From Macrostomum lignano (lineage: Eukaryota): DNA of 64,000 bases. How positions within the stretch are numbered: position 1 is the first letter of the stretch; each line of letters opens with the position of its first letter. This document shows positions 1-64,000 of this stretch, piece after piece. The stretch is from the NCBI GenBank assembly GCA_002269645.1, contig NIVC01000877.1:1-64000 (forward strand), written 5' to 3'. Under the pieces are notes generated by a model. That model saw nothing but the letters and a program-made list of their open reading frames with translations, searched no databases and was not told where the DNA came from. A program made the translations under genes and the position numbers.

Positions 1-467
<467 letters not shown>

Positions 468-3248
468 AAGAAACGAAAGACAGCCAACATGCAAAGCATT
501 CAGCTTGAGCTCATTTGCCCATTGAAATTGAGCTCGTGTGTTTTACAACCACCGCACGCTGGGAGCTCCTGAGAACTCGTGGGGTTGTTTTTGAATGAAC
601 TCAGTTGAGCTGCAGTGGCGCGTATGGCGCTGTTGCTTGGAACCCCCAAAATTTTTTTCTTAGCCCTCGAGAGGCCACACAGGGACTCCCGCAACCCCCT
701 GTCGCAACGACCCGGGGGTCCCCCACCTCGTCTCGGTTCTGAAACAAAGACTCTGCATGAAACTAAGACTTTATTATTATTATTAGAAAAAATGTGTACA
801 GCACAGAGCACAGAATTAATAACCCAGAAAAATGCCAGACTGAACTCAAATCGGTGTGTTTTTTACAGATTCAGAAATTGATTGAGCAGAAGCCTTGCTT
901 GCCAGGTTCTTTCAGTCCATGAGAAATACGAAGGTTGGAGTGATGAGGAGTATGAGCAGAGTTTCAGAGAAGCTGCACCAGAGCACAGCGGCCTGTGTTC
1001 TCGGCGCTTCCCAATTCCCAAATCAGATCTGAGTTGTACAGATTTATCTTGCCACAATCATTCGCATTTCCGGCCCCATAGCGCAGCCTCGTGGGAGCTC
1101 GCGGGCTTTCGTCGGGCATTGGTTGGAATTGGGAATTAAAATTCACAGATGAGGCGGGGGGCGGGCTGCTCTGCGATTGCACAGGCAGAAGAAGCCGTTA
1201 ATTTTCCTTCTAGAAGAGAGACAGGCAGTCGAGACGGGGGATGCTGCAAACCAGATGACCCTCGGTGTTAAATTTTCAAGCGGCTCCTCCCGTCTCGAGC
1301 GCGCCAGCCCCAACGCCGGTAAAGTGCAGGAAATTCGGAAGGAATCGATATGCCAGTGCTCGAACAAAAACCCGCTCTCGTTCCCTGAGGAGGGCCGCTG
1401 AGGAGACTGGATGATGGAGCCGCCCGACAATCCAGGAAATGCCGGTTAACCAATTGAAGTGCTTTGCCTCTTCAGGCCCCGGTTTGAATCCCTGATGGAA
1501 AAGCAGCGTTCCCCGCTTTGCTTGCTTCTTCGATTGCATTGAATTTTTCTTTAAGCACGATAGAAATAGCAAAGCAGTGCAGAGAGCAGAAGTGTGTTGG
1601 ACACGGCTCTCTTCTCTTGTAGCAAAAGATTATTTTAGTTTCAAACTTTCCGCTCTCAACTTCCCCCACCCGCTCAGTTTTTCCTGGGATCATCGGCGAT
1701 CCCAGTTGCCCCAGTTAGAAAACTAAAATCTCCCAAAAAATCTTTGACGGGAATCAAATGTTGCTACAGACGGTAATTGGCTTTGGTTGCCATGGGGCCC
1801 CCGCCTGTCCTGGGCTTGAAGAGCTGTCCCAAATTTAGAGAAAGATGAACCCGAATAAACGAATTGTCTCTAATTATAAAAAACCAGTCTGAAAATAGAA
1901 AAGAAGTTTGGTTTCAAATTTCGGATTTCTGGCGGTGTTCCTTGGTGTCACTAAAAGTACACTCTAGGGTCCCAAGTTCGAGCTCCTCGAAAGTCGATCA
2001 GGCAGCTGTGGGACCCTGGGGACGCCTCATCAATTTTATCAAGTCGTCGCTGGAGCCCCCGAGCGGAGCGAAAAGTCACGGCCGGAGAAGCAGAGGCCGA
2101 GGTCGGGGATCAGGGTGCCGGGGATCTGCTGAGATCTCTATTAATTAGCTTTGCCTGCCGCTGTAATCACTTCGCCACACGCTGTGTGTAAAAAATGGAG
2201 CCATGGGCAAATTCTTGGAGGGATTTTTGAGGAAGCGGAGCGCGGGATCGAGATGGGATGGGAAGCGAAGATGGCGAGAAGGAGCTTTGGGGAAAAGTCC
2301 CTTGGCTGTCAGGGTGCTGGGGATGGGAGGAGCTGCAGCTTTGGTTTTCGCTTCCAAAGGAGCTGATGCGGCTCCACAGTCTCCCTCAGCTCTCTGCCAG
2401 ATGAGGAGATGGGAGAATATTAGAGGAGAACACGCACTGACGGGGCTGAGAGACAATGAGGCTACGCTAATTCTCGCTTCACTTAATTGCTACGGGAGAG
2501 GCGGGGGGGATGGCCGCAATGGGGAAGACAATTCAATTCAATGGGGAGAAAAATGAAGCAGTCCACGCAAGTCCCAAGTCAGTTTTTAGTTTGTTGCATC
2601 AGCAGCAGCCCCCAGTTAGCCATGCAGGGAAAGTGACGGGTGGCTTCGATAAAGACAAGATAGAAATAATAATACAGACAGGGCCAGCAATTGCATTATG
2701 CAAAGCAATTTGGGACCTGCGTAGCCATAGGCCGCAAATTGGGGGCTGATTTCTGTCTGTTGCTGTCCCAACCCAGTTCTCGCGAAGTTGTCGCTCCTGT
2801 GTTGCCCCGTGGTAGCTGGGACCGGCTGACTCAGCCTCTGTACCTCATCACCCCCGTGGGACCGCTGACCATTTCCCAGTGAGCTGGACTCAGTCGGTTG
2901 AAAATCCCAGCTCGAGGATTTGCAGTCTTTTTTTCTATCGAAGGCTCCGAGATTTGTGGCGACTGGCGGACGAGACTGAGCAGGGGGACCACAGGGCATG
3001 TGAAAGCCCATGCAGGCGGACCTTTTCATTATCGATTCTTAATGCACACCAATAATTCATTTCTTTGAACTTTCCTGTCGCATAAACAGTCAACTCGCGC
3101 GTCAGTTGTGAAGAATTTACTAAACTTTAAAACTTAGATTGTGGAATTCGGTTTTGCTGTTTTGAAATTAGCGAGGATTTTGTGGACCTCGATTTTAGTC
3201 ACTTATCACTTCGACGTTTTCTGTTTCCTTGAGATAGGGGCGCCAAGC

Positions 3249-4788
<1,540 letters not shown>

Positions 4789-5443
4789 CCCGCTAAGTAC
4801 TTTCTTTACCCCTCTCTGAATCCCCTGGAAGCCAGCAGAGGTCGATATCCGCACCCAAACTTCAGACCCACGCCAGGATTTCCGCTTGAGCTGAGCAGTG
4901 CAGAGTCGAACCCCGGCTTCTCCCCATCCCAGCTCAATAATCCCAGGGCGCTCGGGAGCGTCACCAGCGCTGCGGAACTTCTGGTTCAAGAAATTCCTCT
5001 CTACTTCTCCGCTCTGGGAGTTGATAGAAAAGAAAAGTTTGCAGGCTGACAGAGAGGGGTCGGGTGGAGCACAATGCAACAAGGACAAAAGTCGCTAAAC
5101 TCCCCCACCCTGTGCCGGCACTCAGCTTGAGAAACTGAGAGAGAGAGAAGAGAAGAGAAAGAAAGCAACGAGGGCACGGAGAGCCACGGCTTTCCTTTGT
5201 TGCCTGGAAAACGGACAAAAAGACTTCCTGCTTTGGTGACTCCAGTGAGCCACAGGTGCTTTTCTGCTTTCGGGCTGTTAAACCCTTAAAGTATTTTTGG
5301 ATGCTGAAAGGCCTTGGAGCCGGCTTTCTAGCAGCGATTTCGATGAGCTCTGAACCCCCTCCCCTGAATCTAAATGATTCTGAAAGCCTTTTCCATTGAT
5401 TCTGGCGACCGCCTCTCTGACTCACGACTGCGGCTCTCCGTCA

Positions 5444-7055
5444 GATTCTATCTGACACAGGTTCTATCTGACACAGGTTCTATCTAACACAGGTTCTATC
5501 TGACACAGGTTCTATCTGACAGATTCTATCTGACACAGGTTCTATCTGACACAGGTTCTATCTGACACAGGTTCTATCTGACACAGGTTCTATCTGACAC
5601 AGATTCCATCTGACACAGATTCTATCTGACAGATTCTATCTGACACAGATTCTATCTGACAGATTCTATCTGACACAGATTCTATCTGACACAGAATCTA
5701 TCTGACACAGATTCTATCTGACACAGATTCTATCTGACACAGATTCTATCTGACACAGATTCTATCTGACACAGATTCTAACTGACACAGATTCTATCTG
5801 ACACAGATTCTAACTGACACAGATTCTATCTGACACAGGTTCTATCTGACACAGGTTCTATCTGACACAGGTTCTATCTGACACAGATTCTATCTGACAC
5901 AGATTCTATCTGACAGATTCTATCTGACACAGATTCTATCTGACAGATTCTATCTGACACAGATTCTATCTGACACAGAATCTATCTGACACAGATTCTA
6001 TCTGACACAGAATCTATCTGACACAGATTCTATCTGACAGATTCTATCTGACACAGATTCTATCTGACACAGATTCTATCTGACAGATTCTATCTGACAG
6101 ATTCTATCTGACACAGATTCTATCTGACACAGATTCTATCTGACACAGATTCTATCTGACACAGATTCTATCTGACACAGATTCTATCTGACACAGATTC
6201 TATCTGACACAGATTCTAACTGACACAGATTCTATCTGACACAGGTTCTATCTGACACAGGTTCTATCTGACACAGGTTCTATCCGACACAGATTCTATC
6301 TGACAGATTCTATCTGACACAGATTCTTTCTGACAGATTCTATCTGACACAGATTCTATCTGACACAGAATCTATCTGACACAGATTCTATCTGACACAG
6401 ATTCTATCTGACAGATTCTATCTGACACAGATTCTATCTGACAGATTCTATCTGACACAGATTCTATCTGACACAGAATCTATCTGACACAGATTCTATC
6501 TGACACAGAATCTATCTGACACAGATTCTATCTGACAGATTCTATCTGACAGATTCTATCTGACACAGAATCTATCTGACACAGATTCTATCTGACAGAT
6601 TCTATCTGACACAGATTCCATCTGCCACAGATTCCATCTGACACAGGTTCTATCTGACACAGGTTCTATCTGAAACAGATTCTATCTGACAGATAATTCC
6701 TGACACAGATTCTATCTGACACAGATTCTATCTGACAGATTCTATCTGACACAGATTCTATCTGACAGATTCTATCTGACACAGATTCTATCTGACACAG
6801 AATCTATCTGACACAGATTCTATCTGACACAGAATCTATCTGACACAGATTCTATCTGACAGATTCTATCTGACAGATTCTATCTGACACAGAATCTATC
6901 TGACACAGATTCTATCTGACAGATTCTATCTGACACAGATTCCATCTGCCACAGATTCCATCTGACACAGGTTCTATCTGACACAGGTTCTATCTGAAAC
7001 AGATTCTATCTGACAGATAATTCCTGACACAGATTCTATCTGACAGATAATTCCT
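5444..7055. repeat. Minisatellite, 16-mer ACACAGATTCTATCTG with 14-mer variants
   Basis: About 100 tandem units visible. Confidence 0.97.
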
Positions 7056-7529
7056 GACACAAATAATCTCTAAAAAACTCCCAGATAGATTCAGCAGAAC
7101 TCAGCGAGCCGTTCACAACCCTGTTGCTCATTTATTAGCATTTTAAAAGCAGCAATTTTAATCATGCATGGAGAGCAATTTTTAGAACAATGCATTTTCC
7201 TGTTCTTCAGCAGCGGGGATAACAATGACAATGGGATCTGCCCGTATGGCCCAATGGGATTTGAAAAGACCCAGTCGAGCGGCAGAAACAGAAGGGCAGT
7301 TTCTATGGCAGTGAGCGGCAACTTCAAAGTGAAAATACGATAATAAAATGTCGTGCACGCAGCCACGCATGAAGTCAAAGTGGGCCAGGGATCAAGTCTG
7401 AATACCCCACAGGCATGTTAGGCATTGATCTAGTCAGTGCTGATTTTCAGTTGTTAAGTCCCGGATTCATTATTGGAAACACTTAGACTTGGAATGGCTG
7501 GTCTCTTTTGTCTCTTCCGAATTCCCTTC

Positions 7530-7915
7530 TTTCTTATCTCTCCCTCCCTTATCTCTTATCCCTCTCCGTTTTCTCTCACCTCTCCTCTTCTCTCTTCTCT
7601 CTCTCTCTTTTCTCTCTCATCTCTCTCCCTTCTCTCTCATCTCTCCCTCCGTTCTCTCTATCTCTTCTCTTCTCTCTTATCTCTCCCTGCCTTCTCTCTC
7701 ATCTCTCCCTGCCTCCTTCTCTCTCATCTCTCCCTGCCTCCTTCTCTCTTATCTCTCCCTCCCTTCTTCTTTCTTATCTCTCCTCCCTACTATCTTCTCT
7801 CCTCTTCTCTCTCATCTCTCCCTCCCTTCTCTCTCATCTCTCCCTCACTTCTCTCTCATCTCTCCCTCACTCCTCTCTCATCTCTCCCTCCCTTCTCTCT
7901 TATCCTTCTCCAGCA
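7530..7915. repeat. CT-rich low-complexity/degenerate minisatellite
   Basis: Pyrimidine tract built from CTTCTCTCTCATCTCTCCCT-like units. Confidence 0.9.
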
Positions 7916-8754
7916 TCTCCCATTCTCAGTTAAAAAGCAGTGGATGGATATCTAACAGTCCTTCCTGTATCCCAAAAAGAATTCAAAATCACTGCGCGTT
8001 GAGTCAGTCGCAGCGGGTCGAGCCAACTTGAATAGGGAAAGCAGAGTGGAAACGGAAGGAGAAACTTCAAGCCAAGGGGAGTCTCTCCTCTGTCCCCTCA
8101 TCCTATCCTCTTCCCTTACGGGCCGAGAGTAAAGAAACGGTACTGGGGATGCCCGCCTAACCGGATAATGCAATCGCTGTGTTCCCTACAAATTGCCTGT
8201 AACTGGCAGCTGCCTGTCTGCACTCTGCTATTTCTGCTGCGACACAGCCCGGCGGGTCAAGAATGGCATTGGATAGCCCGGGATCTGCTGCCGCTTTCCC
8301 ATCCGGAAAATCTCCCACACTCGGTGGGGGGGGGGGGCTGGGGATCCCCTCGGGCGGATGGCCAACAAAAACAAAAAACTGCAGCGCGCATAATTATTCA
8401 AAGCCTGGAGTTGCATTTTTTGTCCCCAACCGAAACCCCCCCCTAAGCTATTGTTTCCTTTGTGCTCTATGCAGTAATGATATTCAAACAGGCTTCAAGG
8501 TGACATTGGGGGGCTGAGGAGGTCACCAAAGGCTGTCATATAAGCCAGTGAGTCACATTGTCTGAGCAGATTGACAAACTGTTCTTTGCTTCAGCAAGGC
8601 CTGCTGTTGCTTCTGTTGGTTGGGGCTTTTTTAAGAGGCCTCGGAGCCAGTGGGCTGGGGATTAACGCATTTCCTGAGATTGCACTCACATGTTTGACTC
8701 AGAGCGAATTCAATGCATTGGAAGGCCTGACAACTGTGGTTTAAAACTCTGTAA

Positions 8755-8952
8755 TGAGACACTCACTAATGCCAGAGACATTGGGTCATGAGACACTCGC
8801 TAATGCCAGAGACATTGGGTCATGAGACACTCGCTAATACCAGAGACATTGGGTCATGAGACACTCGCTAATGCCAGAGACATTGGGTCATGAGACACTC
8901 GCTAATGCCAGAGACATTGGGTCATGAGACACTCGCTAATGCCAGAGACATT
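8755..8952. repeat. 34-bp minisatellite (CATGAGACACTCGCTAATGCCAGAGACATTGGGT)
   Basis: 5-6 tandem copies, period 34. Confidence 0.95.
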
Positions 8953-9410
8953 TTATACCTCATTCGCAACCCTACTGTCATCCATGAGAGCATGTTTAAA
9001 ACGAGTTTCTAAGCTGAGCCTCATCACCCCGGTCCCAGCATCACTCGTGCGCACGCAGAGTGTCATCTTCAAAACAGTCAGCGGCGCCTGTTCAAACAGA
9101 GCGTCAGGGGCAGAAATCGTGCTGCTGAATGGCTGCCAACGGATCAGCCTGAAGCTGCAACAACTGAGAATTTTTCTGTCTCCCTCTGTTGTGTCAGCAA
9201 ACACCCTGCCCACGGAAGCGCTCCTCCTCAAGCCGTTTGAGTTTGAGCAGCTTCAGTTTCTGCTCTCCGGGTGCCCCGGGGCTAAACTGGCTGTGCGGTA
9301 AAAGGCAATGATACCCGTATAGTGGAGGCTTAAGCTTGCGGACCTTGAAAGGGAAGTCTGTTTCTGGGCCTTAGAGACACGCCTTTGAAGACTTGTTAGA
9401 GGAGGCTAGG

Positions 9411-9583
9411 AGTTAGATGGTCTGTCTGCCGAGTTAGATGGTCTGTCTGCCGAGTTAGATGGTCTGTCTGCCGAGTTAGATGGTCTGTCTGCCGAGTTAG
9501 ATGGTCTGTCTGCCGAGTTAGATGATCTGTCTGCCGAGTTAGATGGTCTGTCTGCCGAGTTAGATGGTCTGTCTGCCGAGTTA
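9411..9583. repeat. 21-bp minisatellite (GAGTTAGATGGTCTGTCTGCC)
   Basis: About 8 tandem copies. Confidence 0.95.
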
Positions 9584-9959
9584 GGGGTCTACACGTATCT
9601 GCTTGTACTTTATTCACAGTTCCCGTCACCTCAAGCTCAAAGCTGCGCTTTTGCTCTCACCTAGAGGCTTTTGAAAATTTTTTCAAAAAACCTCTCCAAC
9701 AATGAAAACTGTCTCAAGTAAAGATTTGCAGCGAAGCTGTTTGCTTTGAGATGCTTAAAATCGCAAAGTCTTCAATTAAAGGCTTCAGTTCAGGGCGTTC
9801 AACGGTTCATGCGAAATTTGCAGCTTTAATTGAGGTGTCAGTCACCTCCTCAGTGCACTCGCGACACCCCTGCTGTCCTCTGCTCTCCTCTGCTCCTGTG
9901 TCCCTCCAGCACTCGCTTGCTGCAGCTTTCTCCCGACCTTGCACACTTCCTTTCTCCCT

Positions 9960-10395
9960 TAATCTGCATCCTCTCCCCCTTATCTACACCCTCTCCCCCC
10001 TATCTGCACCCTCTCCCCCCTGTCTGCACCCTCTCCCCTTATCTACACCCTCTCCCCCTATCTGCACCCTCTCCCCCCTGTCTGCACCCTCTCCCCCTAT
10101 CTGCACCCTCTCCCCCCTGTCTGCACCCTCTCCCCCTTATCTGCACCCTCTCCCCCTATCTGCACCCTCTCCCCCCCTATCTGCATCCTCTCCCCCTTAT
10201 CTACACCCTCTCCCCCCTATCTGCACCCTCTCCCCCCTATCTGCACCCTCTCCCCCCTATCTGCACCCTCTCCCCCCTATCTGCATCCTCTCACCCCTAT
10301 CTGCACCCTCTACCCCCTATATGCACCCTCTCCCTCCTATCTGCATTCTCTCACCCCTATATGCACCCTCTGCCTCCCCTATCTGCACCCTCTCC
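9960..10395. repeat. ~20-21-bp C-rich minisatellite (CTCTCCCCCTATCTGCACC)
   Basis: Tandem degenerate copies. Confidence 0.92.
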
Positions 10396-11770
10396 CACAA
10401 AAGCACAGAATCAGCCAGCGCCCCATCAGCAATTAGCACCAAAGCAGTTCCCCAGAGTCCACAGGCGCAGGCAAAACAGGCAAAAACTGCCAAAGCAGAA
10501 GTGACAATTTCTTCAGTCCATACAGAAGCCAATCACTAAATTATTCAAACCCAATTATCAATTTCTCACCCGCTAAGTCCCGCCAACTCATTTTGAAGGC
10601 TTCCCAGCTGTCAGAGGGGACGATGGTGCGCAGTTGACGAGAACAGAAAACTGAAAGAAACAAAAGCAGAATTGCGGAACAATATGCTAAATAACAATGC
10701 CGCATGCAGTTCTGTGGCTTTTGGGGCTTCCCCAGTAATTACTCTGGGTAGCTCAGGGGATGCTGGCAGCGGATGCCCTCCTCAGAATCGTGCAGATCCC
10801 GATCTGTGGGGAAAAAGCGGTCTACATTTTTTTTAAAACAAAATTGGCGGAAATCGGGGAGAAATTCGAGTAAAAGATCCCTGCTGCAGGAGAGAGGGGG
10901 GCGGCACGTGCGGCACCCAGGGCTCTTCGCTGAAGTGGATCTTGGGCATTTCCCCAGGTCCTGGCGATCGCTGCACACTGAAAGAATGAGGAACTCAAGA
11001 ATCCCCGGGCCCCGTGATCCTCTGGCTGCGGTAATAACGCCAAGCAGGGATGCTTTTTGAGGATCAGAATCCTAGCTTAACTCCAATTATCCCCTGCTGT
11101 AACCTCTCCTCATTTTTTACGATCCTCGAGGCTCCGGCGGCGCCTGGTTAATTCTCTTCGGTAAAATTCTCTGATCAATTTTAATTCCAAAGCCGGATTC
11201 GAACTTCCCACCGCCTTTCTCGTCTGCTTCGTCCGCCCTTCTGTTAAAATAAAAAGAAATGCAGAAACTGCCAGTCTGAAGGTCTGCCGGGTTATTGTCC
11301 GACACGCGATGTCAGCCCCTGGGGCCATTGATGAAGACCGGACGACACTGGAGGGTCAAGAGGGGGTCCCCCATCAACTCAGTCAAGTGGTTGCTCATCT
11401 CGCAGCGGGCATGAGCTCTCACAATTATTTATCAACTCATTTCTCTTGCTGACGGCTCATTTTTTGCGTTTCCCGACCGTTGATGACGTAATCACTGAAT
11501 GCTCTGGAGCGGCACCGTCTGCCTCGCGTCTCGATCTCTCTAACAATAAGTTCTTAATTTAATCTGATATCCCCGTGAGCTCCGGGCCGCTAAATAGATA
11601 AATTGTACCCAAGCCTTTGTGAATAACAATCTGGACTGTTTGGGCCTTGATAAAAATTTACTGGACAAAGATTTCTCGCACAAAGACTGGACCAGGGTAT
11701 GAATCACAGCAAATGTAGCGTTTGGTGACGGATCGTTTGATCTGGGCAGCAATGGGAATTGTAGTGACAC

Positions 11771-11891
<121 letters not shown>

Positions 11892-12901
11892 TGCACAATC
11901 AGCAGTCCCCATTCCCATGCTGAGCCCAGGCGAATATTCATATTCTCAGCCTCAGAAATATCTGGTGCATACGAGAGAAGCCGGTCACGCAATGCGAGAA
12001 AAAACTGCAGACCCCAATAAACTGCAGTCTGTCACTGCAGGCCAAGCCCCGGGGTCGCTTCAGAGTTTTCCATAATTTCTTCATTCTTTCTTCATCTCCC
12101 AGCCTCCATCTCTCCCCTCTCCTTCTCTTATTTTTTCTCATCTTTTGTTGCGTCTCAGGAAGAGCCACCGCACAGCCCCTGGGGGCCGCCTTCGGAGACA
12201 GACGGGCGGGGGGCGTGGCGGCACTGAGGTCGGGGGCTCCAACCCGAGGGGATCCGGGGCGATTCCGCAGCCCGCAGCCGTCCCGCTGTCACAATCAATT
12301 TGATTGGGGCGCCAAAGTTGACAGCAAATCGTCTGGGGCTTCTCCTGCGCTCTCCCGAGCTTCGGTTTGTTCCCCTTAGTTGCTAAGCGGAGAGCTGGGA
12401 AACTTCCCTTGGACAGAGACCGGGGTAATCGTGAATGCGGGGCTGGATTTACAGTTTTATTCAGACGAGGCGCACTGAAATCCAATCTAGAATGCGAATA
12501 AAAGGCTTCCATTGTCTCGAGCCCCGGTCCAATGCGGCCCGACAGTCTCGCCCAGAGATTAAAATGTTCCCCACTCCCCACTTCCCCGAATGAACGGCCG
12601 GGGACCCCGCAGCCACGGGGGTCTGCGTGTGCATTGATTTTTATCAAGAATTAAGAGGGGGCGGGACCTCTGTGTAGCCAGAAGGACGGGAATTCCCGGC
12701 TGCTTCCAACTGATGGAGCGCCACTCCAGCATCCCCCCAGAGCCCCCCGCCTCTCCCTGTCCGTCTTTGAGGTCGCATCTGATCGACTGACCGCTCTGGT
12801 GCAGATTTTATCGCTGCGTGTTTTTTGTCCACACCTGAGCCAACCGCGAATCGCAACTTGTATTGCAGAGGCGACTTAAAACGTTCAGACTGGTTGTTGC
12901 C

Positions 12902-15900
12902 ATGGCGACGGGGCTTAGGCCGCTGCTCGCTCTTCTGCCGCTGCTGCTGCTGGGCGCCCGACCGGCCGACTCAGCGGAGGTCTCCTACCGCATCAACGAG
13001 GAGAGCAACCTGTGGGCCACCGTGGGCAACATCTGGAAGAGCCTGGCCGGCTCGGGCCCGGTGCCCGCCTTCAGCATCGTGCCGAAGTCCGCCTACTTCG
13101 ACATCGACGCTGACGGCAATGTCCGCATTGGCGCCAGGATCGACCGCGAGGACCCGGTGGCCTGTCCGGGCGCCTCAGAGTCCACGCCATGCGTCATCGA
13201 GTTCAACGCCTTCCGGGGCGCCTCCTCGCGGATTCTCGTCCACGTCACCATCGATGACATCAACGACAACTCGCCGGTGTTCAAGGAGCCGCATAAGATT
13301 CTGTCTATCGAGGAGGGCGACAGAAATTTCCGGCACCCGCTGGACTTGGCCACCGATGCGGACATCGGCGACAACGGCATGGCCGTCCGGGGCAAGTACT
13401 TCCTGCAGGAGGACGCGGGTGGCATCTTTGCCTTGGCGCAGACGGACCCGGGGTTCCTCAGCTTGACGCTGAACGGCCAGCCAAACATCGACTATGAGGC
13501 GGAGCGGCAGTACAACCTGACACTCACCGCGTGCGATGGCGGCATGGAGCAGAGGTGCAGCAGCCAGCTGCTCATTGTGCAGGTGAGCTTTATGTCGCAT
13601 TTTTTATTGACGAAGCCAATCAGAAGCGAGGAAGGGCTAAGGGATGTATGTGTCGGAGCTTGAGCCAATCAGAAGCGACGAAGGGATAGGGATGTACTTG
13701 TTGGAGCTTGAGCCAATCACAAGCGATGTACCTGTCATCCCCGTCAGGTGAAGGACAGGAACGACAACTCGCCAAACGTGACCCGAATCTCGGTGCGCGA
13801 GGTGTCGGAGAACCTGGCCATCGGCGGCCTCGTGGCCACCATCGAGGCCCACGACAGGGACAGCGGACGAAACGCCGAGCTGGACTTCAGCATCACCGAC
13901 CCAGAGCTCGCCCGCGTCTTCGACATCGACCGGGCCGGCAGGGTGACGCTGAAGAAGCCGCTGAACGCTAAGAAGCAGGCTGTCTACGAGGTGCAGCTGA
14001 TGGTGTCGGACAACGGCAGTCCGCGGCGCCAGACGCCCGCCAAATTCACCGTGCAGGTTTCTGACATCAACGACCATGCGCCGAGCATCGAGGTGTCGCC
14101 AATGTCCGCAACAGACGGCGGCCAGCAGCCGCAGCAGTCTAATGATATCCTGGTGGCCGAGAACAAGCCCTCGGCCATCCTGGCCCTCATCGAGGCCAAA
14201 GACGACGACCTCGGCGACAACGCGCGCGTTGAGTGCCAGCTGGCCAGCCACGACCGGAAGGGCTTCCAACTGGAGGGCATCGGCAAAGGCCAGTACATGC
14301 TGCACCTGCGCACCGCCTTCGACTACGAGAACTCGCCAGCCGAGTCCGTCCGCATCAACTGCCAGGACTTCGGCCGGCCACCGAAGAACTCCACGAAGAG
14401 CGTGCTGGTGCGCTTCCGCAACGTCAACGAGTTTCAGCCGCGATTCGATGATGTCATGCCGACGCGCACCTCCGTGGAGGAGACGCCGGGCGACTCCAGC
14501 CTGCCGGACAACCTCGGCCGGACGGTTCTCGCACTGGTCGCCGAGGACCGCGACCGCAACGACGTCATGACCTTCAGCCTGGATGACAGTCCAGACGCGG
14601 CCTTCTTCGAGGTGGCCAACGCGGCCTCGAGCTACTCGGAGAGCCGCGGCCTGACGGAGGCGCGTGCCGAGCTGCGCATCCGCAGCCCCATCGACAGGGA
14701 CACCATGCCGGAGGCCGGCGGCGGCCTGCTGAAGTTCGGCGTCCGGCTGGTGGACACCGCCGATGCCAGCGGGGTTCAGCACTCGGCTAGCGTTAGCCTC
14801 ACCATCAGCATCATGGACGTCAACGACAACCGGCCGGAGATCCTGCCGCCGCTGGTCTTCCGACTGCGGGAGGACTCGAGGCCCGGCAGCATCGCGCTGG
14901 GCTGGCCGGGGGAAGCACAGCAGCTGGCGAGTCTGGACAAGGACCAGGTAGGTGCTTTTCTCTGGTTTTCCGAACAGTGCTTTACTGAAAAATCTTAGCC
15001 ACAGATATTAATCTTCTAGTCTATGGGTGGGCCAAGCCTAAGTTCTGCAGAGTCTTTCCTACTGAGCATGGCCAGCCGCGCTGACCACATGATTACCTTA
15101 ACCATGCACAGTGCAATTTTTACCGCCGTCTTTGTACACCTGAAAAGGCTTTGCATAGCAGAGCGCTGAAATGGCAGCGATAGTCTATGGCCAGTCCTGG
15201 CAGCGATAGTCTATGGCCAGTTATGGCAGCGATAGTCTATGGCCAGTCCTAGCGGTGATAGTCTATGGCCAGTCATGGCAGCGATAGTCTATGGCCAGTC
15301 CTAGCGGTGATAGTCTATGGCCAGTCCTGGCAGCTATAGTCTATGGCTAGTCCTAGTAGGTATAGTCTCTGGCCAGTCCTGGCAGCTATAGTCTATGGCC
15401 AGTCCTAGTAGGTATAGTCTATGGCCAGTCCTGGCAGCTATAGTCTATGGCCAGTCCTAGTAGGTATAGTCTATGGCCAGTCCTGGCAGCTATAGTCTAT
15501 GGCTAGTCCTGGCAGCTATAGTCTATGGCCAGTCCTGGCAGGTATAGTCTATGGCCAGTCATGGCAGCGATAGTCTATGGCCAGTCCTAGCAGCGATAGC
15601 CTATGGCTAGTCCTGGCAGCTATAGTCTATGGCCAGTCCTAGCAGCGATAGTCTATGGCTAATCCTGGCAGCTATAGTCTATTACCAGTCCTGGCAGGTA
15701 TAGTCTCTGGCCAGTCCTAGCAGCGATAGTCTATGGCCAGTCTTGGCAGGTATAGTCTCTGGCCAGTCCTAGCAGCGATAGTCTATCGCCAATCCTAGCA
15801 GCTATAGTCTCTGGCCAGTCCTAGCAGCGATAGTCTATCGCCAATCCTAGCAGCTATAGTCTCTGGCCAGTCTTGCTGAACTACTGTTGGTGTCTTCGCT

Positions 15901-18900
15901 GCACGGATCTACTGGTAATTTAGTAGACAGCAAAGACAGTTAGTACATGTATTGCTAAATTTAGTAATTAGGCAGTTATTAATCATGTTCACGACATGTA
16001 AATGTCATGATATTATGCATAACTATATGATTAACTATTAACCAATTAATTATCTTACTGTTGCTACGCTGTACTTTGTGCATGTGTTTTGTAAATAAAC
16101 TTGGAAATCCTTCATCAGTGGAGAACTCAGACATGCAAGGGCGTTGGCAGAGTAAGTACTGCATTAGTCTGGGCAGAGCATGTCATACAGATAGCTCTTA
16201 ATTCCCTTTGCACTGAATCAGCCAAGCGTACTAACTATCCAACCGATCCTGGGATCATGGCATCCCAGCTCCCCGTCATTGCGTGCAGCCATCTGCTTCT
16301 TTCATATTTAATCTCCCAAGTCAGTTTCACCGGAGTCCCTCATCTCTGACAAAGAAAGCCGATACTTGAGTGAGTCGGCCTTCTTCATCTCAATGTGGAT
16401 GCTGTGCGTGGCGTGCCAAGAACAAAGAGCTGATTTGATTTCGCTTATTAAGTAAAACAAATTAATGCAGTCCTCAGGCATGCAATGCGGCCCGTCCATT
16501 TCATAATCCAAAGGCATTGAAAAGCAGCTCACTGTGCTGTGCAGTCTCTCTGCCAGGCATGCCTGCCTCAAGAAGAAACACAGTCTGCAGACTCCCATCA
16601 GGTCCCAGGCTCGATTTAATTCGGTTTTTAACATAGACTGTGAAGGGAACGTAGCCCAGAGGTCTAGCGCGGCGTTCTGATGTGTCAGCGGCCCAGGCTC
16701 GAATCCAAGTGCAATAACATTTAATTTGTGACTAAATTGGAATCTCAGCTTGGCTCTGGTCGTGCAGTTGACGCCCTTGAGGGCCAACCCCCAAGGCACA
16801 GTGAAGTGTCAGTGACATCCCTAAAGATGAGGGCCGCTGTACACTCCTGTGCGAGTGTGTGCCTGTGCGTATGACTGCGTACGTATCCGCGCGCTTGTGT
16901 GCCTGCTCAGGGAGTCGGCAGAATGGGCAGTAATGCCTATCGCCGGTTGTGTGACAATGTCGCTTAAAGTGCGCCAGGGTGAGTGTGCACACTGAGGGTC
17001 AGCCTCGAGCCTCAGGTACAGAGTGAGTGTGCGCACTGAGGGTCAGTCTGGAGCCTCAGGTACAGAGTGAGTGTGCGCACTGAGGGTCAGTCTGGAGCCT
17101 CAGGTACAGAGTGAGTGTGCGCACTGAGGGTCAGTCTGGAGCCTCAGGTACAGAGTGAGTGTGCGCACTGAGGGTCAGTCTGGAGCCTCAGGCACAGTGA
17201 GTGTGCGCACTGAGGGTCAGTCTGGAGCCTCAGGTACAGAGTGAGTGTGCGCACTGAGGGTCAGTCTGGAGCTCTGGAGCCTCAGGTACAGAGTGAGTGT
17301 GCGCACTGAGGGTCAGTCTGGAGCCTCAGGCACAGTGAGTGTGCGCACTGAGGGTCAGTCTGGAGCCTCAGGTACAGAGTGAGTGTGCGCACTGAGGGTC
17401 AGTCTGGAGCCTCAGGTACAGAGTGAATGTGCACACTGAGGGTCAGCCCAGCAAGGCCAGGATAATGAGCAGGTTTCAATCACCTCAAGCACCCCAACCA
17501 ATCTCCAGGGCGTCAACGGCCAGGTGTTCTACCGCCTGCTGCGGCTGGAGGCCAGGCCGACCCAAGGCGGTCCCGACTCGCCTCCTCTGGTGGTTTTCGA
17601 CAAGCCCGAGCAATGGCACTTCAACGTGTCCGAGAAGGGCGCCATCTTGAGCACTGGCAAGCTCGACCGTGAGACCTTCGAGCTGTACACCCTCACCGTG
17701 CTGGCCTACAACAAGCTGGCCCGGCCGCAGCTCAACTCCACCGCCAGAATCTCCGTCGAACTCATCGACGTCAACGACAACCCGCCCGAGTGGTTCTTCC
17801 CGGCCGAGCGGGGACAGTTTGTCAACATCTCCTCTGCTCACAGCCTGAACGAGCCCGTGACCTCCGTAGAAGCTCGGGACCGAGACCGACTGAGCAACAT
17901 CACCTACACCTTGGTGGGCGGCTCGCAGTACTTCTCGGTGGACCGCATCACCGGGCAGGTGCGAGCGCTCCGAGCCCTGGTGCCCGGCCTGCACGAGCTG
18001 TCAATCAGAGCCGACGACAACGTGCAGTACAACCATGCCGTCCACACCACGCTGATCGTCAACGTGATCCAGCCTAGCAGAGCCGCTGGGCACCTGAAGG
18101 ACGCTCAGCTGAATCTCACAATTATCGTTTCCATGGTGATCGCCACGGCTGTTATCAGCGTCGGTCTGGTCTTCGCCATCGTCTGCGTCCGTCGACGCGG
18201 CAGCTCGGGCGACTCCGGCATCAGCGGCCACGACGACGGAGGTCTCGGCGACATGGGCGACGAGCGCGGCGGCTTCCTGGCCGGGGAGTTCGACAAGGAG
18301 GCGTGCCAGTGCCAGTGCTCCCTGCCGGACATGGACATCGGCCCGGTGTCAACGGATCATCACATGTACAGCCACCTGTGCGGCGGGACAGCGAAGTTCA
18401 GCGACTCCGGCACCGCGGGCTTTGGTCAGCGGCTGCAACAGCAGCAGCAGCAGCAGCAGCAACAGCTGCAGCATCAGCACTTTGCAATGACCACCTTCAG
18501 TCACAACGACAGCACTTATGACCTGCGGCCGGCCGCGCCACCTCCGATGCCGTCCATGCCACCAATGATGGACCAGCAGCTGAGGAATGAAGTGAGCATT
18601 GGGGCGCTTCCCGAAACTCGATTCACCGAGGCAGAAAATTCTTTGTTGAAACCGTGAGAAAATGGCTCATAAATTCGGTAGACAAGTTCGTTCGGTAGAC
18701 AAGTTCATTCGGTAGACAAGTTCATTCGGTAGACAAGTTCATTCGGTAGACAAGTTCCGGTAGACAAGTTCATTCGGTAGACAAGTTCATTCGGTAGACA
18801 AGTTCCGGTAGACAAGTTCGTTCGGTAGACAAGTTCGTTCGGTAGACAAGTTCATTCGGTAGACAAGTTCATTCGGTAGACAAGTTCATTCGGTAGACAA

Positions 18901-19825
18901 GTTCCGGTAGACAAGTTCATTCGGTAGACAAGTTCATTCGGTAGACAAGTTCCGGTAGACAAGTTCATTCGGTAGACAAGTTCATTCGGTAGACAAGTTC
19001 GTTCGGTAGACAAGTTCGTGACTAGCTCGTTAAGAGGTCAAAGAGCTTCACATATCTGTGACATTGACGAGAAGTGCCAGTCTAGAAGTTTACAGTTCAA
19101 TGAACGGGACTTAGGCAAGCGTCGTTATCCGGAACAAGGTAGCAACAGGAGGAGCTGCACGTTTGGGATGCTAATTAGTTGCGACTTTAATTAGTAGTCG
19201 ATGCAGAACCCAAAAGTCCAATAGGAGCAGGATTTGCAGCAGCGCGAGGCAATGCATCAATCCAAAGGCTGGGAAACAGGGAGGTGTGACACAGTGCAGG
19301 TAAAGGAAGCTTTACTGGGAAGCAACTTTCGACCTTTCGACGACTGACTGATTCCGTAGAATAATGAACGGAGAGCGGTCTTCCCGCGCAGGGACATCAC
19401 CTGGGGGTGTGACCTTAATCCTGCACAATCTCCTAGGGAAGATTACGGTGGGATTTATGTCTCTGATCTCCTCTTCATCATGAAAGTGTGCCAGATCTCC
19501 TTAGAAGTGGGCGAAAAGTCCCGGCCTCTGCAGTTGCCGGGCCGAATCCTTTCCGGACAACATGCGAGCCCAGCAGGAGACGGCTTGGCGTATCCTCGCC
19601 TCCACACATTTCCAACAGCACCGCACCAGTTTTCTCAGTTATCCGTCACCTCCACCATCCCACAGGTGGTCATCAACCAGCAGGACCTGGACGGGGACAG
19701 CGCAGACTCCGGTCGAGGCGGCAGCGAAGACGATCACGGAAGTGAGTGCCAGTCAGTCAGTCAGTCAGTCAGTCAGTCAGTCAGTCAGTCAGTCAGTCAG
19801 TCAGTCAGTCAGTCAATCAACCAAC

Positions 19826-19863
<38 letters not shown>

Positions 19864-20273
19864 TTTTGACAGGCCACCTGCTGGGAGGGCTCCGCACCAG
19901 CAGCCAGCTGCATCACCACCTACACCATCATCATCACCACCTGCACGCGGCAAGCAGCTTCTCCAACGGAGGCGGCGTCGTCCCGGCAGCTTCCTCGGCG
20001 TCTGCGACCTCGGCAGCGTCCGCTGGCAGCAGCTCCTTGTCGGCGGCTGCCTGCCACTGCGCCGGCATCCCCGAGGAGGAGAATTCCTCCTGTGCTGGTG
20101 GCGAAGCTGATTGTCCACAGCAGCAGCAGAGTTTTCTGCCACCCCCGCTGCCGCCGCACGGAGTCGTTGAGTTCCACGGCGGTGGCACGCTGAGCCGCCA
20201 GACGCTGACTCGGCAGCAGCAGCCGCAGCAGCAGCGGCTGAACTCCTTCCAAGGGCAGCAGCGAATCTGCTAG
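12902..20273 (+). CDS. Delta-type protocadherin (signal peptide, 7 cadherin EC repeats, TM helix, cytoplasmic tail)
   Basis: Exons 12902-13582, 13748-14947, 17509-18591, 19639-19741, 19873-20273. All junctions are GT-AG with compatible phases (0,0,0,1). Signal peptide MATGLRPLLALLPLLLLG; repeated DxNDNxP, DxD and LDRE/IDRE/DYE motifs; TM LTIIVSMVIATAVISVGLVFAIVCV; cytoplasmic DGDSADSGRGGSE resembles the protocadherin CM1 motif. Confidence 0.93.
13611..13730. repeat. ~49-bp tandem repeat (about 2.5 copies) in protocadherin intron 1, each unit with AGCCAATCA
   Basis: AGCCAATCAGAAGCGA.GAAGGG.TA.GGATGTA units; three CCAAT boxes. Confidence 0.8.
15176..15872. repeat. 26-bp minisatellite (GATAGTCTATGGCCAGTCCTAGCAGC) in protocadherin intron 2
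   Basis: About 26 copies, period 26. Confidence 0.95.
16645..16976 (+). mobile_element. tRNA-derived SINE, copy 1
   Basis: 5' tRNA-like head with A box TAGCCCAGAGG and B box GGCTCGAATCC. Head, body and 3' end (GACAATGTCGCTTAAAGTGCGCCA) are homologous to 34403-34637. Confidence 0.8.
16978..17448. repeat. 44-bp minisatellite (GAGTGAGTGTGCGCACTGAGGGTCAGTCTGGAGCCTCAGGTACA)
   Basis: About 10 copies starting immediately after the SINE 3' end. Confidence 0.95.
18673..19018. repeat. 17-bp minisatellite (TTCGGTAGACAAGTTCA)
   Basis: About 20 copies, some shortened. Confidence 0.95.
19750..19860. repeat. (CAGT)n-(CAAT)n compound microsatellite filling protocadherin intron 4
   Basis: Direct inspection. 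Confidence 0.95.
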
Positions 20274-21627
20274 TCTCTTAGTCAGCTCCTGACTGTCCCT
20301 TTGCCGCCTAAGATTAATTGAAAGCAAGCGTCTGCAAGTGACTACTACCTCTCTCAGCTCAGCTCAGTAGCATGTCGCGCATGTACTACTACTGCAGCTT
20401 ACTACTAAAACGATGAGTAGTATGTCAGACTAAGAAATCGCAATTGCAATGCATTCAGCAGCAGATCAAACCAAATCGTGAATTATGTACAGAATCCGAA
20501 GCAGGCGGACTCTGTTGCTGCCCTGATATTCAAATTAGTCATCTGCGAATCTGTGTTCTCAAAGCCATAGATCTTCGAATTTATGGGCAAATTAACTGTA
20601 AATTAATGATTTTATTCTCAGTCAGTCTAATTTCGTAACCGTAATCAAAGTTGTTGTGCACAAGTTTACACACGCGACGTGGCACTCTTTGCTCTTTTGT
20701 GAATTCAGCTTTCTTGATTGTTAAATTGAGTCTTTTACAGCAATAATTGTGCTTGCAGCACATCGTGTTGATAAATGAAGAGAAATAAATAGCCGCATGT
20801 CTGACAGAGCTATTCGAAATTTTATTTCCGATCGGCTTCTTTAACGAATTGATTTGGTTAAACTGAAACTTCGCATGAAGATTGATGGCTAGTTTAGAAA
20901 TTAGGCGCCAAGGACCGCTGGATGTCACGGCTGTATCGGGATGTTGCTGTCGCATTAAATGACAGTTTATCTGAACGCTTGATTTCCTCATTTTCAAGCA
21001 CTTGATAAACATTGCAACTGGTAGATCAGCCTCCAGTTCAACACAAAGCAGCAATGACCGTTGATGAAGATGAATGCTCTTGTGTTCTGTTTACAAATGT
21101 AACTTGTAGTTGTCTTTTGGACGTGGCATGTCTTTTGACAGTGGGAAGAAAGTTAATATCTGGACTAGACCTCATCTGCTTTCGTCTGACAATACTGACG
21201 CCCAGTGATTTAGGGACATTGAGTACCGTTGGTTGTGTACATTTTACAGACTGTAAAAGAGTTTCTACCTCTAGTGTTTTGCGCTTTTTGCCTGCAGTCA
21301 AAGGGTTAGGGCTGAAACTCAATGCAAAGTCCACGCCCAAATCTCTATGCTCCGGTGTACTGGTTGGCGCGTCGCTAAGCGGACAGTGCAAATGATTGCG
21401 CTAATAATAGCTACAGCTGCACAAACGCTCTGCTAGAAAGCCTACCCGATAAAGCGCTTATTCATGTCTTGCGAGTACACTGAATCGCTACTGCGTTAAG
21501 TATTGAGTCGAAAGCTAGAGAGACGCGGCCACGAAACTAAAAGCAGTAAGAGCTGGACAAGTTTACACCGTCTACTCGTAGCTTTCTAATATTGTATTTC
21601 TTTTTCGTCCTGAGTCTTTTTGTTCCC

Positions 21628-24600
21628 ATGGAGTCGCTATGCAGCAGCGTTCTGAGAGCAGCAGTTGCAGTTCTGATGCAAGCCGTCGGCTGCACTGACG
21701 AGCGGAGCTCGGATGTTACCGACATGGAAATCATGCAAGCCGTGGTCACGGAGAACGAGGAAGTGATCAATCGATACCTGCAAAAGTCAGCAAACGTGAA
21801 CCGACTGATTACAATACTCGGGCACGGACTTTCGCCCCTGCACCTGGCCTGCAGGCTTGGAAAGCAACGAGTTTTAGATTTATTCGTAGCTGCCCATGTG
21901 GACGTCAATCTTCAGAATGCGAACGGCTGCTCGCTTCTTTACATGGCGTCACTGCATGGACGCGAGCAAATCGTGGACTCTCTCATCAAAGCCCAAGCCG
22001 ATGCAAACCTTCAGGAAAATGTTGCTGGCACTTTCCCGCTCTTTGTCGCTGCACAGGAAGGTCATAAAACGGTTGTGGATTTGCTCATTAAAGCGCAAGC
22101 CGACGTCAATCTTCAACCGAGCAACGGAGAGACAGCTCTCTACTCTGCATCCGAGCACGGTCACTATCGAGTTGTGGATTCACTAATCGAAGCGCAAGCC
22201 GACGTCAATCTTCAACAAGCAGATGGGTGCCCGCCTCTCTTTATCGCATCACAGAATGGTCATCAAAGAGTCGTGGATTCACTTATCAATGCTGGAGCCG
22301 ACGTCAATCTTCAAGGAAGCATTGGCGAGTCGTCTCTGTACATCGCATCGCAGAATGGAGACTGTCGAATCGTTGATTCTTTTATAAAGGCACAAGCGGA
22401 TGTAAATATTCAAAGAAGAACGGGCGAGTCTTCTCTTCTAATAGCATCACAAAATGGTCACCAGGCAGTTATTGACTCCCTTGTCAAAGCGCAAGCTGAT
22501 GTCAATCTTCAAAGAAGCACCGGTGACTCACCCCTCATTGTCGCGGCGAACCGTGGTCACCAGCAAATAGTAGACTCTCTGATCAAAGCAGGGGCCGATG
22601 TTAATCTGCAGCAAAACCAAGGAGGCTCCCCTCTGTTTGCTGCATCACAAAACGGTCACCAAAAAGTTGTAGCCTCTCTAATCAAGGCTCAAGCGGACGT
22701 CAATCTTCAAAGAGACACGGGCGAGTCGCCTCTATTTATTGCGGCCCAGACTGGCCACCAGCAAATCGTGGAGTCCCTCATCAGAGCGCAAGCGGATGTT
22801 TCTCTTCAGCGACACACTGGGGAGTCGCCTCTCTACATTGCTTCACAGAACGGAGATCTGGCAATGGTGGACTCCCTCATCGAAGCCCAAGCAGACGTGA
22901 ATCTCCAGCAAAACCAAGGAGGCTCGCCTCTCTACATCGCATCTCAGCTTGGACATCAGGAAGTTGTGGACTCGCTCATCAAAGCGCAAGCAAACGTCAA
23001 TCTCAAACGAAACTCCGGACAGTCGCCAATTTACATCGCATCGCAAAATGGGCACGTGAACGTCGTTAACTCCCTCATCAGGGCGCGGGCAGACTACAGT
23101 GTTGAAGAAGGTGCTGCTGACTCGCCTCTGTACATTGCAGTGCAGAATGGTTATCAGGATGTCGTGCTGACGCTAACTAAAGCATACTATGACAACGAAG
23201 TGAGTTCGGAAAAACTCACTCGGCAGACTGAACCTGCGATTTCTGATCGTCAGTAAGTCATCTAGATACTTTAGAACAGTATGCCAACAAAAACGTTTTA
23301 TAATTTGTTAGTAATTTGAGTCATTGGGTTGGGGCCCAGACAGAATAGGTGTTCTAACTTATGCCTGAGTTAATAAGTTTGTAGAATGCATCCAATATAC
23401 CAGTACTTCAAGTTTAAAATGTTACTGAATTCCAACCTTGGCTCTGCTAAACCAACAGAGCCGTCCTAAACGACCCAGAACTCAGTGAGGACCTGCACTC
23501 AGCGCTGACGCAGTCCGGATTCGTTGAATCTCGAGCTGCTCTACAGATCGCAACAGCCGATACTTTGCAAGAGATCATGCGAGAGAGAGTGGGCGATTCT
23601 GATATATTTGTAGTTGGCAGCTACTCAGAGGGCTGGGGAAACAGCCTGAAGACACTGGACGGCCGAACTGACATCGAGTCCGACATTGACGTGATGAAGC
23701 TCCAGGCAGGCTGTACCATCCGAGAGGCCTCTGCGAGTGCGCTGAAGAGAGTGCACAGCATGAAATGAGCAATGGTCACATTTGGTGCCCGGGATTCGGT
23801 AAAGTTGTCTCCATCGATTCTTATTTAGCTGTTATGTTTACTCTTAGAAGCAGTTACTATGGACACTCGGTAATTGCTTTTCTTTATGATCTTCTTGGAG
23901 TGCAATAATGTAATTATTATTTGTCAACATTGCAGCTTCGAAACCCGCCATAGCGACTGAAGGCTCCGCATTGAAGCCGGCTACAGACGACGTCTCTGCC
24001 AGTCGGCTCTGCTGCTACCCGCCAATCGCGCCGCTCCAACCAGAGCGACTCGAGAGCTCAAACATTCCAAAGCCGCTGCTCGAGGCCTTGCATCGGGTTA
24101 CTACTTCTGACTCAACGCCCTGTCACGTGGTGCACGCAGCCTCTCCTGGTCGAGGAGGCCAGGAGCTCCGTGTGAGCACCAGCTTCCTGGAGAAGCGGAT
24201 GCTCAGAAGTCTCACTACTCTCCAAGGCCAGCTGTTCGTCATTCTCAAGTACCTGGTCAAGAAGGTCATCTGCAGCAAGGACGGCTTCAACCAGCAAGGC
24301 CTTAAATCGTACCACGCGAAGACTATCACGTTCCGAATGGTGGAGGAGACGCCGGTCGAGCAGTGGAAGCCGGAGAACCTCGTAAGTCTCGTGAGGAGGT
24401 CGCTGCAGATTCTGCTTGGCTGTGTGGAGAGCAGTCGCTTGCCCGACAATGCTCACGGCCGGATCATGGAGCACTTCTTCCTGAGCGACGTCGCTGTGTA
24501 CCTCAAGGGTGTCGGCCAGAAGGGTGAAAGCATGGGCCAGACTCTGGGCAGCATCGCGAGCACACTGAGAACAGTGATTGATCGGCTGCCTCAGCTGCAG

Positions 24601-25407
24601 CAGCAGTTCATGAGCAGTCTGAGACCCGTGAGCGACTCAGGAATATTCTACTTCCATCCGTTCCAAATCCTGCCTGATTTGAGACCAAGACCGCCGCCGC
24701 CTCAGCCTGACAGTCTGGAGTATCACGTGATTTGCGACGTAGTGAGGGAGTGTCTGGTGCGTCTCTCCCGCGGTGACTGCAGCCCGCAGTCTCAAGAGTC
24801 GCTCACAGAGCTGATTGCCAGACTGCCAGACTGCGCCGGCTCAGCTCGGGAGGCTCTCAGAGCGCTGGCGTGCCTGAAGTTCGGCTACCGAGGAACTGCA
24901 GAGAGAATCGTGAGTCAGTGCAGAGGCCTCTCGGTGAGCAGAGGCATCGCTTGGTCCGCTGAGAGGTCGGCGACCGAGGCAACTACGGAGTTCGTTTGGC
25001 GGCATCTGAGAAGCCGGGACTCCGCGTGGAAGTTCTGCTTTCGGTTTGAAAAGAGGCCTGAGTTCGCCTTCCTTGCCAGAGCCGTGCAAGAGATTTTCCC
25101 CCAGAATGTCGGAAACTATCCGCAGGTTTTCTTCATCAACTTTGACGCCCTGCTTTTGGCGCTGTGCGATGAACTGGATGCCCGGGGCGGCTCCTTTGTT
25201 GCTAGCCGGATCCAAGATATGGCGCAGCGAGAGGACGCTGATGAACAGGAATTGCAGGTGGGCATTCTGTTTTCTATGGACTTCACCGAAGCCACGGCTC
25301 TGATGGAGCGGCTGGCTGGACTGACTGGCGGAATTCCCAGCTGGCTGCGCGATGAGCTGCGCAAGAAATGGCTGCCAACTGGCGTCGCTGACCTTCAGCT
25401 TCAGTGA
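21628..25407 (+). CDS. Ankyrin-repeat / Mab-21 (cGAS-like receptor, cGLR) nucleotidyltransferase fusion, paralogue 1 (one frameshift as assembled)
   Basis: Exon 1 21628-23252 (14 ANK repeats; donor CA|GTAAGT, phase 2). Exon 2 23459-23798 (acceptor AACAG|A, phase 2; [29 protein letters not shown]). Exon 3 23936-25407 (phase 1; TDDVSA third Asp, [43 protein letters not shown] of the Mab-21 C-lobe). Frameshift near 23710. About 1145 aa if corrected. Confidence 0.85.
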
Positions 25408-25700
25408 CCATCGTTGACCTTCAGCTTCAGTGACCATCTCTGACCTTCAGCTTCAGTGACCATCTCTGACCTTAAGCTTCAGTGACCATTGCTGACCTTT
25501 AGCTTCAGTGACCATCGCTGACCTTGAGCTTCAGTGACCATCGCTGACCTTTAGCTTCAGTGACCATCGTTGACCTTCAGCTTCAGTGACCATCGCTGAC
25601 CTTCAGCTTCAGTGACCATCTCTGACCTTCAGCTTCAGTGACCATCGCTGACCTTCAGCTTCAGTGACCATCGCTGACCTTCAGCTTCAGTGACCCTCGC
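25387..25700. repeat. 26-bp minisatellite (GCTGACCTTCAGCTTCAGTGACCATC) overlapping the ANK-cGLR1 stop codon
   Basis: About 12 copies; the first unit is the last codons plus TGA. Confidence 0.95.
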
Positions 25701-26234
25701 TAACATCCACCATGAGCACAAACACGAATTCCTCTGCCTTGAGCAAAACAACCTGAGACCTGAGCACCATTAGAGAGTTTATGAGAGTGTGGATTAGTCA
25801 AAGATATTTATTTTGTAACTGTTTTCACAACAGACCAAGAAAATGTGATAGTTTGTTTAAATCTAGGATATAACAGCTATATAGTGGCTTTATTTTCAAT
25901 ATTAAATAAACTTTGGCAGGTGTTATGGAAATGCAGAATTGAAGAAATGCAGAAATACAAGGCGCCTCTAAACGGCAGTTCACATTACCGCTTGCAGCTC
26001 AGTTGCTCAAATATTGCTCAAATTAATGTAGAGCTCGTTAAGATCTGTTTTAAATTTTGACAAAAACTTTTCAGTATCTACGAGATTTTAATTATAAATT
26101 TTTTCTGTATTTCGTCAATATTTATTACCGATACTAAGTATGTAATCATGTACGCTCGTACATTTCTACAAAGTCTGTAGGTGTTGCATTAATTAGTTTC
26201 CGGCAGTAAGTAAACGAAGCTTCAAACGATCGAA

Positions 26235-27627
26235 CTCGTGTACACCACACCGGGACATCCACCTGCAGTCATGTACACCACACCGGGACATCCACCTGCA
26301 GTCATGTACACCACACCGGGACATCCACCTGCAGTCATGTACACCACACCGGGACATCCACCTGCAGTCATGTACACCACACCGGGACATCCACCTGCAG
26401 TCATGTACACCACACTGGGACATCCATCTGCAGTCATGTACACCACACCGGGACATCCACCTGCAGTCATGTACACCACACCGGGACATCCACCTGCAGT
26501 CATGTACACCACACCGGGACATCCATCTGCAGTCATGTACACCACACTGGGACATCCATCTGCAGTCATGTACACCACACTGGGACATCCACCTGCAGTC
26601 ATGTACACCACACCGGGACATCCACCTGCAGTCATGTACACCACACCGGGACATCCATCTGCAGTCATGTACACCACACCGGGACATCCACCTGCAGTCA
26701 TGTACACCACACCGGGACATCCACCTGCAGTCATGTACACCACACCGGGACATCCTACTGCAGTCATGTACACCACACCGGGACATCCATCTGCAGTCAT
26801 GTACACCACACTGGGACATCCATCTGCAGTCATGTACACCACACCGGGACATCCACCTGCAGTCATGTACACCACACCGGGACATCCACCTGCAGTCATG
26901 TACACCACACTGGGACATCCATCTGCAGTCATGTACACCACACCGGGACATCCACCTGCAGTCATGTACACCACACCGGGACATCCACCTGCAGTCATGT
27001 ACACCACACCGGGACATCCATCTGCAGTCATGTACACCACACTGGGACATCCATCTGCAGTCATGTACACCACACTGGGACATCCACCTGCAGTCATGTA
27101 CACCACACCGGGACATCCACCTGCAGTCATGTACACCACACCGGGACATCCATCTGCAGTCATGTACACCACACCGGGACATCCACCTGCAGTCATGTAC
27201 ACCACACCGGGACATCCACCTGCAGTCATGTACACCACACCGTGACATCCACCTGCACTCATGTACACCACACCGGGACATCCATCTGCAGTCATGTACA
27301 CCACACCGGGACATCCATCTGCAGTCATGTACACCACACCGGGACATCCATCTGCAGTCATGTACACCACACTGGGACATCCATCTGCAGTCATGTACAC
27401 CACACTGGGACATCCATCTACAGTCATGTACACCACACTGGGACATCCATCTACAGTCATGTACACCACACTGGGACATCCATCTACAGTCATGTACACC
27501 ACACTGGGACATCCATCTACAGTCATGTACACCACACTGGGACATCCATCTACAGTCATGTACACCACACCGGGACATCCATCTGCAGTCATGTACACCA
27601 CACTGGGACATCCATCTGCAGTCATGT
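26235..27627. repeat. 33-bp minisatellite (CATGTACACCACACCGGGACATCCACCTGCAGT)
   Basis: About 42 copies; explains the 11-aa repeat ORFs on both strands. Confidence 0.97.
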
Positions 27628-28751
27628 TTAATCCTAGCTGATAAGAAATCCGAGCAGATGAGCTGAGAACTGATACAATTTGCTGTGCAATTTTCATCCT
27701 TTAACAGAAAAGTGCAGCCTGTTAAGCACAACTGGTAGTCGGGGCACAGAGCGGAGGTCACATGACATGAGCTGGTCTTCTTTTGATGACGTCATAAATT
27801 TACGAGTAGCTGAAGCGGAGTCCTCTGCTCCGCTGACGTTTTTGCCTGTTTAAGTGAACAATTCCGACTAACATGGTTGAAAGCTTTTTCTTGTACGAGA
27901 CAGTAAACTGAAAATTGATGAATCTCAAACAAAAATCTTGTTAAAACAGTTATAAAATCGCTACAAAACAGGTGCTTACGTCTAACTTGAAGAAACTGAA
28001 GATTTTTCGTATCGCGGCTGCTCTCTCAGTGTGATGGAGAGAGCACAGGTAAAAAAACAGCTAAAGCAATAAAAGAAGCAGTTAACCTATGATAAACAGA
28101 TTCCACTCAAAGTGCTACACAAAGCTAAAAGAATCAAAGTTTCTTGCAGACTTTTGTCTGAATTTTCACGTCTACTAAAAGACAAAGCCAAGATTTCTAA
28201 GGCAGATTCATTTACTCAGCCGTCAGCACGGATCCTACATGTAAATTACGAGACACACAGGAGCTGCTGCTAATGCTGGTGCTCGATCGCGCAGCAGAAG
28301 CTGCAGTCTATGGTCTTGACCCTAAGGTTTTCACGCTACGGCCAGGCGGCTGTAGAGTGGCCCATCCAGGCAATATGGAATCTCGTGGTCGCCAGTGTGT
28401 GGCCAGGGAACTTTTGTCTATGGTCGAACTTTTGCAGGGGCAAATTGAAATCAGGCCACGTCGTTTCATTTCGGCTTGCTAATTTCGACTACATTCCTTT
28501 GGCCCTCGAAATGTAAGGAACAATATGGATATGTCTATGGTTAAGAGGGCCGAAATAGCATGAATACGAGGGCTGCTGCAGAACATGCTCGAAACCATAG
28601 ACATATCTTGCTATTGTGGGTCACTGCATGACTATGGCGGAAGGCAACCTCATCGCTATTATCTAGATTTGTATCAGCCAGGAATAGAGCTCTGGTGTGA
28701 TTTACTCGCACGATCTAGGTTGGTCTGGTCTTGCAACCCACGGTCTTACAA

Positions 28752-29233
28752 GTCAAAGGCTTCCGCAATCAAAGGCTTCAGCAGTCAAAGGCTTCAGCAA
28801 TCAAAGGCTTCAGCAGTCAAAGGCTTCAGCAATCAAAGGCTTCAGCAACCAAAGGCTTCAGCAACCAAAGGCTTCAGCAATCAAAGGCTTCAGCAACCAA
28901 AGGCTTCAGCAATCAAAGTCTTCAGCAATCAAAGACTTCAGCAATCAAAGGCTTCAGCAATCAAAGGCTTCAGCAACCAAAGGCTTCAGCAATCAAAGGC
29001 TTCAGCAATCAAAGGCTTCAGCAATCAAAGGCTTCAGCAATCAAAGTCTTCAGCAATCAAAGACTTCAGCAATCAAAGGCTTCAGCAATCAAAGGCTTCA
29101 GCAACCAAAGGCTTCAGCAACCAAAGGCTTCAGCAATCAAAGGCTTCAGCAACCAAAGGCTTCAGCAACCAAAGGCTTCAGCAATCAAAGGCTTCAGCAA
29201 TCAAAGGCTTCAGCAATCAAAGGCTTCAGCAAC
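28752..29233. repeat. 16-bp minisatellite (AAAGGCTTCAGCAATC)
   Basis: About 30 copies. Confidence 0.96.
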
Positions 29234-29252
29234 CACGAGTCCTTGTTCTGAA

Positions 29253-30095
29253 TCAGGCCGTCCCTGACACTCGAACGGCGAATTCTCCAGCCACGGCCTT
29301 CAGCTCGTGCGGCACAACGGGGAATCTCAGCAGGTGGCAGGCGTCCAGGTGGAGCAGCACGGCCTGGCAGCGAATCAGACACTCGTTCAGGCCCTGCACG
29401 GGCTTCACGGTGCGGTAGAAGGGCCCGCTGGAGGAGGTCACGTTCAGGTAGACTCGATCGGCAAAAGTGAAGTACTTGCTACACTGGAAAGACAAATGAG
29501 AGTTCACAGCAGTTCTGGTGAGACTGACTGAGTGAGCAGTTACAATTCAGTAAATTTTGTACTGTACCAGCATGTGTGATTTATCCTGATTTACCACAGT
29601 TTAAATCGGCCTTGAGGATTGCACCTTCTCAAACATGTACGCTGAGTGTACTTTTCATGCCAAATTAATGAATATTGTTTTAGAACAATTTCACTCACCT
29701 GGACGAAGGTAGACCTGCCGGTACACGGAGTTTCTCCAATCTGATCCCCAGACTTGAGCAGAGTTGCCGCCGCAGTTCCTGTTGCAGTCGCTGTCGGCAG
29801 CCTGGCCGAGGGAGCCATACGAGTTTGCACAGAAGCATTCCACTGAAATCTGAATGCCAAAGTACTCAAAGTTTCCATAGGCGCAGATCTCGCTGCACAG
29901 TTTCAGAGTCATGTTGTCGAGGCTGACAAATGACCCGGACACCGAGTACGGCCCGATGGTTGACCTGCCTTCGAGTCCTGTGAGGTCTCGAGTTGGGCCG
30001 TCCACGAAGCAGCCCACCGGGCCGAATTCGGCGCCCAGCGAGCAGTCGAAAGCGACGCAGCAGCAGAGAAGCGGCAGAATTGATGAGTCCTGCAT
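29253..30095 (-). CDS. Secreted WSC-domain protein, probably with a degenerate PAN/apple-like C-terminal module
   Basis: Exon 1 30095-29699: signal peptide MQDSSILPLLCCCVAFDCSLGA, then GCFVD...MTLKLCSEICA...YFGIQ...ECFC...SDCNRNCGGN...RNSVY (WSC pattern), donor G|GTGAGT. A downstream high-GC3 exon ends at stop 29253 (ECLIRCQAVLLHLDACHLLRF); its acceptor is uncertain. Confidence 0.75.
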
Positions 30096-31696
30096 TGTCA
30101 GCGGCTGGCTCGTGGCTTTTGTCTCTTGCTTGGGCTGTCGGCTTATGGATTTTCCCAAATCATCAGTTGGGGTGACGGGCGTGGCAACGGCGATGCTTAG
30201 TAAAATTTATTTGTCGTTTTTCGCTAAAATATTGCGTTGTTAAAGCGACAGTGCAAACTGTTTACTGGGGGCGGCTTGCAGACTCTGCGCTGCATCACTG
30301 CTCCCACATCACGCGACACATCCCAGTGTGGCGTTCGGATTATTTTAAGGCAGTTTTGCATGATTTCTCAACCCAATGCAGGCAGGCACGCTGTCGATTC
30401 TCAGCCTTTTTTCGGTCACGATCGAAAAAATCTATGGATTGAATATGAAAAATGATTTGCATTTGCATTATTCTCATAAATTAAAGCAAATTTTTTTAAT
30501 CTCTCAAGGCCTATTGTAGCAAATTAGATTTCATTTTCAAATCGCGTCTCATCTCGACTGATTTGTTCGGTACCAGTTTTGCACCTGTTTGCTTGAGTCA
30601 CTTTTCTGCATGTACCTCAGTCAGGAGCTTCACAGAAACTTTGTGGGCCTGTTTGGTGCATAAGCCACTTACAGTTGGCGAAAAACAGAGAAAAGAAGAC
30701 AAAAATTATCGAATTCACTGTCAAGCAAATGGAGCTGAAGATTATGCAAAAGTTACTATAATTACAAAAATTCTAAATCTCTTTCTGGTGTCCATAGTCA
30801 TGGTTTCGTCTGTTGAAGGTGTCGGCGGTTTTGGGGTGATGACGGAACGCTTGAGAGACTGGCTGAGGATGTCCAGCAGTTGAGGCTTGCTTAGCGAAAC
30901 TAGTGATATTTGCATCAGGGTGTCCATCGTCACCTGCTGCCACCTGTTGCAGGTCCAGAAGCTCGGAGCTGATGCAGACGCATGTGGTCGACGTGCTGAT
31001 GAAATTTGGAGGCTGGGCAAGGCTGCACTGAGGCGCAGGGCTGATTGGCACACAGGGGTGTAGTGAATAGAAATGGGAAAAATCCGACCTTCTGGCAGAA
31101 CCGTCGAATAGCTAGGGCTGGCGACTTGATTCTTGTTTGAAAAGGGTTGTCTACCGGGCCCATAAATCTGATGAATTAGTCTCGCACCCATGGCCAATTT
31201 TGGTTCAGAGAATGTGAAAAAGCAGGCGATCAAACTCAGATTCTTAAAAAGAAGTTTTCATTTAATATTGAAGATGTATGCAGTATTTCAAGTCAGTGCT
31301 CGTCAATACTGCAAATTGGCTCGTCAAATTGGTATATTTATAACAAAATAAATAAATAACGAGGTTTTGAAGCAAAAAATGCACTAAATTCGAGCCAAAT
31401 AAAAGTCTATTTCTATTTTATTTCTATTTAGAAATAAAAATAGAGTTTATTTCTATTAAGGTCTTCTTATCGGAACACCTTGTAACCTATTTGAGAGAAT
31501 AGCTTAAAATAGCAATTTTCAAAACGCAGAAATCGATTCCTTGTATTTTGTAAGTAACTTGCATAAAAATATAAATTGATTTTACCGTAGACAATCACTA
31601 AGTAGATTCGAAGACTTGAATAGCTAAAAAATCACGAGTATGTTTCGACGAAAACAATTGCAAACTATTGCCAGCTCAAAGTGAAAAAGTGCAACC

Positions 31697-34600
31697 ATGT
31701 GGACAGCCTGGACTCTCGTCGCCCTGTTGGTGGCTGGCTCAGCCCAGCTCGGTGAGTTCGGGGCCTGCGCGGCCAGGCTGTTATTCACTTTTTTAGCGAG
31801 CCGAAAGCATCACTCGAGGGGTGAAGTGCGCGACTGAGGAAAGAAGCGAAATTGAAGAGCCAACCAGAAGGCAGCGAGGGAGAGAGAAGAAAAGAAGGGG
31901 TGAAATGCGCGACTAAGGAAAGAGGCGAGGCTTAAGAGCCAACCAGAAGGCAGCGAGGGAGAGAGAAGAAAAGAAGGGGTGAAATGCGCGACTAAGGAAA
32001 GAGGCGAGGCTTAAGAGCCAATCAGAAGGCAGCGAGGGAGAGAGAAGAAAAGAAGGGGTGGAATGCGCGACTAAGGAAAGAGGCGAGGCTTAAGAGCCAA
32101 TCAGAAGGCAGCGAGGGAGAGAGAAGAAAAGAAGGGGTGGAATGCGCGACTAAGGAAAGAGGCGAGGCTTAAGAGCCAATCAGAAGGCAGCGAGGGAGAG
32201 AGAAAAAAGAAGGGGTGGAATGCGCGACTAAGGAAAGAGGCGAGGCTTAAGAGCCAATCAGAACGCAGTGAAGGAGAGAGAAGAATTTAATTAGACAGAG
32301 AGGGAGAGAAAACAGAGTAAGCAGACGAGGGCAAATAATAATAGTGCAGATAAACTGAATAGAAGATTAAGATAAGTTGAAATACACCTTCCAAAAATGA
32401 TACACTTTTTATTTTACGAGTTCAAACTGAACTTTGAAATAGAATTATAATTAGAAAGCGAATTAACAAAAAATGGTGTACAAAAGTATTAGAAAAGAAA
32501 TGCAATATGAATATGAATATAAACCTAGGTGTAGAGACTGGGGGACTGCGAGACAGACTGCCGGCTCTGCATGCAGCCACAGATCCAACAATGTCCTTAA
32601 AGACATCACAAACCAATCGGTTAAAATGAAGCATTTCATCTCTAACTCAGGCCAAGCGAACACCAATAACTCCGTGACCCCGGTGACCTGCTATCACGGC
32701 GACCAGACTGACCTGACCGCCAGCTTCCCAAGCGGATCGCCGACTTGCTCGGAAGTCGCGTGGAGAAAGAACGAACACTTCGGCAAAAAGTGAGAGGGAC
32801 AGGAAAAAATATGGTGATGCGCGACAATGGAAAGGGTTGAGGCTTGAAACAAAGGCGCAAGAGGATAGTTAAGAACCCTGGAATGCGCGCTGTGAGGCGA
32901 CTTGACTTTCTATTGCGCTGGGAGGAGAGAGGGACGAAGCGCGACTAAGAAGAGGCGAAGAATTGCTTGTAGAAGATTGCCAAAGAACCTGTGAAGAGAG
33001 AGATTGCTTACAGAATTTAATTGCAGAGAAGAGCAGAGAAGCAGAGAGCAGAATATTGCTTGCAGAAGATTGCTTAGAAGATTAAGATAGCTTGCAATAT
33101 TGCAAATGAATATTGCTTGCAGAAATTGCTTGCAGAAATTGCGATTGCAAAGAATATGTGTAAATATTGCAGAATATTGCTTGCAGAAGAATTGCCTGTA
33201 GAAGATTGCTTGCAGAAGACTGCTTGCATGCAGAGATTGCTTGCAGAAGATTGCACAGAATATTGTTAGAAGATTTCTTGCAAAGATTGCAGAAGAAATT
33301 GCTTGTAGAAGATTGCTTGACCAGACTGCTTGCGCAGAAGAATTGCCCTGTAGCGAAGATTGCTTGCAGAAGACTGCAATAGAATATTGGAACACTTGCA
33401 GAAATTTGCTGAGAGAATATTGCTTGAAGATTGCTTACAGAATATTTTGCATTGCTTGCAGAAGATTGCTTACAGAATATTGCTTGCAAAGATTGCCTGA
33501 TAGCTTAAGATTGCTTGCAGAAGACTGCTTGCAGAAATTTGCTGTGCAGAAGCTGCTTACAGAATATTGCTTGCTTGCAGAAGATTGCTTACAGAATAGC
33601 TTAAGAGAAGAATTGCCTGTAGAAGATTGCTTGCAGAAGACTGCTTACAGAATATTGCTTGCAGAAGATTGCTTACAGAATATTGCTTGCAGAAGATTGC
33701 TTACAGAATATTGCTTGCAGAAGATTGCCTGTAGAAGATTGCTTGCAGAAGACTGCTTGCAGAATATTGCTTGCAGAAGACTGCTTACAGAATATTGCTT
33801 GCAGAAGATTGCTTGCAGAAGATTGCTTGCAGAAGATTGCCTGTAGAAGATTGCTTGCAGAAGACTGCTTACAGAATATTGCTTGCAGAAGATTGCTTGC
33901 AGAAGTATTGCTTGCAGAAGATCGCTGCTTACAAAAACATTACCAGAACCCTACTATCAGTTTTGCAAATCGGTTCATGCCTTATTAACAGTACATGTTG
34001 CCTTTCTAAAATTGTTTCTTTACAGCTGAGTACCAATTGCTCCATGCACGCGGATACTTAAAAACATTGAGCTTTCCACTGTACGATCTTAGAGCATTAA
34101 CCATTGTACTTCAATCTCAATGCACGCAGCACACCAGGTTTTACTGCGGCCGATGCCCGCCTGACTTGAGAGCAGCGGATTGTCGCGAGTGCAGCAGGGA
34201 CCGCTGCAATGCCAACTTCGCCATGGAACTGGTGGCGCTGATGCCCAACTTGAGGCGGTGCTATGTCTCGGTGAAAAAAAACCGCGTCATCTCCCCTACA
34301 CGACTCTTTTGCGCTGGAAACCAGAGCTGCTCAACCAGCAGCAAGCCAGGCCACGTGAGTTGAGCTGTCGCTGTCCTGCTAAATACTGTATCCAAATTCC
34401 GTGGGGGCGTAGCCTAGTGGCCTGACGCGGCGCTCTGATGTGCTGTGGTCCAGGCTCGAATCCAAGTGCCATCACATTAATTTGGGGCTAAATTGGAATC
34501 ACGTACTGGTGGCCCAAACCCTAAATCACAGTGACGCTGTACACTCCTGCGCGCCTGTGTGCCTGCTTAGGGAAGTCGGCGGAATGGGAAGTAATGCCTC

Positions 34601-34952
34601 TCGCTGGTTATAAGACAATGTCGCTTAAAGTGCGCCATGTCTCTAACTAAATGAATGGAGATTCCTGGATTTGCGGCGGTGACAGACTGACTCGCCCGTC
34701 CGCGCCCCCGAATTCCAGTCCATCCTGGTTGGCTGCGAGTCGCACTGCGGCATGTTCAGCTGGGAAAACTGCGAGTTCTGCCACACCGACCTGTGCAACA
34801 TTGGCGGGGAAACCTTCAATAATGAGAAAGTCCGAACAGTGCTCAGCGATCAGACAGTTTCTGTGAGCAGTCCCAGGGCCGGGCCAGCAGCTCTGGTTGC
34901 GGCTCTCGCCGCGGCAGCCCCGCTGCTGGCTGTGAGACTGCTCAGACTTTGA
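31697..34952 (+). CDS. GPI-anchored protein with two Ly6/uPAR-like (three-finger-type) cysteine modules
   Basis: Exons 31697-31751 (signal peptide MWTAWTLVALLVAGSAQL), 32651-32789, 34138-34354, 34686-34952; phases 1,2,0 are all compatible. Both modules start with CY and end in C-x2-C-x4-CN (CRECSRDRCN, CEFCHTDLCN). Hydrophobic C-terminal GPI-like signal. Confidence 0.78.
31820..32285. repeat. 79-bp purine-rich tandem repeat (about 6 copies) in Ly6-like gene intron 1
   Basis: Period 79 (AGAGCC at 31935, 32014, 32093); four units carry AGCCAATCAG. Confidence 0.93.
32960..33925. repeat. Degenerate ~14-bp minisatellite (GAAGATTGCTTGCA / GAATATTGCTTACA)
   Basis: Intron 2 of the Ly6-like gene; progressively more homogeneous toward the 3' side. 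Confidence 0.92.
34403..34637 (+). mobile_element. tRNA-derived SINE, copy 2 (internally shorter)
   Basis: Head GGGGGCGTAGCCTAGTGG...CCAGGCTCGAATCC with A and B boxes; shares GCTGTACACTCCTG and the 3' end with 16645-16976; lies in intron 3 of the Ly6-like gene. Confidence 0.8.
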
Positions 34953-35545
34953 CAGTAGCTCAGAACTGATCGACTCAACTTGATATGCATTTTTATTTTT
35001 GCCTAGACTTACATTTTAAATGCTAATTAAGTCAGCTGGAAATAAACGCTAACATTTTATTGTGTTTAGCGCAGGCTAAAGTACGCAAAATCTAGGAATA
35101 CACCTGTTGCGGAAGAGTTTTTTCTACCGGTCAAATTTGAATTGAAACAATTCTAGAACTTATCGGTGCCCCCCCTACTCAACATCTCCGTAAACAGAAA
35201 GTCTTAGTTAAGTGAAAGACTTAGTTAAGAAATTCTCAGTTCTGTCGCTGGGGTGAACAGCAGTACATACCTGGTTGGGTCGCTCCGTTAGCATTATTTA
35301 ACTTTCTTCCAACTAGTTCTATCGGCCCTAATTATTATCTTCTATCTCTCACAACTGCTTTAGACGCTAATAGTACACCATAGGTTATGGAGCATGGACA
35401 TATGGCATTTTATTTCTGTGCATTCATTGGACATTGGCATCACCCATTGCAAATATTTGCTTCTACTCTCTCACCCCACTACTTATTTGGTCAGCCTTTC
35501 CCAGAGCGCACTTGCAAGCGAGTGTCACAATCTGCTAAAGGTAGC

Positions 35546-38500
35546 ATGGGTTTGCTGTGGAGAGCTCTGTCATCTATTGCTGCAGTGTTGATGCAGGCCG
35601 CTGGCTTCGCAGCAGAAGCTCGAAGCCAAGATGTGACCGACAAGGAGATCGTTGAGGGATTGTACACTGAAGAGGAGCAAGTCATCCACCGATACCTTCA
35701 GAATCCGTCGAATGTGGAACGGTTAATAGAAATTAATGGCCTAAGGCTGACAGCCCTGCACCTGGCCTGCGGTCTCGGCAAGCCAACAGCTGTAGAGCTC
35801 TTTATTGCTGCCGGAGCCGACGTTAATATCCAAAGAGTTACTGGGGAGACACCTCTTTATTTCGCAGCGCAGAACGGTCATAGCAAAGTAGTAATGCGTC
35901 TCATCAGAGCACGGGCTTCGGTTGATCTTCAAGAGGTTGTTAGCGGTTCCTCACCTCTCTACATCGCGTCACAGAACGGTCATATTCAAGTTGTTGAACT
36001 ACTACTCAAAGCTCAGGCGGATGCCAATCTCCAAGCAAAGAACGGTGCCTCACCTCTTCTGGTTGCGTCACTGAATGGTCATCAAAACGTCGTGAAGGCA
36101 CTTCTTCAAGCACAAAGCGATGTCGATCATCAAGCTGGCACGGGGGAGTCTCCTCTCTACGCTGCGTCACACGAAGGTCGTCAGCAAATTGTGGACCAAC
36201 TCACCAAAGCTCAGGCCAACTTCGATTTGCGCACGAAAAACGGCTTTTCAGCCATTTACATTGCGTCACAAAAGGGTCATCACAGCGTTGTGGATTCGCT
36301 TATCAAAGCCAAAGCTGATGTCAACCTTCGAGCGAATGATGGCTCCTCACCTCTCTACGCCGCCTCATTTATGGGCAATCAGCTCGTTGTGAACTCGCTA
36401 GTCACGGGACTAGTTGAAATAAATTTAAGAACTTTGCAAGGTTGCTCGTCTCTCTACATTGCGTCGGAAAAGGGGTATCATGAAGTCGCTGACTACTTGA
36501 TTCAAGCAGGAGCCGACGTTAATCTCCTACTGGATACTGGCGAGTCACCTCTGCACATTGCGTCACTAAACGGTCACAAAGAAGTCGTTGACTTACTCAT
36601 CAAAGCACAAGCCAATGTCGATCTTCAAGAAAAAACCAATGGCTGCTCACCCATTTATTTGGCTTCGCAAGAGGGTCATCAACAGATCGTAGACTCGCTC
36701 ATTAAAGCTCAGGCCGACGTCAATCTTTCAATTAAAGCTGGCGTGTCACCTCTCTACACCGCATCACAAAACAGTCATCATGAAGTTGTGGAATTGCTCA
36801 TTCGAGCACAAGCCGATGTCGACCTTCAAGATACAGTTCACATCTCTTCACCTCTTTGGTTGCGTCACAAAACAATCGCTTGAAAGTCGTAAGACTGCTC
36901 ATTGAGGCCCAGGCCGCAGTAGATACCCAGATAAAAAACGGCTGCTCACCTCTGTCGATTGCCGCAATGAATGGAAATCTATTTTTGGCGGGCTTGCTCG
37001 TCAAAGCGCAGGCCAACGTCAATATTCAAGCAAAAACTGGCGAGACACCGCTTATTCTTGCATCAAAAATGGAAATAAGAGGGTTGTGGAATCACTGGTC
37101 AGGGCACAAGCTGACATCAATCTCAAAGACAACAATGGCAGCTCGCCTCTCTACGTTGCGTCCATCAATGGTATGCATCACGTCGTGGACTCGTTAGCCT
37201 ATGCACAAGCTGACGTCAATCTTCAGGCAGACAACGGCTGCACACCTCTTATTGCCGCATCGCAGAACGGCAACCAGAGAGTCGTTGATATACTTGTAAA
37301 GGCTCGAGCGGATGTCAATCTTCAAGAAGCGCACGGATGCTCAGCGGCTTACATCGCATCCCAGAACGGTCATACAGACGTAGTGAAGTCGCTCGTAAAA
37401 GCACAAGCCGATGTCAATATTCAAGCAAGTACCGGCTCTTTACCTCTCTACATTGCGGCTCAGAAAGGTCATGGAAAAGTCGTTGACTTACTCATTGCCT
37501 CAGGCGCTGATGTGGACCTCCAAGAAATCGATGGTTGCTCAGCAATTTATGCAGCGACAGCCAACCGCCATCAACAAGTCACGATATCCCTCATTAGAGC
37601 ACAAGCTGATGTCAATCTTAAAGACAAAAATGGTACACCGCCCCTCCTTATTGCAGCGGATAAATGTTTTCCCCAGTTAATGAGACAACTAATCAAGGCA
37701 CGAGCTGATGTCAATATTAAACATAAAACTTGTTTCTCGCCCCTCTACATTGCGTCACAGAAAGGTCATCATGAAATTCTGGACTTGCTCATCGACGCAG
37801 ATGTTGATGTCAATCTTCAACTCACTGCTGGCGTGATACCCCTTTGTGTGGCTGCACTAAACGGTCATCAGAAAATAGTGGATTCTCTCATTAAAGCACA
37901 CGCTGACGTCAATCTTCAGCACAGGTCCGGCGAAACTGCTGTTTACTTTGCCTCGGGGGAAGGTCATTATCAAGTCGTGAACTCCCTCATCGAAGCAAAA
38001 GCCGACGTCGAGCTACAGTTAAAAGATGGCTGCTCACCTCTCATAATCGCGTCACAGAACGGTCATCAGCAGGTAGTGGACTCGCTAATAAAGGCACAAG
38101 TTGATGTCAATCATCAAAAGCACTCGGGATCCTCAGCTCTCTACATTGCATCACAGAATGGTCACGAGAAAGTTGTCGACTCGCTCATCAAGGCACACGC
38201 CGATGTCAACATCCAGACAGATGATGGCTGTACATCTCTAACAATAGCGTCTCAAGGAGGTCATCGGGGAGTTGTTGAAGTACTTATTAAAGCGCAAGCT
38301 GACGTCAATCTTCCACTCAAAACTGGCGAGTCACCTGTCTATATGGCGTCACAAAATGGACACTACGAAGTCGTTAAATCCCTAATAAAGGCAAACGCCG
38401 ACGTCAATCTTCAGACGAACAGCGGCTCCTCTCCTCTGAGCATGGCCACGCAGTTCGGTCATCAGCAAGTGATACGACTGCTCAAAAAGTCGATAAATAG

Positions 38501-41312
38501 TATTTGCAGTAGCGAAACAGATGCCAGCGCTTCATCGCATCAGCCTGGACTGCCTAACACGGATTCAGGGTAAGGTCAAACTTTTTTATGTACTGCATGT
38601 CATTTTTCGCATAGCAAGTCATACATTAAGGAACACAGTTGTGTACTTGCCATACAAATTTATGCTTGACCGCTTATGTTCCATTAATGCTCATTCAAAT
38701 GCAATTCATTGGGCCACCAAATCACACCCACTGTTTTACTTACTACTTTACTTGAATTAGCTGCAGGGGCTTCGTGCGTCCGGAAACAGCGAGGAGGCGT
38801 TGCCGCCCATTTCGCTGACCCCTGGCGACCACGGGCAGCTGGTGCTGCGGTGTCGCGCAGGGAGTTCCGGTGGCGCCGGTGTCCGCAGCGCGGTCCCCCT
38901 CCGGAGAGTCCAGGAGGTGGATTTTCGCTCGCCTGGTAGCCCTTAGGTAGCGGACGAGCTGGCAGAGATTCTCGGGCCTGAAAACGTCGGAGAGGTCCGG
39001 GTTTGGGCCGATGTGGGTGAGCCTGTCCTGAGTAAAGGCGGGGCATTCACAGATTATGTGCTCCACATTCTCGACCCTCCACTGCGGATTTTTCCCTGGA
39101 GTTGACGATGCCTGGCAAAACAGCCATGACCAGAGAGGGCCATGGTCACCGCCCTGATGTCCCTGTGGTTGAGTCGAAGCAGGGCCCTGCGCAGGGCGGA
39201 AGAAGGACAGGGACAGCCGCGCGGGATTGCCGGCAGTCGGGGTGTTGGCCCACCTCTCCCTGTGCTTAGAGGCCAGCTCGTTGCCGGGGTGGCCCGTTTA
39301 CTTACTACTCTTAACATATTTTTCGTTTTTAGCCTTTTGGTCACCGACGACTCAGAGCTGAGTCAGCGGCTGTACGCGGCGCTCACTGGGTCAGGATTCA
39401 CGGACAATCGAGCTGCTCTGCAGAGCGCAGTTGCCGACACAATGCAAGAAATATTGAAGAAAAGACTGCCTGCCACTCAGTACTTTGTAGTTGGCAGCTT
39501 CTCCGAAGGCTGGGGCAATAATTTAAGCACGCTGGATGGCAGAACCGACATCGAGTCCGACATCGATGTGATGGACCTGATTTCGGGGAAACTCTACCAC
39601 CCGACCGGCCTGTGCGAGTGCAGCGGGGATCCAGACAGGCACGAACTGAGCAACGGCCACATTCAGTGCCCCGGGTTCAGTAAGCAACTTTTTTGGCTTC
39701 TTGCCTGAGTATTTTGCCAATCTTTAACCTCGGACACTGCATACTCCTTTGAACTGACTCAGACGTACTAAACAGAGCAATCCAGTCCACTTCTCTACAC
39801 ATTTCAGTCCTCTATTTACTAAGCACCTGTCCCAGTTTTACATTTCAACCCGCAGCATCGAATCCCGCGTTTCCGATTAACGGATCTGCACTGAGGCCCG
39901 CGGTGGACAAAGTTAGTGCTAGCCGGCTCTGCCGATACCCGCCTATCGAGCCACTTCGATTTCATCGTTTCTTAAAATCAAAAATCCCGAAGTCTGTTCT
40001 TAGGATTCTTCAACAGGATGTCGAATCTGACTCAACGCCCTGTCATGTGGTGCACGCAGCCTCTCCTGGTCGAGGAGGCCAGGAGCTCCGTGTGAGCACC
40101 AGCTTCCTGGAGAAGCGGATGCTCAGAAGTCTCACTACTCTCCAAGGCCAGCTGTTCGTCACTCTCAAGTACCTGGTCAAGAAGGTCATCTGCAGCAAGG
40201 ACGGCTTCAACCAGCAAGGCCTCAAGCCGTACCACGCAAAGACTATCACGTTCCGAATGGTGGAGGAGACGCCGGTCGAGCAGTGGAAGCCGGAGAACGT
40301 GAGGAGGTCGCTGCAGATTCTGCTTGACTGTGTGGAGAGCAGTCGCTCGCCCGACAATGCTCACGGCCGGATCATGGAGCACTTCTTCCTGAGCGACGTC
40401 GCTGTGTACCTCAAGGGCGTCGGCCAGAAGGGTGAAAGCATGGACCAGACTCTGGGCAGCATCGCGAGCACACTGAGAACAGTGATTGATCGGCTGCCTC
40501 AGCTGCTGCAGCAGTTCATGAGCAGTCTGAGACCCGTGAGCGACTCAGGAATATTCTACTTCCATCCGTTCCAAATCTTGCCAGATCTGAGCACAAGGTC
40601 TCCACCGCCTCAGTCCACAAACAGTCTGCAGTACCATGAGATCTACGATGTGGTGAGGGAGTGTCTGGTGCGTCTCTCCCATGGTGACTGCAGCCCGCAG
40701 TCTCAAGAGTCGCTCACAGAGCTGATTGCCAGACTGCCAGACTGCGCCCGCTCAGCTCGGGAGGCTCTCAGAGCGCTGGCGTGCCTGAAGTTCGGCTACC
40801 GAGGAACTGCAGAGAGAATCGTGAGTCAGTCCAGAGGCCTCTCGGTGAGCAGAGGCATCGCTTGGTCCGCTGAGAGGTCGGCAGCGGAGGCAACTACGGA
40901 GTTCGTGTGGCGGCACCTGAGGAGCCGGGACTCCGCATGGAAGTTCTGCTTTGAGTTCGAACTGAGGCCTCGAATGTCATTCTTTACTAGAGCTCTGTCT
41001 GAGTGCTTTCCTCAGAATGCCGGCAATTATACTCGGTGCTTCTACCTGAACTTTGACGCTCTGTTGTGGGCTCTGCGCTTTGAGCTTTCATGTTGCAGTG
41101 ACTCTAGCGCTCAGGCGTGGATCCGGGATGTGGCTGAGCGAGCGGACGCGGACCAGGAGGAACTGCAAGTGGCCATCCTGTTCTGCTCGGAGCTCGAAAC
41201 TGAAGCCATTCTCAGCGAGAAACTGGGGAAAATCACTCGTGGTATTCCGGAATGGCTTCTGACGGAGATCAGAAGAAAAAGACTGTCTGCAGATCCGAAC
41301 TACATTCAATAG
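35546..41312 (+). CDS. Ankyrin-repeat / Mab-21 (cGLR) nucleotidyltransferase fusion, paralogue 2 (two 1-nt homopolymer frameshifts as assembled)
   Basis: Exon 1 35546-38569 (28 ANK repeats; donor GG|GTAAGG, phase 2). Exon 2 39333-39679 (acceptor TTTTTAG|C, phase 2; [29 protein letters not shown]). Exon 3 39856-41312 (phase 1; [16 protein letters not shown]). Same intron positions and phases as paralogue 1. Restoring 2 nt gives 4830 nt, about 1609 aa. Confidence 0.85.
38748..39296 (-). mobile_element. 5'-truncated, decayed non-LTR retrotransposon (LINE) 3' end in ANK-cGLR2 intron 1
   Basis: Minus strand encodes [25 protein letters not shown]...[14 protein letters not shown], typical of the C-terminal GH...EH...CP region of LINE ORF2 (frameshifted, CxxC missing). 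Flanked by the 13-bp direct repeat TTTACTTACTACT at 38735-38747 and 39297-39309 (TSD). Confidence 0.8.
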
Positions 41313-41499
41313 CGATATTCATTCTTCACTGCATCCGCGGCTGACTGATTAATTGTGGGGGTTGATTGGAACTTCAAAAAGCAGTGAAGTTGCTCAGAGA
41401 AAACACATTAAATTAAATATGCAACTGGGCGCATCCGCCATTGCCTAATCATTGAATTGGATTGCTTTTTGAAATCGAGAGGTGTAGCCAGGCTTGTTG

Positions 41500-41645
41500 A
41501 TTGGGGCGCCTTCGTGAGGGGGCGCCTTCATGAGGGGGCGCCTTCGTGAGGGGGCGCCTTCGTGAGGGGGTGCCTTTATGAGGGGGGCGCCTTCTTCAGG
41601 GGGCGCCTTCGTGAGGAGGCGCCTTCGTGAGGGGGCGCCATTGTG
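41500..41645. repeat. ~16-17-bp G-rich minisatellite (GGGGGCGCCTTCGTGA)
   Basis: About 8 degenerate copies. Confidence 0.85.
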
Positions 41646-42179
41646 AGGAGGGGAAGGGGAGGGCAGCGCCAAACCTACTGTGGAGACGGCGCCAGACCAG
41701 CGATCATTTGGGAGTCATATTTTTGCCAGCCTATCTATTTATTCAAGGAGCACCGCCCCCCCCCCCTGAACCTCCCTGCCTGCGACTCTGATGGTTCATT
41801 TCTTACTTGTTCATCTCTCTCTCTTGTATGAAACAAGGCATATTTTTCTAATGAAAAGTTGTTTGCAAACGAAATGCTTCACAGAATTTTCTTTCTGAAT
41901 TTGTTTCCTGGTTTTTTGTGCGCCCTCTTGATCTGAATTGCCGAGGTTAAGACTAATTTTACCTGTGCCTTGTACAGTACTGGCGTGCTAAAGAAACTTT
42001 TTCGTGTTTCGTGTCTCACGTCTTATTATTAACTGTTGGCTTCTTCGAAATATTTGAGAATTAATATAAACGACCTGAACAAACTAAAAGGCGAACTAAA
42101 ATTTTACTCGAAAAATATTGGCAAAAACTGCACACCATACTACTCAGCAGTACTGACTTATGAACTCGTACGGTTCAGG

Positions 42180-44848
42180 CTATCTTTCTGGTGTTTATAT
42201 TCCATCTGTCTGGTGTCCGTGTTCTATCTGTCTGGTGTCCGTGTTCTACCTGTCTGGTGTCCGTGTTCTATCTGTCTGGTGTCCGTGTTCTACCTGTCTG
42301 GTGTCCGTGTTCTATCTGTCTGGTGTTTATATTCCATCTGTCTGGTGTCCGTGTTCTACCTGTCTGGTGTCCGTGTTCTATCTGTCTGGTGTTTATATTC
42401 CATCTGTCTGGTGTCCGTGTTCTATCTGTCTGGTGTCCGTGTTCTATCTGTCTGGTGTCCGTGTTCTATCTGTCTGGTGTCCGTGTTCCATCTGTCTGGT
42501 GTCCGTGTTCTATCTGTCTGGTGTCCGTGTTCTATCTGTCTGGTGTCCGTGTTCTATCTGTCTGGTGTCCGTGTTCTATCTGTCTGGTGTCCGTGTTCAT
42601 CTGTCTGGTGTCCGTGTTCTATCTGTCTGGTGTCCGTGTTCTACCTGTCTGGTGTCCGTGTTCTATCTGTCTGGTGTCCGTGTTCTATCTGTCTGGTGTC
42701 CGTGTTCTATCTGTCTGGTGTCCGTGTTCTATCTGTCTGGTGTCCGTGTTCTATCTGTCTGGTGTCCGTGTTCTATCTGTCTGGTGTCCGTGTTCTATCT
42801 GTCTGGTGTCCGTGTTCTATCTGTCTGGTGTCCGTGTTCTATCTGTCTGGTGTCCGTGTTCTATCTGTCTGGTGTCCGTGTTCTATCTGTCTGGTGTCCG
42901 TGTTCTATCTGTCTGGTGTCCGTGTTCCATCTGTCTGGTGTCCGTGTTCTATCTGTCTGGTGTCCGTGTTCTATCTGTCTGGTGTTTATATTCCATCTGT
43001 CTGGTGTCCGTGTTCTATCTGTCTGGTGTCCGTGTTCTACCTGTCTGGTGTCCGTGTTCTATCTGTCTGGTGTCCGTGTTCTATCTGTCTGGTGTCCGTG
43101 TTCTATCTGTCTGGTGTCCGTGTTCTACCTGTCTGGTGTCCGTGTTCTATCTGTCTGGTGTCCGTGTTCTATCTGTCTGGTGTCCGTGTTCTATCTGTCT
43201 GGTGTCCGTGTTCTATCTGTCTGGTGTCCGTGTTCTATCTGTCTGGTGTCCGTGTTCTATCTGTCTGGTGTCCGTGTTCTATCTGTCTGGTGTCCGTGTT
43301 CTATCTGTCTGGTGTCCGTGTTCTATCTGTCTGGTGTCCGTGTTCTATCTGTCTGGTGTCCGTGTTCTATCTGTCTGGTGTCCGTGTTCTATCTGTCTGG
43401 TGTCCGTGTTCTATCTGTCTGGTGTCCGTGTTCTACCTGTCTGATGTCCGTGTTCTATCTGTCTGGTGTCCGTGTTCTATCTGTCTGGTGTCCGTGTTCT
43501 ATCTGTCTGGTGTCCGTGTTCTACCTGTCTGGTGTCCGTGTTCTATCTGTCTGGTGTCCGTGTTCTATCTGTCTGGTGTTTATATTCCATCTGTCTGGTG
43601 TCCGTGTTCTATCTGTCTGGTGTCCGTGTTCTACCTGTCTGGTGTCCGTGTTCTATCTGTCTGGTGTTTATATTCCATCTGTCTGGTGTCCGTGTTCTAT
43701 CTGTCTGGTGTCCGTGTTCTATCTGTCTGGTGTTTATATTCCATCTGTCTGGTGTCCGTGTTCTATCTGTCTGGTGTCCGTGTTCTACCTGTCTGGTGTT
43801 TATATTCCATCTGTCTGGTGTCCGTGTTCTATCTGTCTGGTGTTTATATTCCATCTGTCTGGTGTTTATATTCCATCTGTCTGGTGTCCGTGTTCTATCT
43901 GTCTGGTGTTTATATTCCATCTGTCTGGTGTCCGTGTTCTATCTGTCTGGTGTCCGTGTTCTACCTGTCTGGTGTCCGTGTTCTATCTGTCTGGTGTCCG
44001 TGTTCTATCTGTCTGGTGTTTATATTCCATCTGTCTGGTGTCCGTGTTCTATCTGTCTGGTGTCCGTGTTCTACCTGTCTGGTGTCCGTGTTCTATCTGT
44101 CTGGTGTTTATATTCCATCTGTCTGGTGTCCGTGTTCTATCTGTCTGGTGTCCGTGTTCTACCTGTCTGGTGTTTATATTCCATCTGTCTGGTGTCCGTG
44201 TTCTATCTGTCTGGTGTCCGTGTTCTATCTGTCTGGTGTCCGTGTTCTACCTGTCTGGTGTCCGTGTTCTATCTGTCTGGTGTCCGTGTTCTATCTGTCT
44301 GGTGTCCGTGTTCTATCTGTCTGGTGTCCGTGTTCTATCTGTCTGGTGTCCGTGTTCTACCTGTCTGGTGTCCGTGTTCTATCTGTCTGGTGTCCGTGTT
44401 CTATCTGTCTGGTGTCCGTGTTCTATCTGTCTGGTGTCCGTGTTCTATCTGTCTGGTGTCCGTGTTCTATCTGTCTGGTGTCCGTGTTCCATCTGTCTGG
44501 TGTCCGTGTTCCATCTGTCTGGTGTCCGTGTTCTACCTGTCTGGTGTCCGTGTTCTATCTGTCTGGTGTCCGTGTTCTATCTGTCTGGTGTCCGTGTTCT
44601 ACCTGTCTGGTGTCCGTGTTCTATCTGTCTGGTGTCCGTGTTCTATCTGTCTGGTGTCCGTGTTCTATCTGTCTGGTGTCCGTGTTCTATCTGTCTGGTG
44701 TCCGTGTTCTATCTGTCTGGTGTCCGTGTTCCATCTGTCTGGTGTCCGTGTTCCATCTGTCTGGTGTCCGTGTTCTACCTGTCTGGTGTCCGTGTTCTAT
44801 CTGTCTGGTGTCCGTGTTCTATCTGTCTGGTGTCCGTGTTCTACCTGT
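42180..44848. repeat. 22-bp minisatellite (TCTATCTGTCTGGTGTCCGTGT)
   Basis: About 120 copies; open in three frames, giving the ~950-aa spurious ORFs. Confidence 0.98.
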
Positions 44849-45879
44849 CCCTAGCCAGTGTTCTATCTCTTGAGTCTCGAGGCCTCACAAATGAAAAGAA
44901 CTCCCACAGAGGCAATATCGCAGATTGGGAAGGCGCTCCATCAATCTTAGTAGCAGAGTTCCAGCCTCCCAGTTTTCTTGGCCTCGAAATCCCGGCGCAA
45001 AAGTGCATCCTCTTTTTATCGAAATGAGGAGCGGCGGCGATGAGGGAGGAAGCTGCGGGCCGCCTGAGTACAGGATGCAGCTCTGTGCTCAGAGGGGGTG
45101 AGGGGGTGAGGATCCTGGGCGTGAGGCATCCCTAATTCTGTATCGAACTCGAGCCTCCACCTCAGAATGTTTCTCTCCGTTCCATATTGATGCATTATCG
45201 CAATATCTTCTACCTATACTAAATCTCTCTAAAATTCTGAGTCTTTGAGATGCAAATAAACGCACTGATAGGTCTGCACTAACGAATTCTGTAATGCAAT
45301 AAATATTGTTATTATTGCAATGCATTTACGCTTTGTGCGTTCGGCTGAGCCACCAGGGCAGATGCTGAGGGGGGGGGGGTTGGCTCAGGCAGAGGGTGGG
45401 TGAGGAGGGCCTCCGCCCGTCTGCCCCGCACAAATTTGAGTACATGTGAATTTGAGCAGGGGCTGCAGTGGCACTGAGAGGTCACAACCAGTCGGCCCTG
45501 ATAAGAGCACGAGAGCGCGCGTAGAGATACGAACAGAGCAGAGTACTGAGTCTTCAGAAATATTTCAACTGCTCTGGGTTCTGTGGAGCTTCGACCAGAG
45601 GCCCAGGCATTCGCAGGCCCAGCTAATCAAGTTTGCATTGAGCTTTTTTTGCAGTTCGTACTTGCAACAGCGCAACACAGATTGAGACTTCTGCATTTTC
45701 TAATTATTTCTCTTTCTAAGAAAGGCGTCCTCCGACTGGAGATTCGATTGGATTGGAAAATAATTCAATTATCTGCCGAAGTCTGCAGACCCATGTCCGA
45801 TCAGGGTAGCCTGTCAGGTGATCAGTGATCTTGTGGATTGATAGCTAGATTGCCGCCAATCTCGTATAGTGATAGCTAT

Positions 45880-46932
45880 AGAGTGACAATCGGAGTGATA
45901 ACAAGATTAAGAGTGACAATCAGGGTGACAATCAGAGTTGAGATTAGGGTGACAATCAGAGTGAAAATTAGGGTAATAAGCAGATTGATAGCCAGAGTGA
46001 CAATCAGAGTGGCAATCGGAGTGATAGCCAGAGTGACAATCAGAGAGATAGCCACAACAACAATCAGAGTGACAATCAGAGTGACAGTCAGAGTATCAAT
46101 CAGAGTGAAAATCAGAGTGATGTCTTGAGTGACAATCAAAGTGACAATCAGAGTGATATCTTGAGTGACAATCAGAGTGACAATCAGAGTGACAATCAGA
46201 GTGACAATCGGAGTGATAGCCAGAGTGCCGATCAGAGTGACAATCGGAGTGATATCCAGAGTGACAATCAGAGTGATAGCCACAACAACAATCAGAGTGA
46301 CAGTCAGAGTGACAGTCAGAGTATCAATCAGAGTGAAAATCAGAGTGATGTCTTGAGTGACAATCAGAGTGACAATCAGAGCGACAATCGGAGTGATAGC
46401 CAGAGTGCCGATCAGAGTGACAATTGGAGTGATATCTTGAGTGGCAATCGGAGTGATAGCCAGAGTGACAATCAGAGTGATAGCCACAACAACAATCAGA
46501 GTGACAATCAGAGTGACAGTCAGAGTATCAATCAGAGTGAAAATCAGAGTGATGTCTTGAGTGACAATCAAAGTGACAATCAGAGTGATATCTTGAGTGA
46601 CAATCAGAGTGACAATCAGAGTGACAATCAGAGTGACAATCGGAGTGATAGCCAGAGTGCCGATCAGAGTGATAATCGGAGTGATATCCAGAGTGACAAT
46701 CAGAGTGATAGCCACAACAACAATCAGAGTGACAATCAGAGTGACAGTCAGAGTATCAATCAGAGTGAAAATCAGAGTGATGTCTTGAGTGACAATCAAA
46801 GTGACAATCAGAGTGATATCTTGAGTGACAATCAGAGTGACGATCAGAGTGACGATCAGAGTGACAATCAGAGTGACGATCAGAGTGACGATCAGAGTGA
46901 CAATTAGAGTGATATCTTAAGTGACAATCAGT
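45880..46932. repeat. 12-bp-based minisatellite (GAGTGACAATCA) with higher-order duplications
   Basis: SDNQ-like periodicity; longer blocks recur. Confidence 0.93.
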
Positions 46933-47269
46933 CGTCACCAGTATGAAGTATTAGTACGGTTAAAAGTTCATTTCAAACGTAAATGGAACTGCCAGCAAAA
47001 GTTGCAAACAATTTTACAAACTCCTGGGCCCCCAAGCGACAACAGGAAATGTTTATTGTCAATGGAATCATAAAAGTAATTTGTGAAAGCAGGAAATTAA
47101 CTGCTGCAGGCTTAGTTATTCTGGTAATCTGGTTTTTGAGGCACAGAAATATGAGATCCCTGTTTGGTAAAGAGGCTGCCACATTACGTCCTTGCTTCAG
47201 CAGCTTCATCAAGTCGGAACTTAAAGCTTCTTTTTCTTTAACGGCAATTCGTGCTTTTCCTTTTCTCCC

Positions 47270-47580
47270 TCTGTCATCTTCCTCTACCATCTCCCTCTGT
47301 CATCTCCCTCTTTTCTCTCTGTCTATCATCTCCCTCTGTCATCTCCCTCTATCATCTCTTTCTGTCATCTCCCTCTATCATCTCCCCGTCATCTCCCTCT
47401 GTCATCTCCCTCTGTCATCTCCCTCTGTCATCTCCCTCTATCATCTTCCTCTATCATCTTCCTCTTGTCATGTCTTTCTGTCATCTTACTCTAGCATCTC
47501 TTTCTGTCATCTCCCTCTGTCATCTCCCTCTGTCATCTCCCTCTATCATCTCCCCGTCATCTCCCTCCCTCTATCATCCA
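47270..47580. repeat. CT-rich degenerate repeat (CTGTCATCTCCCT)
   Basis: Direct inspection. Confidence 0.88.
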
Positions 47581-47986
47581 AGACCGAGCATTGTAACTCC
47601 TCATTTTCGCTATCTCGTCAAAAAGCACAGGTTCGCCAAAACCAGTTGGCTCATTGTCATTTTCTCGGGCGCAGACTTCTCAAGAATGCTTTTCTTCGGA
47701 AAGGCTCTAATTTCGATAATTGCGGCTTCCCCCGTCAGCCAGGAACTGAAAATCGCCACGACAGAAAATATAACTGTTTTAAACTGCTCTTTACTCATTT
47801 TTTCTGCACTATTTTTTCTCCACTTCCTTTGATCCAACTCCGTCTCTCTTCCCCTCCTCTCCCCCTCCTCTCCCCCTCTCTTCCCCTCCTCTCCCTCTCT
47901 CTCACCCCTCTCCAACCGATCCCCTCCCCATCCCCATCAAATCCCAGCTCAGCCCAGTCTGTCAAGCGGCCCGAACCCCTCCGCAG

Positions 47987-48615
47987 ACTCGGAGCCGGGA
48001 GCGGTGGGCGGGGCCGGCAGCAGCGGCGGCAGCGGCGGGGACGGAGAGGCGAACTCCTCGAAGTTCAGCGCCCAGTCCGTGAGCCTTCGCGCCCAGAAGA
48101 AGCTGATCGGCAAGCTGGCCAACCAGAAGGCGGTGAAGATCTTTATCGACGCCACCTCGGCGCGAGCCTTCGACTCCATTTACCGGATTGTGAAGCTGCA
48201 CACGGGGTCGCGGAGCCGCGCCCAGAAGACCATGAAGCACATCGTGAAGCTCAACATGAAAGTCGCCGTGCTGTACACGCACGACATCCTGTCGGAGAGC
48301 GAGAAGGCCCTCGCCGATCAGTTTCGCGACCGCTTCAACGACCTCGCCACCGACCTGGTGCTCATGCAGCGGGGTCGCCGGCAGCTGGACAAGGAGAAAC
48401 TGGCCAAGCAGTTCAGGGACTGCGAGGCCATCGCCCTGCGGATGGTCCGGCGGCACCTGAGCGAGAAGTCGCTGACCAGCATTCGCACCTGCTCGGATCT
48501 GTTCACGGAGCCCCGCTTCCTGCAGGCCCTGTTCGACCCGAGCTCGCCGCTGGCCCCGCACATGACCAGCCTGTGCCAGGATGTGCAGGAGCTGCTGGAC
48601 AGGGGCGTGGTCTGA
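47987..48615 (+). CDS. TNFAIP8: TNFAIP8/TIPE family protein, main coding exon
   Basis: Acceptor CCGCAG|AC (phase 1). FSAQSVSLRAQKKLIGKL...IDATS...KHIVKLNMKVAVLY...RHLSEKS...FLQALF...LLDRGVV aligns along its length with the TNFAIP8 family. The short start exon was not identified. Confidence 0.9.
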
Positions 48616-48764
48616 CCACCTGAGCCTTGAGCTGATGGCTTCACTATGCTGGATTTGGATTGGAATCGTTATCAGTGTCCGTGTTGACTGTTATGCATTG
48701 AGTGTTGCCTTGAAACCTGTTACAAGCCGGCAGGACCCGATTTTGTCTGTTCGAGTTGGTAGCA

Positions 48765-49322
48765 CCTGTTAGACAGGAGCTTCTCTGTCTGTTAGACAAG
48801 GACTTCGCCGCCTGTTAGACAGGGGCTTCAACTGTTAGACAGGGGCTTTATACCTGTTAGACAGGGGCTTCAACTGTTAGACAGGGGCTTCAACTGTTAG
48901 ACAGGGGCTTCACCTGTTAGGCAGGGACTTCACCTGTTAGACACGGGCTCCACCTGTTAGACAGGGGCTTCAACTGTTAGACAGGGGCTTCAACTGTTAG
49001 ACAGGGGCTTCACCTGTTAGGCAGGGACTTCACCTGTTAGGCAGGGACTTCACCTGTTAGACAGGGGCTTCACCTGTTACACAGGAGCTTCGCCTGTTAG
49101 ACAGGGGCTTCACACGTTAGACAGAAGCTTCACTTGTTAGACAGGGGCTTCACACGTTAGACAGGGGCTTCACCTGTTAGACAGGAGCTTCATCTGTTAA
49201 TCAGAAGCTTCACCTGTTAATCAGAAGCTTCACCTGTTAGACAGGGGCTTCACCTGTTAATCAGAAGCTTCACCTGTTAGACAGGGGCTTCACCTGTTAG
49301 ACAGGAGCTTCACTTGTAAGAC
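48765..49322. repeat. 20-bp minisatellite (CACCTGTTAGACAGGGGCTT) with internal palindrome CCTGT-TAG-ACAGG
   Basis: About 27 copies downstream of TNFAIP8. Confidence 0.94.
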
Positions 49323-50052
49323 AGAGGCTCCAGAATTGAAGTCTCACCTTGGCATGCTCTACGCCTCAATCTAGTCTCTGTTGTCTTCTCATTAACAAAT
49401 TAATTGGATTTTCACTGCCGCAAACAAGCGCGCCATGGCAGTCTCTTGCTTGCTAGGAACAAAAGCTCAGTGTTGTGCTGTTCTCGGATTGCCCTGTACA
49501 AACACGAGCGCACAGACCCTGACTGCACCCCAGCTGAGTTCGTGCAATATCTGCAGTCATCATTCAATCATTGCCGTGTTGTCTCCGGCTGCAGTTTTAT
49601 TATTCCAGATTTCAATCAGACATTATCAGAAATCATTGATGTTGGCATTTTATTGGCTTATCATCATCCCAGAGCTTATCCTGGATTTTGTCGTCATTCT
49701 CCCACTGATTCTTGCAATTTAATAATCCCAGTTTTTTAAATGCAATCACATTAATCCCATCGCAACTACATTGAAATTCACAGAAATAAACAACCCAGAG
49801 ATTGTGTTGTCAAGCGGCAGTTTGTTTCCAGATATTTGACAAATGCTTTCAGTAACCATGAAGATTGCGCCCTTTCACGGCTAAGCTGTGGGTTTCCAAC
49901 AGCAGTTATGCAATTTATTTTTCATGTGTAAAATGGCCGGCTTTGTTAAGCTCTCGTGCGAGATTATCTCGGTAAAATTGGCTACAAAAATAGGCTCGCG
50001 AATTGAGTACGAATGCACTGTCCGGACACTGTCCGGTAAATGTGGGTCAGGC

Positions 50053-53000
50053 TCAAGCTGACTTGTCAAGCCGACCGCCTGTGGCCTGCAGAATCTTTTC
50101 GATGTCAAGCGTGACTCCTGCAATTTGAAATTGATGGCAGATTCAGTGACCCGGTGACTCACAGACCCAGTGACCCAAAGACTCAATGACCCAGTAACTC
50201 ACAGTTTCAGTGACCCAGTGACCCACAGACTCTGTGACCCAGTGACCCACAGACTCTGTGACCCAGTGACCTAGTAGTGACTCGCAGACTCTGACTCAGT
50301 GACCCAGTGACCCACAGACTGTGACCCAGTGACCTAGTAGTGACTCGCAGAGTCTGACTCAGTGACCCAGTGACCCACAGACTGTGACCCAGTGACCCAC
50401 AGACTCTGTGACCCAGTGACCCATTAGTGACTCACAGATTCTGTGACCCAGTGACCTAGTAGTGACTCGCAGACTCTGACTCAGTGACCCAGGGACCCAC
50501 AGACTCTGTGACCCATTGACTCAGTAGTGACTCACAGATTCTGTGACCCAGTGACCCACAGACTCGGTGACCCAGTGACCCACAGACTCGGTGACCCAGT
50601 GACCCACAGACTCGGTGACCTAGTGACCCACAGACTCGGTGACCCAGTGACCCAAAGACTCGGTGACCCAGTGACCCACAGACTCGGTGACCCAGTGACC
50701 CACAGACTTGGTGACCCAGTGACCCAGTAGTGACTCGCAGACCCAGCCACTGCACTCACCAGGCTCTATTCCGTACTCCAGCCGGAGTCCGGCGGAGTTC
50801 GAGGGCGTCACGCAGTCGTCCAGTGGGTCCTTGCGCATGCAGCTGTCGATGTCCACGCCGCTGAAGAAGGCGACAGACTGAAAGCCGGAGGGATGTTAGA
50901 AGTTGCTCAAGGCTCCTCATTTTACCCTGCTGCTGAAGGTAATATGGCTGAAGCTACCAATCACCCTTCTCAAGTACAGTGACCCATTGCTGACCCAGTG
51001 ATGCATAATCTGTGCGTCCAACACCGAGACCCAGCCTGGCCTGAAAGATCGCCATGGTTCATCCTGACTTAGCCCTATGACCCAGCCTAACCTAGCACAA
51101 TGACCCACCATGACCCAAGCTGACCCAGCCTAACCTAGCACAATGACCCACCCTGACCCAGCCTAACATGGAACCATGACCCAAGCTGACCCAGCCTAAC
51201 ATGGAACCATGACCCAAGCTGACCCAGCCTAACCTGGAACCATGACCCAGCCTAACCCGGCACCGTGACCCAGCCTAACATGGCACCATGACCCAGGCTG
51301 ACCCAGCCTAACCTGGCACCATGACCCAGCCTAACATGGCACCATGACCCACGCTGACCCAGTCTAAACTGGCACCATGACCTACGCTGACCCAGCCTAA
51401 CATGGCACCATGACCCAGCCTAACCTGGCACCATGACCCAGGCTGACCCAGCCTAACATGGCACCATGACCCACGCTGACCCAGCCTAACATGGCACCAT
51501 GACCCAGCCTAACCTGGCACCATGACCCAGGCTGACCCAGCCTAACATGGCACCATGACCCACGCTGACCCAGCCTAACATGGCACCATGACCCACGCTG
51601 ACCCAGCCTAACCTTGCACCATGACCCACGCTGACCCAGTCTAACCTGGCACCATGACCCACGCTGACTCAGCCTAACATGGCACCATGACCCAGCCTAA
51701 CCTGGCACCATGACCCAGCCTAACCTGGCACCATGACCCAGCCCGACCCAGCGCCCCGCCCACCTGCGGCAGGTCTCGGAAGCCCAGCCGGCTGGCAAAG
51801 AAGGCCCTGGTCAGCAAGTTGGCCAGCTGCAACGCCAGGGCGAACCTCATGGTGTCGCTGTCGCGCACCAGGTAGCGAACCTCGTCGTGAATGGAGATCG
51901 CGAACCGGGCGTCGATGCCGTACTTGGCAGTGAGCCAGCGGCAGGCCACCAGCAGACAGTGCAGGTAGTCCACCGCCGAGCTCTGGATCACCCAGTTGAT
52001 GCGCGAGGTTGCGAAGTCGCCGCCGGTGCTGCCGGCGCGGAGGGCGCAGCTGAGCGCGGCGCCGAGGAAAGGGGTGCGCGGCGACTGCAGACCGGCGATG
52101 CGCTCCATGTGGTTGAATAGGAAGGATTCGCTGCCGAGACAAATGCGGGTTGGCGATGCTGGTTCAGCTACTTATAGTAGAGCGAAATGTCTTTTAACAG
52201 CTTTTTTTAACAGCGGGTGGAGGAGCAAAGGGGGGCCAAGGCAGCTGACAGAATAGAGGAAAGAAGAAGTCAAAGGGGTGGCTGGAAGGAGAAGACGAAA
52301 GGGGTCAAGAGGGGTGGATAAAAGAAGGGATAGGGTGGAGAGGGCGGATGGGAGGAGAAAGGCAGGGTCAAAGAAAGGTGGCTGTAAGAAGGCAGTCAGG
52401 TGCGGATGAAAGAAGGGGGACAAGGGAGGTCAAGAGGGGGCAGATGAAAGAAGGGGCTTGAGGGTGATCAAGAGGGCGGATGAAAGAAGGGGGTCAAGGG
52501 AGGTCAAGACGAGGGCGGATAAAAAAGGGATCAAATGAGGTCAAAAGGGTGCGGATTTAAGAAGAAGGAGGTCAAGGGGGGGTCAAGAGGGATTGGATGA
52601 AAGGAGTCGAGGTGGTAAAGAGGGGGTGGATGCAAGAAGGGGTCAAGGGAGGTCAAAAGAAGGCAGATGAAGGAAGGGGTGGTCAAGAGGGGGCAGATGA
52701 AGGAAGGGGTGGTCAAGAGGGGGCAGATGAAGGAAGGGGTCAAGGGAGGTCAAGAGGGGGGCAGATGAAGGGGGTCAAGGTGGCAGCATTACAAGAGGAA
52801 GCTTAACGGCCCAATTCAGTAAAGCACGGCATGTCCAAACTTGAATGAAGTCAGTGTGCGGGCCAGGACACACCGGGAACTGGTTGCTAGGACGCGGACG
52901 TAGCATTAAAACGCATTTCTGTCCCACCCGCTGCAAGCAAAGCTGAATTAATTATCCCATAAATCCATAGCAACCCCCCTCCCCAGCTCTCAAGTCCCGC

Positions 53001-56000
53001 AGCTCTGGGAAAAAGCAATATCAGCCTGGCGAGCGGGCAGCTGGGGCCGATCGTGAAGTACCTGGCAGGCAGTTCCGGCACCCGATGCCCGTGTTTCACT
53101 TTGCTAATCTGACAGACTTTCGCACTGACTGGCCACAGCTCCCTGCGGCCCCCGCTGTCGCCTTCTGTCCCGCCACTCGGCTCACTTTTCCACTGTTTTC
53201 TTATCCCCGCAGCCTCACCATCCAGCAACTCCTGCCGGCTGTCTCCCCCCCCCCTCTCTGCCCTCTGCCCTGCCCTCTCCTCTCCTTCAACTGCTCCTCT
53301 GTCCCACCCTCTACTCCCACCTTCTCCTCCCTCACCATCTGCTCCCTCACCATCTGCTCCCTCACCCTCTATTCCCTCACCCTCTCCGCTCCCTCACCAT
53401 CTGCTTCTTCACCCTCTCCGCTCCCTCACCCTCTCCGCTCCCTCACCCTCTCCGCTCCCTCACCCTCTCCGCTCCCTCACCCTCTCCGCTCCCTCACCCT
53501 CTCCTCTCCCTCACCCTCTCCGCTCCCTTACCCTCTCCGCTCCCTCACCCTCTCCGCTCCCTCACCATCTGCTCCCTCACCCTCTCCGCTCCCTCACCAT
53601 CTGCTTCTTCACCATCTGCTCCCTCACCCTCTCCGCTCCCTCACCATCTGCTTCTTCACCATCTGCTCCCTCACCCTCTCCGCTCCCTCACCATCTGCTT
53701 CTTCACCATCTGCTCCCTCACCCTCTCCGCTCCCTCACCATCTGCTTCTTCACCATCTGCTCCCTCACCCTCTCCGCTCCCTCACCATCTGCTTCTTCAC
53801 CCTCTCCGCTCCCTCACCCTCTCCGCTCCCTTACCCTCTGCTCCCTCACCCTCTACTCCCTCACCATCTGCTCCCTCACCCTCTGCTCCCTCACCCTCTG
53901 CTCCCTCACCCTCTCCGCTCCCTCACCCTCTCCGCTCCCTCACCATCTGCTCCCTCACCATCTGCTCCCTCACCCTCTCCGCTCCCTCACCATCTGCTTC
54001 TTCACCCTCTCCGCTCCCTCACCCTCTCCGCTCCCTCACCCTCTCCGCTCCCTCACCCTCTCCGCTCCCTCACCCTCTCCTCTCCCTCACCCTCTCCGCT
54101 CCCTTACCCTCTGCTCCCTCACCCTCTACTCCCTCACCATCTGCTCCCTCACCCTCTGCTCCCTCACCCTCTCCGCTCCCTCACCCTCTCCGCTCCCTCA
54201 CCATCTGCTCCCTCACCATCTGCTCCCTCACCCTCTCCGCTCCCTCACCATCTGCTTCTTCACCCTCTCCGCTCCCTCACCCTCTCCGCTCCCTCACCCT
54301 CTCCGCTCCCTCACCCTCTCCGCTCCCTCACCCTCTCCTCTCCCTCACCCTCTCCGCTCCCTTACCCTCTGCTCCCTCACCCTCTACTCCCTCACCATCT
54401 GCTCCCTCACCCTCTGCTCCCTCACCATCTCCGCTCCCTTCCTCCCTCACCCTTCATCTCCACAGCCTCCTCTCTCCCTCGCTCTCACTATCCATCTTCC
54501 GAATCAGTTTCTCTCCCGTCTCCATCTCCCCGGCAACACTCCCCAAGCCCTGTATCTGTTTCCGTCGCAGACCAGCGCCGGCGCTTGGTCAGCAAACTCT
54601 GCGGACCACTTGACGAGCCGAGCGAGACAGGCGGGGAGCTGCAGAGCTGCTCAGCTAATCAAATAACCGCCTCAGCCAGAGGGGTTCATAGAAATCGATT
54701 GCCGCATTGATAGAGCAGGAACCCCCGGACAGCGGACAGTACACACTATGCAATCAATGCGGACAGTTATTAATAATATCCTAGCGATATTTCGGGAAGA
54801 GAAACAGACCAACAAAAGAATTAATTTGCACTTTGTAGTCTGTGCCGTGCTTGGAGACCTGATCCTAAAAGGCATCCCAACACAATATTCGAAAATCCCC
54901 AAACCTCACTCGAATAATTCCCCAATTGAAAGATTCCCCAATCCCTAGTAAAAAAATTCCCCAGCCTCCAATCAAAAAGTCCCCAGGTCCTACTCAAAAA
55001 ATTCTCTGTCCTCACTCGAAAAACTCCCTAATCCCAATTTAGAGAATTTCCCAATCCCCATTATAAAAATTCCACAATCCCCATTCAAAAAATCCCCCAA
55101 TGCACATTAAAAAAATTCAACAAAAACCAATCCGAAAAATTCCCCAATCCTCATTCGAAAAATTTCCAATTCCCATTCGAAAAATTCCCCAATTCACATT
55201 TGAAAAATTCCCCAATTCCCATAAAAAAAAATCCCGATTCCCATAAGAATAATTCCCCAATTCCCATAAGAATAATTCCCCAATCACCACCCGAAAACTT
55301 CAACAAAAATCACTCCGGAAAATTCCCCCACCCCAATCCAATAAAGCCGGCCGTTCTCACCTGCCGCCGCGCCAGACGCCGCCGCTCCGGCTGCCCTTGG
55401 TCTCCCTCAGCAGCTTCCTGGCCTTGTCCATGGCCAGCTGCTTGTCGATGCCGGGGTCGAACTGGCACAGCAGCTTGGCGATGTTGCCCGCCCCGGAGCC
55501 GTAGAAGCGGGCGTAGTTCAGCACCTTGGCGTGCTCGCGGGACACGTTGATGAGCCGGGCGCTGACCGAGTGCAGGTCCGTGCCCTCCGCCTTGCTGCCC
55601 CGCAGGCTCATCCAGCTGACCGCCGTGGCGCCGTGGATTCGCCGACGCTCGCCGTTGCCGCCTCCAGCGTCGTCGTCAAACTCTGCATCGCCGGCCATGG
55701 AGGCGATCCACAGCTCCTGCGAGTCCACGTCGGCGCCCACCAGGCGGTAGCCGGGCGGCGGCTGCACCATCGCCTTCAGCTCCGAGCCCAGCCGGTCCGG
55801 CCGCGCGTTGCTGGCTGTCAGCCATAGCGGCTCCACCGCCCGCCTGCTCACCGTTCCCATGGCAACCACCTGCGGCAGGATCAAACGGATTCCACCGCCT
55901 TCTCCTCCGTGCACCAGCGGCAAGGCCAGCTGGCTGTTCACCCGCTTGCTGGCGCCCTGCCAGTAGGTGCAGCGGGCGTGCATACGGAGCAACTCGCCGA

Positions 56001-57287
56001 CCTCCGGCCGGTCGCTGCACAGCAGGCCGGCGTCGATGGCGGCCAGGAAGCTCTTGGACAGCGGGTTGCCCACGCTGGTGCCCTGCGGGGGTGGGGGGTT
56101 CTCATAGCTAGCGGTCAGGCCCTGATGCGGAGGCCTGAGTCAGGCTCAGGGAGGCTGGCCCAGCAACTGAGGATCTGGGAGGCTGGCCCAGCAACTGAGG
56201 ATCTGGGAGGTTGGCCCAGCAACTGAGGATCTGGGAGGCTGGCCCAGCAACTGAGGATCTAGGAGGCTGGCCCAGAAACTGAGGATCTGGGAGGCTGGCC
56301 CAGCAACTGACACTCTGGGAGGCTGGCCCAGCAACTGAGGATCTGGGAGGCTGGCCCAGCAACTGAGGATCTGGGAGGCTGGCCCAGAAACTGAGGATCT
56401 GGGAGGCTGGCCCAGAAACTGAGGATCTGGGAGGCTGGCTCAGCAACTGAGGATCTAGGAGGCTGGCCCAGAAACTGAGGATCTGGGAGGCTGGCCCAGC
56501 AACTGAGGATCTGGGAGGCTGGCACAGCAACTGAGGATCTGGGAGGCTGGCCCAGCAACTGAGGATCTGGGAGGCTGGCCCAGCAACAGAGGCTCTGAGA
56601 GGGCACTGCAGGCAGACCTGTGGGTGCGGCAGGGCGCAGAACCAGCAGGCGTCAATGCTAGGGTTGGCGGCCCGCTTGAAGGCGGCGCCCTCCGCCAGCG
56701 GAGTGGCGGTGAGCGCGCAGGGCAGATGGCGCTCCCAGTCGTACTCCTCCTTGCCAGCCTCCCGGCCGCCTTCCCCATCGTCTCCAGCCGCGCCGCTCTC
56801 CATCGCCGTCAGAGCAGCCTCGAGCTCCGCCCTGCCGATTTCGTCCACGGGCAGCATTCTCAGCGAGCCGGCCAAATCGGCCCTGAAACGGCGCCACCAG
56901 GCCTGACGCTGGCGCCGGCGCTGTTGCTGCTGGTCGAGCAGCTCGTGCTGGCGGAGGCAGCGCAGCAGGGAGGGCAGGCAGGCCCGGCAGTAGGCGGCCA
57001 GCGGAAAGCGCAGCTCCGAGCTGCCAGCGGCGACCGTCTTGATGGCCGGCTGGTCGGATAGGAGCCGGCCATTGTTCGGGTTGAAGTAGCGCGGGTCGGC
57101 CTCGGCCGGGCTGGGGTTGCGGCCGGGGACCAGGCGGCCCCACTTCAGCTCGGAGTCGTGGTGCAGCGGGAAGCCGCGCCAGGTGAGGCGGAGCAGCTTG
57201 GGCGCGACGCGCATCTGCGCGGTGATGAGGCTGGCGCCCTGGGCGGCGTTCTTCTCCACGGGCTTGGGGACCAGGTCGCGGTACCAC
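50053..57287 (-). CDS. POLG: Mitochondrial DNA polymerase gamma catalytic subunit, spacer and polymerase-domain exons (N-terminal exonuclease part not found)
   Basis: Exons 57287-56618, 56082-55361, 52130-51764, 50877-50760, 50117-50053, all GT-AG and in phase. Motif [15 protein letters not shown], motif [15 protein letters not shown], motif [12 protein letters not shown]; also [49 protein letters not shown]. Confidence 0.95.
50140..50740. repeat. 24-bp minisatellite (GTGACCCAGTGACCCACAGACTCG), POLG last intron
   Basis: Tandem copies fill the intron. Confidence 0.93.
51060..51750. repeat. Minisatellite of ACCCAGCCTAACATGGCACCATG(ACCCACGCTG) units, POLG intron
   Basis: 23/33-bp unit variants. 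Confidence 0.92.
52260..52790. repeat. GA-rich degenerate repeat, POLG intron
   Basis: GGTCAAGAGGGGGCAGATGAA-like units. Confidence 0.8.
53300..54480. repeat. 17-bp C/T-rich minisatellite (CCCTCACCCTCTCCGCT), POLG intron
   Basis: About 65 copies; explains the 541-aa low-complexity ORF. Confidence 0.95.
54880..55340. repeat. Degenerate A/C-rich repeat (AAAATTCCCCAATCCCATTC), POLG intron
   Basis: Direct inspection. Confidence 0.8.
56140..56590. repeat. 28-bp minisatellite (GGAGGCTGGCCCAGCAACTGAGGATCTG), POLG intron
   Basis: About 16 copies filling the 56083-56617 intron. Confidence 0.95.
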
Positions 57288-58464
57288 CTGGGGTGGGGGA
57301 GGTGCGGTGGAGCCGAAGATTAGTGTCTGATAAATACAATACGTTAGTATTTAGTTCCGGAGTGGAATCAGCTACAGTATAGTTCCTTAGTGAAACCAGA
57401 TTCAGTTCCAGAGTGGAATTGAATTTAGTTCCGGAGTGGAATTGAAAAATAGTTCCAGAGTGGAATCAAAAAAATAGTTCCAGAGTGGAATCAAAAATAG
57501 TTCCAAAATGGAATCACATTTAGGTCCAATTCTGATTATTCAGATTTTCATCATCCAGCCTGTGCATTGCACTTTTAGCTGTCGAGAAGAAAGTGACAAA
57601 AAAGCCATAGAAAGGCAGAAGCCAGCACCAAGACACAAAAGTGCACAAGTCTGTTTGAAGATCTCTCCAACGCTCTCCAACGAAGAGCCCACGCTTAAAC
57701 CCGTGCCCTGCTTGAACTCAAAGCATTCTAATGGACCAAAGAAAGCAATTCAACCGCGCGAGGGGGGGGGGGTAAAAACAGCGGCCTTTGATTGTGAAAA
57801 AGCATTCAAATTAGGCAACAAAGAAATATGGATTCAGACCGACGGACGGCGGTAAGAGGAGCTCCGACATTGAGTGGGTATTTGAGCCCAAGGCTGCAAT
57901 GCGGGCAAACAGGCTTAGCTGAGATTGAGCTGAGAGCATCAAGGCTTCCCCGCTAGTGCCAGCGTAGCGCAGAGTCAACACGCGGCTTGGCATGCGGGCC
58001 GGCATGCGTCAGACAAGAGCCACGGCACGCACTGAGAGCAAGGCAGGCGGGTGATTGCTCCGGGTGTCTGAGCCGACTCAGGCGTGTCCGTCACCTCTCC
58101 CATATAGTTTTCCAGCTCACGCATTGGCTGTATTATTTATTAATTAGGCTATTATTGCGCAGTTCTGGCGCAAAGGAAAACGTGCAAGGCGAAGCTATGC
58201 AATAATGACGGCTATGAGAGGCTTATGTTATGAGGTTCATGAGCATCTGGGAAAGGCAGAAGAAAATCCCTGAGAAAATCCAGCGTGTATTTATTAGAAA
58301 TTTAATCTCCAAAGGGAATTTTTTACCAAATTCACGGTCTGGGATGCTAAGGCTCAAGGGCAAATGCCTTTGCACAATGGGAATTTCGGTAATTTCTACT
58401 ATCAGATTCCAACGCTATGCTTAGGGGAAATTTCTATTCTCATGTACCAATACCGTGACTCAAG

Positions 58465-58830
58465 GGGAATTCTCAGAGGGTGCTAATACCTCACGGGGAA
58501 TTTCTCAGAGGATGCTAATACATCACGGGGAATTTCTCAGAGGATGCTAATACCTCACGGGGAATTTCACAGAGGATGTTAATACCTCACGGGGAATTTC
58601 TCAGATGATGCTAATACCTCACGGGGAATTTCTCAGAGGATGCTAATACCTCACGGGGAATTTCTCAGAGGATGCTAATACCTCACGGGGAATTTCTCAG
58701 AGGATGTTAATAACTCACGGGGAATTTCTCAGAGGATGCTAATACATCACGGGGAATTTCTCAGAGGATGTTAATACCTCACGGGGAATTTCTCAGAGGA
58801 TGCTAATACATCACGGGGAATTTCTCAGAT
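58465..58830. repeat. 32-bp minisatellite (CTCACGGGGAATTTCTCAGAGGATGCTAATAC)
   Basis: About 11 copies. Confidence 0.94.
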
Positions 58831-60377
58831 GCCAATACTTGGATGAGAACTTCTCCAGAGCCCAAATATCCTGACTCCAGATGAGCCCGCTATCTTACAC
58901 GATAAAACATAAATTGCAAGTGGCACAGAATGTTAATAAATCAACTCCGACATATCCAAACAAGTACCCAAAATTTTCGTAGCCTGGCAAGACCCACAAA
59001 GTGGGACAGAGTGCGCCAGCTGCCACTGTTGATGAACTCTTTTACTTTATTGATTTTTTACCAACTGCACACGAACTATACATATTGTCCTCAGAGCAGT
59101 TCGCCAAGCGTATTGCGCGAGAACTTCTCAGCCGATGCAGCTCCGCCCCGGCGCGGTTCGCTGCCCGCATTGATCTTCTAGAAGGAGTGCAGCAACTGGC
59201 CCAGCATTCCTTAGCTACTGCAGAAGGAGCTACACAAAAGGCTGTCGTATAGGCCAAGGAGGCGCAGAGCTAGAAATAGAAATAAAAAACTCCACAACAG
59301 GAAAAAGCACACCATATACGAAGTTTCTGAAACCGGCAAGCAATTATCTGCATTCCACAGAGCAGCCAATCAGAAAGTTTTTATGGATGACTTCCGGCTG
59401 TTGGAATGCGGACCGAGGGGAGCGGAACGGAATGGCTTTTAATAGAGGCTCCGGATGGCACTAATCGTTGCTTCGGTTACGCCGAACCCTCGGGGTAGCC
59501 GAGTCACTTCCCCGAAACCGTTTTCCTCTCTTCCCAAAGCGATTCGGGTTAACGGAATTCAAACCCGCTGATATAATGTTCTTCTTATATAGAGATTCTA
59601 TCTTTATACAAGGCACTTCAATACATATCGGCGACGTATGCAAGCAATTTCCTCCGACAGGAGTTTAGTCTCGATGCCGGACCCGACCACTCAGGTTGCC
59701 TTCAGTACAAATGGCTCAGTGCAAAGCAGAGATAACCACTGGGCAAGAGCAACAGCTATTGGAAGGTTATAAACCTAGACAGTAAGTCTGGGTTTGTTTG
59801 CAGCAGCAGCAGCGCCAAGGCAGACAAAACTTTCCTTTCCGCAACTGCGCAGAGTTTTGACCCTCAGCTCCACCCGCAGCCCCATCGCCTGCAGATCTAC
59901 GGAGCCTCGAGGCACCGGCATTTCTCGCTTGCCTCCTCCCCTATCAGTGACCCGTTGGCCGTTTTTCATTTCCCATCCCCCCCCTACCATAGTTGCGCGA
60001 GACCGCCTGGAAGCGATTGGGAGTGGAGCGGGGCAGGCCTGGGCCGGTCCGGCCAATCCGGGGGCCCAGCAGAAAGGCAAGCAAGACGCCAAACTCCAAA
60101 TCGACAGAAGGCCAGGAAGAAGAGAGGGAAAAAAGGAAGGAGGTCGGACAACGCAGACCGAGGCCCAGAAGTCTGCTATTCTATTCAGTCAGCTGGGAAT
60201 TCAGGGCCGGGCCGCGGCTCCCAGACTAAGCCAGTGCCAGCCAAAAGAAACTGGAAGAGAATCGGCAGCCAGAAGAGAGAGAAGACAAACAGAAGCCAGC
60301 AGAAGACCGAAGCGGCAAAGCCCGCGGGCAATCCAGGATATCCGAGGCCCGCATTAGAAGGATTTCCTTCAACCGAG

Positions 60378-60965
60378 ATGAGCGACCCGGACCTGCAGGC
60401 GAACTTCCAGCGCTACAAGCCGCCGCCAATCCGGCTGCTGGCGCAGAGGTCCAAGTTCAGTGAGCGGGAGCTCCGCCTGCTGTATCGCGGCTTCAAGCAG
60501 GACTGCCCGACTGGCCTGGTGCGCGAGGAGCACATCTGCGGCATCTTCGCCCAGCTGTTCCCCTTCGGCAACCCAGCGCCGTTCGCGCGGATCATATTCA
60601 ACTGGCTCGACGTGGACAAGAAAGAGTCGCTGCCGTTCCACCAGTATGTGATGTGGCTCTCCGAGCTGGCTAGGGGCAGCGTCGAGGAGAAGATCGTGTG
60701 GATCTTCCGGCTGTACGACGTCAACCTGGACGGCACGCTGAGCCACGAAGAGATCTGCCAGTTCCTGGCCTCCATCTATGAACTGCTGGGCAGCCACGCA
60801 AGGAAGAAGGAGTCGGCCAAGAGCGTGCACGACCACGCCAGCCAAATCTTCCACCAGATGGACACCGAGGGCAAGGGCTCCGTTACGTACGAAGACTTTC
60901 AGCGGTACTGCCACAGCTCGCCAGTGATTATGAAAGGCCTGGAGGTCTTCGACACGTGCTGGTAG
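60378..60965 (+). CDS. Neuronal calcium sensor family EF-hand protein, KChIP-like (single coding exon)
   Basis: ELRLLYRGFKQDCPTG (EF1 CPxG), FPFGNP, RGSVEEKIVWIFRLYDVNLDGTLSHEE (canonical EF3), IFHQMDTEGKGSVTYEDF (EF4); 195 aa from ATG 60378. Confidence 0.9.
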   Translation: MSDPDLQANFQRYKPPPIRLLAQRSKFSERELRLLYRGFKQDCPTGLVREEHICGIFAQLFPFGNPAPFARIIFNWLDVDKKESLPFHQYVMWLSELARGSVEEKIVWIFRLYDVNLDGTLSHEEICQFLASIYELLGSHARKKESAKSVHDHASQIFHQMDTEGKGSVTYEDFQRYCHSSPVIMKGLEVFDTCW

Positions 60966-61628
60966 CGTCAGATAAGCAACGAAGTTTAATAACACTTTTA
61001 AAACCGTTACTTATCGATACGTGTTTTGTTAATAACTCTCAGTTCTCAGTCATGTTTGCCATACACACAATATTTGTTTCCTTGTCTTGTCTCGTTATTT
61101 GCCCTCGTTCTGTAGCAGCAATAGAAACTGAAATACTTCACCAAAGTGGGCAGGCAAAATGCGACTTCAATTTGTTGAGCTCTTCTGCTAAGACTCAGAG
61201 CTCAGCATGCATCTTGTCCTCTTTTAGAAGCGAAATGCAAGAGATATGTTCGGCAAAGATTGCTTTGGCAGTCTGCTCAAACAAGAGAGCGCAGCAACTC
61301 AAATTGCTCAGACCCGTTTGTACGAACCAAGCAGGAAGGATTAAAATTCAGCGACTAAGGAGGGATTAGTGGCATGACAGGGGATTATCTAAAACAAAAT
61401 TGTAGAGAAACTGCCATTCGAATTCAAATTACTTTCCGCCGGGGAGACTCTGGCTGGCAGGGGAAAACAGTTATCGATTCTCAGCCATTCTCAGCAGCAG
61501 CAGTTCCTGTGCAGCTCAATCAGAATTCTGAGCTGAGTAGAAGAAGCGGAACCCCTACGGTGTTCAAACAGGAGCAGCTTCCAGGAATCTGGGCAAAGAT
61601 GGAGCGCACAAAGCAGTCAGCAGATTCT

Positions 61629-61663
<35 letters not shown>

Positions 61664-61859
61664 TTGTTGAGATCAATGCGGAGCTGGGGAGGGGGTGCTG
61701 CCGGCCCAGCAGTTCTCATGCAAAGGAAGCAATGCAGGCTTTTATTTTCTCTCATCGTTACATAATTAGCAGGCCCAAGGTGTACTAATTGAAAATAGAC
61801 TTGCTTCATTGACTCACCTGATAGCATTTGTGAATTAACCAATCAGAGCTTTCAAGAGG

Positions 61860-63235
61860 CATGATGTCTGTTCTCACCTGCCAACCTACGTGACCATCCG
61901 CATGATGTTTGTACTGTTCTCACCTGCCAACCTACGTGACCATCCGCATGATGTTTGTACTGTTCTCACCTGCCAACCTACGTGACCATCCGCATGATGT
62001 TTGTACTGTTCTCACCTGCCAACCTACGTGACCATCCGCATGATGTTTGTACTGTTCTCACCTGCCAACCTACGTGACCATCCGCATGATGTTTGTACTG
62101 TTCTCACCTGCCAGCCTACGTGACCATCCGCATGATGTCTGTACTGTTCTCACCTGCCAACCTACGTGACCATCCGCATGATGTTTGTACTGTTCTCACC
62201 TGCCAACCTACGTGACCATCCGCATGATGTTTGTACTGTTCTCACCTGCCAACCTACGTGACCATCCGCATGATGTCTGTACTGTTCTCACCTGCCAGCC
62301 TACGTGACCATCCGCATGATGTCTGTACTGTTCTCACCTGCCAGCCTACGTGACCATCCGCATGATGTCTGTACTGTTCTCACCTGCCAGCCTACGTGAC
62401 CATCCGCATGATGTCTGTACTGTTCTCACCTGCCAGCCTACGTGACCATCCGCATGATGTCTGTACTGTTCTCACCTGCCAGCCTACGTGACTATTCGCA
62501 TGATGTCTGTACTGTTCTCACCTGCCAACCTATGTGACCATCCGCATGATGTCTGTACTGTTCTCACCTGCCAGCCTACGTGACTATTCGCATGATGTAT
62601 GTACTGTTCTCACCTGCCAACCTACGTGACTATCCGCATGATGTCTGTACTGTTCTCACCTGCCAGCCTACGTGACCATCCGCATGATGTATGTACTGTT
62701 CTCACCTGCCAGCCTACGTGACCATCCGCATGATGTATGTACTGTTCTCACCTGCCAGCCTACGTGACCATCCGCATGATGTCTGTACTGTTCTCACCTG
62801 CCAGCCTACGTGACTATTCGCATGATGTCTGTACTGTTCTCACCTGCCAACCTACGTGACCATCCGCATGATGTCTGTACTGTTCTCACCTGCCAACCTA
62901 CGTGACCATCCGCATGATGTCTGTACTGTTCTCACCTGCCAACCTACGTGACCATCCGCATGATGTTTGTACTGTTCTCACCTGCCAACCTACGTGACCA
63001 TCCGCATGATGTTTGTACTGTTCTCACCTGCCAACCTACGTGACCATCCGCATGATGTTTGTACTGTTCTCACCTGCCAACCTACGTGACCATCCGCATG
63101 ATGTTTGTACTGTTCTCACCTGCCAGCCTACGTGACCATCCGCATGATGTCTGTACTGTTCTCACCTGCCAACCTACGTGACCATCCGCATGATGTCTGT
63201 ACTGTTCTCACCTGCCAGCCTACGTGACTATCCGT
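61860..63235. repeat. 46-bp minisatellite (CATCCGCATGATGTTTGTACTGTTCTCACCTGCCAACCTACGTGAC)
   Basis: About 30 highly similar copies. Confidence 0.97.
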
Positions 63236-64000
63236 ACGCTTCGATGGTTAAATGCGGAAAAAAGTGGTGCAACTTTCAAAGTTGACTCAGGAAACGGCAC
63301 CACCATATACCCTAGCAATCCTAATTAGTAATCCTACCTTGTTTGGTGAGCTCAAATTGAGTTTCAACCCTGACTGTGGCTGGTCATGTGATTTTTGCAA
63401 GAAAACCTTAAAAAACCCAAAATATGTTATTAAAGTACATGGGATTTCAATCGAGCCCCCCATAGGCAACAATAATACTAATAAAGTAAAGCAGATTAAT
63501 AGTTCCCTAACCGAACTTGAGCAGCTGGCAGTCAAAGAAATCAACAGCCCCAGCTGTCTGCATGGCTGGCTGCCGAGGAGGCCCAGGGCGAGCCGGTGCA
63601 CACAGCAGGATAAACTGATTAGCTGCATTAATAAGCCGGCCCCAGGTTTTCTACTTTCATTCTCCCGCCTGGCTGTCTCTGTAGCCAGCCTCCCCCCCCG
63701 AGTCCCGAGACTCGCGTCTTCGATTCTGAAGCCGGAGAGGCCGCTGCACTCGCTCTCAGATTTCCATCCCCAGCAGCAGCCGCCCAACCCCCGATTCAAT
63801 TCAGCCCGCCCGCTCCTCTACCTGCCACGGTAAGGGGGAGGCAAATGATCAAATATAAGAATATTAAATGCATTTCCCAAAATTGAGAACTGCATGAGAA
63901 CAGGAGCCTTGAGCTCTTATTGAGAAAGAACAAGAATACTATATTATTATTGAAAATGAGAGGCATGGGGATTAGAGGGAGACGAGAGAGAGAGAGAGGG

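Follow-up and report, generated by a model that had tools for sequence, protein, structure and literature searches.

Two probable ankyrin-fused cGAS-like receptor paralogues, neither intact as assembled, in a flatworm of the Macrostomum kind

The window, by which we mean the whole 64,000-nucleotide stretch of DNA that was analysed, carries two genes on the plus strand, gene 1 at 21628-25407 and gene 2 at 35546-41312 (Table 1). They are probably old paralogues of the Macrostomum-type family of flatworm cGAS-like receptors fused to ankyrin repeats (ANK-cGLRs), and neither is intact as assembled. An earlier reading made from the sequence alone (the sequence-only reading) had called them a tandem pair. 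They are indeed same-strand paralogues, but not neighbours: they are separated by about 10 kb of satellites, together with one or more WSC-domain exons on the minus strand.

Both genes follow the same plan. The first exon is long and specifies a short leader at the N-terminus followed by an ankyrin array whose length varies, gene 1 having about 14 repeats and gene 2 about 27. Exon 2, reached through a phase-2 intron, encodes the nucleotidyltransferase N-lobe with a GS followed by D-x-D. A phase-1 intron separates it from exon 3, where the third catalytic Asp and the Mab-21 C-lobe are followed by a helical C-terminal domain of about 250 residues that is specific to the family. The splice sites that had been proposed for the junctions 23252/23459 and 38569/39333 are confirmed by the sequence; the acceptors read ...AACAG/A and ...TTTTAG/C, with 23459 and 39333 as the first exon bases. 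Exon 2 of both genes encodes the VVGS[Y/F]...DID segment, as the sequence-only reading had noted, and the third exons contain the Asp of TDDVS or VDKVS together with [S/P]YHAKT, WKPEN and EHFF, with 52 residues between DIDV and VDK in gene 2.

Table 1. Coordinates of the two ANK-cGLR genes and of the gene-conversion tracts in the window.
Feature	Position	Strand	Evidence or remark
Gene 1 exon 1, N-terminal leader MESLCSSVLRAAVAVLMQAVG... and ~14 ankyrin repeats	21628-23252	+	Ank_2 E=1.4e-133
Gene 1 intron 1, 206 nt, GTAAGT...AACAG, phase 2	23253-23458	+	intron of relative at same position and phase
Gene 1 exon 2, nucleotidyltransferase N-lobe; GS 23616-23621, D-I-D 23682-23690	23459-23798	+	
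Gene 1 intron 2, 137 nt, GTAAAG...TTGCAG, phase 1	23799-23935	+	
Gene 1 exon 3, Mab-21 C-lobe and ~250-residue family-specific C-terminal domain	23936-25407	+	Mab-21_C 26.5 bits
Gene 2 exon 1, leader and ~27 contiguous ankyrin repeats, phase-2 donor GG/GTAAGG	35546-38569	+	
Gene 2 intron 1, 763 nt, GTAAGG...TTTTAG, phase 2	38570-39332	+	
Gene 2 exon 2, nucleotidyltransferase N-lobe, single intact frame, donor A/GTAAGC, phase 1	39333-39679	+	
Gene 2 intron 2, 176 nt, GTAAGC...CCGCAG, phase 1	39680-39855	+	
Gene 2 exon 3, Mab-21 C-lobe and C-terminal domain	39856-41312	+	Mab-21_C 16.8 bits, below cut-off
Putative gene-conversion tracts, gene 1 coordinates	24115-25017	+	
Tract A	gene 1 24115-24666 = gene 2 40035-40574	+	98.0% identical
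Tract B	gene 1 24736-25017 = gene 2 40647-40928	+	95.7% identical

In gene 1, exon 1 is a single open frame of 541 codons plus two bases, which lies in an ORF spanning 21592-23256, opens with the Met at 21628 and ends with base 23252 at the phase-2 donor CA/GTAAGT. In exon 2 the reading frame is lost just after DIDVM, where one base is missing around 23700-23712 (CAGGCAGGCTG); translation in the DID frame then meets a TGA at 23766-23768. Another frame encodes the conserved continuation LYHPRGLCEC...WCPGF, which ends at the phase-1 donor G/GTAAAG. The proposed phase-1 intron leading to the third-Asp exon stands in gene 2, whereas in gene 1 its donor (23798) is out of frame with GS...DID. In exon 3, the third conserved Asp is GAC 23986-23988 and the stop is TGA 25405-25407. 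The last eight codons of gene 1 fall within a 26-bp minisatellite.

The long ANK exon does end at a phase-2 donor in both genes, but in gene 2 it consists of three overlapping ORFs (35387-36883, 36856-37197 and 37086-38573) rather than one. The two frame breaks, at ~36850 (CTCTTTGGTT; SSPL/VASQNN) and ~37065 (TCAAAAATGG; ILAS/KNGNKRVV), are both in the ankyrin array. Intron 1 is enlarged by a GC-rich insert bearing antisense ORFs (38743-39344), for which a Pfam search gave no match. The GS of exon 2 is at 39493-39498 and D-I-D at 39559-39567; in exon 3, the third Asp is GAC 39906-39908 and the stop is TAG 41310-41312. Gene 2 also lacks 12 nt after 40298, the counterpart of which in gene 1 (24379-24390) encodes LVSL. 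In all 90 aligned relatives the W...Q segment of the C-lobe, in which this deletion falls, spans 15-16 residues, compared with 11 in gene 2.

An annotated M. lignano relative, the P0002 gene at locus L001, suggests how the window genes would be spliced and that they may be expressed. It contains a phase-2 intron (GG/GTGAGT...CAG/G) eight residues before LSQRL and a phase-1 intron after PGY/A, both identical in position and phase to the introns of genes 1 and 2. The one-exon N-terminal ankyrin array, the phase-2 intron before the core and the phase-1 intron after ...PG[FY] were found in the window genes and in this locus. Alignments with relatives revealed a common signature, GS.SEGWGN.L..LDGRTD..SDIDV, and the C-terminal domain of about 250 residues.

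Pfam searches detected ankyrin families in the window genes with E-values down to 1e-133. Mab-21_C (PF20266, gathering cut-off 24.1 bits) scored 26.5 bits in gene 1 and 16.8 bits, below the cut-off, in gene 2. No Pfam match to the Mab-21 nucleotidyltransferase domain (PF03281) was obtained on the window exons, and exon 2 gave weak matches alone, to generic nucleotidyltransferase families (E 0.009-0.03). A profile of the family reaches more distant proteins carrying PF03281 and PF20266 (E 1e-11 to 1e-16) and, among PDB sequences, cGAS from mouse and human at an E-value of about 6e-5 and cGLR1 from Drosophila at 0.015.

The fold was modelled with AF2 on a stand-in for the window proteins, the M. 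lignano protein P0001, which is 65% identical to both window cores. The model had a pLDDT of 94.6 and a pTM of 0.94, and its top 50 Foldseek matches were cGAS, MAB21L1, MB21D2 and MiD51 (the first three being the best), with a probability of 1.00 and TM values of 0.42-0.59 (target-normalised). The fold of the relative is cGAS-like, in support of the sequence-only reading, and by way of it the window cores are predicted to adopt the bilobal cGAS/Mab-21 fold.

The claimed catalytic signature, GS plus three Asp, is present in both copies, and more than 90% of aligned relatives keep it (G 86/90, S 82/90, first D 86/92, second D 87/94 and third D 88/95 in an alignment of 106 sequences). The published active-site pattern of cGLRs is [DE]h[DE]h-X50-90-h[DE]h with a GS loop (Li et al., 2023). 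Gene 2 contains GS, DIDV, X=52 and VDK in one frame; the active-site residues of gene 1 are identical, but the frame break separates DID from the third Asp. Assignment to a MAB21L1-type non-catalytic class was rejected on the presence of these residues in both copies and their conservation in the family.

A search with the gene 2 core returned 38 matches, at identities of at most 65-69%, all from M. lignano apart from two that are unattributed (P0027 from metaclust and P0034, labelled as a Kangiellaceae bacterium); many of the 38 combine ANK and PF20266 in one protein. An exhaustive profile search yielded 85 representative proteins at E<1e-30 (50%-identity clusters), most of them 800-1400 residues long with the core at the C-terminal end. 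In P0041, P0045 and P0078 the N-terminus matches ANK strongly. Profile positions beyond ~340, which correspond to the C-terminal domain, are covered by close family members only (E<1e-30).

The sequence-only reading could not say whether this architecture had been described in the lineage. It had: a 2023 survey catalogued the M. lignano ANK-cGLR family, listing N-terminal Ank_2 domains on its cGLRs (Li et al., 2023, Table S2) and five cores with the GS..EGWGN..SD.D motif that were cloned for an enzyme screen (Li et al., 2023, Table S3). The window genes, which by their sequence appear to be ANK-fused cGAS-like genes of the Mab-21 family from a flatworm of the Macrostomum kind, are new members of this known family. 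With the catalogued proteins (PAA86972.1, PAA45980.1 and PAA68676.1; also P0002, P0005 and P0012) they have in common the N-terminal ankyrin array, the core motif GS.[SA]EGWG..L..L.G.TD..SD.D, the third Asp in P.[VLI]D.V.A..C.YP, the C-lobe motifs RVSTSFLE, LQGQ.F, YHAKT and HFF, a long C-terminal extension, and two introns at matching positions and phases. They differ in sequence (identity at most 65-69%, as would probably be seen in a second species or in a paralogue missing from the annotation), in that both window frames are broken, and in the longer array of gene 2 (~27 repeats).

Like cGAS, Drosophila cGLR1, Stylophora Sp-cGLR1 and the Crassostrea cGLRs, the window family has a bilobal Mab-21 nucleotidyltransferase fold, as modelled on the relative, GS and three acidic residues at the published spacing, and a C-lobe helix KYL...SYH.KT...W.P.NL. 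Unlike these characterised proteins, it carries an ankyrin array at the N-terminus, its GS and DxD lie about nine residues further apart, the stretch from DxD to the third Asp holds an insertion whose His/Cys residues are partly conserved, and an additional C-terminal domain of ~250 residues is confined to close family members; with a core pI of 5.9 in gene 1 and of 8.2 in gene 2, neither window core is strongly basic. By description, cnidarian ankyrin-cGLRs also fuse a cGLR core to ankyrin repeats, though in Cnidaria and not in a flatworm, and the authors suggest that the repeats may mediate protein-protein or protein-ligand interactions (Li et al., 2023, Fig. 4C).

Comparison of the two genes suggests that about 0.85 kb of exon 3 was recently exchanged between them by gene conversion. 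The coding sequence flanking the conversion tracts is only 60-66% identical, with omega = 0.26-0.28 and dS = 1.2-1.6, values that point to purifying selection on both copies through most of their history.

The sequence-only reading had taken both genes to be catalytically competent. The assembled sequence does not support this: gene 1 (break at ~23706, TGA at 23766) runs into a stop between DID and the third Asp, ahead of the C-lobe, and in gene 2 no single frame leads from the start through the ankyrin array, and its C-lobe has a unique four-residue deletion in a length-invariant segment. Each of the three frame breaks is a one-base shortfall in a short homopolymer (T3, A5 or G2 runs; CTTTGG, CAAAAAT, CAGGC), so they may reflect either young pseudogenes or consensus errors. 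It is quite conceivable, if not the reading we favour, that both genes are intact and functional and that the breaks stem from a poorly polished long-read assembly of a multi-copy, internally repetitive family. The low paralogue omega, well below 1, indicates long-standing constraint, and in the public assembly the ankyrin array of M. lignano L001 has two similar breaks upstream of the annotated P0002 start. However, the 12-nt deletion in gene 2 does not resemble a homopolymer-type error, three cadherin exons in the window (~3.2 kb in total) are unbroken, the window's POLG C-terminal exons join seamlessly when compared with the Lingula and Helobdella proteins, and the near-identical conversion tracts, which should be hardest to polish, contain no one-base indels. 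On balance, we lean towards gene 2, at least, being a real, young pseudogene.

Two further alternatives concern what the genes encode. It is very improbable that the ankyrin ORFs belong to one gene and the nucleotidyltransferase/Mab-21 ORFs to its neighbour, the apparent fusion being a gene-prediction artefact. Each ankyrin frame does meet a stop just past the donor, and no ANK sequence lies in the 10 kb upstream of P0001, the closest relative. Against this, ankyrin repeats and core occur together in numerous independent protein models of M. lignano, of which P0005 and P0012 are complete from a leader Met homologous to that of the window genes, intron position and phase are kept in the P0002 gene, no separate start codon is present in exon 2 at the conserved core N-terminus, and the same fusions are listed by Li et al. 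(2023, Table S2). We also consider it unlikely, though less so, that the family has a Mab-21 fold without cyclic-nucleotide signalling, serving as a scaffold or nucleotide-binding protein like MAB21L1 or MiD51, or as a transferase acting on another substrate. MAB21L1 and MiD51, like MB21D2, have this fold in common with the family, the 20 residues between GS and DxD are about nine more than in the mollusc cGLRs of Table S3, Li et al. (2023) state that cGLRs are missing from most platyhelminths, and none of the five M. lignano cores carries an enzyme label in their Table S3. A negative result in this screen would say little, since the cores lacked the ankyrin array and were given nucleic-acid ligands only. 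The motif fits the published pattern, and the family keeps GS and the three acidic residues, whereas the non-enzymatic Mab21L1/2/3 have no predicted functional active site (Li et al., 2023).

We favour the reading of the family as ANK-fused cGAS-like receptors. Its intact members would act like other cGAS-like receptors: the ankyrin array may serve as a protein- or ligand-binding or regulatory module, and the Mab-21 core, once switched on, would by analogy make a nucleotide second messenger.

Gene 1 and gene 2, two ANK-cGLR paralogues, lie on the same strand and share a common plan, in which an ankyrin (ANK) first exon is followed by two exons encoding the nucleotidyltransferase and Mab-21 core. 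All four introns have GT-AG boundaries. The first exons matched ankyrin families in Pfam with E-values down to 1e-133, and encode approximately 14 repeats in gene 1, at 33 residues per repeat, and approximately 27 in gene 2. Exon 3 scored 26.5 bits for Mab-21_C in gene 1 and 16.8 bits in gene 2 (Pfam cut-off 24.1). A tblastn search revealed no third ANK-cGLR copy in the window. Every motif quoted by the sequence-only reading was recovered in both genes, and the splice junctions it had proposed coincide in position and phase with the introns of an annotated M. lignano locus (L001, NIVC01002284.1, encoding the relative P0002). Exon mapping at L001 placed a phase-2 intron (GG|GTGAGT...CAG|G) eight residues upstream of the LSQRL motif and a second, phase-1 intron after PGY|A. 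Because these introns share the proposed positions and phases, comparison supports the joining of ANK array and core in one gene at both window loci. Two full-length models among the relatives, P0005 and P0012, open with Met and then a leader that is homologous to the leaders of the window genes, one of which reads MESLCSSVL.

Features of the window, with nucleotide identity and omega for the gene 1/gene 2 core alignment
Feature	Position	Strand	Details
Protocadherin-like gene	12863-18657	+	three long exons, free of breaks; E=1.6e-27 for the cadherin domain
Gene 1 exon 1 (ANK)	21628-23252	+	donor CA|GTAAGT, phase 2
Gene 1 exon 2	23459-23798	+	
Gene 1 exon 3	23936-25407	+	
Minisatellite	25385-25701		26 bp, 12 copies, 94% matches
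Tandem array	26239-27627		33 bp x42
Tandem array	28753-29232		16 bp x30
WSC-domain exon	29691-30158	-	PF01822, E=2e-13; between genes 1 and 2
Tandem array	31817-32285		79 bp x6
Tandem array	33048-33926		14 bp x63
Gene 2 exon 1 (ANK)	35546-38569	+	donor GG|GTAAGG, phase 2
Antisense ORFs, gene 2 intron 1	38743-39344	-	
Gene 2 exon 2	39333-39679	+	
Gene 2 exon 3	39856-41312	+	
Tandem array	42180-44849		22 bp x121
TNFAIP8-like ORF	48004-48612	+	PF05527, E=3e-46
Mitochondrial DNA polymerase gamma (POLG)	50752-57295	-	C-terminal exons 56106-55363, 52135-51764, 50880-50752
EF-hand calcium-binding protein ORF	59955-60962	+	
N-lobe insertion, gene 1 / gene 2	23711-23798 / 39592-39679	+	between DxD and third Asp
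5' flank of core alignment			65.7% identity; omega 0.26 (dS 1.2)
Tract A, gene 1 / gene 2	24115-24666 / 40035-40574		98.0% identity; omega 0.35 (11 differences)
Divergent island, 69 nt	between tracts A and B		73.9% identity; omega 0.13 (18 differences)
Tract B, gene 1 / gene 2	24736-25017 / 40647-40928		95.7% identity; omega 0.16 (12 differences)
3' flank of core alignment			59.6% identity; omega 0.28 (dS 1.6)

The minisatellite starts within the last eight codons of gene 1 and includes its stop, and the five large tandem arrays between and after the genes generate long spurious ORFs on both strands. Intron 1 of gene 2 is expanded by a GC-rich insert to 763 nt, its gene 1 counterpart being 206 nt long. 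A Cys/His-rich stretch (HIICECPAF...) occurs in the antisense ORFs of this insert, which gave no Pfam match; an unconfirmed resemblance is to the tail end of ORF2 in non-LTR retrotransposons. Among the neighbouring genes, the C-terminal exons of POLG join seamlessly when compared with Lingula and Helobdella proteins, the best database identity being 49%, and one POLG intron holds a tandem repeat readable as an ORF. A protein-database search with the C-terminal exon of the protocadherin-like gene gave no M. lignano hit. The window's neighbour genes were absent within 10 kb of the two M. lignano loci compared (L001 and L002).

A search with the gene 2 core retrieved 38 proteins, at most 65-69% identical to it and all from Macrostomum lignano except two unattributed records, P0027 from metaclust and P0034, which bears the label Kangiellaceae bacterium. 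P0034 has 347 residues and stems from a 1065-bp contig of a metagenome-assembled genome; its bacterial label probably reflects mis-binning of eukaryotic DNA. Many of the 38 carry ANK domains and PF20266 in the same polypeptide, showing that in annotated relatives array and core are parts of one protein. An exhaustive profile search returned 851 proteins at E<1e-3, 85 of them below 1e-30, and the more distant matches sampled contained PF03281 and PF20266, one of them also TPR repeats. Searching PDB sequences with ANK columns included gave ankyrin proteins only; repeated with ANK-less members, the profile matched cGAS from mouse and human at E ~6e-5 and cGLR1 from Drosophila at E=0.015, aligning over the C-lobe helix. 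In the profile search, a C-terminal region of about 250 residues was confined to close family members; it had no match in Pfam or PDB sequences.

The fold was modelled with AF2 on the relative P0001, whose core is 65% identical to both window cores. A 12-sequence alignment gave a pLDDT of 60.7, with residues 42-202 below 50, and was replaced by a 106-sequence alignment (pLDDT 94.6, pTM 0.94). The top 50 Foldseek matches of this model comprised cGAS, MAB21L1, MB21D2, and MiD51. In the same alignment, the catalytic G and S are conserved in 86/90 and 82/90 sequences, the two DxD aspartates in 86/92 and 87/94, and the third Asp in 88/95. The DxD-to-third-Asp spacing of 52 residues falls within the published [DE]h[DE]h-X50-90-h[DE]h pattern. 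Model and alignment thus show a predicted cGAS-like fold with conserved catalytic residues for the family. Between DxD and the third Asp lies an N-lobe insertion, in which the His, Cys-x-Cys, and Gly-His positions of YH....C.C.....NGH are kept in about half to two-thirds of relatives. These might form a metal site, which would be placed elsewhere than the zinc thumb of cGAS. In one relative, P0039 (1346 aa), ANK sequence separates two family cores. Either the protein has tandem domains or annotation has merged two adjacent genes; it suggests that tandem arrangement is recurrent in the family.

As assembled, neither gene 1 nor gene 2 is intact. The gene 1 frame encoding GS...DIDVM reaches a TGA at 23766-23768, and the conserved continuation LYHPRGLCEC...NGHIWCPGF, together with the phase-1 donor, sits in another frame. 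Compared with gene 2 and all relatives, gene 1 is one base short near CAGGCAGGCTG (~23700-23712). Alternative splicing was considered as a rescue, the sole phase-1 GTs in the DID frame being GGCT|GTACCA and GCGA|GTGCGC; it was rejected because both read as poor donors and their use would remove conserved strands. The gene 2 ANK array is contiguous with two frame changes, one at ~36850 (SSPL|VASQNN, CTCTTTGGTT) and the other at ~37065, after ILAS. Its C-lobe lacks 12 nt (LVSL) within the segment W..PENLVSL.R.SLQ, which spans 11 residues in gene 2 but 15-16 in every one of the 90 aligned relatives.

The frame breaks may possibly be artefacts, in which case both genes would be intact. All three are one-base shortfalls in short homopolymers, and L001 shows two like breaks in the ANK repeats upstream of the annotated P0002 start. 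The 12-nt deletion in gene 2, however, does not fit a homopolymer-type error, no breaks occur in the POLG C-terminal exons or in three long exons of the cadherin gene in the same window, and one-base indels are absent from the near-identical tracts shared by the two genes. We lean slightly towards gene 2, at least, being a real young pseudogene. The anatomy described by the sequence-only reading is confirmed in part and its interpretation supported in part: the family assignment and, by comparison, the splice model stand, but its description of both genes as catalytically competent fails for the copies as assembled. At L001 (6350-8798), ANK repeats reach 1.6 kb upstream of the annotated P0002 start, with a family-type leader (MLQTILLLLMQTAG...), and are cut off from the annotated gene by one-base frame breaks at ~6635 and ~7488; annotated P0002 is probably N-terminally truncated. 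Automatic annotation masks such frame breaks, carried by both window genes and by one or more M. lignano loci, when it starts the protein downstream.

Substitution patterns indicate that the duplication is old and that the two copies evolved under constraint for the greater part of their history. Tracts A and B, at 98.0% and 95.7% identity within flanking coding sequence that is 60-66% identical, point to recent gene conversion that spanned the C-lobe and extended into the C-terminal domain. Across 29 extracted ankyrin repeats, variability was highest on either side of the Gly that opens each repeat and where helix 2 begins, positions which we take to be the usual ANK binding surface. This pattern is compatible with a binding role but not diagnostic of one.

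The architecture itself had already been described. Ankyrin or TPR modules occur on some cGLRs, and cGLRs as a whole are absent from most platyhelminths (Li et al. 2023, bioRxiv 10.1101/2023.02.22.529553, PMC9980059). Table S2 of that study lists PAA67649, PAA58690, PAA68676, PAA86972, PAA45980, and PAA68216 as M. lignano proteins with N-terminal Ank_2, and Table S3 (rows 89-93) five M. lignano cores cloned for a biochemical screen, whose sequences bear the family motifs. The column naming Sp-cGLR1 and Cg-cGLR1 elsewhere is empty for these five rows, and Macrostomum goes unmentioned in the main text. Our literature searches found no dedicated study of Macrostomum ANK-cGLRs. On these grounds, the architecture in this lineage is catalogued but functionally uncharacterised.

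Intact members, once activated, would produce a nucleotide second messenger, with the ANK array binding a ligand or partner or regulating the core, and the C-terminal domain presumably regulatory. The core pI is 5.9 in gene 1 and 8.2 in gene 2; as neither is strongly basic, nucleic-acid sensing gains no support from the trend in Li et al. (PMC9980059). A broader reading, which we consider unlikely, is that Macrostomum ANK-cGLRs form a large, fast-turnover receptor repertoire, in which ligands, for instance pathogen proteins, would be bound by the variable ANK array rather than a nucleic-acid groove, the nucleotidyltransferase would be gated by the C-terminal domain, and signalling might run via a receptor different from canonical STING. 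It rests on at least 85 clusters (50% identity), arrays of ~14 to ~27 or more repeats, gene conversion, and possible pseudogenes. If true, such signalling would operate in a phylum where loss of cGLRs is otherwise reported to be the rule.

This analysis adds two diverged members to the family catalogued in 2023, shows an intron structure conserved between the window genes and L001, and documents gene conversion between paralogues. If intact and active, members of this family would be cGAS-like sensors with repeat-array specificity, widening the known detection range, and Macrostomum would offer a tractable flatworm for testing this.
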